Below, one piece after another: positions 1 through 64,000 of a stretch of 64,000 bases of DNA; within the stretch, counting starts at the first letter, position 1; every line of letters begins with the position of its first letter. The position numbers and the translations under genes are program-made. Source of the DNA: Flaccisagitta enflata (lineage: Eukaryota); assembly GCA_965153355.1 (NCBI GenBank), contig OZ231126.1, positions 45,508,001 to 45,572,000 on the forward strand, read 5' to 3'. The notes under the pieces were generated by a model that was given only the letters and a program-made list of their open reading frames with translations, was not told the DNA's origin and did not search any database.

Positions 1-1029
1 GTGCCGGTGGTGGATCCGGCGATGCCTCCGTTAGAGCCGGCGGTGCCGGTGGTGCCGGTGGCGGATGACGGTGGTGGGGGCGCGGTGGAGGAAGAGGATG
101 GGGGGCAGGAGGCGGCGCGGCTACTGGAGGAGGAGAAGAAGCGGAAGAAGGCGGTGAGGCGGACGGCGCGGCGGAAGCGGTCGAAGTTGGCGGCGAAGGC
201 GAAGTTGGAGGAGGTGCTGCGTGCGGAGCAAGAGCGGGTGCGCCTGGAGGATGAGCAGCAGCGCCAGGCAGAGGAGCAGAGGCTGCGGGAGGAGGAGCAG
301 CGGCGCTTGGCGGAGCAGCAACGTCTGGACGGGGAGCGTCGTCGCCGGGAGGAGGAGGCTGCGAAGGAGGTGGCGCGATTGGAGCGCTCTCTACGAGAGG
401 CCCGGAATCAGCAGGTGCAGATTCGGCAGGGAGGCCATAGCCGGTCTTCTTCGCAGGGGTCTGGCCGGGTTGGTGGTCGGGTTGGCGGTGATGGTGGTGG
501 TGGCTCTGGTGGCGGCGGCGGGGGTCATTACGGTGGTGGCGGTGGTGGTCATCATGGTGGTGGCGGTGGTGGTCATCATGGTGGTGGCGGTGGTGGTCAT
601 CGTGGCGGTGGTGGTCATCGTGGTGGTGGAGGCGGCGGGTTTCAGCGTGGTGGTGGTTTCCATCGTGGAGGTGGAGGCGGTGGGTCCCAGCGTGGTGGTG
701 GCGGTGGTGGTCGGCCTTGGGTGGAGAGGGGGCATTGTGGCTTCCGCGTGCCTGACCAACCATCGTCGTCGTCGGCGCGGCCGCCAGCCTCTCCATCGTT
801 GAACTCGTCTTTCGCTTCTTCTTCTTCTTCTACCTTTTCCGAGCAAGAGATGCAGATTGCGTTGGCATTTGCTTCTGGTATGCGGCATGCGGGGGACCGG
901 TCGCGCAGTGGTGAGCGGGTTGAGGAGCCGTTGGCGACCTCTTCCCCTGCTGCGTGGAGGCCTTCCCGTTCTTCTGATCGGGGTGGTGATGGTCGGCGCG
1001 GGGGCCCGCCGCCGTCTTTTCGGCGTTAG
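1..1029 (+). CDS. 5'-open GC-rich ORF, unknown low-complexity protein (basic patch, E/R/Q coiled coil, Gly/His and RGG-rich tract, Ser/Pro tail)
   Basis: 342 stop-free codons running off the left edge, ending TAG at 1027-1029; GC-rich island in AT-rich DNA; non-repetitive coiled-coil segment; no recognisable family. Confidence 0.5.
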   Translation: MPVVDPAMPPLEPAVPVVPVADDGGGGAVEEEDGGQEAARLLEEEKKRKKAVRRTARRKRSKLAAKAKLEEVLRAEQERVRLEDEQQRQAEEQRLREEEQRRLAEQQRLDGERRRREEEAAKEVARLERSLREARNQQVQIRQGGHSRSSSQGSGRVGGRVGGDGGGGSGGGGGGHYGGGGGGHHGGGGGGHHGGGGGGHRGGGGHRGGGGGGFQRGGGFHRGGGGGGSQRGGGGGGRPWVERGHCGFRVPDQPSSSSARPPASPSLNSSFASSSSSTFSEQEMQIALAFASGMRHAGDRSRSGERVEEPLATSSPAAWRPSRSSDRGGDGRRGGPPPSFRR

Positions 1030-1829
1030 CGGGCTGTTCCCGCTGTCCGTCCGTCCATCCGTTTTTTCCGTCGATTACAGGTGGGAGTTGTTGTTTTTTC
1101 TTGAGGTGGGACAATGTACTGAGTTTGATTGGTTTGAAGTGGGCTTCAAACGGGCGGACTGTGGAATATCGCACTGAATTTTACTAGTTTTGTGATTATT
1201 TGTAGCTGCATATTTCTTTGATTCGCCCTGTTTTTTGCCCATTTTGTGGATTTATATTATTGCTGATTTTTCTTTCTTTAGATCAGTGATAATGTTATTC
1301 GCTCTTCATTCATGATCAATCTTGGGGTGCGTTTCCTTACCTGGTGAGTTGTGATTGGACTCGGTTGGTTGGTCAGTTGGTCGGCTTGGTTGGTTGGTCA
1401 GTTGGTCGGTTGGTGATGTTTAGTTATTTAGTTATTTAGTTATTGAGGATGTGAGTTATTGAGTTATTCAGATTGATAGGTTGATAGGTTAACCCTTTTC
1501 TTCTCTTTTCCCCTCTCCCTTTTCCTATCTATTTCAGCGTTTTTATACCCCTTTCAACCATAGAAGATATTTTGATGGCGACGACGAAAGACTCTATCCG
1601 CATGGAGGCGCAATGACTTTCTTTGGATTTCGTTGGAGTTGACGTTGTTGGCGTGGCGCGTGGCGTGGCTTCGAGAGGATTGGCGCGGTCGTGACGCAGC
1701 GACCGACGGACCGATTCATCGTCCTCGACGTCAGCGCATAGGTACTTTGACGGTTGGAGATAGTGTTCTACGCGGTTCTTTACACACGGTGGCTAAAAAT
1801 TAAAAGTCACATCAGATCATCAGTTAAGA

Positions 1830-1877
<48 letters not shown>

Positions 1878-3115
1878 ACAATTCGTAATTAATGGGAAAT
1901 ACATTTACAAACAGACCATTGTCCAATTCTTTATCATTCCACCTCAAAATTGTGTGCTGAATGCCGGAAAACCGTCGCGAAAAATTTTTAGCTGTAATAT
2001 TTTCGTCCATCGCCCTCTGCACCCAAGGTATTAAAAATGCAAATCAGTTTTGAGCATAAAGGAGTCACTTTGATGATTAATGTCTGTTGAGACCCTTACA
2101 ATCGATATCAATGTATACAATAATAAGCTTTTGAACAATTTGGTTGTTTGGTCTGACAATATCCAGTCCCTACTGGAGGGTATGCTGGAATGGGTCGTCA
2201 ACTGCATCTTCTTTACTCTTGAAGGTGCCTTGTCAGATTCTTTTTTGCGTGAAAGTGATATAGTTTCATGGATAGGTATCTGTTTTTATGTTGTATATGC
2301 CTGGATGAGCGCTTCAGATAATCAGTATGCTCCAGCACCTCATCCACCGCTTCTTACAGGGTAATAAAAGCGAACTAGTTAGTGTGCATCAGAACCTGCA
2401 GCGTTAGTAAGATTGCTGCAAACCTCACGATGATTTTGCATGTTAGATTGGAGAGTTTCTGGATCAATCCCACAGCGCAAAAGATTCTTCATGATTGCCC
2501 ACATGCCTAAGCATTAAGTCATCAGTCCCATTTTTGGGCAATAGCTGTAGGACACGGGTGAATTTCAAGACATCCGTCCACCTTAATACTATTGGGTCAA
2601 ATCAGCACTCTCAGGCCTGATTTTGGCCCTCATGCCCTCAAATCAGCTTTCCAGACCTCATATCTGCCCCCAAGACCGCAAATCAGCCCTCCAGGCCTCA
2701 AATCAGCTTTAATAACTCAAATCTCTCTTTTAGGCCCCAAGCCTGACGCCTGATCTCAAATCTGCTCTTCAGGCCAAACCAGTCGCACAAGGGCAATATG
2801 TGGTCAGCAATACCCCTTCCCCTGTTTTTCATGATTGTGAATTTGAGAGGGGGAAGCAGGGATCCATGAACTGAGGGCTGAGGGGGCAAATTTGAAGCCA
2901 AAAGAGGATGATTAGAGGCCTCAGAAGGTTTTTTTAAAGGAGTAAGAGGTAGAGTTGGGAGAACTTATGTCGTGACTGTCGGAATCGACAGTCACACCCC
3001 ATAGTGTCGGCTACTCGACCTCATGGTCAAAAACCGTCACGACCTACTGACTGACAGACAAAGGAAAAGGTGAAGAAAAAGAGAGAGACAGGCATTTTAC
3101 TTTTCTTATTCAATT

Positions 3116-3208
<93 letters not shown>

Positions 3209-3447
3209 CCTGGATCACCTACGTTTTTTTTCTTGCTAGCTGTCAAGATTCTCTCCTAGTCCGTTTGTTTCTATCCTTGTTAACAACAATTCCAAACATT
3301 TTTTTTCTCGCAAAAGCACCTCTTTATAAGGTTGTGTCTGTCAGTTGTTTAGTTAGCAAGTTGGTCAGTCGGAAACGCTTTCATTCTACTATCTAAACGG
3401 TGCCAATAATAGCCTACTTAGCCTTGTTTTCTTTTGTTGGACATAAT

Positions 3448-4178
<731 letters not shown>

Positions 4179-4479
4179 GACATAATCATATCATGAGGCT
4201 TTTTAACAAGGCAAGATACACGACCAGTTAGCAGTCGGTTGCGTGTGGGCAGAGGCTAATTTGAGGCTGGACAGGAGCGGTACATGGTAGAGCAGGGGCT
4301 GTGATGTGGCAATGAGTATGTCTTACAGTCTGCTTCATAATGTCGAAACGAAACTGAAATGGCATGTCGGCAACGACATTAAACAGTGACGATGTCAAAA
4401 CTTATAAGAAGACATTTTAGGGAAGCGTAACTTTTGATAACCAATTGGTTTTTACCTAGTGTCGATGATCTCTAGTAAG

Positions 4480-5450
4480 AGGGTTGATTTGAAGCCTGAG
4501 TTGGCTCATTTGAGACCCAAGGCCTGATTTGAGGTCTGTTAGAGCTGATTTGAGGCCTGTGACGGCTGATTTGAGTCCTGTGAAGGCTGAGTTGAGGTAT
4601 AAGAGGTCAAATTTCAAGCCTGAGAGGCCTGATTTGAGGCCTGAGAGGCCTGATTGGAGGCCTGAGAGCCCTGATTTAAGGCCTGAGAGCCCTGATTTAA
4701 GGCCTGAGAGGTTTGATTTAAGGCCTGGGAGGCCTGATTTAAGGCCTGAGAGGCCCCTATGTGAGTGTATATGGGTGTAAGGTGGTTAGAGGGGCAGCGG
4801 CCCGAAAGGGGCCGATGACCAATGCTGTTTTTATTTGAGCCTCAAGGATGGAATTAGGGCCTAGAGGCTGGAATTGGGGCCTTGAGACTTGGATTTCAGC
4901 TTCAAGGCTGAAATTTGAGCTTCGAGGCAGGGATTTGAGCTTTGAGGTTGGGATTTGAGCTTCGGGGCAGGGATTTGAGCTTGGAAGCTGGTATTTGAGC
5001 TTCGAGGCTAGGATTTGAGCTTCAAGGCTGGGATTTGAGCCTAAGGGCTGGGATTTTAGCCTGGAGGCTGGGATTTTAGCCTGGAGACTGAGATTTGGGC
5101 CTCAAGGCTGGGATTTGAGCTTCGAAGTGGGGATTTGATCCTCAAAGCTAGGATTTGGGTCTCGAGACTAGGATTCGGGCGTTGAGGGGGGGGAGAAGGA
5201 GAAGAAGAAGAAGGAGAAATTTCCCCAATGTGTGAAAGCATAGGTCATCGGCCCCTTCGGTGCCGCTGCCCAAAAACAAACAAAGAAACAAAAGTCCCCC
5301 TGTGTTCTACAGGACTTCATCCCCTCCGGGGCTGCTGCCCAAAAATAAGTCCCCAAATCAGCCCTCCAGGCCTCAAATCAGCTTTCAAAACCTCAAATCT
5401 GCCCTTTAAACCTCAAGCCTGGCGCCTGATCTCAAATTTGCTCTTCTGGC
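4480..5450. mobile_element. Nested copies of repeat family 2 (GGGCAGCGGCCCC-ended, 20/21-bp internal minisatellites)
   Basis: 21-bp AGGCCTGAGAGGCCTGATTTG-type array, then an inner element about 4792-5270 bounded by inverted GGGCAGCGGCCC..GGGGCCGATGACC and carrying a 20-bp GAGCTTCAAGGCTGGGATTT array; related pieces at 2590-2900, 6750-7125, 7245-7530, 27290-27720. Confidence 0.7.
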
Positions 5451-5921
5451 CAAAAAAAGGGGATCGTACAACCAACCAACTGATGGACAGACAGACAGAT
5501 GGACAGACATAGCAGGTTGTAGAGTCACGTAGCATGTTAGTAGAAAAAAAAAACAAAAAAAAGAAAAGCAAATATAAAAGAACAAGAACGCTTACACACT
5601 ATACATGGCTAGCCCATTTGTGTGCGGGAGGGCAGGGGCAGTATTTGAGGTCATTAAGGCATTTGGACAGGAGCCTTGAGGCCTTTGACTAAAAAAACAC
5701 CAAAAAAGTGCAATGTGATGGACCAATGGTTAGATAGACTGACAGACCGATGGACCAACACATCAAGGTAGAAAATTGTGTATACGCTGCCAAAAAATGC
5801 AATGATTAGCACGCAACATTTTGGTCTCATTTCAGAATGGCGACTAGGCATGTATACAGGCCTGAAAACAGCTTGTCTGTGCGCTGGGTGCACGCAGTTT
5901 TACCATCTAGTACCGTCTAGA

Positions 5922-6128
5922 TCAAGGCCGGATGCATGGCTACCCCAGTTGCGTGCAGGTGGGCAGGGGCCATGTTTGATGTCATTAGACCACTTGGGTA
6001 TGAGCCGAGAGGGCAAAGAATAAAGATCATAAAAAATGTAAAATGTGACCGGCCAACAAACCAACCGATGGAAGGACAGATGGACTATGGGGGGCTTAGA
6101 GTCGCGTACAACTCGACTAAAAAAAAAA
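5922..6128 (-). mobile_element. HINE/Helentron-like family 1 copy
   Basis: Reverse-complement match to the intact copy at 38728-38927. Confidence 0.7.
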
Positions 6129-8016
6129 GCCGCACCCTATTTTGAGTTGATGAACAAGAAAAAAAAATCATTTCAACATTTTTCTGTTGAAGTGAATTGA
6201 AAGATTTTCGAATTTTCTTTTATTCTAGACCAATCCCAGGTCTGTATCTCGAACGGTTTAGGAGCTAGAGCTTGTCAAAGTTATCTTCTAATTTGTAAAA
6301 AATGCTGAATTTTCCATGGGATTGCAAACTGATAATTTTTACTCATTTTCAAGCCATTTCTAAACGAATAAAGCTAGAATTCCCAGATTGGATCCAAATC
6401 AAAGATCTTTCCAAGAGCTTTTTAAAGGTCTAAGATTTTAATAAGTTTTTTTAAAATTGAGTATCACAATTTACCATTTAAAAGTGCGGCTTTTTTATTG
6501 AGTCCAGTTGTAGCACGCGACTAAAAAGTGCCATGTTAATTTAGACCAATCTGCCCATTTTTGACTGATTTTATAAAGAAATAACATCGATTTAAATTAA
6601 CAGAGGTCAGTTTATTAATTTTTTCAGAAACCTCACATGGGGTAAATCACATTTTTACCCAAAACTATGTGGAAGCTTAACTGCTAGAGCCAGAGCTATG
6701 AAATTTTGCATAAATAAAGGTTTTGCTGGTATCAGTTGCTTTTGATTTCAGGGTTGGCCTGGAATCTGCTCTCTCAAGCCTGAAATCTGCCCTCTCAGCC
6801 CTGTAATCTGCCCGGAATAAGCCTGAAATCTGCCCTCCCAAGCCAAAAGTCTGCCATCTTGGACATAAAATCTGCTCTCTCAGGCCTAAAATCCTCCATC
6901 TGAAAACTGAAATCTGCCCTCTAAGCCCTGAAATCAGCCCTTCCAGGCCTACTATCAGTCTTCTCAAGCTTCTAATCAGTCCTTAGGACAAACAGACGGA
7001 TGAAAGTCCCCCAGTGTTCTACAGGACTTTGTTCCCTTTGGACCACTGCCCTGCTTCCCCCTACTCAAATTCACAACCATGCAAAGCAGGGCAATGGGTA
7101 TTGCTGACCACAAATTGCCCTTGAGCATGCGAATACAACATGTTTTGTCCAACGGCCCGTTGATCAGTCCATCCATCAAACATTACTTGCATGACATTTA
7201 CAGACAGTCATTGCCTTATTGCTCCTACCTACTTGGTTAGCCTTTTTGAGCAGCGGCCAAGAGGCTCAAATTCCAACTAAGAGGCTCAAATTCCATCCTC
7301 AAGGCTCAACTACCAGCCTCAAGGCTCAAATACCACCCTCAAGGCTCAAATACTAGCCTCAAGGATCAAATACCAGCCTCGAGGCTCAAATACCAGCCTC
7401 AAGGCTCAAACACCAGCCTCAAGGCTTAAATACCAGCCTTACGGCTCAAAACTAACCTTTCAGGTTCAGCTCTCATCCTTGAGGCTTTAGACTCACTAAG
7501 CATAGGTCATCGGCCCCTTTGGGGCCGCTACCCCTCTCACTGCCACATATCCATCTATACTCATATAGGGGCCATTTATTACTACCCCTGCCCACCAGCA
7601 CACAATTTGGATAGCCATGTATCCGGCCTGATTTGTTGAGGAAAAAACAAACAGAAGGGACTCATATTTTGCCATTTTGACCATTTGGGCCCTTGAGGGG
7701 CCCCTAAAGGACCCCTCAGGGGCCCTCATCCTGAATATTTCCATGATCCATCTTTGATTTTTAAATATCTTCCAAACGAGACCAATACCAAGTTTTTTTT
7801 TCAACCCGTTTAGAAACAATAAAGAAAATAAAGTAAACAATTATTTTCCTATTTCCATCATCGAGAAGGCTGTAAAGATCAGCAGACTAACGAAAATATT
7901 ACAGCTAAAAATATTTCGCGACGGTTTTCCGGCATTTAGCACACAATTATGGGTTGAAATGACCAAGGATTGGACGATGGTCTGTTTGTATATGTACTTC
8001 CCATTAAATACGAATC

Positions 8017-8086
<70 letters not shown>

Positions 8087-8425
8087 AGAAACGGAAACAG
8101 CCATAACTAAAAGAGATGGACAACTTTTTCTCAGTTCTTTGTGCTGTATCCTTGTATGATGCTAACGCCTAAAAGTGAGAGGGCGTCGACACAATCTTAC
8201 GTCTTCTCCTCCTCCTCTTCTGCCTCCTCTACCTCCTCCAACACTTCCACCTCCAACCGTGGTTCACTTCGTCATGGGACACATAAATCATGCATCAACG
8301 AACCAACGGACCGACCAAGATACACTCCTGTCAAAAGAGGGTCTCTCAAGGTATCGATTCCGTTATCAGATCCCACAGGCTGCGAGATTGAGACAGAGTG
8401 GGCAAAGACACAAACATGGACAAAG

Positions 8426-8534
<109 letters not shown>

Positions 8535-9316
8535 AGAGAAAGAGAGAGACAGAGACAGAGAGAGAGAGAGACAGAGAGAGAGAGAGAGACAGAGAGAGAC
8601 GGAGGGACACAAAAGTCAGGAAGACAGAGTGAAAGTGACACAAGACAAAGATAGTGAAAAAAGTAACATTCAGAAATAAGAGAGAGAGACAGAACGCCAT
8701 GCTATCTGCTTTACGAAAATAGGGTTGGCGGTCGTTGTTTGCGCTCGCAGCTCCAAGAGGCTTAATTGCTATCTGCAATCAAAACCCGGAAACCCTCGCG
8801 CCCATTTGTCAAAGTCTGGACAACCTCTTCGACGCTTTTGATGATATTTAGCCAAGATACTCGAGAGCGCTGCTCCTCCTTTTTCGTTGTACTTGTGCCG
8901 AATGCTCTTCTTATCACTTTCAAAACTCCTCTCTCCTCTCTCCTCTCCTTTTCTCTTCACTTCTCTCGTACCCTTTCTATCCTCTTAACTATCCCCATCA
9001 ACCCTCCTCTCTCTTCTAATCTTTCAACGCCTTCCTCTTTTCCCTTCCATTTTGTTCATCCGTTTTCTTCCCCACTAAACGCCCTCTACCCCTCCCTTCT
9101 CCACCCCCCCTCTCTCCTTCAATACTTTTTCTGAACGACGTTAAAATCCAACTAAAGAAAATCCTTGTAAATTCCTAAATCCAATGTAAATCATGTAAAA
9201 TTAGGATGACATGAAAAATCGATCAGCAAAACTATGAAACCTTAGTGACGTCTCCTACAAAGCAAATTCTAATGATTTTCTTGTCCTCCCCTTAATCTTA
9301 AGATTCCCTAGGAGAT

Positions 9317-9450
<134 letters not shown>

Positions 9451-9912
9451 GCTCATCCTCACCCCCACCTCCACATCCCCTGCCTTTCTTCATTTCTTTC
9501 TTTTGTTCCAATAGGGTTTCCTCCAATTCCTCCATCGATTAAGAGTCCGAGAGGAAAGAAAATGGCATGTTTAAACTTTAAGCTTTGGCAAATGCGACTT
9601 ATCTGCCAGGCTGCCTCTGCTGTCCTTTCGCCCACATCTTAACCCTACATCTCGCCCAACATATTTCTCTCTCTCAACTTATTCTCTCTCCCTCTCTCTC
9701 TCTCTCAACTTAATTTTTCTCTCTACTTAAGGCTAATTTTTAAGAGAAGATTTTTACTGATGATTTTAAAGCATGAAGACTGTTCTACGCATTGACATTT
9801 CTGCACATGTACATGCTACAAGACTCTTTCTTGGCTAACTAAGAAGCTGATTTTCATACATCCTCGTTCTCCTCCCTTTTCATCTCATTCTTCCAATGAT
9901 GCATTGCAATTA

Positions 9913-10098
9913 CAGTTGAGCTTCGCTGGAATACATGTTCAAGGTCTGAGACTGAAACAAACTGAGACTGAGACTGAAAAAGAAGCTGTGTTATTGCCAA
10001 TATAGAAATGATCATAAAATCTCTCATAGGACTATAAGTTGTATGCCTTATATGCGGGCATGCCTAATCAGCGAGAGCACTCTAGTAGTGCTCCACTG
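9913..10098. mobile_element. Tc1/mariner (pogo/Tigger-like) MITE
   Basis: TA|CAGT...ACTG|TA ends; reverse-oriented homolog at 57174-57331. Confidence 0.75.
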
Positions 10099-10349
10099 TA
10101 CCTTTGTGATTCGTTTACTAGTCTCACTGTCACAGAGTCCAATACTTTTCTCTCAACGGGTTGAACAGATACTTTGTTTATTTGGTTCAACTTTGTCATC
10201 GATCGCCCGGTTTGCCCCTATTATTCTATCACCATCCCCTCTAATAGTAATTGTGACCATATCCGCGCCTTTGTCATTGCTCTCTCTTTGCCTCGGCGTT
10301 GTCATCCATTCCTTGTCGGCGCCCCGTGCGAGCGGCGTCCTCGGCGTCC

Positions 10350-10446
<97 letters not shown>

Positions 10447-11060
10447 ATCGCCGTTGCCGTCGCCGCCAAAAGCGGCTCTGAAAAGGACAACAAATGATGC
10501 ATGGTCTCTTCTTCCACATGGACACCAACAACGTCCGCTTTTCTATCCAAGTATACCATCTTTAGTCTATCTGGGCTCTCTCTCTCTGTAATTCTATCTT
10601 TCTGTTCATCTGCCCCTTTATAATTCTCTGATTTTGTCTCTCTCATATTCTGTCCTTCTGCCTTTCTGTCTTTTTGCCTTTCTGTCCTTCTCTCATTCCG
10701 TCCTTTTGTCTTGATATCATTCTGTCTTTCTGTTTTTCAGCCCGACGGACGGACTGGGCGTCTTGTAGATTCGCAAGTCCGCGATCAGAAAGTGCAGGTT
10801 GATATAGAAAATTGAAAAAGAGAATCATCAGTTTTGTTACTTCCTCTATTTTTGCCTAAAACTGAGGAACTATCATCGCTTTCGACGTCGAGTCAACCCC
10901 TATTGTCGAGGCAATTTCGTTTCTCTTTCTTTTCGTTTCTTCATCATTTCGCAATACATGAAATCTTTTATAAGTCACTCCTCGTGGCAAAGTTCTCGTC
11001 ATCTAGACTGTCAAATTCATTTCTCTATAAATATTTCGCCAAAATCGAAATTTGAAAGCA

Positions 11061-11071
11061 CCTTTTTTTTC
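11061..11071 (+). promoter_or_regulatory. Candidate 5'-TOP/TCT-like pyrimidine start tract
   Basis: CC-T8-C pyrimidine tract about 15 nt upstream of the RPLP1-like ATG; ribosomal protein mRNAs typically start in such tracts. Confidence 0.35.
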
Positions 11072-11085
11072 AAACCAACGAGAAA

Positions 11086-11143
11086 ATGGCGTCCAATGAC
11101 GAGTTAGCCTGCATCTACGCGGCTTTAATCCTTCATGATGACG
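11086..11143 (+). CDS. RPLP1: 60S acidic ribosomal protein P1-like, exon 1
   Basis: ATG at 11086; MASNDELACIYAALILHDD(G) matches the P1 N-terminus; phase-1 donor G|GTAAAT at 11144. Confidence 0.93.
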
Positions 11144-11356
11144 GTAAATGTTAATTTACTCAAACAAATTTCCAAGTTGTATTTGCATTTGTTCTGCACT
11201 CAAATTTGCAGCGGAGACGTAGTTTAATTCTGTCCGTCTGTCCGCCCGTCCGTAAATACTGCCCCAGCTAAGGCCAGTTCAACCGCACACGATCATTTTG
11301 AGGGTACTAGAAGGGTACATTTCTTTTTTTGAAAAGTTAGTTCATGTGTATTTCAG

Positions 11357-11515
11357 GTATTCCCATCACGGCTGACAAAATCACGACCATTCTAAAAGCT
11401 GCTAACGTAAGCGTGGAGCCGTACTGGCCCACCCTCTTCGCCAAAGCTCTCGAGGGCACGGACATTGGGGCACTTCTCGGATCCCTTGGGTCTGCAGCTT
11501 CGATTGTCAGCGCCG
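11357..11515 (+). CDS. RPLP1: 60S acidic ribosomal protein P1-like, exon 2
   Basis: TTTCAG acceptor; [34 protein letters not shown] is the P1 core; donor G|GTAAG at 11516; 159 nt, phase 1-1. Confidence 0.95.
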
Positions 11516-13631
11516 GTAAGAGCCTATAGAAAGTATGATAAGAACGGCAACAATTGTTGAAATATGCAGCATTCTGATAGAAGCTCCGACAAAAACATGA
11601 AAGCTCTTCGTTACTTGACTCTCGCTTTAAGAAATTTTGGAAAACAATCTATCCTAGTCCGCCATGGGCGGAGTTCAAAACAGGCAAAAGTTTGTAATCG
11701 ACGGGTCTGTAAGAGCGGGGTTGAACTTTGTTTCCAGTTGCGTGCACGCGACTCTACCAATAAAGGCGTCTCTCGCCGTAGGAAAAAAGTCGTAAGTGCG
11801 AGGTTTTGGAATTTTTTGTGATTGTGTTTTATCTGGTTGATTGGATTTTTATTCTCCACGCATCTTTTTGGTTTGTTCCACTCTCTCCATGTGTTTGTCT
11901 GTTTGTCCTTTGTCTACCCGTCTTTCTCTCTCTCTTTCTCTCTCTCATTCTCATTTTCTCTCTCCTCTTGTCTCTCTCTCTCTCTACCCTTCTCTCACAT
12001 GTGGACAGGTGGACAGAGGCATCCAACCCCCATCCACACCCCAACCCCAACACACAAGCATCTAGACCGCTTGTTTTTCCACTTTTTTACTCGGTTAGAC
12101 AGATGGACCAACAGACAAATGGATGGACTGACTGACAAAGCCTCTCATAGAGTACAGAGTTATAGTTAGAAATGAAGTGAGATTGTGTGACCGACAGAGA
12201 GACAGACAGACAGACAAGAGAGACGAGACGAGGCAAGCAGACAGAAAGACAGAGACAGACAGACAGACTGACCAGCTGACCGACAGAGAGACAGACAGAC
12301 AGAGCACGAGTGATTTGAAAGCTAGCGTCATTTTGACTTATTTCATGTTACATAGGGCCTGAAATAAGGAAGAATGAAAAATAATGATCTTTGGAGAAAT
12401 ATGGAAAAATGCGAAAAAATAAAAAAAGATTCAAAAAATCATAGCTCCAAAACTATCGATCGCACAGAATTCTGCTTGGCGTCATCTGAAAGAGGAGAAT
12501 TAGCTCTTTCTTAGTAGCATGGCTCATGGCATTTATTATATGAGGACATTCAAAGTTTTCCCGTTGTCTGCTGACTCATCAAGCATGCATATGTCCAAAC
12601 TGGGTAAAGAATATCCAATTCATATGTCCCTCAATTAGCTAAGTACAATATTCTGCAATTACGGAAGGAAACTGAAATCTGAAGAAAACATCTTAATTCC
12701 TGTAACTTCCTGGCGCCGGTCTTAAGTTCCCTACTGGGCCACAGCCATGCGGACAAAAATGCGCGGGACAGGGCCCTGTAGATTTAGGCTTAGTTTCTGA
12801 AGGAGATAAATGCCGGGCTGACTCCTCATATAAAATTGTATCATACAAAGCACACAATGAAGAAGTAATCGTAATAGTGACTCCCGGGAAGGAAAAATAC
12901 TCAAGCTATCATAAAAAGTCGATGACGACGTCTATCTCTTCCCCATAGTTTTACGATCTTTGTCTGCAATGGATTTTACCATAACAGTGCAAAGCAAACT
13001 TTTGACAGAGGGCTTTTGATGGAAAAAAACAAAAGACATAAGCATCGCTATTCTTAGCTATGAATTTCAAGCGTAGTCTCATTCGGCCCCAAAAAAATGA
13101 CCAACTTTCCCAAACGCCCCATGAGAAAAAGGGAAATCCAAAAAACTCTGCAGGACTCAAAAAGACCGAAGGGACTTCGTCTCTTCGACTTTTTTCCAAA
13201 CAACCCACTCTCTCCGTCTGTCGGTGTGTCAGTCGGTCTGTCGGAGACACTTAGCTTTTTTTCTTCGTTTTATGCCATTTTAAGTTTTTTAAGTCATTTT
13301 AAGTTATTTAAAGTTAATCTAAGTCAATTTACATTTAGTCTCTTAGTCTTTTAGTCTTATGGTCTTAACAACCGCACGCGACTGTAAGGTGTTGGCCTTG
13401 TTTTAAACAATGTATATATCTTCAGTCGCGAGCGACGCGACTCTACACTCCGCTTTGTCCGTCTGTCGGTTGTTTGGTCACGTTTTACTTTTTTTTATGT
13501 TTTTTCGGTCTTTTGTGTCACTGCTCCTGCCCAAATGCTCTAATGACCGCAATTCATCATTGTTTAATGTTTATTGATTCAGACTTGGAAATATTTTCTC
13601 TGATCTTCAATAAATTCTTGGCCAATTTCAG

Positions 13632-13798
13632 GTAATGTAGGAGGCGCTGTTAACGGCGCGGATGCTGGAACCGATTTAACATCTGCCAAACAAGAAGTCA
13701 AAGAAGTCCAGGAGGAAGAAACTGATGAAGATTCTGACAGTAGTTGTGGTGGCTTTGCTTTATTTGACGACGACGAGCTTTTTAAAAAGTGCTTTTGA
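13632..13798 (+). CDS. RPLP1: 60S acidic ribosomal protein P1-like, exon 3
   Basis: TTTCAG acceptor; phase-compatible; Gly/Ala hinge, acidic tract, then DSDSSCGGFALFDDDELFKKCF*; TGA at 13796-13798; spliced CDS 384 nt = 127 aa; AATAAA at 14178. Confidence 0.88.
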
Positions 13799-13876
13799 AA
13801 AAAAAAAATATCCGTCTGTCTGCCTGACCTTTTTTGGAAGTGACGACGCACGCGACATAGGCCTAATGACCTTGTT
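13776..13876 (+). mobile_element. 3' fragment of HINE family 1b overlapping the RPLP1-like stop codon
   Basis: Colinear similarity to 39641-39745 and 33120-33226, including GACGCACGCGAC..AGG.CTAATGACCTTGTT. Confidence 0.7.
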
Positions 13877-14518
13877 TTTTTACTGATAGTGGTCTGTGGC
13901 AATGGAAAATCACTTAGAATTGGTTTACAACCATCGCATCGGCAATTAACAATCGCATTTATTGCCTCGAGCTACTGTGTACTCCATAGAAATGCCATAC
14001 CAAAATTGTAAACCCTATGCACACGCATCCTACTTGCATATTCAGGATATGCCCATTGGGCACCCTGGTTATTCCAAACATAAAGGGTATTTTTATTGGA
14101 TGAAACTTTCATTCAGAACTTTTGATTTCGCCGCCTTTCCCTTGTCTAATTTTCATTCAAAACATTCTCTGTTATTAAATAAAAAGAAAGCGATTATCTT
14201 AAACATCTACAAGAGATGTTAGATAGAAGAAAGAAGTTGTCATCTTTTTGGGCAATTCATCCAAAATCCTTGTCACTCTTAACTTAATAGAAAGAAATAG
14301 GAAAAATACAAAACAAAAAAAATTTTAAACTTCGTGAAAAATGCAGGGTAACACCCTTTTTTAGCCTCTCCCAGCGGCACGAGTTTTTATTCATGAAATA
14401 ATCTTCCATTTAGAATTTAAAACCTCATGAACATTCAACTTCTCTCAAACGGAAGGCGTGGCCAGTGCTCTGGCGCAAGAGACGTAGACTTGAAGGTCGA
14501 TGTGTGGACGAAGATGCG

Positions 14519-14660
14519 AGGCGGTAACGGCGGCAGTGACAGCGGTAGAGGCGGCAGTGACAGCGGTCGCGGCGGCAGTGACAGCGGTAGAGGCGGCAGT
14601 GACAGCGGTAGTGGTGGCAGTGATAGCGGTAGCGGCGGCAGTGACAGCGGTAGTGGCGAC
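14519..14660. repeat. 21-bp GC-rich minisatellite (GGCGGCAGTGACAGCGGTAGA)
   Basis: About 6 tandem copies. Confidence 0.9.
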
Positions 14661-15019
14661 AAAGAAGGCAGTGGCAACGTCTAAGGCGGCAGCGGCGGCG
14701 GTGGTTTTTGGCAACAACCTATTTTCTCTTTAATGTTACTATGTCACAATCTGTGATGTGTGGTGCGCGGACCTTTCAAGTTCCTTTCTGACCTTTTCTA
14801 TCGGTTAACCTTCACCAAACCGCGTCGATACTTCTTCTCCTCTTTCCTTCCGAGTTATGTGTTTGTTTCTTTGTTTGTGAGTCGGTGTCTCTGTTTATTC
14901 ATCTGTCCCATTTGTCTATCTTTGTGTTCCTTCTGTTTTCATTCCGTGCGTTGTTTTTTTGTTTCTTTGTTTTTGTCTAAATCTGTTTGCATGCTCTCCA
15001 TTTGTCTGTCTGTCCGTCT

Positions 15020-15076
<57 letters not shown>

Positions 15077-15279
15077 TCATCTCTTCCTTCTTTGTTCCCT
15101 AGGGGCCTCCTCTCCGCATTTCGATTCGTCTTATATTGACCCTCGCACACGCGCTTCGTGTTGATCACTTATATTCACTCCGCTTCTCTCATTTTCTTTT
15201 CTATCTTTCTCTCTTTCTTTCTGCTTTCTTTCCTCCATCTCTCCTTTCTTTTCGTGAAGGAAATTACTAACTTTCCTAC

Positions 15280-15385
15280 TTTTGATTGGTCCAAGCTACG
15301 GATCGAACTCCGCCCCTGATTGGTCAAACAATATGGCTCCATTTTGAGGACGCGCGGCATTGACAATCTTCATCCAATCGATCAT
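15280..15385. promoter_or_regulatory. Candidate promoter (CCAAT boxes, GC box, YY1-like motif)
   Basis: TGATTGG twice, CCGCCC between them, ATATGGCTCCATTTT, a further CCAAT near 15374; CpG-rich. Confidence 0.4.
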
Positions 15386-16304
15386 CCATTTGTCAAGCTG
15401 AAGTCCATCTTCCATGAAAGAAACGTAGCCAACCGAGGCACTTGAGTATATTTAGTATTAATGCCCTTGTTGATGGTAAACGAATCTCGCGCGTCTTTCG
15501 CTCGGGCACAAGGGCAGAGATCAGAGCTTGACTTTTCAGTACTTGTATTTGCTGCGAGGCCTTGGTATTTGTTGGAAATGCTCCACTGGGCACAGCGATA
15601 TTTTTTTCAACGCCATGACTCATGTATGCGCTTCCCCGAGTGTAGTCACATAAATATATTCTTGAAAAGAGACCAGGTGTGTGAGAGACCAGGTGACCAG
15701 TTGACCAGGTATGTGTCATACTGTTATGCTCGGTCAAGTCGTAGCATTTCGTAGCATTTGAATGTACAAACACAAGCCTCTACTCCAATATTGGCAATTT
15801 CGAAATGTTATTATACAGTACCTCAGCTTCCTGTCCATGCTCGCCGATCATAAAACAAGGATGGATACACGGCTGCCCTAGTCGCGTGCGGGTGGAAAAG
15901 AGCCGTATTTGAGGTCACGAGAGCAATTGGGCAGGACCAGTGAGGCCAAAGAACGTCAAAACAGCAGAACGCAGAAATAGGTTCGGCCAATAAACCGATG
16001 GAGGAGCCTACCACAACGCAAACGCAAACGCTATCCCAACGATCAAACCCTACAGAACGTGGGCAAACACCATCTCAAACCCTCAAGCCTACCTACTGTC
16101 GGCAATCGCCAAACCACATTCTTCCCTTCTCCGTAGAACCTGCACGGAGGTTGATTCTCCAGTTAAAAGGAGAAACGGAGTAGCCCAATTATCTTACTGG
16201 AAACATCTTCCCTTCTCACAGTCATTAGCAGCATCCCCGCCCCCTTGCAAGCAACCCCGCCATATCTACTCGCGTGAGTATATGTATGGCCAGAAAGTAA
16301 ATGG

Positions 16305-16367
<63 letters not shown>

Positions 16368-17551
16368 TATCTGTTGTGGGGCGTATCGATTTTGCGCGTG
16401 ACACGAAGTAATCATGTGATGCATCGAGAAGCTTCACGTCAAGATCACGTGACACTGCGCTAGGTTTCATGTCGTTATCGTGTACCATACTTAACTAAAA
16501 CGTCTCATGTCATCTACATATCTTGGTCAAATCATGATCATGCGGTACTGAACCAGGTTTTCTGTCATCATGATGTTCTGTTGGGGGGAGGGGGTTTCAT
16601 GTCATGCCGTGAAAAGAGTGTTACGCCTGGTTTCATGCAGCTATGATAGGTGGAACAATATCCCTAAACATACCCAAACTGAAAAATATGAGAGAGGGCC
16701 TTGTAAGCCCTCACTGAATAGTTACTACGCGCATCATTTCTAGTTTTCCATTTAGCAAAACTTACTTAGCAAAAATCCATTCTTGTTCATATAATACAAT
16801 GGAAGGATATTACTGTACCAAAGGGTTTAAGCAATACTGCATACGAAATTCTACTCGCTGTCGTGCTTTAATTGAGACCATGCACGAATCTATCAATGCT
16901 AAAAGTCAATCATGAAACTGAATAAGAAGTTCACAATAAGGAGACTAACGTCCATTGACATTGGGCATTGTTATATTTCTATATCTTGATTTCTTGACCA
17001 AATCAATTCTCCCATAAAAAAGAATTGTTTCTTTTTCAAAACAAACAGGTTGCGAGGACTATTCGCAAGCGTATAGACGCATATAAAAGTTCCTTGCAGT
17101 ATAGAAAAAATTCAATTGAATATATGAGTGAAAACAACTATTTACTCCGAAACATGGTGGATTGTTACACTTTTTGGTTATACAAAACAGGGTGGGCTAC
17201 ACCTAAGCGAAACGTCCAAAGAATTTTACGATTGCTAAGTGCTTGAAGTCAGTTTGTAGACAGCTTGTAAATGGGAGCCCGGCTTAAAAAGAGTTGAACC
17301 CCTCGCAATAACGGATTGCAAGGAACTAACTAATTTGATTTGTTATAAGTTTATATTGCCAAAATAAGGATAAAAAACAAATGATAAGGAAGGACCAGCA
17401 TATGATATTTGTTACAAGTGGAAAATCTGGTATAGCAGGGTGATTCTGTGTTTAGATTGAATCGATTTCAGCTATAAATTTCATGGTAATTTTTGTATTA
17501 GAAACTAGAAACCTTACTTTGTCCTTCCTTTATGTCCCACAACATTCTTTC

Positions 17552-17619
<68 letters not shown>

Positions 17620-18059
17620 CTCATTCTCATTGTTGCCCGTAGTTCATTGTTAAGGGTGGATCCTATTGTTGTTTGTGACCGATTTGCTCTCGGGCAATCG
17701 GTCAACTAATAGACTCAGAGAGTTATTCACAAATGGCTAAATTAGAAACGCACAAGTGGCAGGGTTTGAGGGCGGTGGAATAGAGGGGTACAAGATGGTG
17801 GGGGGTGACATGAATGAGGTTGAGAGATTGAGAGAGTAGGAGGTAGGGTAGCGATGGAATCGATCGGAGAGATGTTTTCGAAAGAATACGCTTCTTCTTC
17901 TTTTTCTTTTTCTTTTTTTTTTTCTTTTTTTTTTCTTCTTCTTTTCCTTCTTATTCGAATGGAGCGATTTGTAGGCTGTACTAAAAAGCAACCCCAGCCT
18001 AAGCAGAGCCACTGATCCAAGCAAACAATGATCCAGCCTAAACATGATTGCAACCTCTA

Positions 18060-18390
18060 CTTCAACCCAACCGCGGTCCCAGCCCCAACCTTTCCCACCC
18101 TCACCCAATCGCGGTCTCAGCCCCAACCTTTCCCACGCTTACCCAACCGATGTCTCAGCCCCAACCTCCCCCCTCCCTACTCAGTCGATGTCCCAGTTCC
18201 AACCTTTACCACCCTTACCCAGTCGCGGTTCCAGCCCCAACCTTTCCCACCCTTACCCAGTCGCGGTTCCGGCCCCAACCGTTCCCACCCTCACCCAGCC
18301 AAGGTCATAGCTCCAACCTTTCCCACCCTTACCCTACCAAGGTCCAGGCCCCAACCTTAACCACCCTCACCCAACAGCAGTCCCAGCCCC
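18060..18390. repeat. 38-bp C-rich minisatellite
   Basis: Unit CCAGCCCCAACCTTTCCCACCCTTACCCAGTCGCGGTT; period 38 (18221 to 18259); about 8 diverged copies. Confidence 0.85.
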
Positions 18391-18786
18391 TGTCCAAGCC
18401 CTACACGAATGAATGTTAACGGCTTTCAAATCCTTTCTCCTTCTCTTTACTACGCAAATGAAGGCTTCATTTTCTACTCCTCGTTCTTGTTATTCCTGGA
18501 GAAAACTCTCGAGGGGGATCTTTTTTCAATCCTCTCAATGATCTTTTTGTTTGCCGTTTTTCTCTGTTTTTGTTCTTTTGTTTCGTTCCTTTTTTGTCGT
18601 TCGATTTGTCACGACATCTCGTGGACAATTAAACAATTAAAGGAAGAATCAAAAGGTTCGTTGGTATAAAAAAAGGAGAGAGAGAGAGGGGGGGGGGGAA
18701 ATGAGAATGGAACAGAGACAGAGACAGAGGCATGGACGTGGTAATCGCTTTTCTCATTTAAGAATCTAATAAAACAGGATTGGATT

Positions 18787-18889
<103 letters not shown>

Positions 18890-19239
18890 AAAGAGGTGGA
18901 TGCCAATGATGCGTATTACGTAGATCTGCAGTGAAATAGAGATCCTCCGAACGAGATAGTCGAGGACAGTCAGGCGACACGAGAAAAAAACGAAGTTTAG
19001 CATTTCATAAGTTTCGAAATAGGAGTTTTGTTCACTGTTTTTTTTTTCAAATGACGCGATAATGATGAATATTTGTCTTCATCAATAGCGTTTATACTTT
19101 AAGTAGCACCCGGGCGCTTTGGAAAATGAAAATGGCTATTGATAATTCATTGTCCAGTAGCTAATTAGAGATCCCTATTCACTTCTCGATATTTCGTTGT
19201 TTGTTTCGATAAATTTAGAAACTTGGGTGACATTTTTTT

Positions 19240-20618
<1,379 letters not shown>

Positions 20619-20695
20619 CATTTTTTTACAGGCCAATAGGCAAAAAAGAAGTGTCGCATCTTTCAGTCATCAGTTCTATAGATGACGAGGTTCAA

Positions 20696-20840
20696 TTTTT
20701 TAGTCGCGGACACGCGACTCTACACCTTAACGTTTCTGTCGGTCCGTCCGTCGGTTGGTCCCTCTATAACATTTTTGAGTTCCGTCCGGTTGCTCCTGCT
20801 CAACCGACCGCGACTGGATTGCCGTGTATCCGGCCTCATT
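20696..20840 (+). mobile_element. HINE family 1 variant copy
   Basis: TTTTTAGTCGCGGACACGCGACTCTA 5' end, GTCC repeats, GCCGTGTATCCGGC 3' hairpin; same variant at 41430-41591 and 43673-43816. Confidence 0.75.
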
Positions 20841-21055
20841 TCTTTTACATTTGACTACAACTTTGATGATCTCATCGAATTTCCACGCATGAAATCTTAC
20901 AGAGTTATCAGTTGTGAAGGGGAATCCCTTAGCAACGGGCCAGCGTTTTATCTAACCGCAAGAGTCGCTGCATTTCTCTTGTCGCCTTTGTCCGTCTCTT
21001 TGTACTCATCTTTGTTTCTCCATTCGCAATTCTGCCCCGTCTTCTTTTCTCCGAT

Positions 21056-21143
<88 letters not shown>

Positions 21144-23116
21144 TGCCAAACCGTGATAGCACCTTCTCTTCCCAAGTCACTGTGGTTGCATTCAAAGCGA
21201 TGACGTTGTCCGGACCCTGACAACCATTTCTTTCCTTACAGCAAAATGACCTTTTAAATCGAGGGTGCCATGGCCTCAGGGTGAGATATCAAGACTGACC
21301 GCCAACTCGTTCCATTGTTGGCGTAATCGTCACCTTTTGGTGTTTCAAACGATCATTTTGTAATAAATGATAATTTTTTCGATTCTCCCACGCATTTTAT
21401 AATTGAAATATCGTCGTCATGTGCTCAAAAGACGATGATTTAGGAAGTATAGTGGGAACCCGATTTAACGACCTTGAAGGGACTAGGGATTTTTGGTCGT
21501 TGAATCCGAATGTTGTTAAATCGAATTTATAATTTTCTTTCATTGATCTATACTGTTTCATAGGCAATAAACGCTAGCATCAGTGTCTAATTGATAATCA
21601 TAGTTAGTATTCAAGTATTTGTGCAAATGGTCAACAGACATTACGACAGAGGCTCAGAGCTAAAGACAAACAGAATGCCTAACAGATAGACAGACAGACA
21701 GAAAGAAAAAACAAACAAAAACAGGCAGATAAATGTAGCTTTGTAACGACTCACAATGTTATGTAAAAGATAGATATAAGATAGCATAAATAATTTGTGG
21801 GATAAAGATATTGTTAAAAAATAGCCGATTTTGATTCAAATTATTTTTAATAAAAAGTTTATCTACAAATGATATTTCATTCTTTTTGCTCATAGTTAGA
21901 CTTAGACTCGAAAATTTTCCCAGGTCAGTCAGTAGCTCAATCTTTTGCATGGACCTGCTCAGCGCTTTCAATAATGCACATTTCAAATTTCAAGGTTCTG
22001 GCTCAAATACTTAAGAAGTTATGAGCATTTGTTTGAACCATATCAAACTAAAAAGATTCCAGGAGAATCTTTAAACTTTCTTTTGAAATATGGCCGACAC
22101 AAACATTTTTAAAGTTTTTTTGAAAAAAGTGAAATTACAAGATTTTGGATCTAGGCAAATCAAGCAATTTCCTATCAATGAACCCCACTTTTTTTTCAAA
22201 AAAAAAATCCTCATTAAGGGCTTTTTGGGGCCCCTAGGGGCCCCTAAGAAGTTTAAAATGTTGGTCAATGAGATCAACAGACTTATGTGGTATGTGGTAT
22301 CTTTCAAGAACAAATTCAAGCAGATTAGTTCAAGCTAGAGCTCATGCCGTTACTACCTTCGAACCGGCCGCATATGAAGGAGAAATATGAAAATTCACAA
22401 GGACTTAGATTTAGGTTCTGAGGTCAGTATCTATCATGGTTTTTTTCATTTTTTAGCTGCTATTTTGTTCACTTTTTTGTTGAAAGTTTTAGTTTATGTT
22501 AAAATATTTTTCTTCAATTTTATTATATATGAAAGCTTCAATGAAAATTCAATGTAAAGAAACACATAAATAAATCAAAATGTCAATGTCACTGAATCAG
22601 GGAAAAAAAATTTCAAGGGACCCTAAAATAGCGACTTTAAACCAGGTTTGGCTGTTATATCCGGTGTCGTTAAATCAGGTAAAATTAACATTACAAAAGC
22701 CTGCAAAAATTTGGGACCAAAGAAACCTAGATATTAAATCTGAAATGTCGTTACTAGAGATGCAGAGGCGGTAGATTTTTGGACCGCTTCCGCTTCCGCT
22801 TCCAAAAGGCATATTTGAGAATTGACAGCTTCCGCTTCCGCTTCCGCTTTCACCATTTCAAAAAGCATAGCTTCCGCTTCTGCTTCAGCTTCCACCATTT
22901 TAGAAGGCATCGCTTCCGCTTCCGCTTCCGCTTCCGCTTCCGCTTCCGCTTCCGCTTCCGCTTCCGCTTCCACATTGTTGAGTATTTCACTATAATATCT
23001 ATCTAAGTTATATAAGATGTTTTCTTATGTAAAAAAAGAGGTGAGATAAAAGGAGGAAATAAAAGAAATAATAAAAAATATGTTGATGACAAGGCCTCAA
23101 GGCCAGGAGAAGGAGA

Positions 23117-23768
23117 ACAGGTCGCCCAAGGGCAATATGTGGTCAGCGATACCCGTTGCCCTGCTTTTCATGATTTTGAATTGAAGTAAGAGGAAGCAAG
23201 GCAGCGGCCCCGAAGGGGACGAAGTCCTGTAGAACACAGGGGACTTTTGTTTGTTCGTTCGTTCATTCGTTCGTTCGTTTGTCCGTCCGTTCGTCCCCCC
23301 AGGCCCTCTCAGACCTGAAATCTGACCTCTCAGGCCTAAAATCTGCCCTCTCAGGCCTGAAATCTGCCCTCTCAGGCCTGAAATCTGCCCTCTCAGGCCT
23401 TGAATCTGAGAGGGAAGATTTCAGGCCTGAGAGGGCAGATTTTGGGCCTGAAAGGGCAGATTTTAGGCCTGAGAGGACAGGTTTTAGGCCTGAGAGGGCA
23501 GGTTTCAGGCCTGAAAGGTCAAATTTCAGGCCTGAGAGGGCAGATTCAAGGCCTGAGAGGGCAGATTCAAGGCCTGAGAGGGCAGATTTCAGGCCTGATA
23601 AGGCAGATTTTTGGTCTGAGAGGGCAGATTCTAGGCCTGAGAGGGCCTGGGGGGGACGAACGGATAGACGAACGAACGAACGAACGAACGAATGAACGAA
23701 CGAACGAACGAACGAAAGTCCCCTGTGTTCTACAGAACTTCGTCCCCTTTGGGGCCGCTGCCCAAAAA
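23117..23768 (-). mobile_element. Intact family 2 element (asymmetric-TIR, Helentron/HINE-like, internally palindromic)
   Basis: 23201-23400 and 23405-23761 are inverted copies (terminal motif, TTCG microsatellite, 21-bp repeats); about 85-bp unique tail ending on the minus strand in a GCCC-TT-GGGC hairpin and CCTGTT. Confidence 0.7.
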
Positions 23769-23799
23769 GGGTTAAAGAGAGAGTGAGTGAATAAATGAA

Positions 23800-24328
<529 letters not shown>

Positions 24329-25390
24329 AAAAGACAGACAGACAGACAGAAAGAGATAGACAGACAGACAGAAAAAAATCAGATAAAGTGAAAGAAAGAT
24401 AAAAGGATAGACCAACAGAGACAAACAGATGATGGAAAAATATAGTTAAAAGCACTAAAAAAAAATTAAAACACAAAGAGAAGAAAGAAACAATAAAAAA
24501 TAGATAGATTATACTAAAATAAGTTCCACTAAAACTGACATGATTATTGTCAAAATATTGACAGGACCTGAAGTGGAAGCGGAAGCGGAAGCGGAAGCGG
24601 AAGCGGAAGCGGAAGCGGAAGCGGAAGCGCTTGATTATGTCCTTTCGCTTCCATTAGGCTTCCATTAGGCAAAAAAGTTTTCGCTTCCGCTTCCGCTTCC
24701 ACTTGATTTCAAAATTGCGCTTCCGCTTCCGCTTCCGCTTCCATGCTCAAACTACCGCTTCCACCCGCTTCCGCTTCCGCTTCCGCTTCCGCTTCTGCAT
24801 CCCTAGTCGTTACATCAGGTGACGAAAAGGCGGTTGTCCACTTTGGAACTATTGTTTATGCCTTTGACTAATGGTCATGTCAATGACCATTGCCCATTGG
24901 CATTATACCATCATGCTAAAAAGTATTAAAGCCAACTAAGAATAAGGTTTTTTAAAGTATACTTTTAGCGTGACTTCTGACTAGTTCAATGAAAATCTAA
25001 CTAGCTACTAAAATGTCTTCTTATGAAGCAAACAAAAAGTTTTTAATGCTTAACCTTGTCATAAATCAAGTACTTAGTTCGCATTTTGTCAAAGAAACAT
25101 TTTGTAAAGAACCGTGAACCATGAACCGTTTTCTGAATTCCTGAATGTTAATAAAACTAGGCCGGATACACGGCTACCAAAGTCGCGTGCGGGTGGGCAG
25201 GGACAGTGAAAACAAAGGCTAACACAAGCATGTGGGCAGGAGCAGTTATGGTAAAATCGCCCATGAGTGTCAACAAAGCTAACAGCGACCGATGGACCGA
25301 CCGACCGACCGGCCGATGGACATAACGGGTTCGAAAGATTTTTTTTTTATCCATAAGTTCTTATTCCTTTGATTATTCCTGTGTTATATG

Positions 25391-25761
25391 TAGGGCATCC
25401 CAGAAAGGCTGGTTCTGAAGGCTACTTCAAAAAATTATCAAAACCTCTCTTTCATTGGGACCATCGACATCCTCTAGGACCAAAACAATTGTTGTTCTAT
25501 GATTTTTTAAAGAAATGTGCAGCGGGTGCCCTTTAGTAGATTGCTTGTTACAGAGCTGAAAAACGCGAAAAATCACAAAAAACGCCAAAAATGTTTTTTT
25601 TCATCTTATCTTGATACTATTTACCCAAGTCCTACAGTAGTAAAACTATCTAATTCAGCTTCTACAATATATAAACTTGCAAGGACAACAAGAAATCTAG
25701 TTCAGTGTGTCAGAAACCCTTGATTACATCATTATTGGCGCAGCTAAGAGGTGCGAAAAAT

Positions 25762-25800
<39 letters not shown>

Positions 25801-26585
25801 GATTGTTCATCTTGTTTTCTTTGCTATTCCTTGACAAATTGGTAAAAATCCTTGGGGCTGGTCTTGTTTGAAAGATATTAGGTAGTAGAACATAAGATAA
25901 GGAGAAGTAGCTGAAAGGGGTCCCAGTGGGGCCCTCTGGGGGTCCCCAAAGGACCCCAAATGACCAAAATAGCTGAAAATGGCTAAAAAATGAGGGGTTT
26001 TAGAGTTGTTTCTTCTCAAATGTTAATGGGGAGGACAATTTATGTTAAGATACTGTCACCTGGTTTGGAGCAACAAAAGAAAAGGTCAGGGGCCCCTCAG
26101 GGACCTATTCAAGGGGCCCCTAGATGCTCCAAAAGGCTTGAAATGGGCAAAAATGACCAAAATTTAAGCATTTTTATCAATTTTTTGCCATCTTTGACAA
26201 TGAATGGCCTAGTTATCTGTTTAGCTCTCTCATCAGTGCAGCAGAACTAGATAAGAAGGCTGAAGACCCCTGATGGGCCCATCCAGAGGATCTAAAGGAC
26301 CCATAATAGCCAAAAATGAGCAAATCTTGACATTTTTACACAATTCTTCTTTGATACATTGTTGGACTGCACCTGTTTACTGTTTATTGGAAGGATGATT
26401 GATTGATTGATTGAATGATTGATTGTTAGATTGATTCATATGTCATATATCATACCTCAATTATCATACATCATAGATAATAATTTACCTAATAAATGGA
26501 TAGATTTTTAGCTGCTGCTCATGCTTTTATGATCATTGTTTAATCATCATTGTTTTAGGCTTTGTTTCTTGTTTTTGTTTATATT

Positions 26586-26622
<37 letters not shown>

Positions 26623-29374
26623 CTAATGAATCAAGGGAGGGGGAGAATAACATTAAAGGTTTTGGAGCAATTTCAATACTCTCAAACTGACTCAAAGTCT
26701 AGTCCTCAGGGATTTTTCCATCCCAGCCATCATTGCTCCATATTCCAGCGCCTAAAACAAGGCCCATGAACTTTTTTTTTAGAGATAAAGCCTGACTCTT
26801 TGATCTCTTCCCAGGATGCAGTCTCATGAACAACATCAGTGTATGATGAGACTTAATTTTTTCAAGATCTACCAGTTCCCAATGGTAGAAAAGAGAGGGT
26901 AGCCATGTCCCTAAGAGCAAAGATCTTCTTCAATACTTGCCAAGCTGGAAGAGAAATAACTTTGGATTGTCATTTCCATTTGAAATGGTGATCTAAATGT
27001 AAGACTCTTTCTGTCAAAGATATGTTGCCAGATCAGATACTGAGGCAATGCCATCATATGGGGCGTATGGGATGCCTGAAGTGGTAAAGCTTTACCAAGC
27101 TCTGACTCAGCATGATCAGATTATCTATCAGCTCTTGGCCAGGTACTTATGCAGATGCAACACTAAATTTGCAACAAAAGTGATGCCATGGGGTTAGCCA
27201 TGCCATTGCCATTGATTGATATCTTAACCAGCCTGCTACACAAACAAAATACTAAAACTAAAACAAAGCAGTAGTGATATGTGTTCAGCAATACCCACTG
27301 CCCTTCTTTGTATGATTGTATTTGGGAATGAGTGGGAGCAGGGCACAGCTCCCAAGGGGTTAGTGCACAGGGGGTGATTAAAGGCTTCAAAAAGCTTGGG
27401 AGGGCTGATTGGGGCTAAAAAGACAAAATTTGAGGTTCAAGACAGTTGATTTCATCAAAAAGATGGCTGATTTGAGGCCTGAAAGAGCCCTGGTAAAACT
27501 GATTTAAGGCCTGAGAGGATTTAATTAAGGTCAGACGAGGCTAATTTGACGCCCAAAACAGTTGATTTCATGGCTCAAAACACTAATTTGGTGCCTGATA
27601 GAGTTGATCAGCAGAGGCTGAAGGCTGAAGGCTGAAAAGAGGGAGGGATGAACAAAGCCAAAGGGATAGACAGACAGACAGATGAATGAACATAAGTCTT
27701 TCTGTGTTCCTCTATTGTACATCAAATTGTACAATGTCAAGTAGCAAGTCTTTATCTTTACAGCAAAAGCTGCAGCAGCTTATAAATCAATTAATTTTCA
27801 TATCAATCATATCGTGTATGACAAGTGGGAAAGTATTCCTCTTTATACCCAAACGGAGAAAAATTTAGATACAGTTTGTTATAAGATATAGGAGATAATC
27901 AATCAATTATCCAACAAACAGTAAGCAAACAATCTATGAAAGATGAATAACATTAAAAATGTCAAGATTTGGTCACTTTTGGCTATCACGGGTCCCACAA
28001 GGCATTTGTATGGGTTCAACAGGGGTCTTCATCTTTCACTTTTATTCTTATCTAGTTCTGCTGTACTGATGAGGGAAGCTAAACAGACTACTAGGTCCTT
28101 CATTGTCAAAACTGCTTAAATTTTGGCCATTTTTCCCCGTTTAAGCCTTTTGGAGCATCTAGGGGCCTCTTGAATGGGTCCCTGAGGGGCCCCTGACCTT
28201 TTCTTTTGATGATCCACACCAGATGACAGTATCTTTACATGGAATTTCCCTCCCCAACAACGTTTGAGAAGAAACAACTCCAAAACCCCCGTTTTTCAGC
28301 TGTTTAGGTTATTTGGGGGCCCTTTGAGCAACCCAGGAGGGCCCCACAGACATATGAATCAATCTAACAATCAATCATTCAATAAATCAATCAATCATCC
28401 ATCCAATAAGCAGTAAATAGGTGCAGTCCAACAATGTATCAAAGAAAAATAGTGAAAAAATGTCAAGATTTGGTTATTTTTGGCTTTTATGAGTCCTTTG
28501 GGTCCTCTGGATGGGCCCATCAGGGGTCTTCAGCCTTCTTATCTAGTTCTGCTGCACTGATGAGGGAAGCTAAACAGATAACTAGGCCCTTTGTTGTCAA
28601 AGATGGCAAAAAATTGATAAAAATGCTTAAATTTTGGTCATTTTTGCCCGTTTTAAGCCTTTAGGAGCATCTAGGAGCCCCTTGAATGGGCCCTTGAGGG
28701 CCCCTGACCTTTTTTTTTTTTGTTGCTCCAAACCAGGTGACAGTATCTTTACATAAAATTGTACTCCCCAATAACATTTGAGAAGAAACAACTCCAAAAC
28801 CCCTCATTTTTTAGCCATTTTCAGCTATTTTGGTCATTTGGGGGCCCTTTGAGGACCCCCGGAGGGCCCCACAGGGACCCCTATCAGCTACTTCTCCTTA
28901 TTTTATGTTCTACTACCTAATATCTTTCAAACAAGACCAGCTCCAAGGATTTTTAACAATTTGTCAAGGAATAGCAAAGAAAACAAGATGAACAATCTCA
29001 AATTTTGCATTGTTTTTGGTAGTGCTTTGCACCCCCAAAAAGGGGGGGAACTAAAAGTGCTCCTCGGTAGAGGGAAATGGGAAATATGGCCCAAACTTTT
29101 TTTTTTCTCAAAGTAGACATAAAAAGTAAACTTTTCACAAATGCAAATCCTTCTATGACCAAAAAATTTTTTTCACCCCCATCTATTTTTGGCGTTTATT
29201 GCGATTTTCACATTTTTCGGTTCCTTAGCCAGCAATCTATATGAGGGCTCCCGTTGCACATTTTTCGAAAAAATCATAAAACAACAGTCATTTTGGTCAA
29301 AGAGGATGTCGATGGTAAGTTTTAGAAAGAGATTTTAGACTTTTATGATACTGCATCCTATCTGGGATGTCCTA
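25391..29374. mobile_element. About 4-kb TIR transposon relic with long inverted arms
   Basis: Termini TAGGGCATCCCAGA / TCTGGGATGTCCTA; 7-bp direct repeat TTATATG on both flanks; inverted arms 25455-25595/29185-29320 and 25793-26441/28348-29005. Confidence 0.8.
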
Positions 29375-29428
29375 TTATATGCACTCTTACTTAATTTGCT
29401 CCTGCTCCTCCTCCTCTTTTCATTCAGT

Positions 29429-29505
<77 letters not shown>

Positions 29506-30143
29506 TTATTTCTCTTTCTCTTTCTTTCTCTTTTCCTCTCTTTCCTTTTTTTCGTCTTTTCATTCCCCTCTCTTACTAGTACGTACGTAGTTCGTAGCAC
29601 AAATGAGTTCCCCTGAGTTTCGTTCCTTCTTTTCGCCTCGGCTTTGAAAAAAGGTCGATTTACCTTTTTTTTCTCTTTTCTCACTTTTTGTGCTTCTCTT
29701 CCTTGCCGCTTTGCGCCGCCACTCGTTCTTGTTGCCGACTATTTCTACAAAAAAAGGGGTACTAAAGACTCTTTGGGGGTTCACGTTAACAGTTCCAAAG
29801 GGATTTTTATGAAAATCGTAAATTCTTTAAAAGGAAAACGAACCTTTTTTTTGTAGCGTATATGTATCAAACATTATTCTCTCTATCCAATCTCCTCCTT
29901 AGAACGTCCTCGCGTTCAAAAGAAAAAAAAAACTATTCTAGACAACATGTGATTAGATGTTTTCTCTCATTTCTTTTTTTGAGATCGGTCAGTAAAAGTT
30001 GGACTAAAAGAAAATTGAAATCGAATTTTGCATCGTGATTTACTAATTGTTATAATGAAACCGCTATTGTACCATACAAGTACCAAAACAATTTCCTCCA
30101 TTACAATGTTAACACAATGATGAGCACCTACCATCAGAAATAC

Positions 30144-30235
<92 letters not shown>

Positions 30236-30530
30236 GTTGACACGGGGGACCTCATCACAATCGATCACCTTATCAAAGCTTCGTCATCAACGTTCTTCAT
30301 TAGGGCCAATGGTTTTTGCATCAAATCAATTGAACACCCCAGCCTGCAGCTTTTTTAAACTGACTATGTCTATACTATTGAAAACTACTCGCTATATGAC
30401 TTTTCTCCGTGTTTTAGAGGTTCCAGTTTTGATATTTTGATCAGAACTGGATGGTGGTTGTGGTAAAAATGTCAAATCTAGGTCATTTTGGCCGCAAAAT
30501 TGGGCCACTTTGCCTTAGAAATCGAACCTA

Positions 30531-31331
30531 AAATCCATGAGATTATAAAACTAGAGCTCAAGAGCTAACTAGTGGCGCAATCCGCATGTTTTTATCTTTA
30601 TTCGTTTAGATTTGAGAGCATTTCAAAGATGAAAGGGTATGAGGGTCATTTTGCAGTGTCAATTTTAAAGGCAATTTTGACTCTTTTCACATTTTTCAGT
30701 ATTTCTCAGCTTTAAATGGACCAATTTGCATGAAATTGGTGATCAAATTGAAGAGTTTTTGCTGCTTTAGCTGATGGTAAAAAAATTTTTGATCGATTTT
30801 GCCCTCAATTTTTTTTATTGACTGCCAAAGCAGGTGTAAAGAAGTCAATTTTCTTAAAAATTGGGCAATTTTGGACAAAAAATTGGACTGCTTCCAGTTT
30901 TTAAAAATACTTGAAATTCATGAGCAAAATAAAGTACTGCTCAAGAGCTAACTAGTGGTGCAATTGGCATGTCAATATGTTTTGGCATTTAGATTTTACA
31001 AAACATCAAAGATCAAAGGGTATGTCAAAATGACCATTTATGGTAAATTTGGCCATTTTGGCCTCAATTTTGGGTCACTTTGCTGTAAAAAATCGATAAA
31101 AAAATCCATGAGATTATAAAACTAGAGCTCAAGAGCTAACTAATGGCGCAATCCGCATGTTTTTATCTTTATTTGTTTAGATTTAAGAGCATTTCAAAGA
31201 TGAAAGGGTATGAGGGTCATTTTGCAGTGTCAATTTTAAAGGCAATTTTGACTCTTTTCACATTTTTCAGTATTTCTCAGCTTTAAATGGACCAATTTGC
31301 ATAAAATTGGTGATCAAATTGAAGAGTTTTT
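30531..31331. repeat. Near-identical 230-bp direct repeat with a related subunit between
   Basis: 30531-30760 repeats at 31103-31331; a diverged subunit lies at about 30915-31085. Confidence 0.8.
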
Positions 31332-31627
31332 TATTACCATTGATGTGCAATTTCTTCTATCACCCAGAGTTTGTATTAGTATCCTGAATTGCTTAGATTT
31401 TGTATTAATTTCAGATTCAAACATTCATTTACAATTTCATCTATTCATCTTGAATTTAATTTTCAAAAGCAAAGTAAAAGTTTACCGTGAATGATGGGAC
31501 TAGTTCATTAAAATGACATGGTCACAAGCAGCTACCCTAGGGATCATTCAGGCATCGTTGACAATGATAGTGACAAAATGACCAACTAACCAGAAACGTA
31601 GTAGGTTGAAGTTCTTTCCGCCTAGAT

Positions 31628-32327
31628 CAGGGGGTGGAAAGCTAAAACTATTTTAGCAAATTTTAGCGCGATTTAGCAAATTTTAGCGCGATTTAGCAAA
31701 TTTTAGCGTGTTTTGAGGGAAAGGAGGAATATGCTAAAACAAGCTAAAACTTCAAAATATGCTAAAACTTGATTACTAAAACATGCTAAAACGAAAGATC
31801 GCGCTAAAACTCAAATGGGTTAAACTCAAAACGCGCTAAAACTCAAAATGCGCCAAAACTGCAGAAAACGCGCTAAAACTCAAAAACTTATTAAAACTCA
31901 GTGTGCTAAAACTCAAAAACGTGCTAAAACTCAGAATTTGCTAAAACTCAAAACATGCTAAAACTCAAAATCCGCAAAAACATGCTAAAACTGCAGAAAG
32001 TGTGCTAAAACTCAAAAAATTATTATAACTTAGCGTGCTAAAATTCAAAAATATGCTAAAACTCAAAATGCGCTAAAACTCAAAACACGTTAAAACTAAA
32101 AACACGCTAAAACTCAAATAGCTAAACCTCCAAATGCGTTAAAACTAAAAAAAACACTAAAGATCTGGCATAAACCTCATAATTTTTGCAAATCTTTGGA
32201 AGAATTTTAGCAAGTTTTAGCATCCCACTAAAAGGAGGAATATACGCGCTAAAATTTGCTAAATCGCGCTAAAATTTGCTAAATCGCGCTAAAATTTGCT
32301 AAAATAGTTTTAGCTTTCCGCACCCTG
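31628..32327. mobile_element. hAT-like MITE with about 80-bp TIRs and GCTAAAACTCA internal repeats
   Basis: CAGGGGGTGGAAAGCTAAAACTATTTTAGC... mirrored by ...GCTAAAATAGTTTTAGCTTTCCGCACCCTG; TSD only partial (CCTA). Confidence 0.8.
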
Positions 32328-32957
32328 CCTAAAAGGTCTTAGCGTTTTCCCCCTCTCGCGCGGATTTCATTGGCTCTCGGCCGCCAATCGCCGCCCGAGT
32401 TCCCGTCGTCACGGTAACCGCGATTCCGTATCACACTCAAACCCATGACGAAGCCGCGGCAGCCGCGGCAGCCGCGACAGAGACAATTTGCAATGGGAAG
32501 TCGCCACGATGTGACGACGATGCCTACTAGCCCAAGTTTGTACCGACTCCACACAATGCTCGAGAATCATCAAGCGTTACCAAGTAGGCACTCACCCATT
32601 ACCTCGCAGTCTGCACTTGTCCATTTTATGTCAAATCAACACTTCCAAATCCAATGTCAGCACTCGTACATTCATTCATTACATGACGCTATTTTATTTG
32701 CTTAAATGTCGGTACTTATACATTCATTCATTACTAAGTCAGCACTTGCACATTTATTCATTACAAAGTCAGCACTTGTGGAAGATATCAGCAACAGCAA
32801 CACAACGAAAAACCTCACCTTTCAGAATCAGATATTTCCAGTTGGCTATGGAAGAATCATGAACCATCATGTCCTGAGGTTTGAGTTTAAGTATCACCGA
32901 GGCTTAATGGCCCTCCTATTTGCCTCCACCCCAGATGGCCGGCGGTGGTGAATTTTT

Positions 32958-33226
32958 TTTTTAGTCGCGTGCTACGCGACTCTATAAGCAACTATGTCGG
33001 TCCGTCGGTCGGTTGGTCGGTCGGTCGGTCCATCACAAATTCGATTTTTTTTTCATTTTTTTCATTTTGTAACACTAGAGAAGGTGCTGGGAGGTGAATA
33101 TCACTTATTCTGAGGTCATTTTCAAAAATTTGTGTGCCTGTCTGTCTGTCTGTTTGTTTGTATGTCTGTCTGACCAAATCTTTCTGAAAATACTGACGCA
33201 CGCGACTTAAGTCTAATGACCTGTTT
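32958..33226 (+). mobile_element. HINE family 1b copy
   Basis: Same 5' hairpin as family 1, GTCG/GTCT repeats, distinct 3' end; second copy 39477-39745. Confidence 0.7.
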
Positions 33227-33487
33227 TTTTTTTTGTTTTTTTTTTTAAAAAGCAAGGCCGAATACATGGCAATCCAGTCACCTATCGACAAACCGACATA
33301 CCGACCGACACAGCAAGGTGTAGTCGCATTTCTAACAAAAATGATCTAAATCAATTCAAAATTTTTCGCGCCATTTTTATGATGCGTCCTCTGTTGGTCC
33401 GTCTATTGGTCCGTCCATTGTCTATCAGTCCGTCGGTCTGTCGGGCCACCAGTCAGTCCGTCCGTGGCATTGCAAGATTGAGCAAGA

Positions 33488-33546
<59 letters not shown>

Positions 33547-33852
33547 CTCCCTGCGCCAAATGATGGTGAACTATAACTCGTTATCTCGTCTTTCGTCTTC
33601 TGTGATTTCCATTTGTGCCTATTTATACATTTGTACTTTATCTTCTGATACAAAAAAAACAATACTGTTACTTTCTTATGTTGATGCAATATTGTCTACG
33701 ACTGATTTTGTTTGCCATGTTCTCCCCTTTATTTTCGGAAAGAATGAAGCGCTAAAGACGTACATACGTACGTACGGACGTACGTATCTATAGATCGAAT
33801 TTCGGCCTTGTTTTTCAGCTATAATCCTCGTAATATGGGGGATTGCCAGATC

Positions 33853-34157
33853 GTTTTTATTTGCTATTTACTTCAATTTCCTCCAAAATAGCCTTGATTT
33901 CCACAAGTTTGTTCGAAATCATGAAAATTAAACCTCCATTCGAGATCATTTCCATTAGACATGACCTGGTAGCAATAATAATGTCAAAGGTTGCAAAAAG
34001 TCAGATTGTTTTTATTTGCTATTTACTTCAATTTCCTCCAAAATAGCCTTGATTTCCACAAGTTTGTTCGAAATCATGAAAATTAAACCTCCATTCGAGA
34101 TCATTTCCATTAGACATGACCTGGTAGCAATAATAATGTCAAAGGTTGCAAAAAGTC
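33853..34157. repeat. Perfect tandem duplication of about 152 bp
   Basis: GTTTTTATTTGCTATTTAC...GTTGCAAAAAGTC occurs twice adjacently. Confidence 0.9.
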
Positions 34158-34324
34158 CACGCCAGGCCTTAAGAAAACGGAAACTTAACTGCAGTTAAAT
34201 GAAAATAGAGAGTTCAAGTAACCTTAAATTGACCCGTTAAATGAGGTAAAAATGAGTTGGCCTATTTCAACTAGCATTATTGGGGAAACGGAGGTGTGAC
34301 TGTGAGCCTCTCGCTGAAACCTTC

Positions 34325-34625
34325 CTTGTACATTCATGTATTACGAAGTCAGCACTTATACATTCATTTATTACAATGTCAGCACTAGCACATTCATTCA
34401 TTACAAAGTCAGGACTGAAGCATTCATTCATAACAAAGTCAGCACTTGTACATTCATTCATAACGAAGTCAGCACTTGTACATTCATTCATAACAAAGTC
34501 AGCACTTTTACATTCATTCATTACAAAGTCAGCACTAGTAGATTCATTCATTACAATGTCAGCACTTGAAAATTTATTCATTAAAATTTAAGCACTTGTA
34601 CATTCATGCAATTCAAAGTCAGCAT
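34325..34625 (+). repeat. 30-bp minisatellite (CATTCATTCATTACAAAGTCAGCACTTGTA)
   Basis: About 10 copies; 3-4 more at 32655-32780. Confidence 0.9.
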
Positions 34626-34626
34626 T

Positions 34627-36420
34627 GAGAGGACAGACAATCATCAATTTATTTAAAGGACAGACAATCCTCAACTTGTTTGAGATGACAGACAATCCTC
34701 AACTTGTTTGAGAGGACAGACAATCCTCAACTTGTTTGAGAGGACAGACAATCGTCAACTTGTTTGAGAGGACAGACAATTGTCAACTTGTTTGAGAGGA
34801 CAGACAATTGTCAACTTGTTTGAGAGGACAGACAACTGTCAACTTATTTCAGAGGACAGACAACTGTCAACTTATTTCAGAGGACAGAAAATTGTCAACT
34901 TATATCAGAGGACAGAAAATCGTCATTTTATATCAGAGGACAGAAAATCATCAACTTATATCAGAGGACAGACAATCGTCAACTTATTTCAGAGGACAGA
35001 CAATCATCAACTTATTTCAGAGGACAGACAATCGTCAACTTATTTCAGAGAACAGACAATCGTCAACTTATTTCAGAGAACAGACAATCGTCAACTTATT
35101 TCAGAGAACAGACAATCGTCAACTTATTTCAGAGAACAGACAATCGTCAACTTATTTCAGAGAACAGACAATCGTCAACTTATTTCAGAGAACAGACAAT
35201 CGTCAACTTATTTCAAAGGACAGACAATCGTCAACTTATTTCAAAGGACAGACAATTGTCAACTTATTTCAAAGGACAGACAATCGTCAACTTATTTCAG
35301 AGGACAGACAATCGTCAACTTATTTCAGAGGACAGACAATCGTCAACTTATTTCAGAGGACAGACAATCGTCAACTTATTTCAAAGGACAGACAATCGTC
35401 AACTTATTTCAGAGGACAGACAATCGTCAACTTATGTCAACTTATTTCAGAGGACAGACAATCGTCAACTTATTTCAGAGGACAGACAATCGTCAACTTA
35501 TTTCAGAGGACAGACAATTGTCAACTTATTTCAGAGGACAGACAATCGTCAACTTATGTCAACTTATTTCAGAGGACAGACAATCGTCAACTTATTTCAG
35601 AGGACAGACAATCGTCAACTTATGTCAACTTATTTCAGAGGACAGACAATCGTCAACTTATTTCAAAGGACAGACAATCATCAACTTATTTCAAAGGACA
35701 GACAATCGTCAACTTATTTCAGAGGACAGACAATCATCAACTTATTTCGGAGGACAGACAATCTTCAACTTATTTCAGAGGACAGACAACCGTCAACTTA
35801 TTTCAGAGGACAGACAATCGTCAACTTATTTCAGAGGACAGACAATCGTCAACTTATTTCAGAGGACAGACAATCGTCAACTCATTTCAGAGGACAGACA
35901 ATCGTCAACTTATTTCCGAGGATAGACAATCGTCAACTTATTTCAGAGGACAGACAATCGTCAACTTATGTCAACTTATTTAAGAGGACAGACAATCGTC
36001 AACTTATGTCAACTTATTTCAGAGGACAGACAATCGTCAACTTATGTCAACTTATTTCAGAGGACAGACAATTGTCAACTTATTTCAGAGGACAGACAAT
36101 CGTCAACTTATTTCAGAGGACAGACAATCGTCAACTTATTTCAGAGGACAGACAATCGTCAACTTATTTCAGAGGACAGACAATCGTCAACTTATTTCAG
36201 AGAACAGACAATCGTCAACTTATTTCAGAGGACAGACAATCGTCAACTTATTTCAGAGGACAGACAATCGTCAACTTATTTCAGAGGACAGACAATCGTC
36301 AATTTTTTAGAGAGGACAGACAATCGTCAATTTTTTCAAGAGGACAGACAATTGTCAATTTTTTAGAGAGGACAGACAATCGTCAATTTTTTTGAGAGGA
36401 CAGACAATTGTCAATCTATT
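34627..36420 (+). repeat. 28-bp satellite array A1 (GAGGACAGACAATCGTCAACTTATTTCA)
   Basis: About 60 tandem copies; some units carry a 10-bp internal duplication. Confidence 0.97.
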
Positions 36421-36422
36421 TG

Positions 36423-37737
36423 AGTCAGCACTCGTACAAGTGATTACAAGGTCAGCACTTGTACATGTGATTACAATGTCAGCACTTGTACATGTGATTA
36501 CAATGTCAGCACTTGTACAAGTGATTACAATGTCAGCACTTGTACAAGTGATTACAATGTCAGCACTTGTACAAGTGATAACAATGTCAGCACTTGTACA
36601 AGTGATAACAACGTCAGCACTTGTACGAGTGATTACAATGTCAGCACTTGTACGAGTGATTACAATGTCAGCACTTGTACAAGTGATTACAATGTCAGCA
36701 GTTGTACAAGTGATTACAACGTCAGCACTTGTACAAGTGATAACAACGTCAGCACTTGTACAAGTGATAACAACGTCAGCACTTGTACAAGTGATAACAA
36801 CGTCAGCACTTGTACAAGTGATAACAACGTCAGCACTTGTACAAGTGATAACAACGTCAGCACTTGTACGAGTGATAACAACGTCAGCACTTGTACGAGT
36901 GATAACAACGTCAGCACTTGTACGAGTGATAACAACGTCAGCACTTGTACGAGTGATAACAAGGTCAGCACTTGTACGAGTGATAACAACGTCAGCACTT
37001 GTACGAGTGATAACAACGTCAGCACTTGTACGAGTGATAACAACGTCAGCACTTGTACGAGTAATAACATTGTCAGCACTTGTAAAAGTGATAACAACGT
37101 CAGCACTTGTAAAAGTGATAACAACGTCAGCACTTGTAAAAGTGATAACAACGTCAGCACTTGTAAAAGTGATAACAACGTCAGCACTTGTACAAGTGAT
37201 AACAACGTCAGCACTTGTAAAAGTGATAACAACGTCAGCACTTGTAAAAGTGATAACAACGTCAGCACTTGTACAAGTGATAACAACATCAGCACTTGTA
37301 AAAGTGATAACAACGTCAGCACTTGTAAAAGTGATAACAACGTGAGCACTTGTAAAAGTGATAACAACGTCAGCACTTGTACAAGTGATAACAACGTCAG
37401 CACTTGTACAAGTGATAACAACGTCAGCACTTTTACAAGTGATAACAACGTCAGCACTTGTACAAGTGATAACAACGTCAGCACTTGTACAAGTGATAAC
37501 AACGTCAGCACTTGTACAAGTGATAACAACGTCAGCACTTGTACAAGTGATAACAACGTCAGCACTTGTACAAGTGATAACAACGTCAGCACTTGTACAA
37601 GTGATAACAACGTCAGCACTTGTACAAGTGATAACAACGTCAGCACTTGTACAGGTGATAACAACGTCAGCACTTGTACAGGTGATAACAACGTCAGCAC
37701 TTGTACAGGTGATAACAACGTCAGCACTTGTATGAGT
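36423..37737 (+). repeat. 27-bp satellite (GTCAGCACTTGTACAAGTGATAACAAC)
   Basis: About 48 tandem copies, no spacers. Confidence 0.97.
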
Positions 37738-37856
37738 GATAATATAAGCCGGAATTCCACCCGGGCTTATTGCAATGCTCTCTCCGAATTAAATATCACA
37801 CCATCAGAGACCCCGAATCTGTCTGCAAAGAAAGAGAGACAGCTTCAGAGCATTTG

Positions 37857-38141
37857 CAGGCCTGTATATTGGGTTTGGAGAAAGGGAAGGAAAAGGAAGG
37901 AGGAAAAAAAAGAAAAAAAAGAAAACTTGGGGAAAATATAAATTTTGTCAGTAAAAAATTATAAAACCTGATAAGTTTAACACAATTTAACACTATTTAA
38001 ACCTTAAGCACCCAGTTTTAGTGGTTTATAGGGATGAAAAACATTGATTTGGTAATGCGACGCGAGGGGTCGCGGGGAAGAAAATCAAAGGCAGGGGGGG
38101 GGGGAAAATAATCAAAGGTTATGGAATTATATACACCCCTG
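37857..38141. mobile_element. hAT-like MITE
   Basis: TIRs CAGGCCTGTATAT / ATATACACCCCTG; exact 8-bp TSD AGCATTTG (37849-37856, 38142-38149). Confidence 0.85.
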
Positions 38142-38727
38142 AGCATTTGTCAATTGATATTTGTTCGGGCAGAGAATCATCAATCAATCAATAAGCAAAA
38201 ATGGATATAATGCCAATCAAAAGTATAATGAAATATCAGAACATAAAGAATATATCTTGATTCTCTTCACTGTCCATCAAAATCCCTCTCCTACATACTT
38301 CTCCTCGCTTCAACTAGACGACCCGGCAGTAAGAAGCGAAACCAGGTAAAGTATGAGGGAAGACATATGCGGACACCAAGGCAAAATTTCAAACATGATG
38401 TTACAACCATCGTACGCGAAAGTAACCGTAAATGTGTAAGTGTAAACGTATATCTAAAAGCACTATGAATGTAAAAATTATCACGTAGAAAGGAAAATAT
38501 TACAAGTTTTTTTTCCCTTTTTGAAAAACGATAAACTTGAAAAATCACAGCGGAAAAAAAAAAACTTTTAAACGGAGACTAAATCATGAGGTAAATATGG
38601 AACCGAAAAAAAAAAAACGCCGAAGGTATCACATAAATATCACGTAAGCTTTTACAAAATGAAGAAGACTGGTATACCCGGAGAATTGCAGAGAAATAAA
38701 CCTTTTTCCTTTGGAACTAGAAATCGA

Positions 38728-38927
38728 TTTTTAGTCGCGTGCTACGCGACTCTACACCCCGCTTTGTCGGTCCGTCCGTCCGTCAGTCCGTCCGTCAGTC
38801 ACACTTTACTTTTTTTGGGTTTCGGGGATTTTTGGCTTCACTGCTCCTGCCCAAATGATCTGGTGACCTCAATTACGGCCCCTGCCCACCCACACGCGAC
38901 TAGGGTAGCCATGTATCCGGCCTTGTT
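38728..38927 (+). mobile_element. Intact HINE/Helentron-like family 1 element
   Basis: T-run, 5' subTIR hairpin AGTCGCGT-GCT-ACGCGACT, (GTCC)n, 3' subTIR CACGCGACT, terminal stem-loop, TT flank, no TSD. Confidence 0.8.
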
Positions 38928-38956
38928 GAAGCAAACTCGGAGTTGAAAGGATTAAA

Positions 38957-39154
38957 AACAAGGCCGGATACACGGCTACCTAAGTCGCGTGCAAGTGGGC
39001 AGGGGCTGTATTTGAGGTCACTTGATCACTTGGGCAGGAGCAGTGAGGGCAAAGATAAAAAAAACCCAAAAAAGTAAAGTGTGACCGACAGACGGACCGA
39101 CCCACAGACCGACAAAGCGGAACGTGGAGTCGCGTAGCACGCAACTAAAAAAAA
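38957..39154 (-). mobile_element. HINE family 1 copy, tail-to-tail with the previous one
   Basis: Reverse-complement similarity to 38728-38927; further minus copies at 15853, 25158, 40420, 42980. Confidence 0.8.
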
Positions 39155-40819
39155 TGTGGAAGATATTACGGAAAATCATTCAGAACTGCCAGACTCGGGC
39201 TCAGAACTGTCAGGTAACGCATTCGTTCGACAATCCACACGTCGCACCTTATTGGCCTACTTGGCCTTGTTTCTCCTTGTTTGAGGTAGGCTCGGTATGA
39301 AAAAAAAACATGTGAAACACGTCTTAATTGCTAAATGCCATGAAATTCGAGATAGAATCGCATGTCATCCCTGATGTCCTTATCCTGAGATAATTCTAAT
39401 GTCAAACTCACCCACGTAGAACCAAAGACGCAAACGCCTAGGCAAGAGTGCAAAGGAGGCCGTTCGCGATCGAAAGTTTTTAGTCGCGTGCTACGCGACT
39501 CTATAAGTCACTTTTCGGTCCGTCCGTCGGTCCGTCAGTCCGTCCGTCCGTCGGTCGGTCTGTCACAAAGTCATTTTAAAGGTTTTCTATGGCATTTTAA
39601 ACGTCTCTAAGTAGTGGAGAAGAAGCTTGGAGTAGTAAAAAGCTGTTTTAAATGTCTTTTTCAAAAAGAATTGTTTGTCTGTCTGTCGGCCTGACTTTTT
39701 TTGTAAATGCCGACGCACGCGACTTAGGTCTAATGACCTTGTTTTTTAATATTCGAGTACCTTGCCGCCGATGGTGACGTTGTTTGAATGCGATCGACGA
39801 TGTGATGCAGTAGCATGGATTTTGTTGAGGGCACCCCACGGTAGCCACCCCACGGTAGCCACTACAGATTGTATGGCTCCTTTTGTTAGGGGGGGGGGGC
39901 TCAGAAGGTTGGATGGGAAGGTAAAATTCTTGAGTAGGGGTTATCAATTACATGATCAAGCAGTTACGGCAAAAGTTAAATCAAATTAGTGAGCTGACAA
40001 TCAATAATTAGGCGACGGTACATGAGAAGTGATGCGATCTGGCAAATGGAAGATCAAACAAGCCCAACCGGGTAACAATGTGTCTGGACTGTCTCTGCAT
40101 GTACATTATATGGAGGGACAGATATATGAGACGACAGAGTAATAAAGCTTGAAGGAGGCTCACATAATGTGAAGAGGCGCAATTACGGTTATAGAGAAAG
40201 AAAACATGTGTAAGATCAGTAAACCAGGCCAAGTAGTCCAAGCACGAGCGCTGTGTGGATCATCGAACAAATGCGTTATCCGACCGACAGACCGACCAAC
40301 CAACCAACGGACAAAGACTCCGACATGCATTGGCGCCCGTAAAGAGCGTTTGTAGTTGTGAAGTGAGGCCGGCGAAAATGTAGAGTTCAAATAACAGCAA
40401 GAAAAATAAAAAGGCCAAAGAGCAAGGCCAGTTACACGGCAAGACAGTTGCGGATGGGTGGGCAGGGGCAATATATGAACCGCTCACAATTCAGAATTAT
40501 GAGGGACAAACCAACCTATCGACAAACACAGCAAGGAGTAGTTGCGTGACCGCGACTAAAAACTAGAATGGCGAGCTTACAATTATGGTCGTAAGACGAG
40601 GATAGATGAGAAATGATCCAAGGCACTTAAACCTAGAATCCGCTCTTGTCCTTAAAACTTTTTTTTAAAGGCGGGCCATACGTCGGGAAAATGTTACGTT
40701 TCAAATTTAAGATTATATAGAGATTATTTCCTCCGCTCGTTTGTTTTGAGCTCGTTGAGCTCGTTTCACTGTGAGCTCAAATGACTTAAAACGCACAAGT
40801 GTAATAACATTAGATTCTA

Positions 40820-41960
40820 GGGATATATATCATACTCCACGTTTTCGTAGATAGTCTTCGATTTCCTTATGCTCGACGTCAGGCCGCACATTGCCGATGT
40901 ATCGATAAGCGAGACGTTCGACGCCGCCCAAAGAGACTTCGCCCGCTGACTCGTTTGCCGGTAAACGTTGGTCGGTGATTCGCATTGTTGTCTCGTCGCT
41001 GTGTTGTTAGATTGTTCGTAGGCGGCCGTGACGCTGCAGCTCCCACACCCCCAGCAGGCTGTCCCCAGCGTCTCGCCATCGCAAGTGATAACAACGTCAG
41101 CACTTGTACAAGTGATAACAACGTCAGCACTTGAACAAGTGATAACAACATCAGCACTTGTACAAGCTCGCGTCAATTGCGATTTGACGTCTAGCTGCAT
41201 CGCCGTCGCTCGATGATGCGGTCAATTTGTTAGCACCCGTTTCGGTCGCCGTAGATTCGCCGCCAGGATTCGCTGCCGCGGCGCCGTTTGGTGAATGGTC
41301 GACGCGGTTTCTGACATTCGAGTCGCCACCTCGCCCGACGAGGTGGTATCCTTAGAAACAGCATCTTGGTTCGCCGTCGCAAAAGAACCGACGAGTAGAC
41401 TCAGCGTATCTTTGGTCACGCACATATTTTTAGTCGCGGACAAGCGACTCTATAAGAGGCTTTGTCCGTCCGTCCGTTGGTTGGTTGGTTGGTTGGTCGG
41501 TCCGTGGTGATCGAGTTGGAAAGTGTGAAAACGCGCATTTCCGCCCCTGCCCACCCGTCCGCGACTGGTATTGGCCGTGTATCCGGCCTTGTTCAATTGA
41601 GCAACATCGCGACTTATGGAATTGATTGCCGACATAATTTGACTCATTGACACGTTTCCATCTTCATTAAGCGGAATTCGAATTAAGTCACTAACAACAA
41701 AAGTGGGAATTGCTTCACTGTCGTTATCGAGAGAAGTAATAAGATCGTACATGTCTGGGAGCGTCTTTTGATAATTTTCATCACTTAGCAATTGGCAATT
41801 CACCATAATTTTTCAGCTTGTTTCAGATAAAACTCTTTTGGCGTTTTAAATTTCGTCAGCATCATAAAATTGGGCGCAGATTTCAACGATTTTATCGCGT
41901 GGCGTGGTCTGACTTATTCACGAGGAAAAACAACAGTGAGTTCAGGATTAACTTTCCCAT
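40820..41960 (-). pseudogene. Decayed ORF1 of a CR1/L2-type LINE
   Basis: From ATG at 41960: MGKLILNSLLFFLVNK / DKIVEICAQFYDADEI*NAKRVL...DMYDLITSLD...IPTFVVSDLIRIP...VSMSQIMSAINSISRDVAQLKNMCVTK; resembles invertebrate CR1/L2 ORF1 as I recall it; has stops, a frameshift and insertions. Confidence 0.65.
41430..41591 (+). mobile_element. HINE family 1 copy inserted in LINE ORF1
   Basis: Complete 5' and 3' ends at a T-run; removing it rejoins the ORF1 frame. Confidence 0.8.
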
Positions 41961-42720
41961 TCCCACCGTGGGTAGAGGAAAATCCTCCTCCCATAGAAAT
42001 CCACGTAAACAAGGAGCAGGGTAAGGATTCGTAGGATGTAATTAAATTGTGATTAAAACAAAGTCGCGTGCGAGACTAACAAAATGACTTAGAATGACTT
42101 AATATACTCTTAAATGACATAAGGAAATAAAATTGATAAAAAAAGTGTGACGGACCGACAGACAGACACAGACCGACCGACCGACGGACGGACAAAGCGG
42201 GGTGTAGAGTCGCGTGCACACGACTAAAAATATCCGAGAGAATGGTACGGCTTTTTCTTTTATGGTGGCCGCAAGTTGTCTGTCAAATTGTCTTGTCTCA
42301 ATCACATAAATTCAGAGAAAAAACTTGCGAAATGTGCGAGAGTAAAAATCGCCGCGCGGTTTCCACTTTTATACTGATTTAAAACGTTGATTAAGTACTT
42401 TGGATTGGTGAGAGATAGCCGCATGAAATTTTAAACTTGAAATATTTATACATAAGACTTCTCACTGACAATTTTTCAGTGCTGTCATGACCAGAAAACA
42501 TATTAACATAAACAAATTTTTTGATGAATTTTCGAATTTTTGACATTGAAAAAAAAGTTTTATGCAACTACCGCCAAAGTAACTACGTGATCGCTGTGCA
42601 ACTTACTCAGGATTTGTCAAGGGGTTGAATGGTTGTGCATGCAAAATTTCAGAGAATTTCGTAGAATATTATTTTAGCTACACTAATTTGAAATTTTTGA
42701 GCGGGTGGTTGCACCATCTG
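41782..42720 (+). repeat. Segmental duplicate, copy 1 (LINE 5' end + HINE + TIR-element arm)
   Basis: Direct, colinear similarity to 57617-57845 plus 58265-59112. Confidence 0.85.
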
Positions 42721-44152
42721 AAGTTTCCTGAAACTTCTCACATCAGCAGACAAGATCATATGATGTTACCATACAAAAAATCAAGTCAATCAGTCGATCT
42801 GTTCATGAGATATGAGCGTTCTAAGTTTGGGTAAATAAGGTCACGACGATTTCCGAGAAACAAGTCACGAACATGTTTTGTTCTCTGACGCAGCATATTT
42901 TGCGCTTGAATGCTCATGAAACCAGGAACTATTCTCATCATTTGATCACTACATTTAAAATATTAATATTCAAAAAACCAGGCCAAATACAAGGCTACCC
43001 CAGTCGCGTGCGTGTGGGCAGGGGCCATATTTGAGGTCACTTGATCATTGGGGCAGGAGCAGTGAGGCCAAAGACCACAAAAAAAAGTTAAGTGTAATGG
43101 ACGGACCAACGGAAGGACCGACAAAGCGGGGTAGAGTCGCGTAGCATGCGACTACACTTTTTTTTTATAAGAGTCATTTTTTTTTTAAGGCTTCATGTTC
43201 TTATTTTTAAGGCCAAATGAAGCCTTCAATTTTAAATTCCTCTAGCCTAGCAAAGACGAACGAAGGTTTATATCCAGGGACCAGACAGAGAGACAGAGAC
43301 ACAGGCACACGCGATTGTGCGCGCATATGAAGGTTTGGCAAACCATGACGTTACGACGTGACTTACAACCATGAATAGCATGTCAAGATAACAAAGCTAG
43401 AGTTCAACCCAAATTGCAGACATTTTAGGCAAGAGCGACTCTAAATAAAAGTTATATTATGGATCATCGGAGGGACAGAGTAGAGCAACCTGAAGTCGCT
43501 TGTCCACGACTGAAAATCACCAATTTGTCAGTTGCCTCTCAAAAATGAATAGCCCCGATACTGGTGTCATCCTTACACCCCCCACCACAATAGGATAAAA
43601 ACAAAGATTAAAGGACAGACTATCGTCAATTTATTTGAGAGAACACTTGAGAGGGTGTTCCAATCAAGAGCGTTTTTAGTCGCGGACACGCGACTCTACA
43701 CCTTGCCGTGTCGGTCCGTCCGTCCGTCCCGTAACATTTTTGAATTCCGAGCGGTTTTTGCACTACTGCTCCTGCCCAACCGCCCGCGACTGTATTGCCG
43801 TGTATCCGGCCTTGTTAAAATTCAAGTACCTTGCCGCCGATTGTGACGTTGTTGGGATTCAGAATTGTAACGGACAAACCAACCTATGGACTAACATGGC
43901 AAGGTGGTTGCGTGACCGCGACTAGAAACTAAAATGGCGAATAACAATTATGGTCGTAAGATAAGAATAGATTAGGATTGATCCAAGCCGGCAGAAAGAA
44001 ATGGGACGCTTGCAACAGACATGTTAGTCCACAGCAGCTGCCAATCGGACATGCACAACTCGGAATAAAGCCGAGAGAGAGAAATATGTTAGTTACTCCA
44101 CAGCAGCTGCCAATCGGACAAGCATAACTCGGAACAAAGCCCCGAGAGAGAG

Positions 44153-46457
44153 AGACAATCGTCAACTTATTTAAGAGGACAGACAGTCGTCAACTTATTT
44201 GAGAGGACAGACAGTCGTCAACTTATTTGAGAGGACAGACAATCGTCAACTTATTTGAGAGGACAGACAATCGTCAACTTATTTGAGAGGACAGACAATC
44301 GTCAACTTATTTGAGAGGACAGACAATCGTCAACTTATTTGAGAGGACAGACAATCGTCAACTTATTTGAGAGGACAGACAATCGTCAACTTATTTGAGA
44401 GGACAGACAATCGTCAACTTATTTGAGAGGACAGACAATCGTCAACTTATTTGAGAGGACAGACAATCGTCAACTTATTTGAGAGGACAGACAATCGTCA
44501 ACTTATTTGAGAGGACAGACAATCGTCAACTTATTTGAGAGGACAGACAATCGTCAACTTATTTGAGAGGACAGACAATCGTCAACTTATTTGAGAGGAC
44601 AGACAATCGTCAACTTATTTGAGAGGACAGACAATCGTCAACTTATTTGAGAGGACAGACAATCGTCAACTTATTTGAGAGGACAGACAATCGTCAACTT
44701 ATTTGAGAGGACAGACAATCGTCAACTTATTTGAGAGGACAGACAATCGTCAACTTATTTGAGAGGACAGACAATCGTCAACTTATTTGAGAGGACAGAC
44801 AATCGTCAACTTATTTGAGAGGACAGACAATCGTCAACTTATTTGAGAGGACAGACAATCGTCAACTTATTTGAGAGGACAGACAATCGTCAACTTATTT
44901 GAGAGGACAGACAATCGTCAACTTATTTGAGAGGACAGACAATCATCAACTTATTTGAGAGGACAGACAATCGTCAACTTATTTGAGAGGACAGACAATC
45001 GTCAACTTATTTGAGAGAACAGACAATCGTCAACTTATTTGAGAGGACAGACAATCGTCAACTTATTTGAGAGGACAGACAATCGTCAACTTATTTGAGA
45101 GGACAGACAATCGTCAACTTATTTGAGAGGACAGACAATCGTCAACTTATTTGAGAGGACAGACAATCGTCAACTTATTTGAGAGGACAGACAATCGTCA
45201 ACTTATTTGAGAGGACAGACAATCGTCAACTTATTTGAGAGGACAGACAATCGTCAACTTATTTGAGAGGACAGACAATCGTCAACTTATTTGAGAGGAC
45301 AGACAATCACAACTTATTTGAGAGGACAGACAATCGTCAACTTATTTGAGAGGACAGGCAATCGTCAACTTATTTGAGAGGACAGGCAATCGTCAACTTA
45401 TTTGAGAGGACAGACAATCGTCAACTTATTTGAGAGGACAGACAATCGTCAACTTATTTGAGAGGACAGACAATCGTCAACTTATTTGAGAGGACAGACA
45501 ATCGTCAACTTATTTGAGAGGACAGACAATCGTCAACTTATTTGAGAGGACAGACAATCGTCAACTTATTTGAGAGGACAGACAATCATCAACTTATTTG
45601 AGAGGACAGACAATCGTCAACTTATTTGAGAGGACAGACAATCATCAACTTATTTGAGAGGACAGACAATCGTCAACTTATTTGAGAGGACAGACAATCG
45701 TCAACTTATTTGAGAGGACAGACAATCGTCAACTTATTTGAGAGGACAGACAATCGTCAACTTATTTGAGAGGACAGACAATCGTCAACTTATTTGAGAG
45801 GACAGACAATCGTCAACTTATTTGAGAGGACAGACAATCGTCAACTTATTTGAGAGGACAGACAATCGTCAACTTATTTGAGAGGACAGACAATCGTCAA
45901 CTTATTTGAGAGGACAGACAATCGTCAACTTATTTGAGAGGACAGACAATCGTCAACTTATTTGAGAGGACAGACAATCGTCAACTTATTTGAGAGGACA
46001 GACAATCGTCAACTTATTTGAGAGGACAGGCAATCGTCAACTTATTTGAGAGGACAGACAATCGTCAACTTATTTGAGAGGACAGACAATCACAACTTAT
46101 TTGAGAGGACAGACAATCGTCAACTTATTTGAGAGGACAGACAATCGTCAACTTATTTGAGAGGACAGACAATCGTCAACTTATTTGAGAGGACAGACAA
46201 TCGTCAACTTATTTGAGAGGACAGACAATCGTCAACTTATTTGAGAGGACAGACAATCGTCAACTTATTTGAGAGGAAAGACAATCGTCAACTTATTTGA
46301 GAGGACAGACAATCGTCAACTTATTTGAGAGGACAGACAATCGTCAACTTATTTGAGAGGACAGACAATCGTCAACTTATTTGAGAGGACAGACAATCGT
46401 CAACTTATTTGAGAGGACAGACAATCGTCAACTTATTTGAGAGGACAGACAATCGTC
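44153..46457 (+). repeat. 28-bp satellite array A2 (GAGGACAGACAATCGTCAACTTATTTGA)
   Basis: About 82 highly homogeneous copies. Confidence 0.98.
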
Positions 46458-46467
46458 TGATCATTAA

Positions 46468-46662
46468 ATCAGCACTTGTGGATTGATCACTAGGTCAGCA
46501 CTTGTGGATTGATCACTAGGTCAGCACTTGTGGATTGATCACTAGGTCAGCACTTGTGGATTGATCACTAGGTCAGCACTTGTGGATTGATCACTAGGTC
46601 AGCACTTGTGGATTGATCACTAGGTCAGCACTTGTGGATTGATCACTAGGTCAGCACTTGTA
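46468..46662 (+). repeat. 26-bp minisatellite (GTCAGCACTTGTGGATTGATCACTAG)
   Basis: About 7 near-identical copies. Confidence 0.93.
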
Positions 46663-46671
46663 TTCATATGA

Positions 46672-47278
46672 ACTTGCTTTCCACAATGCAAGTGGCCCCC
46701 ATGCTGGCCCCATCCGAATATCCCCAACCATCCTGGATACATGTCTGTCACATGATTGCTAATGAGTATTCAAATGAAATGATTTCATTCCAGTTACTTT
46801 CCACAATGCAAGTGGCCCCCATGCTGGCCCCATCCTTATATCCCCAACCATACTAGATACATCTGACATTGGAGAATTCTGGCCTCCTTTTGTTAGGGCA
46901 ATGTTGTTTCAACTTTCATAAGTGCGATTGACACTTCAGATTTCATTTCAGATGAAATAATTTCATTTCAGTTGCTTTCCAATTTTGAGTGGCCCCCATG
47001 CTGGCCCCATCCTTATATCCCCAACCATCCTAAATACATCTAACATAAGTGCGATTGACACTTCAGATGAAATGATTTCATTTCAGATGAAATGATTTCA
47101 TTTCAGATGAAATGATTTCATTTCAGATGAAATGATTTCATTTCAGATGAAATGATTTCATTTCAGATGAAATGATTTCATTTCAGATGAAATGATTTCA
47201 TTTCAGTTGCTTTCCAATTTTGAGTGGCCCCCATGCTGGCCCCATCCTTATATCCCCAACCATCCTAGATACCTACAT
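46672..47278 (+). repeat. Block B: GTGGCCCCCATGCTGGCCCCATCC modules with 20-bp TTTCAGATGAAATGATTTCA repeats
   Basis: Four modules; reverse-complement copies at 52088-52825 and 54018-54427. Confidence 0.9.
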
Positions 47279-47292
47279 TCATTACATTCATT

Positions 47293-47890
47293 TAAAATGG
47301 AATGAAAACTGAAATGGAATGAAAACTGAAATGGAATGAAAACTGAAATGGAATGAAAACTGAAATGGAATGAAAACTGAAATGGAATGAAAACTGAAAT
47401 GGAATGAAAACTGAAATGGAATGAAAACTGAAATGGAATGAAAACTGAAATGGAATGAAAACTGAAATGGAACGAAAACTGAAATGGAACAAAAACTGAA
47501 ATGGTACCAAAACTGAAATGGAACGAAAGCTGAAATGAAATGAAAGCTGAAATGGAACGAAAGCTGAAATGGAATGAAAGCTGAAATGGAATGAAAGCTG
47601 AAATGGAATGAAAGCTGAAATGGAATGAAAGCTGAAATGGAATGAAAGCTGAAATGGAATGAAAGCTGAAATGGAATGAAAGCTGAAATGGAATGAAAGC
47701 TGAAATGGAATGAAAGCTGAAATGGAATGAAAGCTGAAATGGAATGAAAGCTGAAATGGAATGAAAGCTGAAATGGAATGAAAGCTGAAATGGAATGAAA
47801 ACTGAAATGGAATGCAAACTGAAATGGAATGAAAACTGAAATGGAAAGAAAACTGAAATGGAATGAAAACTTAAATGGAATGAAAACTGA
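47293..47890 (+). repeat. 17-bp GGAAT-containing satellite (TGGAATGAAA[A/G]CTGAAA)
   Basis: About 35 copies. Confidence 0.95.
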
Positions 47891-50800
47891 AATGATTTCA
47901 TTCCAGTTGGAAGTCTCTATAGTAACAACTGAAATAAAATCATTTCAGATTTCATTCCAACTGAAATGATTTCATTTCAGTTCTTACTATAGAGACTTCC
48001 AACTGGGATGAAAACTGAAATGATTTCATTCCAGTTGGAAGCCTATAGTAAGAACTGAAATGAAATCATTTCAGATTTTATTCAAATGAAATCATTTCAG
48101 ATCTCATCTCAGTTCCCATTATAGAGACTTCCAACCGGAATGAAAACTGAAATGATTTCATTCCAGTTTGAAGTCTATATAGTAAGAACTGAAATGAAAC
48201 CTGAAATAATTTCATTTCAGATTTCATTCCAACTGAAATGATTTCATTTCAGATTTCATTCCAACTGAAATGATTTCATTTCAGTTCTTACTATAGAGAC
48301 TTCCAACTGGAATGAAAACTGAAATGATTTCATTCCAGTTGGAAGTCTATATAGTAAGAACTGAAATGAAATCATTTCAGATTTCATTCCAACTGAAATT
48401 ATTTCATTTCAGTTCTTATTATAGAGACTTTCAACTGAAATGAAATCATTTCAGATGGATTCTTATCTGAACTGAAGTCATATCAGTAGTAATGAAATCT
48501 GAAATGAAATCATTTCAGATTTCATTCCAACTGAAATGATTTCATTTCAGTTCTTATTATAGAGACTTCCAACTGGAATGAAAACTGAAATGATTTCAGT
48601 TCTTGCTATAGAGACTTCCAACTGGAATGAACACTGAAATGATTTCATTCCAGTTGGAAGTCTATATAGTAAGAACTGAAATGATTTCATTTCAGATTTC
48701 ATTCCAACTGAAATGATTTCATTTCAGTTCTTACTATAGAGACTTCCAACTGGAATGAAAACTGAAATGATTTCATTCCAGTTGGAAGTCTATATAGTAA
48801 GAACTGAAATGAAATCATTTCAGATTTCATTCCAACTGAAATGATTTCATTTCAGTTCTTACTAAAGAGACTTCAAACTGGAATGAAAACTGAAATGATT
48901 TCATTCCAGTTGGAAGTCTATATAGTAAGAACTGAAATGAAATCATTTCAGATTTCATTCCAACTGAAATGATTTTATTTCAGTTCTTATTAGAGAGACT
49001 TTCAACTGGAATGAAAACTGAAATGCTTTCATTCCAGTTGGAAGTCTATATAGTAAGAACTGAAATAAAATCATTTCAGTTGGAATGCAGGCTGACATGG
49101 AATGAAAACTGAAATGATTTCATTCCAGTTGGAAGTCTATATAGTAAGAACTGAAATGAAATCATTTCAGATTTCATTCCAACTGAAATGATTTCATTTC
49201 AGTTCTTATTATAGAGACTTCCAACTGGAATGAAAACTGAAATGATTTCAGTTCTTGCTATAGAGACTTCCAACTGGAATGAAAACTGAAATGATTTCAT
49301 TCCAGTTGAAAGTTTATATAGTAAAAACTGAAATGAAATCATTTCAGATTTCATTCCAACTGAAATGATTTCATTTCAGATTTCATTCCAACTGAAATGA
49401 TTTCATTTCAGTTCTTACTATAGAGACATCCAACTGGAATGAAAACTGAAATGATTTCATTCCAGTTGGAAGTCTATATAGTAAGAACTGAAATGAAATC
49501 ATTACAGATTTCATTCCAACTGAAATGATTTCATTTCAGATTTCATTCCAAATGAAATGATTTCATTTCAGATTTCATTCCAAATGAAATGATTTCATTT
49601 CAGTTCTTACTATAGAGACTTCCAACTGGAATGAAAACTGAAATGATTTATCTCCAGTTGAAGTCTATAGTAAGAATTGAAATGATTTCATTTCAGATTT
49701 CATTCCCTAATCTGAAATGATTTCTATTTTCAGTTCTTACTATAGAGACTTCCCCTAACTGGAATGAAAAACTGAAGCTCTCATTCCAGTCGGAAGTCTA
49801 CATGTTTCAGAATTGAATGAAATTGTTTCAGATTTATTCTAACGGAAATGATTCTCAGTTTAAATGGCTATAGACACTTTCCAACTGGAATGAAAACACG
49901 AAATGATTTCTATCTCCAGTTGAAGTCCATATAGTGCTAAACTGGAAATGAAAACTGACATTTCAGGCTCTCATTCCAACTGAAATGATTCTACTTCAGT
50001 TCTTACTATAGAGACCTCCAACTGAAATGAAAACTGAAATGATTTCATTCCAGGTTGAAGTCTATATAGTAAGAACTGAAATGATTTCATTCAACTCAGA
50101 TTTCATTCCAACTGAAATGATTTCATTCTCAGATTATCCAACTGAAAATGACTTAATTCTACTATAGAGACTTCCAACTGGAATGAAAATGAATGATTCA
50201 TCATTTTAGTGTCTATATAGTAAGAACTGAAATGAAATCATCCAATCTGCCTCATTCCAACTGAAATGATTTCATTTCAGTTCTTACTTTAGAGACTTCC
50301 AACTGGAATGAAAACTGAAATGATTTCATTCCAGTTGGAAGTCTATATAGTAAGAACTGAAATGAAATCATTTCAGATTTCATTCCAACTGAAATGATTT
50401 CATTTCAGATTTCATTCCAACTGAAATGATTTCATTTCAGTTCTTACTATAGAGACTTCCAACTGGAATGAAAACTGAAATGATTTCATTCCAGTTGGAA
50501 GTCTATATAGTAAGAACTGAAATGAAATCATTTCAGATTTCATTCCAACTGAAATGATTTCATTTCAGTTCTTATTATAGAGACTTCCAACTGGAATGAA
50601 AACTGAAATGATTTCAGTTCTTGCTATAGAGACTTCCAACTGGAATGAAAACTGAATGATTTGGCCCCAGTTGAAGTTCATATAGCAAGAACTGATATGA
50701 TTTTCATTCTCAGATTTCATTCCAACTGAAATGATTTCATTTCAGTTCTTACTATAGAGACTTCCAACTGGAATGAAAACTGAAATGATTTCATTCCAGT

Positions 50801-51245
50801 TGGAAGCCTATATAGTTAGAACTGAAATGAAATCATTTCAGATTTCATTCCAACTGAAATGATTTCATTTCAGTTCTTACTAGAGAGACTTCCAACTGGA
50901 ATGAAAACTGAGCCGATTTCATTCTGAATGAAGACAATAGAGAAGAACTGAAATGAAATCTGGTTTCAGATTTTATTCCAACTGAAAGCAGTTTCATTTC
51001 AGATTTCATTCCCACTGAAATGATTCATTTCAGTTTCATTATAGAGATATCCAACTGAATGAAAAACGGAAAATGATTTATCTAGCAAGTCTATATAGGG
51101 TAAGAACTGAAATGAAATCATTTGCATTTCATTCCAACTGAAATGATTATTCAGTTCTTACTATAGAGACTTCCAACTGAATGAAACTGAAATGATTTCA
51201 TTCCAGTTGGAAGTCTATATAGTAAGAACTGAAATGATTTCATAT
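47890..51245. repeat. 128-bp hairpin satellite
   Basis: Example unit: arm 48708-48760, loop 48761-48770, arm 48771-48823, one mismatch; next unit starts at 48836. Confidence 0.92.
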
Positions 51246-51292
51246 TTCAGGTTATTTCATTCACACATGCAACTGAACGAAGCACAACTCCA

Positions 51293-52078
51293 ATTCAGGT
51301 TTCATTCCATTTCAGGTTTCATTAAATTGCAGGTTTCATTCCATTTCAGGTTTCATTCCATTTCAGGTTTCATTCAAATTCAGTTTTCATTCCATTTCAG
51401 TTTTCATTCCATTTCAGTTTTCATTACATTTCAGTTTTCATTCCATTTCAGTTTTCATTCCATTTCAGTTTTCATTCCATTTCAGTTTTCATTCCATTTC
51501 AGCTTTCATTCCATTTCAGCTTTCATTCCATTTCAGCTTTCATTCCATTTCAGCTTTCATTCCATTTCAGCTTTCATTCCATTTCAGGTTTCATTCCATT
51601 TCAGGTTTCATTTTATCTCCTCAGTTTTCATTTCATCTCAGCTTTCATTCCATTTCAGCTTTCATTCCATTTCGGCTTTGTTATTTCAGCTTTATTCCAT
51701 TTCAGCTTTCTAATCGACGGACAGACGTACATTTCTAACATTCCATTTCAGCTTTCATTCCATTTCAGCTTTCATTCCATTTCAGCTTTCATTCCATTTC
51801 AGTTTTCATTCCATTTCAGTTTTCATTCCATTTCAGTCTTTATTCCATTTCAGTTTTGATTCCAACAACTGGTTTCATTTCAGTTCTTACTATAGAGACT
51901 TTAAACTGGAATGAAATCATTTCAGTTTTCATTCCAAATGAAATGATTTTATTTCAGTTCTTACTATAGAGACTTCCAACTTGAATGAGATCATTTCAGT
52001 CTTCATTCCATTTCAGTTTTCATTCCATTTCAGTCTTCATTCCATTTCAGTTCTCATTCCATTTCAGTTTTCATGCCA
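51293..52078 (-). repeat. 17-bp satellite, opposite orientation
   Basis: (TTCATTCCATTTCAG[C/T]T)n; another tract at 53220-54000. Confidence 0.93.
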
Positions 52079-52087
52079 TGAAATGAA

Positions 52088-52825
52088 GTAGGTATCTAGG
52101 ATGGTTGGGGATATAAGGATGGGGCCAGCATGGGGGCCACTTAAAATTTGAAAGCAACTGAAATGAAATCATTTCATCTGAAATGAAATTATTTCATCTG
52201 AAATGAAATCATTCCATCTGAAATGAAATCATTTCATCTGAAATGAAATCATTTCATCTGAAATGAAATTATTTCATCTGAATGAAATATTTCATCTGAG
52301 AATTTCAATTGCAATTATTATTAAGATGTATCTAGGATGGTTGGGGATATAAGGATGGGGCCAGCATGGGGGCCACTCAAAATTGGGAGGCAACTGAAAT
52401 CAAATCATTTCATCTGAAGTTTCAATTGCACCTATGTGAGATGTATCTAGGATGGTTGGGGATATAAGGATCAATTCACCTGAAATGTATAAGGATGGGG
52501 CCAGCATGGGGGCCACTCAAAAATGAGAGGCAACTGAAATGAAATCATTTCATCTGAAGTTTCAAATGCACTTAAGTGAGATGTATCTAGGATGGTTGGG
52601 GATATAAGGATGGGGCCAGCATGGGGGCCACTCAAAATTGGGAGGCAACTGAAATAAAATCATTTCATCTGAAGTTTCAATTGCACTTATGTGAGATGTA
52701 TCTAGGATGGTTGGGGATATAAGGATGGGGCCAGCATGGGGGCCACTTGCATTGTGGAAAGCAACTGGAATGAAATCATTTCATATGAATACTCATTGGC
52801 AATCATGAGAAAGATGTATCCAGGA
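52088..52825 (-). repeat. Block B, inverted copy
   Basis: GGATGGGGCCAGCATGGGGGCCAC modules mirror 46730-47278. Confidence 0.9.
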
Positions 52826-54427
52826 CCAGGGGGATATATAGTATGGTTTCCCCCCCCCTGGGTGGGGGGAGAATAAAATGAAAGGGTTTACAGAAGGGGA
52901 AAAAATCAAGCAAGTTGACGATTGTCTGTCCTCTCAAGCAAGTTGACGAAATCTTGTCTGTCCTGAAATCATTTCAGATTTCATTCCAACTGAAATGATT
53001 TCATTTCAGTTCAAGTTGACGAAATCTTGTCTGTCCTGAAATCATTTCAGATTACATTTCAGATTACATTTCAGTTGAAACTGAAATAAAGTCATTTCAG
53101 AGATGAAGCTGAAATGGAACTGAAACTGAAACTGAAACTGAAATGGAACTGAAACTGAAATGGAACTGAACTGAAATGGAACTGAAATGAAATCATTTCA
53201 GAAATGAAATCATTTCAGATTTCATTCCATTTCAGATTTCATTCCAATTCAGCTTTCATTCCATTTCAGCTTTCATTCCATTTCAGCTTTCATTCCATTT
53301 CAGCTTTCATTCCATTTCAGCTTTCATTCCATTTCAGCTTTCATTCCATTTCAGCTTTCATTCCATTTCAGCTTTCATTCCATTTCAGCTTTCATTCCAT
53401 TTCAGCTTTCATTCCATTTCAGCTTTCATTCCATTTCAGCTTTCATTCCATTTCAGCTTTCATTCCATTTCAGCTTTCATTCCATTTCAGCTTTCATTCC
53501 ATTTCAGCTTTCATTCCATTTCAGCTTTCATTCCATTTCAGCTTTCATTCCATTTCAGCTTTCATTCCATTTCAGCTTTCATTCCATTTCAGCTTTCATT
53601 CCATTTCAGCTTTCATTCCATTTCAGCTTTCATTCCATTTCAGCTTTCATTCCATTTCAGCTTTCATTCCATTACAGTTTTCATTCCATTTCAGTTTTCA
53701 TTTCATTTCAGTTTTCATTCCAACTGAAATGATTTCATTTCAGTTCTTACTATAGACACTTCCATTTCAACTTTCATTCCAGTTTAGTTAATATTCCATT
53801 TCAGTTTTCATTTCATTTCAGTTTTCATTTCATTTCAGTTTTCATTTCAGTTTTCATTTCATTTCAGTTTTCATTTCATTTCATTTCAGTTTTCATTTCA
53901 TTTCATTTCATTTTTCATTTCATTTCAGTTTTCATTCCATTTCAGCTCATTCCATTTCAGCTCTCATTCCATTTCAGTCCCTATTCCATTTCAGTTTTCA
54001 TTTCATGAACATGTACCTCGGATGGTTGGGGATATAAGGATGGGGCCAGCATGGGGGCCACTCAAAATTGGAAAGCAACTGAAATGAAATCATTTCATCT
54101 GAAATGAAATCATTTCATCTGAAATTTCAATTGCAATAATGTGTGATGTATCTAGGATGGTTGGGGATATAAGGATGGGGCCAGCATGGGGGCCACTTGA
54201 AATTGGAAAGCAACTGAAATGAAATCATTTCATCTGAAATGAAATCATTTCATCTGAAATGAAATCATTTCATCTGAAATGAAATCATTTCATCTGAAAT
54301 GAAATCATTTCATCTGAAATGAAATCATTTCATCTGAAATGAAATCATTTCATCTGAAATGAAATCATTTCATCTGAAATTTCAATTGCAATAATGTGTG
54401 ATGTATCTAGGATGGTTGGGGATATAA

Positions 54428-56801
54428 GTCAAATAAGTTGACGATTGCCTGTCCTCTTATATAAGTTGACAATTGCCTGTCCTCTCCTCTCAAATAAGTT
54501 GACGATGGTCTGTCCTCCTCAAATAAGTTGTGATGGTCCTGTCCTCTCAAATAAGTTGACGATGGTCTGTCCTCTCAAATAAGTTGACGATGGTCTGTCC
54601 TCTCAAATAAATTGACGATGGTCTGTCCTCTCAAACAAGTTGACGATGGTCTGTCCTCTCAAATAAGTTGACGATGGTCTGTCCTCTCAAATAAGTTGAC
54701 GATGGTCTGTCCTCTCAAATAAGTTGACGATGGTCTGTCCTCTCAAATAAGTTGACGATGGTCTGTCCTCTCAAATAATAAGTTGACCGATGGTCTGTCC
54801 TCTCAAAATAAGTTGACGATGGTCTGTCCTCTCAAATAAGTTGACGATGGTCTGTCCTCTCAAATAAGTTGACGATGGTCTGTCCTCTCAAACAAGTTGA
54901 CGATGGTCTGTCCTCTCAAATAAGTTGACGATGGTCTGTCCTCTCAAATAAGTTGACGATGGTCTGTCCTCTCAAATAAGTTGACGATGGTCTGTCCTCT
55001 CAAATAAGTTGACGATGGTCTGTCCTCTCAAATAAGTTGACGATGGTCTGTCCTCTCAAATAAGTTGACGATGGTCTGTCCTCTCAAATAAGTTGACTAT
55101 GGTCTGTCCTCTCAAATAAGTTGACGATGGTCTGTCCTCTCAAATAAGTTGCCGATGGTCTGTCTCCTCAAATAAGTTGATGATGGTCTGTCCTCTCAAA
55201 TAAGTTGACGATGGTCTGTCCTCTCAAATAAGTTGACTATAGTCTGTCCTCTCAAATAAGTTGACGATGGTCTGTCCTCTCAAATAAGTTGCCGATGGTC
55301 TGTCCTCTCAAATAAGTTGTTGATGGTCTGTCCTCTCAAATAAGTTGACGATGATCTGTCCTCTCAAATAAGTTGGCGATGGTCTGTCTTCTCAAATAAG
55401 TTGACGATGGTCTGTCCTCTCCAATAAGTTGACGATAGTCTGTCCTCTCAAATAAGTTGACGATGGACTGTCCTCTCAAATAAGTTGACGATGGTCTGTC
55501 CTCTCAAATAAGTTGACGATGGTCTGTCCTCTCCAATAAGTTGACGATGGTCTGTCCTCTCCAATAAGTTGACGATGGTCTGTCCTCTCCAATAAGTAGC
55601 CGATGGTCTGTCCTCTCAAATAAGTTGACGATGGTCTGTCCTCTCAAATAAGTTGACGATGATCTGTCCCCTCAAATAAGTTGACGATGGTCTGTCCTCT
55701 CAAATAAGTTGTTGATGGTCTGTCCTCTCAAATAAGTTGACGATGGTCTGTCTCCTCAAATAAGTTGACGATGGTCTGTCCTCTCAAATAAGTTGACGAT
55801 GGTCTGTCCTCTCAAATAAGTTGACGATGGTCTGTCCTCTCAAATAAGTTGGCGATGGTCTGTCCTCTCAAATAAGTTGACTGTGGTCTGTCCTCTCAAA
55901 TAAGTTGTGATGGTCTGTCCTCTCAAATAAGTTGGCATCTGATGGTCTGTCCTCTCAAATAAGTTGACGATGGTCTGTCCTCTCAAATAAGTTGACGATG
56001 GTCTGTCCTCTCAAATAAGTTGACGATGGTCTGTCCTCTCAAATAAGTTGACGATGGTCTGTCCTCTCAAATAAGTTGACGATGGTCTGTCCTCTGTTAT
56101 AAGTTGACGTTGGTGTTTCATCTGAAATTTCAATTGCAATAATGTGTGATGTATCTAGGATGGTTGGGGATATAAGTCAAATAAGTTGACGATTGCCTGT
56201 CCTCTTATATAAGTTGACAATTGCCTGTCCTCTCAAATAAGTTGACGATGGTCTGTCCTCTCAAATAAGTTGACGATGGTCTGTCCTCTCAAATAAGTTG
56301 ACGATGGTCTGTCCTCTCAAATAAGTTGACGATGGTCTGTCCTCTCAAATAAGTTGACGATGGTCTGTCCTCTCAAATAAGTTGACGATGGTCTGTCCTC
56401 TCAAATAAGTTGACGATGGTCTGTCCTCTCAAATAAGTTGGCGATGGTCTGTCCTCTCAAATAAGTGCAGCGATGGTCTGTCCTCTCAAATAAGTTGATG
56501 GTCTGTCTCTCAAATAAATTGGCGATGGTCTGTCCTCTCAAATAAATTGGCCGATGGTCTGTCCTCTCAATTAAATTGTGATGGTCTGTCCTCTCAATTA
56601 AATTGTGATGGTCTGTCCTCTCAAATAAATTGTACGATGGTCTGTCCCCTCAAATAAGTTGACGATGGTCTGTCCTCTCAAATAAGTTGACGATGGTCTG
56701 TCCCTCTCAAATAAGTTGACAATGGTCTTCCCTCTCAAATAAGTTGACGATGGTCTTCCCTCTCAAATAAGTTGACGATGGTCTGTTCTCTCAAATAAGT
56801 T
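54428..56801 (-). repeat. 28-bp satellite array A3, inverted (AAGTTGACGATGGTCTGTCCTCTCAAAT)
   Basis: About 80 copies; reverse complement of A2 with one fixed difference; interrupted at about 56110-56180 by a block B end. Confidence 0.96.
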
Positions 56802-56825
56802 CAGTATGTTTGATGTTTACAACTT

Positions 56826-57482
56826 TAGCACTTGTGCGAGTAATTTTAATGTCAGCACTTGTTCAAGTTATTAAAACGTCAGCACTTACACGAGTAAATT
56901 ACAACGTCAGCACTTGCACGAGTAATTACATTGTCAGCACTTGCACCAGTAATTACATCGTCAGCACTAGCAATTACTGTCAGCACTTGCACGAGTAATT
57001 ACTGTCAGCACTTGCAAGAGTAATTACATCGTCAGCACTAGCAATTACTGTCAGCACTTGCACGAGTAATTACTGTCAGCACTTGCAAGAGTAATTACAT
57101 CGTCAGCACTTGCACGAGTAATTACATTGTAAGCACTTGAACGAGTAATTACATCGTCAGCACTTGCTGAGTACAGTGGAGCACCTAGAGCACAACTGCT
57201 AATAAGACATGCCCGCCTATAAGGCATTTAACCTACAGTCCATTGAAAGATTTTGCAGTTTTTTTCATGTTGGCAAGAAGGCAGTTTCACTAAACAGCAT
57301 AATTTGGTCCAGCTCTAGTGAAGTTCAACTGTAATTACAATGTCAGTACTTGTAGAGTAATTACAAAGTCAGCACTTGTACGAGTAATTATAAAGTCAGC
57401 ACTTGTACGAGTAATTACAAAGTCAGCACTTGTACGAGTAATTACAAAGTCAGCACTTGTACGAGTAATTACAAAGTCAGCT
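56826..57482 (+). repeat. Diverged 27-bp GTCAGCACTTG-core minisatellite
   Basis: Unit GTCAGCACTTGTACGAGTAATTACAAA. Confidence 0.9.
57174..57331. mobile_element. Tc1/mariner-type MITE inserted in a 27-bp monomer
   Basis: TA TSD at 57172-57173 and 57332-57333; CAGT...ACTG ends; homolog at 9913-10098. Confidence 0.8.
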
Positions 57483-57616
57483 TAGTGCTTTTCCATGTAG
57501 TTACAATTGCAGCATCTGAGGGAAGGAAAGCAATCATCACTCGTCAGATGATGGCATACCTTGAAGTCCATGATGGCATACATTGAAGTCCATGATGGCA
57601 TATCCTAAAAACTATT

Positions 57617-59112
57617 CACTTCGCAATTGGTGATTCACCATAATTTTTCCGCTTGTTTCAGATAAAACTTTTTCGCCGTTTAAAATTTCGGTAGCATCAT
57701 AAAATGAGCGCAGATTTCAACTATTTTATCGCGTGGATTAGTCTTTGACTTATTCACGAGGAAAAAACAATTGAGTTCAGGAACAACTTTCCCATTCCCA
57801 CTGAGGGCAGGGAAAGAGGAAATTCCTCTTCCCATAGAAATCCGCATGAGCTTGAGCTTGAGCTTGAGCTCTAGCTTGAGCTTGAGCTAAGCATAGTCTG
57901 AGAGCGAAACATGTTCGTGACTTTTTTTTTAAGTGGCGGAAATCGTCATGACTTTTTTTACCCAAACTTTGAAAGCTCATATCTCTTTAACGGATTGACC
58001 AATTGGCTTGACTTTTTGCATGGTAACATCATTTGACCTTTTTTACTGATGTGTGAAGTTCAAAGAAATTTCAGATAGTGTAACCACCCGAACCAGCCTA
58101 CCTACCAAAAAATTTTAAATTGGCGTAGCTAATAAAGAATTCAACGAAATTTTCTGAAATTCCGCATGAATAACCATCCAACCCCGGGACAAATCCTGGG
58201 AAAGTTGTACGGCGATCAGGTAATTTCTTTGGCCGTAATCGCATAAAACATTTTTTTCATGTTGCAAGGATTTGTAGGATGTAATTAAATTGTGATTAAA
58301 ACAAAGTCGCGTGCGAGACTAACAAAATGACTTAGAATGACTTAATATACTCTTAAATGACATTAGGAAATAAAATTGATAAAAAAAGTGTGACAGACCA
58401 ACAGACAGACCGACAGACCAACCGACGGACGGACGGACGGACAAAGCGGGGTGTAGAGTCGCGTGCACGCGACTAAAAATATCCAAAAGAATGGTACGGC
58501 TTTTTCTGTTATGGTGGCCGCAAGTTGTCTCAGTAAAATTGTCTTGTCTCAATCACATAAGTTCAGAGAAAAAACTTGCGAAATGTGCGTGAGTATAAAT
58601 CGCCGCGCGGTTTCCACTTTTATACTGATTTAAAACATTGATTAAGTACTTTGGATTGGTGAGAGATAGCCGCATGAAATTTTAAACATGAAATATTTAT
58701 ACATATCTATACATATTTATACATATTTATACATACATTTATACATATTTATACATACATTTATACATATTTATACATACATTTATACATATTTATACAC
58801 AAATTTTAAACATGAAATATTTATACATAAGATTCATACATATCTCACTGACAATTATTCAGTGATGTCATGACCAGAAAACATATTAACTTATAAAAAT
58901 TTTTTGATGAATTTTCGAATTTTTGACATTGAAAAAAAAGTTTTATGCAATTACCGCCAAAGTAACTACGTGATCGCTGTGCAACTTACTCAGGATTTGT
59001 CAAGGAGTTGAATGGTTGTTCATGCTAAATTCCAGAAAATTTCGTAGAATATTATTTTAGCTACGCTAATTTGAAATTTTTGAGCAGGTAGGCTAGCTCG
59101 GGTGGTTGCACC
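57617..59112 (+). repeat. Segmental duplicate, copy 2
   Basis: Matches 41782-42720; extra 57900-58260 is inverted relative to 42550-42880 and 58930-59110. Confidence 0.85.
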
Positions 59113-59719
59113 ATGCGATGTATTGCTCAACAACATTAATGACAAGACTACCCAAGCCTGTACCAACTGTCAATGTTTGGAGAGTGTGGCATTTGGAGGA
59201 ATTGAACGATATAGGCCCTAAGAATTCACACTGCCTCCTACCTGTTTTTCTTTTCTTCTTCCTGTTCTTCCACTCATCTCCATCTTCCTCCTTCTGTCTT
59301 TCCTTCTTCTTTTCTTCTTCCTTCTTCTTTCATCTCCTCTTCTCTTCCTTTTCTTCATCTCTCATCCCTTCCTTTTCTTCCTCTCCACCTTCTCTTCGCC
59401 CTTGCCTGCCCGCCTTCTTCTGTCTGCCTTCTTTCACTTCTTCTTCAGCAGCTTGACCATTTACCTTCTTTCTTCAGTTTCTTCTTCTATTTGTCTTCTT
59501 CACACACACCCACCAGATTTTTGTTAACTGGTTCCTACCAATTTCACCCTTAAATCTATTCCTTTTCCTTCATATCTTCTGACATTCACACACTTTGGCC
59601 ACTCTTTACTTTCTGTCCTCCTGGCTACTTGCTATCCTCTCTCTCTCTTCTTCTTAACTTGTAATGTTACTTGATCACCACTAGGATGATATTATACTTT
59701 GAGCAAAAGAAGAGGAAGA

Positions 59720-60047
<328 letters not shown>

Positions 60048-60822
60048 GTTTTTTCATCTGCAGTAAAGAATCATCGTAATGAAGTTCAGGAGATTGACAC
60101 ATTCTCATGTTACAGACAGTTCCATAATAACCAGCACTGAGAACAAGAAAATTCATCGAAGGGATTATTATCAATTTGTTCCTTTACATCCACATTTTGT
60201 CGCAAGTATGTCCTTTTGAACGCGCTTTGACTTCAGTTCTCTATCTGTTTCCTTTCATCTAATTATTTCTATCGGCAACAGTTAAACCTGGTGAAACTTA
60301 CAGTCGCTTGCAGTAAACACAAAATAATTTTGATATAAATTTGACTTAGCAACCAGCAAAGAGTGGTTTTTAGAGTCTCATTGACGCAACTAAAAAGAAG
60401 ACAGATATTATACTATAATCGAAGCCTTCGAATGTACAGTTATTACTTATTAGTGGCCTATAATACATGATTATCTTCATCATTTCAAGAGATGATTTCT
60501 GTCCCATTTTCTCAATATTTACCTTCTATTCCATTTCCTGTAAGACGTTCACAATTTCATCGTCTAGACCAAGGGTCTCATTAACAGCCACACGAGAAGC
60601 TGGCTCATCATAATTGTCATTTCGGTCGTCTGAGACTGAGGTGCTGAGGTGGCGGGTGATAACTCTGCTTTGATTTTTATTCCTATTCGTAAATGATGTT
60701 TTTTCTAACCTCAAAACATTTCGAATTTCATAGTCACACGAAGCCGTAAGCTGACTGCTGGTCCGACCACCGTAAGGCCGTTGTGAAATTACCTCTTCAC
60801 TTCGATATGTGCCTCTACCAAA

Positions 60823-61031
60823 AACAAGGCCGGATACACGGCTACCCCAGTCGCGTGCGGGTGGGCAGGGGCCGTAACTGAGGTCAATGCATCATTTGGG
60901 CAGGAGCAGTGAGTCCAGGGACCGCAAAAAAACAAAACAAAAAAAGTAAAGTGTAACGGACGGACGGACGGACGGACCTACGGACGGACCGACAAAGCGG
61001 GGTGTAGAGTCGCGTAGCACGCGACTAAAAA
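60823..61031 (-). mobile_element. Intact HINE family 1 copy
   Basis: AACAAGGCCGGATACACGGC...AGTCGCGTAGCACGCGACTAAAAA. Confidence 0.82.
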
Positions 61032-61654
61032 GTCAAGCTAAGGAACGATCCATATTATTACTCATCACATTTCTTACTAATCTGACTTCAAAACCATATT
61101 ACCTATGAATTGGTAACAAGGGGATGGAACTTGGGATTTCATTTGGCCCATGGTGGTTCTCAGAAGTTACTTACTCCCGTCCTTGTGACCCGGCCCACGC
61201 CCACATCATGGCTGGGGACATTTCATGGAAAAAAGCATAGTATGTGGCCACATTGTAGCAGATCACTGTACAGTTGATCCATGCCTTATTGCCCAAATGG
61301 ACTATCGAGTAAAGACAAGACTGATTTGCCCTCGTTTACTGTATAGTACTGTATAGTAGAACTGTATAGAAAACAGAATATTTTCTTACTACAGGTAGAT
61401 TTCATCTAGCCTTGGATCTGTTCTGAATTCCAATCTATGCTTCATTCATAATGATATCCACCTTCTCTTTCACAAGAACATTTTTTTTTTTTTGCCTAGA
61501 GTCTAAATTGGGAAATTATTACCTGGTGATTTGGTCCCAAAGTCAAGTCGTTTTTCAAATCCACTTTTTTTTTTCTTTCTCACGTAAGAAAGAGCAGAAC
61601 GACTTTGGCAGACACCGGAGCTAAGAGGAAGGTTAAATCAGTTAAAAGTGATCT

Positions 61655-61775
<121 letters not shown>

Positions 61776-61966
61776 ACGGACAGATAGACCGGAGTACAGA
61801 CAGACAGGCTGGCCGAGACAGTGACGGGAAAGTAACAGAGACCGACACAGAGACAGAGAAGGAAACTGAACCGGACAGACAGAGACAGACAGGGACAGAG
61901 AAACAGACAAATCGACAGACAATAAAGTGAACTGGTAAAAGGTCAAGGTAGACCATCTGATACAGA

Positions 61967-62063
<97 letters not shown>

Positions 62064-63291
62064 TTGAGAGACCTGTATGTGAAAAAAAGGGGATTTGAAG
62101 AAGTTCAACCATACCTCTCTAGTATCTCATCTATCGTCCATTAAGTCAAGGCTGAAAGGTGTATCTGGAAAAATGTTTTAAAAAGAGATGAAAAGCGGCT
62201 GAATAGAAGAAGCAGTTTATTATCGACCTTTTGAAAACGGAAAAAAGGCGCGGACCTGATGAAGCTCCCACGTGGAGTGTATTGGATTCTTTTTATACTT
62301 CACTCAGATACTGTGTGTGTGTGTGTGTGTGTAGTTGATTTTAAACTATCGATATTTTTATCGTCTGTCAATTACTGGTTATGAAACACGTAATGCTCAG
62401 GCTCGCGCTGGCCATGGAGTTTCGGCACATCTAGTGTTTCGAGAAACTTACGAAATCATAATTCAGGCAAATGATATCCTGACGATGGCAGCAAGATTTT
62501 CCTACATACATTTCCCTTCCGAAATTGCACGATAAAAAAAAAAGTCTGAAGCCAACCCTCGTGTCCAGAACGCACATTCGTTCATTTATAATATTTCTGA
62601 AATCAGTGGAGGGTAATGTTTGGAATTTTTTTTATGGCATGATATGACTAAGCGTGCCATGCAATTTCATTCTGTACCAATTTCATTCTTGAACTTGTCC
62701 CCGTTGAATCAGAAAATGACTTTTGGTATTTGCTTTAGTCACCCGATGAGGAATTTTGTTTTCATGCCTATCACGGCAGTGTTACAAGAAAAGTTTCATG
62801 CGTGGTACCAAACGAAAGGTAATGACATGGATTATCACCTGGGAGGGGCTGAAGCTTGGGAAGCCACCCTATCCCACAAAAAAAGCACCAAATTGCGCTC
62901 CCACATGTTTCTAGCGCTCTCAGTTGAAATGGTAAAATTTGGTAAAAATTTTGGCTTGTTTTCACGATTCGGGATATCGATGGTCGTTGTCTGGTGGAGT
63001 CATTTTCGCTCGCAACTCAACGCGTTTTGAAAAAAATGAAAACGGAAAAAATCAGTTCCCGTTTTTTGGCGGGAAAATGACTGGTGCCTTTGCTACCAAG
63101 AATTCACTTCTTCTCTGTTTTAGCAAACATTTTTTACCCGTCAGGCCAGAAAATGAAGAAATCGCTTACGTTGAGTCATCGTCTTAGCATTATGTCTAAA
63201 GATAAAATGTTGAATCACACAAAAACATTAAAACTTATATTTTGAACTGAGAAGCTTAAATCGAAAATTTTAATTGTCCCATAACATAACA

Positions 63292-63343
63292 TAACAACTA
63301 CAACTACAACTACAACTAATACAACAACTACTACAACTACTAT

Positions 63344-63430
<87 letters not shown>

Positions 63431-63447
63431 AACTACAACACTACTAC
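63292..63447. repeat. (ACT)n microsatellite
   Basis: Direct reading. Confidence 0.95.
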
Positions 63448-63455
63448 GTTTCGCT

Positions 63456-63750
63456 TTTTGGGCAGCGGCCTGAAGGGAACGAAGTTCTGTAGAACACAGG
63501 GGGACTTTCGTTTGTTTGTGCATTCGTCTGTTGGTCCGTTTATTCGCTCTCCCCCCCCCCCCCCGTCAGGCCCCTCGGACCTGAAACCTGCCTTCCCGAG
63601 ACTGAAATCTGCCCTTCAAGGCCCAAAATCTGCCCCCCAGGCCTGATATTGGCCCGCGCTAGCCTGAATTCTACCCTCTCTGGTCTGAAATCCTACCTCT
63701 TAGGGCTGAAATCTGCCCTCTCAGGCCTGAAGTCAGCCCTATTTTCAGGG
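63456..63750 (+). mobile_element. Family 2 element, 5' half
   Basis: TTTTTGGGCAGCGGCC..GAAGTTCTGTAGAACACAGGGGGACTTT followed by 21-bp repeats. Confidence 0.75.
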
Positions 63751-64000
63751 CCAATTAAATCCCATAGAATTATTGGGTGTGTTTCTAGTCTCAGACAATC
63801 GCGTTTTTAGTTGCGGACTAGCGACTGCAAGAGACTTTCTCTGTCCGTCCATCCATCCATCCGTCAGTCTGTCCATTCCACCATGATGATCTAGTTGGAA
63901 AGTGTGAAAGCTCGCATATCCGCCTTTTTAACAATTCACCCGGCTCACTCGCTTTACAGCGTACAACAATTAGAACGATAATAAGAACAACAATTAGAAC

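What the first reader, a model, noticed from the sequence alone, without database searches (positions are those of the whole stretch)
11086..13798. RPLP1 paralog that has lost the invariant P-stalk C-terminus
Seen: an intact three-exon ORF ending EEETDEDSDSSCGGFALFDDDELFKKCF. Known: P0/P1/P2 proteins end in a near-universal (E)SDDDMGFGLFD-COOH that recruits translational GTPases and GCN2 and is bound by ribosome-inactivating toxins. Here the motif is substituted, the terminus is extended by 9 residues and the hinge is Ala-poor, while the N-terminal dimerisation domain is conserved. Inference: a specialised (for example germline) or dominant-negative stalk paralog rather than the housekeeping copy.
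Basis: partly seen in the sequence, partly recalled or inferred. Interest (0 to 1): 0.7.

Follow-up and report, generated by a model that had tools for sequence, protein, structure and literature searches.

The report
Stalk protein P1 copy, altered tail
An arrow-worm-like genome carries an intact three-exon copy of ribosomal stalk protein P1 whose factor-binding end is mutated and buried under nine extra residues that run into a dispersed repeat, and the only matching RNA found carries a different, more normal-looking end, so it looks more like a damaged copy than a proven special ribosome part.

Summary
Window 11086-13798 (+) holds a three-exon GT..AG gene for a 127-residue P1-type stalk protein ending ...SSCGGFALFDDDELFKKCF. 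The N-terminal domain is a good P1 domain. The GFxLF core survives, but it ends 10 residues from the C-terminus, against 1 residue in 51 of 51 full-length relatives.

The nearest relatives are 36 chaetognath-like P1 proteins, one of them named Spadella cephaloptera. All 36 have an Ala-rich hinge and a canonical ...DEDMGFSLFD-type end. The window's tail was found in no protein or contig collection searched.

The stop codon and the last 3-7 codons lie inside a dispersed repeat, 13776-13881.

Marine metatranscriptome contigs match the 5'UTR, exon 1 and exon 2 at 98-99% and use the predicted splice sites. Their exon 3 is only about 83% alike and then continues ...EKKAETDEESD, a more canonical acidic tail. 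No RNA contig covers the window's tail.

Best reading (0.5): a remodelled, probably decaying or silent copy or allele of an expressed P1 gene. A specialised or dominant-negative stalk subunit remains possible (0.25). The genome-wide search for other P1 loci could not be run.

The parts
10995..11085 (+). 5' untranslated region, minimum extent
   Evidence: The X1 metatranscriptome contig (record 1) aligns from 10995 through exon 1, with 2 other letters and 1 gap in 148 nt.
11086..11143 (+). Exon 1 coding part (MASNDELACIYAALILHDD plus the first base of the Gly codon)
   Evidence: It is identical to the first 19-20 residues of the chaetognath-like P1 proteins.
11144..11356 (+). Intron 1, GT..AG, 213 nt
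   Evidence: The joint 11142/11356 'skips 213, GT..AG (cut +1)' is seen in contigs of X1 and X3.
11357..11515 (+). Exon 2, the core of the P1 N-terminal dimerisation domain
   Evidence: Pfam PF00428 at 42.4 bits, E 1.1e-10. All 7 PDB sequence hits are P1 chains. It is 84-87% identical to chaetognath-like P1.
11516..13631 (+). Intron 2, GT..AG, 2116 nt, filled with dispersed repeats and microsatellites
   Evidence: The RNA contig joint 11518->13644 with 9 replaced letters corresponds to the same donor and acceptor. No alternative canonical last exon lies inside it.
13632..13798 (+). Exon 3: Ala-poor hinge, acidic run, altered tail and stop codon
   Evidence: Pfam PF00428 profile positions 51-88 match residues 4-44 of the exon peptide at 19.9 bits, below the cut-off.
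13751..13768 (+). Retained core motif G-F-A-L-F-D, now internal
   Evidence: It is the only GFxLF[DE] match in six frames of the 64 kb window. It ends 10 residues before the C-terminus, against 1 residue in 51 of 51 relatives.
13769..13798 (+). Nine-residue extension DDELFKKCF plus the TGA stop
13776..13881 (.). Copy of a short dispersed repeat that overlaps the last 7 codons and the stop
   Evidence: blastn finds the core 13811-13880 at 88.6% to 39678-39747 and at 80% to 33164-33230. Over 13776-13881 against 39641-39750, 88 of 105 aligned positions are identical. Over 13760-13775 only 6 of 14 are identical. The left part matches 23 of 30, and 7 of 2000 shuffles reach that score. The stretch GTSNTTTTSAAAAA (13788-13801) is shared by all three copies.

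Best explanation
This is a real, intron-containing copy of the ribosomal stalk protein P1 gene in a chaetognath-like genome, and its 3' end has been remodelled. The hinge and tail exon has diverged. The acidic residues and the Met in front of the GFxLFD motif have been replaced. The original stop is gone, and the frame now runs 9 codons further into a dispersed repeat that supplies the stop codon. The first + strand AWTAAA signal lies about 376 nt downstream. The form of this gene seen in RNA has the same 5'UTR, exon 1 and exon 2 but a different exon 3 with a more canonical acidic tail. I therefore read the window's copy as a damaged, probably poorly expressed or decaying duplicate or allele of an expressed P1 gene, not an established specialised subunit. 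If it is translated (inferred, not shown), the intact N-terminal domain should still pair with P2 and dock on P0. The tail would then present the Leu-Phe pair internally, without the free C-terminal carboxylate next to it. That would be expected to weaken recruitment of elongation factors, giving a hypomorphic or mildly dominant-negative stalk arm.
For: 1. The stop codon and at least the last 3 codons, probably 7, lie in a repeat with two other copies in the window. Identity is 88 of 105 over 13776-13881, dropping to 6 of 14 just upstream.
2. No + strand AWTAAA occurs between the stop (13798) and 14174.
3. RNA contigs from two metatranscriptome runs (X1, X3) match 10995-11142 and 11356-11518 with 4 differences in 311 nt and use the predicted splice sites. 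They match the first 82 nt of exon 3 with 14 differences (Fisher p = 1.7e-7). After 13713 they continue AAAAAAGGCGGAGACCGACGAAGAATCTGA, which reads (E)KKAETDEESD in frame and resembles the EEKKAESDEESD that precedes the EDMGFSLFD end of relatives such as P0007 and P0022.
4. Depth is 0 over 13750-13977 in X1, X2 and X3.
5. The tail was not found among proteins of 96-2000 aa (21 candidates, none scored) or 29-95 aa (no candidate). It gave 0 hits at E<=0.001 among 1.84 billion representatives and nothing in JGI metagenome contigs (560 pattern matches, none confirmed; 0 matches).
6. All 36 chaetognath-like full-length relatives keep the MGF[SG]LFD end.
7. In the archaeal aP1-aEF1alpha structure, the carboxyl group of the last residue forms a salt bridge with Lys324, and K324L abolishes binding. 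Leu and Phe are strictly conserved, and L110S or F111S in silkworm P1/P2 cut eEF1alpha-dependent GTPase activity to one third (passages of PMC4267659).
Against: 1. The ORF is intact across three exons with canonical splice sites.
2. Read against the RNA form, the two visible length differences in exon 3 are multiples of three. This is my alignment of the 30-letter loose end.
3. In exons 1-2 the two listed differences from the RNA contigs (11097 T>C, 11439 C>T) are both synonymous, so the N-domain is either under constraint or has been homogenised.
4. G-F-x-L-F-D is retained.
5. The N-domain branch is not long: 0.056, equal to the stem of the canonical group.
6. The absence of RNA is weak evidence. 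Only three contig sets from one study were laid, and contigs drop rare variants. The one raw-read poly-A run (X5) laid 0 of about 12.2 million reads anywhere on the stretch and is no test.
7. The left boundary of the repeat rests on three copies only, and for the first 12 nt on one copy.
8. The very end of the RNA form was not visible, so its canonical terminus is inferred.
Confidence: 0.5

Rival explanations
1. It is a functional, specialised P1 paralogue, for example germline- or stage-restricted. Its internalised, less acidic tail changes which factors the stalk recruits, or it acts as a natural dominant-negative arm.
For: The ORF is intact with canonical splice sites. The P1 N-domain is conserved, and the two listed exon 1-2 differences from the expressed form are synonymous. 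The GFxLFD core is retained. The gene falls outside the group of all 21 distinct canonical chaetognath-like N-domains, with support 90/78 for that group without it and 99/100 with it. It differs from all 36 at 7 positions, as expected of an older separate lineage. Chaetognaths are reported to have variant ribosomal protein transcripts, debated as paralogues or haplotypes (passages of PMC2566580), and many lineage-specific duplicates (figure legend of PMC12460157).
Against: No RNA contig covers the tail. No relative with this tail exists in any collection searched. The stop codon lies in a dispersed repeat and no nearby poly-A signal is present. The expressed relative with the same exons 1-2 has a different tail.
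Confidence: 0.25
2. The window and the RNA contigs are the same locus. The odd exon 3 is then a divergent haplotype of a highly polymorphic species or a close sister species, or a local assembly or conversion artefact, and not a separate gene.
For: Identity is 98-99% over at least 520 nt of 5'UTR, exon 1 and exon 2. An X2 contig runs from exon 2 31 nt into intron 2 (11371-11546, 4 other letters). Only one P1 locus exists in the 64 kb window. The chaetognath literature discusses ribosomal protein variants as possible haplotypes of cryptic species (passages of PMC2566580).
Against: The jump from about 1% to about 17% divergence at the exon 2/exon 3 boundary (Fisher p = 1.7e-7) is not what simple allelic variation gives. 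The RNA form's tail motif is absent from the whole window at up to 3 mismatches. The differences are many substitutions plus in-frame length changes, not the pattern of homopolymer errors.
Confidence: 0.12
3. It is the only, housekeeping P1 of this species, and the extended tail is tolerated.
For: It is the only P1 locus in the window. The N-domain is well conserved.
Against: The GFxLF motif ends one residue from the C-terminus in 51 of 51 full-length relatives. A near-identical expressed form with a more canonical tail exists. The tail is not covered by RNA contigs although exons 1-2 are, at depth 5-10. The gene sits in repeat-rich DNA where 137 tested ORFs gave one weak Pfam match.
Confidence: 0.05

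Closest known systems
Canonical chaetognath P1. The named example is Spadella cephaloptera large ribosomal subunit protein P1, UniRef A8E668 (P0031). Thirty-five unnamed look-alikes come from JGI, Logan and ENA data.
   Same: Exon 1 peptide is identical. Exon 2 is 84-87% identical, and the N-domain is up to 90% identical over 73 columns. Intron positions are the same, as seen from genomic read-through ORFs such as P0006, P0009 and P0010. The number of acidic residues in the hinge plus tail is the same: 15, equal to the median.
   Different: Seven N-domain positions differ from all 36. The hinge has 5 Ala and 0 Pro against medians of 9 and 2. The end is SSCGGFALFDDDELFKKCF instead of DEDMGFSLFD, so the motif is internal.
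The RNA form in marine metatranscriptome contigs (runs X1 and X3, coded ids)
   Same: The 5'UTR, exon 1 and exon 2 are 98-99% identical. The splice junctions are the same. The hinge is the same Ala-poor type (...VNGADAGTD.T.AKQEVKEVQE...).
   Different: The first 82 nt of exon 3 differ at 14 positions. After 13713 it reads ...EKKAETDEESD, closer to the canonical acidic run. It does not align to the window's tail, and that stretch is not present anywhere in the window.
Multiple P1/P2 paralogues of fungi and plants (yeast P1alpha/P1beta, plant P3). This is recalled knowledge and was not tested here.
   Same: More than one stalk protein gene of one type exists in a genome, with diverged hinges.
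   Different: As far as I recall, those paralogues keep the conserved motif at the extreme C-terminus. This copy does not.
Mrt4, the P0 paralogue without the acidic tail that acts as an assembly placeholder. This is recalled; the review PMC5425277 appeared only in the search listing.
   Same: It is a stalk-family protein that keeps its docking domain but lacks a working factor-binding tail, and so is a conceptual model for a non-recruiting stalk component.
   Different: Mrt4 is a P0-type rRNA-binding protein, ancient and conserved. This is a P1-type protein found in one genome only, with its tail altered rather than absent.

Membership tests
Eukaryotic ribosomal stalk protein P1 (Pfam PF00428 Ribosomal_60s, P1 subtype) | N-terminal helical dimerisation domain matching the family profile above its curated cut-off | tested here: met
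   The exon 2 peptide scores 42.4 bits against a cut-off of 28.1, E 1.1e-10, over profile positions 2-47 of 88.
Eukaryotic ribosomal stalk protein P1 (Pfam PF00428 Ribosomal_60s, P1 subtype) | P1 type rather than P2 type | tested here: met
   All 7 PDB sequence matches are P1 chains, best 2lbf_A at E 1.4e-11. Nearly every hit that a source names by function is called P1 or LP1. The gene groups with chaetognath-like P1 at 99/100 support.
Eukaryotic ribosomal stalk protein P1 (Pfam PF00428 Ribosomal_60s, P1 subtype) | Flexible acidic hinge rich in Ala, Gly and Pro | tested here: inconclusive
   There are 15 Asp+Glu, equal to the median of 36 relatives. There are only 5 Ala (median 9, range 4-15) and 0 Pro (median 2).
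Eukaryotic ribosomal stalk protein P1 (Pfam PF00428 Ribosomal_60s, P1 subtype) | Conserved (D/E)(D/E)MGF(G/S)LFD motif at the extreme C-terminus | tested here: not met
   GFALF ends 10 residues before the C-terminus, against 1 residue in 51 of 51 full-length relatives. Met is replaced, and SSC stands where DED or DDD does. The Pfam match of exon 3 is below the cut-off (19.9 against 28.1 bits).
Eukaryotic ribosomal stalk protein P1 (Pfam PF00428 Ribosomal_60s, P1 subtype) | Expressed and incorporated into ribosomes as a P1-P2 dimer on P0 | not testable with these tools
   No proteomics was available. RNA contigs cover exons 1-2 but not the tail. No P2 or P0 of this organism was at hand.
Ribosomal protein pseudogene (processed or decayed) | Loss of introns (retrocopy) | tested here: not met
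   Two GT..AG introns lie at the positions used in relatives.
Ribosomal protein pseudogene (processed or decayed) | Frame-disrupting lesions or premature stops | tested here: not met
   The spliced frame is open for 127 codons with one terminal stop. The lesion is a lost original stop and a repeat-derived end, not a frameshift.
Ribosomal protein pseudogene (processed or decayed) | No transcription of the copy | tested here: inconclusive
   Depth is 0 over 13750-13977 in three metatranscriptome contig sets. The raw-read run X5 laid nothing at all and is no test.

The most novel reading that the evidence does not exclude
Chaetognaths, already known for two classes of rRNA genes and debated double sets of ribosomal protein transcripts, carry a second P1 lineage with an Ala-poor hinge. 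In this genome one member of it is an expressed stalk subunit whose factor-binding Leu-Phe motif is capped by a repeat-derived extension. That would make it a naturally occurring 'blunted' stalk arm that lowers or retunes recruitment of elongation factors and GCN2 on a subset of ribosomes.
Probability: 0.2. Interest if true: 0.7.

Novelty: new variant of a known kind. Interest (0 to 1): 0.3.

Why it matters
The C-terminal motif of P1, P2 and P0 is among the most conserved peptide ends in eukaryotes. A naturally expressed P1 with that end capped would be a ready-made probe of how many active tails a stalk needs, and of ribosome specialisation. The evidence here leans the other way. The tail is unique to this sequence, runs into a repeat, and is not seen in RNA, so the case is mainly an example of how a repeat can remodel the end of a ribosomal protein gene copy. 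A side result may be of more lasting use. An expressed P1 form with an Ala-poor hinge stands outside all canonical chaetognath-like P1 sequences, and this bears on the old question of duplicated translational machinery in arrow worms.

Tried and rejected
- Own-genome search for a canonical RPLP1: not possible, because no genome is held.
- A second P1 locus or an alternative canonical last exon in the window: none. tblastn with four relatives and both exon peptides, plus a six-frame motif scan, found only this locus. The RNA form's tail motif is absent at up to 3 mismatches.
- Relatives of the exon 3 peptide: none among longer proteins, proteins of near length, 1.84 billion representatives (the library is clustered at 50% identity, so a paralogue may hide behind a canonical representative), or JGI metagenome contigs by peptide patterns. 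A degenerate pattern for the paralogue-specific [13 protein letters not shown] also found nothing.
- The poly-A raw-read run X5 ('organism A'): 0 reads laid of about 12.2 million read. This is no test of expression.
- Polarising the 7 N-domain differences with outgroups: rejected as evidence, because the outgroups were retrieved by shared words with the query and are biased towards its residues.
- Neighbouring genes as context: Pfam on 137 of 162 filtered ORFs (341 ORFs of 60 aa or more before an entropy filter; 25 overlapping ones left out by hand) gave one weak Atrophin-1 match only. No Rfam family and no tRNA were found.
- Literature: Barthelemy et al. 2007 (PMC2020476) has no occurrence of RPLP1, LP1, acidic, RPP1, stalk or LP2. 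The listings showed no report of a metazoan P1 with an internalised tail; only listings were seen, so this is not proof of absence.
- No structure or complex prediction was run.
Full report
**Observation.** An ATG at 11086 opens exon 1 (11086-11143, MASNDELACIYAALILHDD). A GT..AG intron of 213 nt follows. Exon 2 is 11357-11515. A GT..AG intron of 2116 nt follows. Exon 3 is 13632-13798 and ends ...EEETDEDSDSSCGGFALFDDDELFKKCF with TGA at 13796-13798. A script that joined these coordinates gave 384 nt, 127 residues and a single terminal stop.

**Family.** Pfam Ribosomal_60s matches the exon 2 peptide at 42.4 bits against a cut-off of 28.1. It matches the exon 3 peptide at 19.9 bits, below the cut-off, and that alignment ends at residue 44 of 54. 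All 7 PDB sequences matched by exon 2 are P1 chains. This is a P1-type stalk protein gene.

**Relatives.**
- A word-seeded search with exon 2 among proteins of 92-2000 aa returned 89 hits from 185 candidates.
- The top group is 84-87% identical. It shares the exon 1 peptide exactly and includes one named protein, P1 of the chaetognath Spadella cephaloptera.
- I kept 51 of the 89 as full-length, meaning they start M..ELAC and end in an MGF[GSA]LF[DGE]-type end. I dropped 38 that are partial, frameshifted or genomic read-throughs.
- Of the 51, 36 begin MASNDELACIYAALILHDDGIS. I call these 'chaetognath-like' on that resemblance alone, since 35 of them are unnamed.
- All 36 have an Ala-rich hinge and end ...MGF[SG]LFD.
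- In all 51 the GFxLF motif ends one residue from the C-terminus. In the window it ends 10 residues from it.
- The core G-F-A-L-F-D is therefore kept. The Met and the acidic residues before it are replaced (SSC in place of DED), and nine residues follow.
- The hinge plus tail has 5 Ala and 0 Pro, against medians of 9 and 2.

**Position among P1 sequences.**
- The window's N-domain differs from all 36 chaetognath-like proteins at 7 positions.
- I built a maximum-likelihood tree of 37 rows over 73 columns. The rows are 36 distinct N-domains plus one identical pair, drawn from the 52 input sequences, which included many duplicates. In it the window groups with the 21 distinct chaetognath-like N-domains at 99/100 support.
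- Those 21 form a group without the window at 90/78, which is suggestive but not strong. The window's branch (0.056) is no longer than their common stem.
- This is a separate P1 line, not a fast-decaying offshoot of one canonical gene.
- I do not use the outgroup residues to polarise the changes, because the outgroups were retrieved by shared words with the query.

**The tail and the repeat.**
- Just downstream of the stop lies a short dispersed repeat. blastn aligns 13811-13880 to 39678-39747 at 88.6% and to 33164-33230 at 80%.
- The similarity continues to the left, into the coding sequence. All three copies share GTSNTTTTSAAAAA, which here is 13788-13801 and contains the codons for Cys, Phe and the stop.
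- The copy at 39.6 kb matches from 13776, with 23 of 30 identical in the left part. Seven of 2000 shuffles reach that score, and 15 of 3000 random window 60-mers do.
- Over 13776-13881, 88 of 105 aligned positions are identical. Over 13760-13775, 6 of 14 are.
- The stop codon and the last 3 codons, probably the last 7 (ELFKKCF), are therefore repeat sequence.
- The next + strand AWTAAA after the stop is at 14174.
- The window holds no other P1 exon. Six-frame scanning found only one GFxLF[DE] motif, and tblastn with canonical P1 proteins found only this locus.

**RNA evidence.**
- One search for runs listed four marine metatranscriptome runs of one study holding 7-16% of the sampled words, and one poly-A raw-read run added by study.
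- I laid X5, X1, X2 and X3 on 10900-14300.
- X5 laid 0 reads of about 12.2 million read, so it is no test.
- A 376-nt contig of X1 and a 499-nt contig of X3 align to 10995-11142 or 11084-11142 and to 11356-11518, with 1-2 other letters per piece.
- Both contigs skip intron 1 exactly (GT..AG) and join exon 2 to the predicted acceptor of exon 3.
- From there they differ. The first 9 nt after the shared GTA are replaced. The stretch 13644-13713 has 9 other letters in 70. After 13713 the X3 contig continues for 198 nt unlike the window.
- Only 30 letters of that divergent stretch were printed. In frame they read (E)KKAETDEESD, close to the EEKKAESDEESD that precedes EDMGFSLFD in canonical relatives.
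- That 26-nt stretch is nowhere in the window at up to 3 mismatches.
- Depth is 0 over 13750-13977 in all three contig sets.
- An X2 contig runs from exon 2 31 nt into intron 2.
- The change from 4 differences in 311 nt to 14 in 82 nt is significant (Fisher p = 1.7e-7).

**What this means.**
- An mRNA exists with the window's 5'UTR, exon 1 and exon 2 and the same Ala-poor hinge type, but with a different and more canonical tail region. The window's tail itself is unseen in RNA.
- The mosaic similarity fits one of two pictures. The first is two copies whose 5' halves are kept alike by recent duplication or gene conversion. The second is a strongly divergent haplotype or sister-species allele. 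I cannot tell which without the genome.
- The window's exon 3 is the derived one. It has a shorter acidic run, SSC in place of DED, a lost Met, a lost stop and a repeat-derived end.
- Against simple decay stand the open frame, the in-frame length differences, the kept G-F-x-L-F-D, and the fact that the two listed exon 1-2 differences are synonymous.

**Mechanism (inferred).**
- The N-domain should still pair with P2 and bind P0.
- In the archaeal aP1-aEF1alpha complex, the Leu and Phe of the tail and the carboxyl group of the last residue contact the factor. The salt bridge is to Lys324, and K324L abolishes binding. L110S or F111S in silkworm P1/P2 cut eEF1alpha-dependent GTPase activity to one third (passages of PMC4267659).
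- A tail with Leu-Phe kept but followed by nine residues, and with fewer acidic residues before it, is therefore expected to recruit factors poorly.
- If it is expressed, the product would be a weak or mildly dominant-negative stalk arm. If not, it is a silent damaged copy.

**Context.**
- The surrounding 64 kb is rich in microsatellites and dispersed repeats.
- Pfam on 137 ORFs gave a single sub-threshold Atrophin-1 match. No Rfam family and no tRNA were found.
- From the literature I saw passages only. Variant ribosomal protein transcripts in Spadella have been read as paralogues or as haplotypes of cryptic species (PMC2566580). The Paraspadella genome paper reports many lineage-specific duplicates and widespread trans-splicing (PMC12460157). 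Barthelemy et al. 2007 has no occurrence of RPLP1, LP1, acidic, RPP1, stalk or LP2.
- The listings showed no report of an animal P1 with an internalised tail.

**Verdict.**
- Best reading (0.5): a remodelled, probably silent or decaying copy or allele of an expressed P1 gene.
- A functional specialised subunit remains open (0.25).
- The same locus with a divergent haplotype, or an artefact (0.12).
- The sole housekeeping gene (0.05).
- Interest is modest unless expression of the tail is shown.

Noticed in passing
window 58466, 42217, 61017, 38742, 39491, 32972, 11744 and others: An abundant dispersed repeat family. Copies begin with a near-palindrome (AGTCGCGTGCACGCGACT) and continue with CTACACCCCGCTTTG and a (GTCN)n microsatellite. 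A further conserved part ends ...CGCACGCGACTGGGGTAGCCGTGTATCCGGCCTTGTTTTT. A core-motif scan gave 30 hits. Related pieces inside intron 2 reach summed contig depths in the thousands in marine metatranscriptome contigs.
   Followed up: partly
window 10995-11518 and 13644-13713, as matched by contigs of runs X1 and X3: An expressed P1 form with the window's exons 1-2 and an Ala-poor hinge, but with an ...EKKAETDEESD tail. It is absent from the 5.8-billion-cluster protein collection at more than 87% identity to exon 2. It may mark a second P1 lineage in arrow worms.
   Followed up: partly
window 30039-30437 (+): The only other ORF with a Pfam match: Atrophin-1 family, 26 bits, below the cut-off of 29.9, matching residues 33-63. 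It may be an exon of a neighbouring gene or a low-complexity match.
   Followed up: no
window 4456-5101, 6677-6982, 23097-23786: Tandem repeats with a period of about 24 nt. They read as SGLKSALSGLKS... or RADFRPERADFRPE... in different frames and recur at several places. Very long (GA)n and (CT)n tracts lie at, for example, 23567-24653.
   Followed up: no
window 1-2000: A GC-rich block (55.5% GC, GC skew +0.29) that stands out from the roughly 40% GC of the rest. It holds long low-complexity open frames on both strands.
   Followed up: no
window 14092-14300: RNA contig depth of 7-56 in X1 and X2 resumes here, after a gap of zero depth from 13750. This is next to the first AWTAAA signals at 14174 and 14178. 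It is probably a separate repeat or transcript, not the 3' end of the P1 gene.
   Followed up: no

Follow-up and report, generated by a model that had tools for sequence, protein, structure and literature searches.

Three composite satellite units, apparently head-to-head, in a non-coding repeat block of Flaccisagitta enflata

The closest known case to the locus described here is, by analogy, the macro-dyad satellite arrays of Tribolium freemani. In the portion of that report drawn on here, macro-dyad symmetries are described for the centromeric satellites TfSat01 and TfSat03, orientation shifting where monomers are abruptly truncated, with nothing extraneous in between, and inversion segments recurring across several chromosomes (PMC12581902). 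The same source refers to complex inverted-subunit satellites in Tribolium brevicornis, T. madens and T. audax (cited in PMC12581902), to dyad-symmetric monomers for which non-B DNA structures are predicted (Kasinathan and Henikoff 2018, cited in PMC12581902) and to mouse centromeric and pericentromeric arrays, in which occasional orientation switches are ascribed to inversions (Packiaraj and Thakur 2024, cited in PMC12581902). Long inverted arms are also found in foldback transposons with defined terminal domains (PMC4079207; PMC6446971); the sections used here give 8-10-bp target-site duplications and terminal inverted repeats (TIRs) of up to ~1.7 kb for Tetris of Drosophila virilis (PMC4079207), and a 9-bp target-site duplication and TIRs of 26-400 bp for Rehavkus, which is related to Mutator-like elements (PMC6446971; PMC12581902).

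Our locus lies in a 64,000-nucleotide stretch of F. enflata contig OZ231126.1 (GCA_965153355.1, positions 45,508,001 to 45,572,000 of the forward strand), which we call the window and number from its first letter. This repeat block is real and non-coding; its nested tandem modules read, from left to right, as a 28-mer array (+), a 26-mer array, block B (+), a 17-mer array (+), a 3.3-kb core, 17-mer (-) and B (-) modules occurring twice, and a 28-mer array (-), arrays being called with Tandem Repeats Finder. A first-pass annotation had proposed much the same modules and order, which the array calls and the strands of the B motif bear out, except that its 'hairpin core' proved to be a direct array. 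The locus reads best as three super-units, each comprising a 28-mer array, B, a 17-mer array and core, with one on the plus strand and two in tandem on the minus strand. The plus-strand super-unit, U_L (44144-51245), carries the full 3.3-kb core; U_a extends leftward from 53042 to 51292 and retains only ~3 remnant units of its 28-mer array, and U_b extends leftward from 56801 to 53043, so that U_b and U_a form a direct tandem pair that is head-to-head with U_L. Between the two minus-strand units is a degenerate, core/17-like filler (53043-53210; Tandem Repeats Finder and sequence), and on the minus strand the 17-mer array of U_b leads into this short core-like stretch, with 28-mer units coming next, which is the order expected for direct tandem super-units. 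As judged from the sequence, three copies of a composite repeat lie head-to-head here, an inverted satellite arrangement of a kind already known in other animals.

Set beside the published portion of the T. freemani work used here, the locus likewise has kilobase-long inverted subarrays of the same satellites (28-mer, B and 17-mer are all found on both strands, in mirror order), stems made asymmetric by copy number, at least two interleaved satellite families, short dyad symmetries within monomers and very high abundance. Unlike in that account, the strand switch here holds a 30-nt linker that has no second copy in the window, and the repeating entity is a four-part super-unit with periods of 28, 20, 17 and 128 bp rather than a single monomer.

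The outer module of U_L is a 28-mer array (A44, 44144-46457, plus strand; 82.7 copies, 98% matches) with the consensus GTCAACTTATTTGAGAGGACAGACAATC, 67 of 79 28-nt units being identical. That of U_b (A54, 54429-56801, minus strand; 84.4 copies, 91% matches) is of the ACCATC variant, with the GGCAATC type in its first units at 54429. In the right arm of U_a, which we term Ra, about three whole or partial 28-mer units with an interleaved core fragment can be read from the sequence at 52905-53042 (minus strand), and the intact one is of the ACAATC type. A third 28-mer array, the TTTCAGAGG variant, is present outside the complex (34628-36421, plus strand), bordered by 30-mer (34325-34624, plus) and 27-mer (36424-37742, plus) arrays of the GTCAGCACTTG family; this related set spans 34325-37742 on the plus strand. 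Each 28-mer array is fixed for a variant of its own, and a fixed difference between the arms that had been noted earlier was confirmed, column 24 being A in 79/79 units of the left array and C in 62/67 of the right. A54 keeps the A-type state common to the other two arrays in some units, including the last inner-edge unit scored, and the remnant unit of Ra is also of this state. Predicted folding of the 28-mer was no better than that of shuffles (z = -0.15).

In the left arm (L) only, a 26-mer array of the GTCAGCACTTG family (46458-46661, plus strand; 7.8 copies, Tandem Repeats Finder) sits between the 28-mer array and B. The earlier claim that this repeat is confined to the left is correct within the arms, but the family also occurs as 27-mer arrays in the right flank (56827-57481, plus strand, Tandem Repeats Finder), where it is not mirrored. 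Block B(+) (46662-47294, plus strand) has four units with the GGCCCCCATGCTGGCCCCATCC motif, the two outer ones of the CACAATGCAAG type and the two inner ones of the CAATTTTGAG type, and contains a 20-mer array (47062-47206, plus strand, Tandem Repeats Finder). Block B(-) of Ra (52080-52904, minus strand) has five motif copies, a degenerate outermost unit and a short spacer; within it Tandem Repeats Finder called a 20-mer array (52158-52299) and 115/140-bp B units (52348-52789), both on the minus strand. Block B(-) of the second right arm, Rb (54007-54428, minus strand; tandem units called at 54011-54380, minus strand, Tandem Repeats Finder), has two motif copies and a unit cut at GGGGATATAAG, the start point of the 28-mer array. 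The 22-nt B motif has 11 matches against 0.01 expected, four on the plus strand (46694-47247) and seven on the minus strand (52117-52744 and 54038-54194), and is absent from the rest of the window. L and Ra have the order of outer and inner B unit types in common, and specifically these two share the outermost type with a 28-mer remnant beyond it. The supposed hAT-end fragment (52827) turned out to be Ra's degenerate outermost B unit (~52800-52870), which aligns to 46709-46768 in the left arm.

The 17-mer(+) array (47295-47894, plus strand; 35 copies, Tandem Repeats Finder) shows the variant order AAAC x10, an irregular patch, AAGC x14 and AAAC x5, and the first core unit follows it with no gap. 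The 17-mer(-) array of Ra (51289-52079, minus strand; called as 51289-51864 and 51992-52079) has embedded core-like fragments and mirrors the variant order of the left arm, and that of Rb (53211-54006, minus strand) has an AAGC block of ~25 units. The B-to-17 junction (CCTAGATACCTAC...) is common to L and Ra, and diverged yet recognisable in Rb. Because this junction, the order of B units and the AAAC, AAGC, AAAC order of 17-mer variants are shared, the arms are seen to derive from one structured ancestor. In mirror orientation the arms are 90.4-95.7% identical; in the wrong orientation, used as a control, B aligned at 74-76% and the 17-mer arrays gave no alignment at all. L is 91.6/90.4% identical to Ra and 95.7/94.2% to Rb, and the three pairwise identities favour no single history.

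The core (47895-51245, plus strand; periods 128/160/433) was characterised with Tandem Repeats Finder, self-matches, 12-mers and folding. Its ~128-bp units follow one another in direct tandem, all in plus orientation, and are degenerate at ~49.75-50.0 kb; every unit is in itself palindromic, with ~44-bp stems. When 65 strand-specific 12-mers were scored across 47.75-51.25 kb, there were 13-118 plus-type versus 0-9 minus-type matches per 250-bp bin, and plus-strand self-matches (up to 78.6%) exceeded those on the minus strand (~70-72%). Each of the three core units analysed outscored all 200 shuffles in predicted folding (z = -15.3, -5.8 and -6.4), the first forming a predicted DNA hairpin of -48.9 kcal/mol; no structure was predicted for the 17-mer. 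In these predicted folds and stems the core monomer resembles the dyad-symmetric satellites mentioned in PMC12581902, a likeness drawn from sequence for an array of only 3.3 kb in the window. The 17-mer and the 20-mer arose by amplification of parts of the core unit, and this is why short and long symmetry are nested. The first-pass annotation had described symmetry nested at several scales around a central hairpin, with an axis near 49.7 kb. The symmetry is indeed present at the 20-bp and 128-bp scales, but the core is an array of one orientation, and the strand switch lies at 51,246-51,291.

This switch is sharp, both by 12-mer orientation and in the sequence: ~45 bp separate the core from the 17-mer(-) array, including the 30-nt linker at 51262-51291. 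At the right end, a 24-nt linker (56802-56825), which also occurs once in the window, joins the 28-mer(-) array to the plus-oriented 27-mer arrays. The left flank (41082-43154, plus strand), consisting of 27-mer x3 and a segment X, is repeated directly at 56827-61031 as colinear pieces that are 77-94.5% identical and in the same plus orientation; the flanks are thus direct, not inverted, repeats. Since the 27-mer arrays and segment X to the right of 56826 are plus-oriented and colinear with the left flank, the rearrangement stops at 56801. The left outer end begins ...GAGAGACAATCGTCAACTTATTT after a (GA)n run, and the right one, in reverse complement, begins AACTTATTTGAGAGAACAGACC after the 24-nt linker, so that the two are in different 28-mer phases and each adjoins unrelated sequence. 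The two ends share no terminal domain, no inverted flank match was found near them, and there is no 7-10-bp target-site duplication at 44144/56801 (0 common 7-10-mers between 44081-44175 and 56771-56860).

In two DNA runs from this organism, word depth was very high for every module; the core bin reached 169,723 and 117,576 against 27.1 and 3.88 for the lowest non-zero bins, word depth not being copy number. The B-to-28-mer junction recurred in contigs of both runs at depths of 203 and 310, with the motif positioned as at 54428. Because of this depth and this recurrence, we conclude that the composite unit is a family and not a one-off. Among the Logan contigs listed, lengths ranged from 47 to 133 bases, and no read or contig was seen to cross either breakpoint. 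None of the 117 window ORFs of at least 70 aa reached the Pfam curated cut-off, and there was no transposase domain or PHD-finger ORF among them; the window had no Rfam or tRNA match, no promoter or conserved element was detected, and no relative was found in the public collections scanned. Elsewhere in the window there are long-TIR and palindromic MITE-like elements.

How might the strand switch have arisen? With moderate confidence, we favour one two-break inversion of ~5.5 kb within a direct three-unit array, followed by independent array turnover. The starting array would have been U_L-U_b-U_a, the breakpoints would lie at 51246-51291 and 56802-56825, where each carries a short single-occurrence linker, and each array would afterwards have expanded, contracted and homogenised separately through slippage or unequal exchange. 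In the mouse arrays, too, as summarised in PMC12581902, simple inversion within a direct satellite array gives a local strand switch, although organism and repeat families differ. The inversion does not account for the 26-mer array of U_L or for the different start of B in U_L and at the B/28 junction of U_b, and the outermost B type with its 28-mer remnant, specific to L and Ra, is fitted equally well by a mirror duplication of L. Such a duplication, of breakage-fusion-bridge type or replication-based, is unlikely in our view but carries some weight: fold-back priming or template switching, set off by a break or by the stalling of a fork within or beside the palindromic core, would have copied the left arm [28-B-17] in reverse to give Ra, and the right arm would later have been duplicated directly to give Rb. 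L and Ra share the outer CACAATGCAAG B units, the B-to-17 junction and 28-mer units beyond B; these shared features, the strong predicted hairpins of the core, which could prime a fold-back, and the short filler at the switch point are all consistent with such a duplication. However, L is no closer to Ra than to Rb, the core has no reverse duplicate, and two events are needed where inversion needs one and yields the tandem U_b/U_a, with the core-like stretch between, at no extra cost.

A giant non-autonomous foldback-type DNA transposon (FB, Tetris, Galileo or Rehavkus-like), with TIRs made of the 28-mer, 20-mer and 17-mer subrepeats and the core as middle domain, is less probable again. Kilobase-long inverted arms with several tandem subrepeat families and related motifs nested inward resemble the Tetris plan as set out in the relevant part of PMC4079207; as in Tetris and Rehavkus, the middle is non-coding, the structure modular and easily rearranged, and the subrepeats able to seed satellite arrays. 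The [28-B-17] arms do lie on opposite strands around the 3.3-kb core, the genome carries multiple copies of the modules and of the B/28 junction, and the window holds the MITE-like elements noted above. Against this, the right arm occurs twice, the core keeps the orientation of the left arm, the left 28/B boundary is unlike the right one, a lone 28-mer array lies at 34.6 kb, and the arms measure 1.7-3.8 kb, to be compared with the TIR sizes quoted above. The Foldback-like element proposed in the first-pass annotation is also disfavoured by the directly repeated flanks and, in contrast to what is described for Tetris and Rehavkus, by the lack of a target-site duplication, of a non-repetitive terminal domain and of a transposase domain in the window. 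We give little credence to a functional long-hairpin RNA or heterochromatin-nucleating locus, whose dsRNA and small RNAs, arising as the inverted arms are transcribed, would silence the family genome-wide and which would be compatible with the structural explanations. Arms that are 90-96% alike over ~1.2-1.4 kb of B and 17-mer may be a suitable substrate and the repeat family is very abundant; nevertheless, with no promoter, RNA family or conserved element, nothing sets the locus apart from any other satellite strand switch. An assembly artefact is highly improbable, difficult as satellite regions are to assemble, whether it be a chimeric foldback read or two satellite loci wrongly joined in opposite orientations. 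A foldback read should give near-identical mirror arms meeting at a single point, whereas these arms differ by 4-10% and also in length, module content and junctions, with array-wide fixed variants; the switch falls on a single-occurrence linker and not in a shared repeat, where mis-joins arise, and contigs of run X1, which may be the assembly's source sample and hence perhaps not independent, match right-arm-specific sequence at 52777-52894 and 53012-53138 with no other letters. As the arms share variant order and junctions, are 90-96% alike and have a fixed variant of their own in each 28-mer array, the rearrangement is old and, as the first reading had argued, real.

The locus is probably an island without coded function. 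Its palindromic units and kilobase-scale inverted arms would tend to form hairpins or cruciforms, and replication stability or chromatin could be affected as a result.

Tandem Repeats Finder resolved the plus-strand part of the complex into arrays of a 28-mer (44144-46457, A44), a 26-mer (46458-46661) and a 17-mer (47295-47894), with a 20-mer array lying within block B, and a zone with periods of 128, 160 and 433 bp that extends to approximately 51.24 kb and forms the core (47895-51245). The minus strand carries two stretches of 17-mer arrays (51289-52079 and 53211-54006), two sets of B units (52348-52789 and 54011-54380) and the 28-mer array A54 (54429-56801). The mirror relations of the modules were also seen in a 14-mer map. 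A 22-nt motif that marks B is found four times on the plus strand, seven times on the minus strand and nowhere else in the window (11 occurrences against 0.01 expected). Aligned as mirror images, the B blocks and the 17-mer arrays of the arms are 90.4-95.7% identical; in the wrong orientation B reaches 74-76% identity over half of its length, and no alignment of the 17-mer arrays is obtained.

Read along its own direction, each arm has the order 28-mer array, B, 17-mer array and then core or core-like sequence. On the minus strand, the outer copy's 17-mer array (53211-54006) gives way to approximately 170 bp of degenerate core-like sequence, beyond which are about three units derived from the 28-mer (52905-53042, the intact one being of the ACAATC type) and then B and the 17-mer array of the inner copy. 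From this succession it follows that the two minus-strand copies, U_b (56801 to 53043) and U_a (53042 to 51292), are one super-unit repeated directly in succession, and these stand head-to-head with the plus-strand super-unit U_L (44144-51245). The left arm (L, of U_L) and the inner right arm (Ra, of U_a) have an identical order of B units, the outer of the CACAATGCAAG type and the inner of the CAATTTTGAG type; the arms have in common a succession of 17-mer variants from AAAC through AAGC back to AAAC, and the junction of B with the 17-mer array is homologous among them, clearly so in L and Ra and in diverged form in the outer right arm (Rb, of U_b). This common fine structure means that the arms descend from one ancestor that was already structured.

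The first-pass annotation had described a mirror-symmetric satellite complex arranged around a hairpin core, its axis lying near 49.7 kb. The module arrays and their inverted order are confirmed; the hairpin core, however, is absent, and 47895-51245 is a direct tandem array. Self-matches of the core reach 78-79% on the plus strand and approximately 70-72% on the minus strand, and 65 strand-specific 12-mers gave 13-118 plus-type against 0-9 minus-type matches per 250-bp bin between 47.75 and 51.25 kb, minus-type matches dominating from 51,251 onwards. The core units at about 49.75-50.0 kb are simply degenerate. The switch of orientation is sharp, falling at 51,246-51,291, and includes a 30-nt sequence that occurs once in the window. 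The impression of a hairpin arose because each core unit itself holds a palindrome, with stems of approximately 44 bp; one unit, taken as single-stranded DNA, has a predicted fold of -48.9 kcal/mol (z = -15.3), for another two units z was -5.8 and -6.4, and folding of the 28-mer and the 17-mer gave no comparable hairpin structure.

The 17-mer array on the plus strand passes seamlessly into the first core unit, and direct reading of the sequence shows the 17-mer and the 20-mer alike to be sub-segments of the core unit. The symmetry reported earlier at the 20-bp and 128-bp scales is real; its nesting, in which the 17-mer takes part, is therefore a family relationship and not a set of independent layers. 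A small-scale strand switch of like kind is present at 23200-23762, where a 21-mer array adjoining a 570-bp (AG)n run reverses orientation midway (23303-23408 against 23406-23646) and is 78-88% self-complementary.

The 28-mer arrays bear on whether the inverted order is genuine. At column 24 of the unit all 79 units of A44 have A, and 62 of the 67 units of A54 have C, so that the fixed difference between the arms noted previously holds; a third 28-mer array, A34 (34628-36421, plus strand), has A in all 54 units and, at column 12, also carries C in 44 of these. The A state is retained in the first A54 units adjoining B (GGCAATC type), in the last scored unit of the inner edge of A54 and in the remnant unit of Ra. 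Fixed variants specific to each array are the signature of separate homogenisation once the copies had arisen, and they rule out a foldback chimeric read as the source. The claim of a real, evolved inversion is thus supported, each 28-mer array having its own fixed variant. A mis-join of the assembly is unlikely because the switch sits on sequence found once in the window. Words and contigs from DNA runs were compared with 50700-53300 in 30 bins, and among the listed contigs, of 47-133 bases, none is shown spanning the switch. Contigs of X1, one of two DNA runs (X1 and X2) of a single organism, match the right-arm-specific stretches 52777-52894 and 53012-53138 exactly, with no other letters; X1 may be the source sample. 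Depth was seen in 29 of the 30 bins for X1, 26 for X2 and 22 for the marine metagenome X4.

The surroundings of the complex required some labels to be changed. The 26-mer array, which lies between the 28-mer array and B on the left only, belongs to the GTCAGCACTTG family of 26-, 27- and 30-mers; the family as such is not restricted to the left, since it is also found directly outside the right 28-mer array, in plus orientation and hence unmirrored. It flanks the third 28-mer array on both sides as well (34.3-37.7 kb), that array lying on the plus strand within 34325-37742, between a 30-mer array and a 1.3-kb 27-mer array, with 63 copies, a TTTCAGAGG variant of its own and six units of 38 nt; the neighbouring 27-mer unit contains the palindrome CACTTGTACAAGTG. 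The piece at 52827 had been labelled a hAT-end fragment private to the right arm. This label is rejected, as the piece is the outermost, degenerate unit of block B in Ra and aligns to the outer B unit of the left arm at 46709-46768. The flanks of the complex, 41082-43154 and 56827-61031, are colinear direct repeats in which a 27-mer array is followed by a segment X; four matching segments after the array are 77-94.5% identical, and the right copy is about 2.4 times the length of the left. The arrangement is suggestive of an older segmental duplication, spanning approximately 16 kb around the satellite island. A 424-bp near-perfect palindrome (38728-39151, 79.5% self-complementary, with ends TAGTCGCGTGCTACGCGACTC) has partial copies in both flanks, at 42973-43154 and 60820-61031, and looks like a foldback MITE family. 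Elsewhere, at 25781-29017, a 3.2-kb element-like structure has 670-bp inverted ends that are 92.8% identical, the left one in a poly(A) run, with no clear target-site duplication seen.

The ancestral layout was probably a direct tandem of U_L, U_b and U_a that led on into the plus-oriented 27-mer arrays and segment X, and a single two-break inversion of 51,292-56,801, leaving a short filler sequence at each junction (the 30-nt linker at 51262-51291 and a 24-nt linker at 56802-56825), would then give the present order. When 51,292-56,801 is re-inverted, the core precedes the 28-mer array of the next unit, as it does between U_b and U_a. We infer that one inversion accounts for the mirror order and the sharp switch, for the doubling of the minus-strand modules, for a core on one side only and for a right flank that is not mirrored; it leaves unexplained the 26-mer array of U_L between its 28-mer array and B, and the different B/28 boundary of U_L. 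The main rival is an inverted duplication by fold-back, for which the palindromic core would have served as primer, with later duplication of the right arm. L is not nearer to Ra (91.6/90.4%) than to Rb (95.7/94.2%), which gives the rival no advantage, although these pairwise identities form a three-taxon comparison without topology, which is uninformative on history, so that three sequences cannot decide.

The giant Foldback-like element proposed in the first-pass annotation has in its favour a plan of inverted arms of tandem subrepeats around a non-coding middle, which is also the plan of Tetris. As far as the available parts of their descriptions go, Tetris and Rehavkus have defined termini and target-site duplications (8-10 bp and 9 bp, respectively), and both features are absent here: no 7-10-bp direct repeat was found flanking the ends of the complex, and the two ends begin in different 28-mer phases and abut unrelated sequence. 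There is no inverted flank domain at the ends, the flanks being colinear direct repeats, and the doubled right arm and the lone 28-mer array at 34.6 kb also argue against a foldback element. Since these defining tests failed at this locus, it is not classed as a foldback transposon. A two-break inversion is our preferred reading.

Of the words sampled from 46300-56299, runs of the organism that yielded X1 and X2 share 23% and 14%, and six marine-metagenome runs, X4 among them, share 5-8%; together with the coverage in X4, the latter is taken as no more than a sign that the organism or a relative occurs in marine samples. Word depth, which is not copy number, reached 169,723 in X1 and 117,576 in X2 for the core bin 50700-50786, ranged from a few hundred to approximately 23,000 for the B bins, and at the lowest non-zero bin was 27.1 in X1 and 3.88 in X2. 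All modules are highly repeated in the genome. Both X1 and X2 have contigs (depths 203 and 310) in which 28-mer units adjoin B at the exact motif position GGGGATATAAG; this junction equals the one at 54428, except that the 28-mer variant differs, and a variant junction of the 17-mer with B was also found (depth 293). We conclude from these recurring junctions that the super-unit is a genomic family.

No RNA run was among the listed runs sharing sampled words of 46300-56299, and a polyA RNA run, uninformative on small or non-polyadenylated RNA, gave two partly fitting reads against 50700-53300 in 12,162,974 records (about 6 in 100 of the run). The B motif occurred at two loci in metagenome contigs, GC-rich (64-67%) and with only 22 bases in common, and these were rejected as chance matches. 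Neither the B motif, the core word nor the 28-mer word matched viral contigs, and likewise the core and 28-mer words had no match in prokaryote genome contigs. A literature search returned no published match for the repeats of the complex, as far as exact strings tell.

The window is eukaryotic and gene-poor, and rich in (GA)n microsatellites and minisatellites. A Pfam scan of 117 of the 122 high-complexity ORFs of at least 70 aa (five inside arrays were left out) gave none at the curated cut-off, with sub-threshold low-complexity matches only, for example to Atrophin-1, and Rfam and tRNA scans of the window gave none. The only part that might resemble an exon is 1-1100, which is GC-rich (67%) with 24/45/48-bp Gly/His-like coding-type repeats (GGTGGTGGC...); two scanned ORFs within it had no Pfam match, the two longest (158-802 on the plus strand and 391-1074 on the minus strand) having been set aside by the complexity filter.

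Strand switches in mouse satellites are reportedly attributed to inversions, and dyad-symmetric monomers are said to be enriched at centromeres. Among described cases the nearest is found in the macro-dyad centromeric satellites of Tribolium freemani, for which the available part of the report describes kilobase-long inverted subarrays with asymmetric stems, two interleaved satellite families and inversion segments conserved across chromosomes (PMC12581902). To that extent the present locus works like these cases, but differs in its multi-period super-unit and in the linker at the switch.

We conclude that the locus is a further example of an already known satellite architecture. If our reading is right, it is a tidy, fully resolved case of complex satellite construction and rearrangement, in which 17- and 20-bp periods were amplified from a palindromic 128-bp unit, several families were built into a super-unit, one inversion produced dyad symmetry on the kilobase scale and the arrays were then homogenised separately. 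As such it is useful as an annotated case, and it also warns that 'mirror symmetry' in satellites can arise from palindromic monomers together with a single strand switch. The importance would be greater only if such switches recur genome-wide and mark centromeres or silencing centres. The head-to-head arrangement might be recurrent and conserved in the most abundant satellite family of this marine planktonic eukaryote, the super-unit cassette being spread by foldback-type transposition or extrachromosomal circles and building macro-dyad, hairpin-prone (peri)centromeric chromatin of the sort proposed for Tribolium freemani; we consider this improbable. Were it true, it would be a second and independent case, from a distant lineage, in which a centromeric satellite is defined by its structure and not by its sequence.
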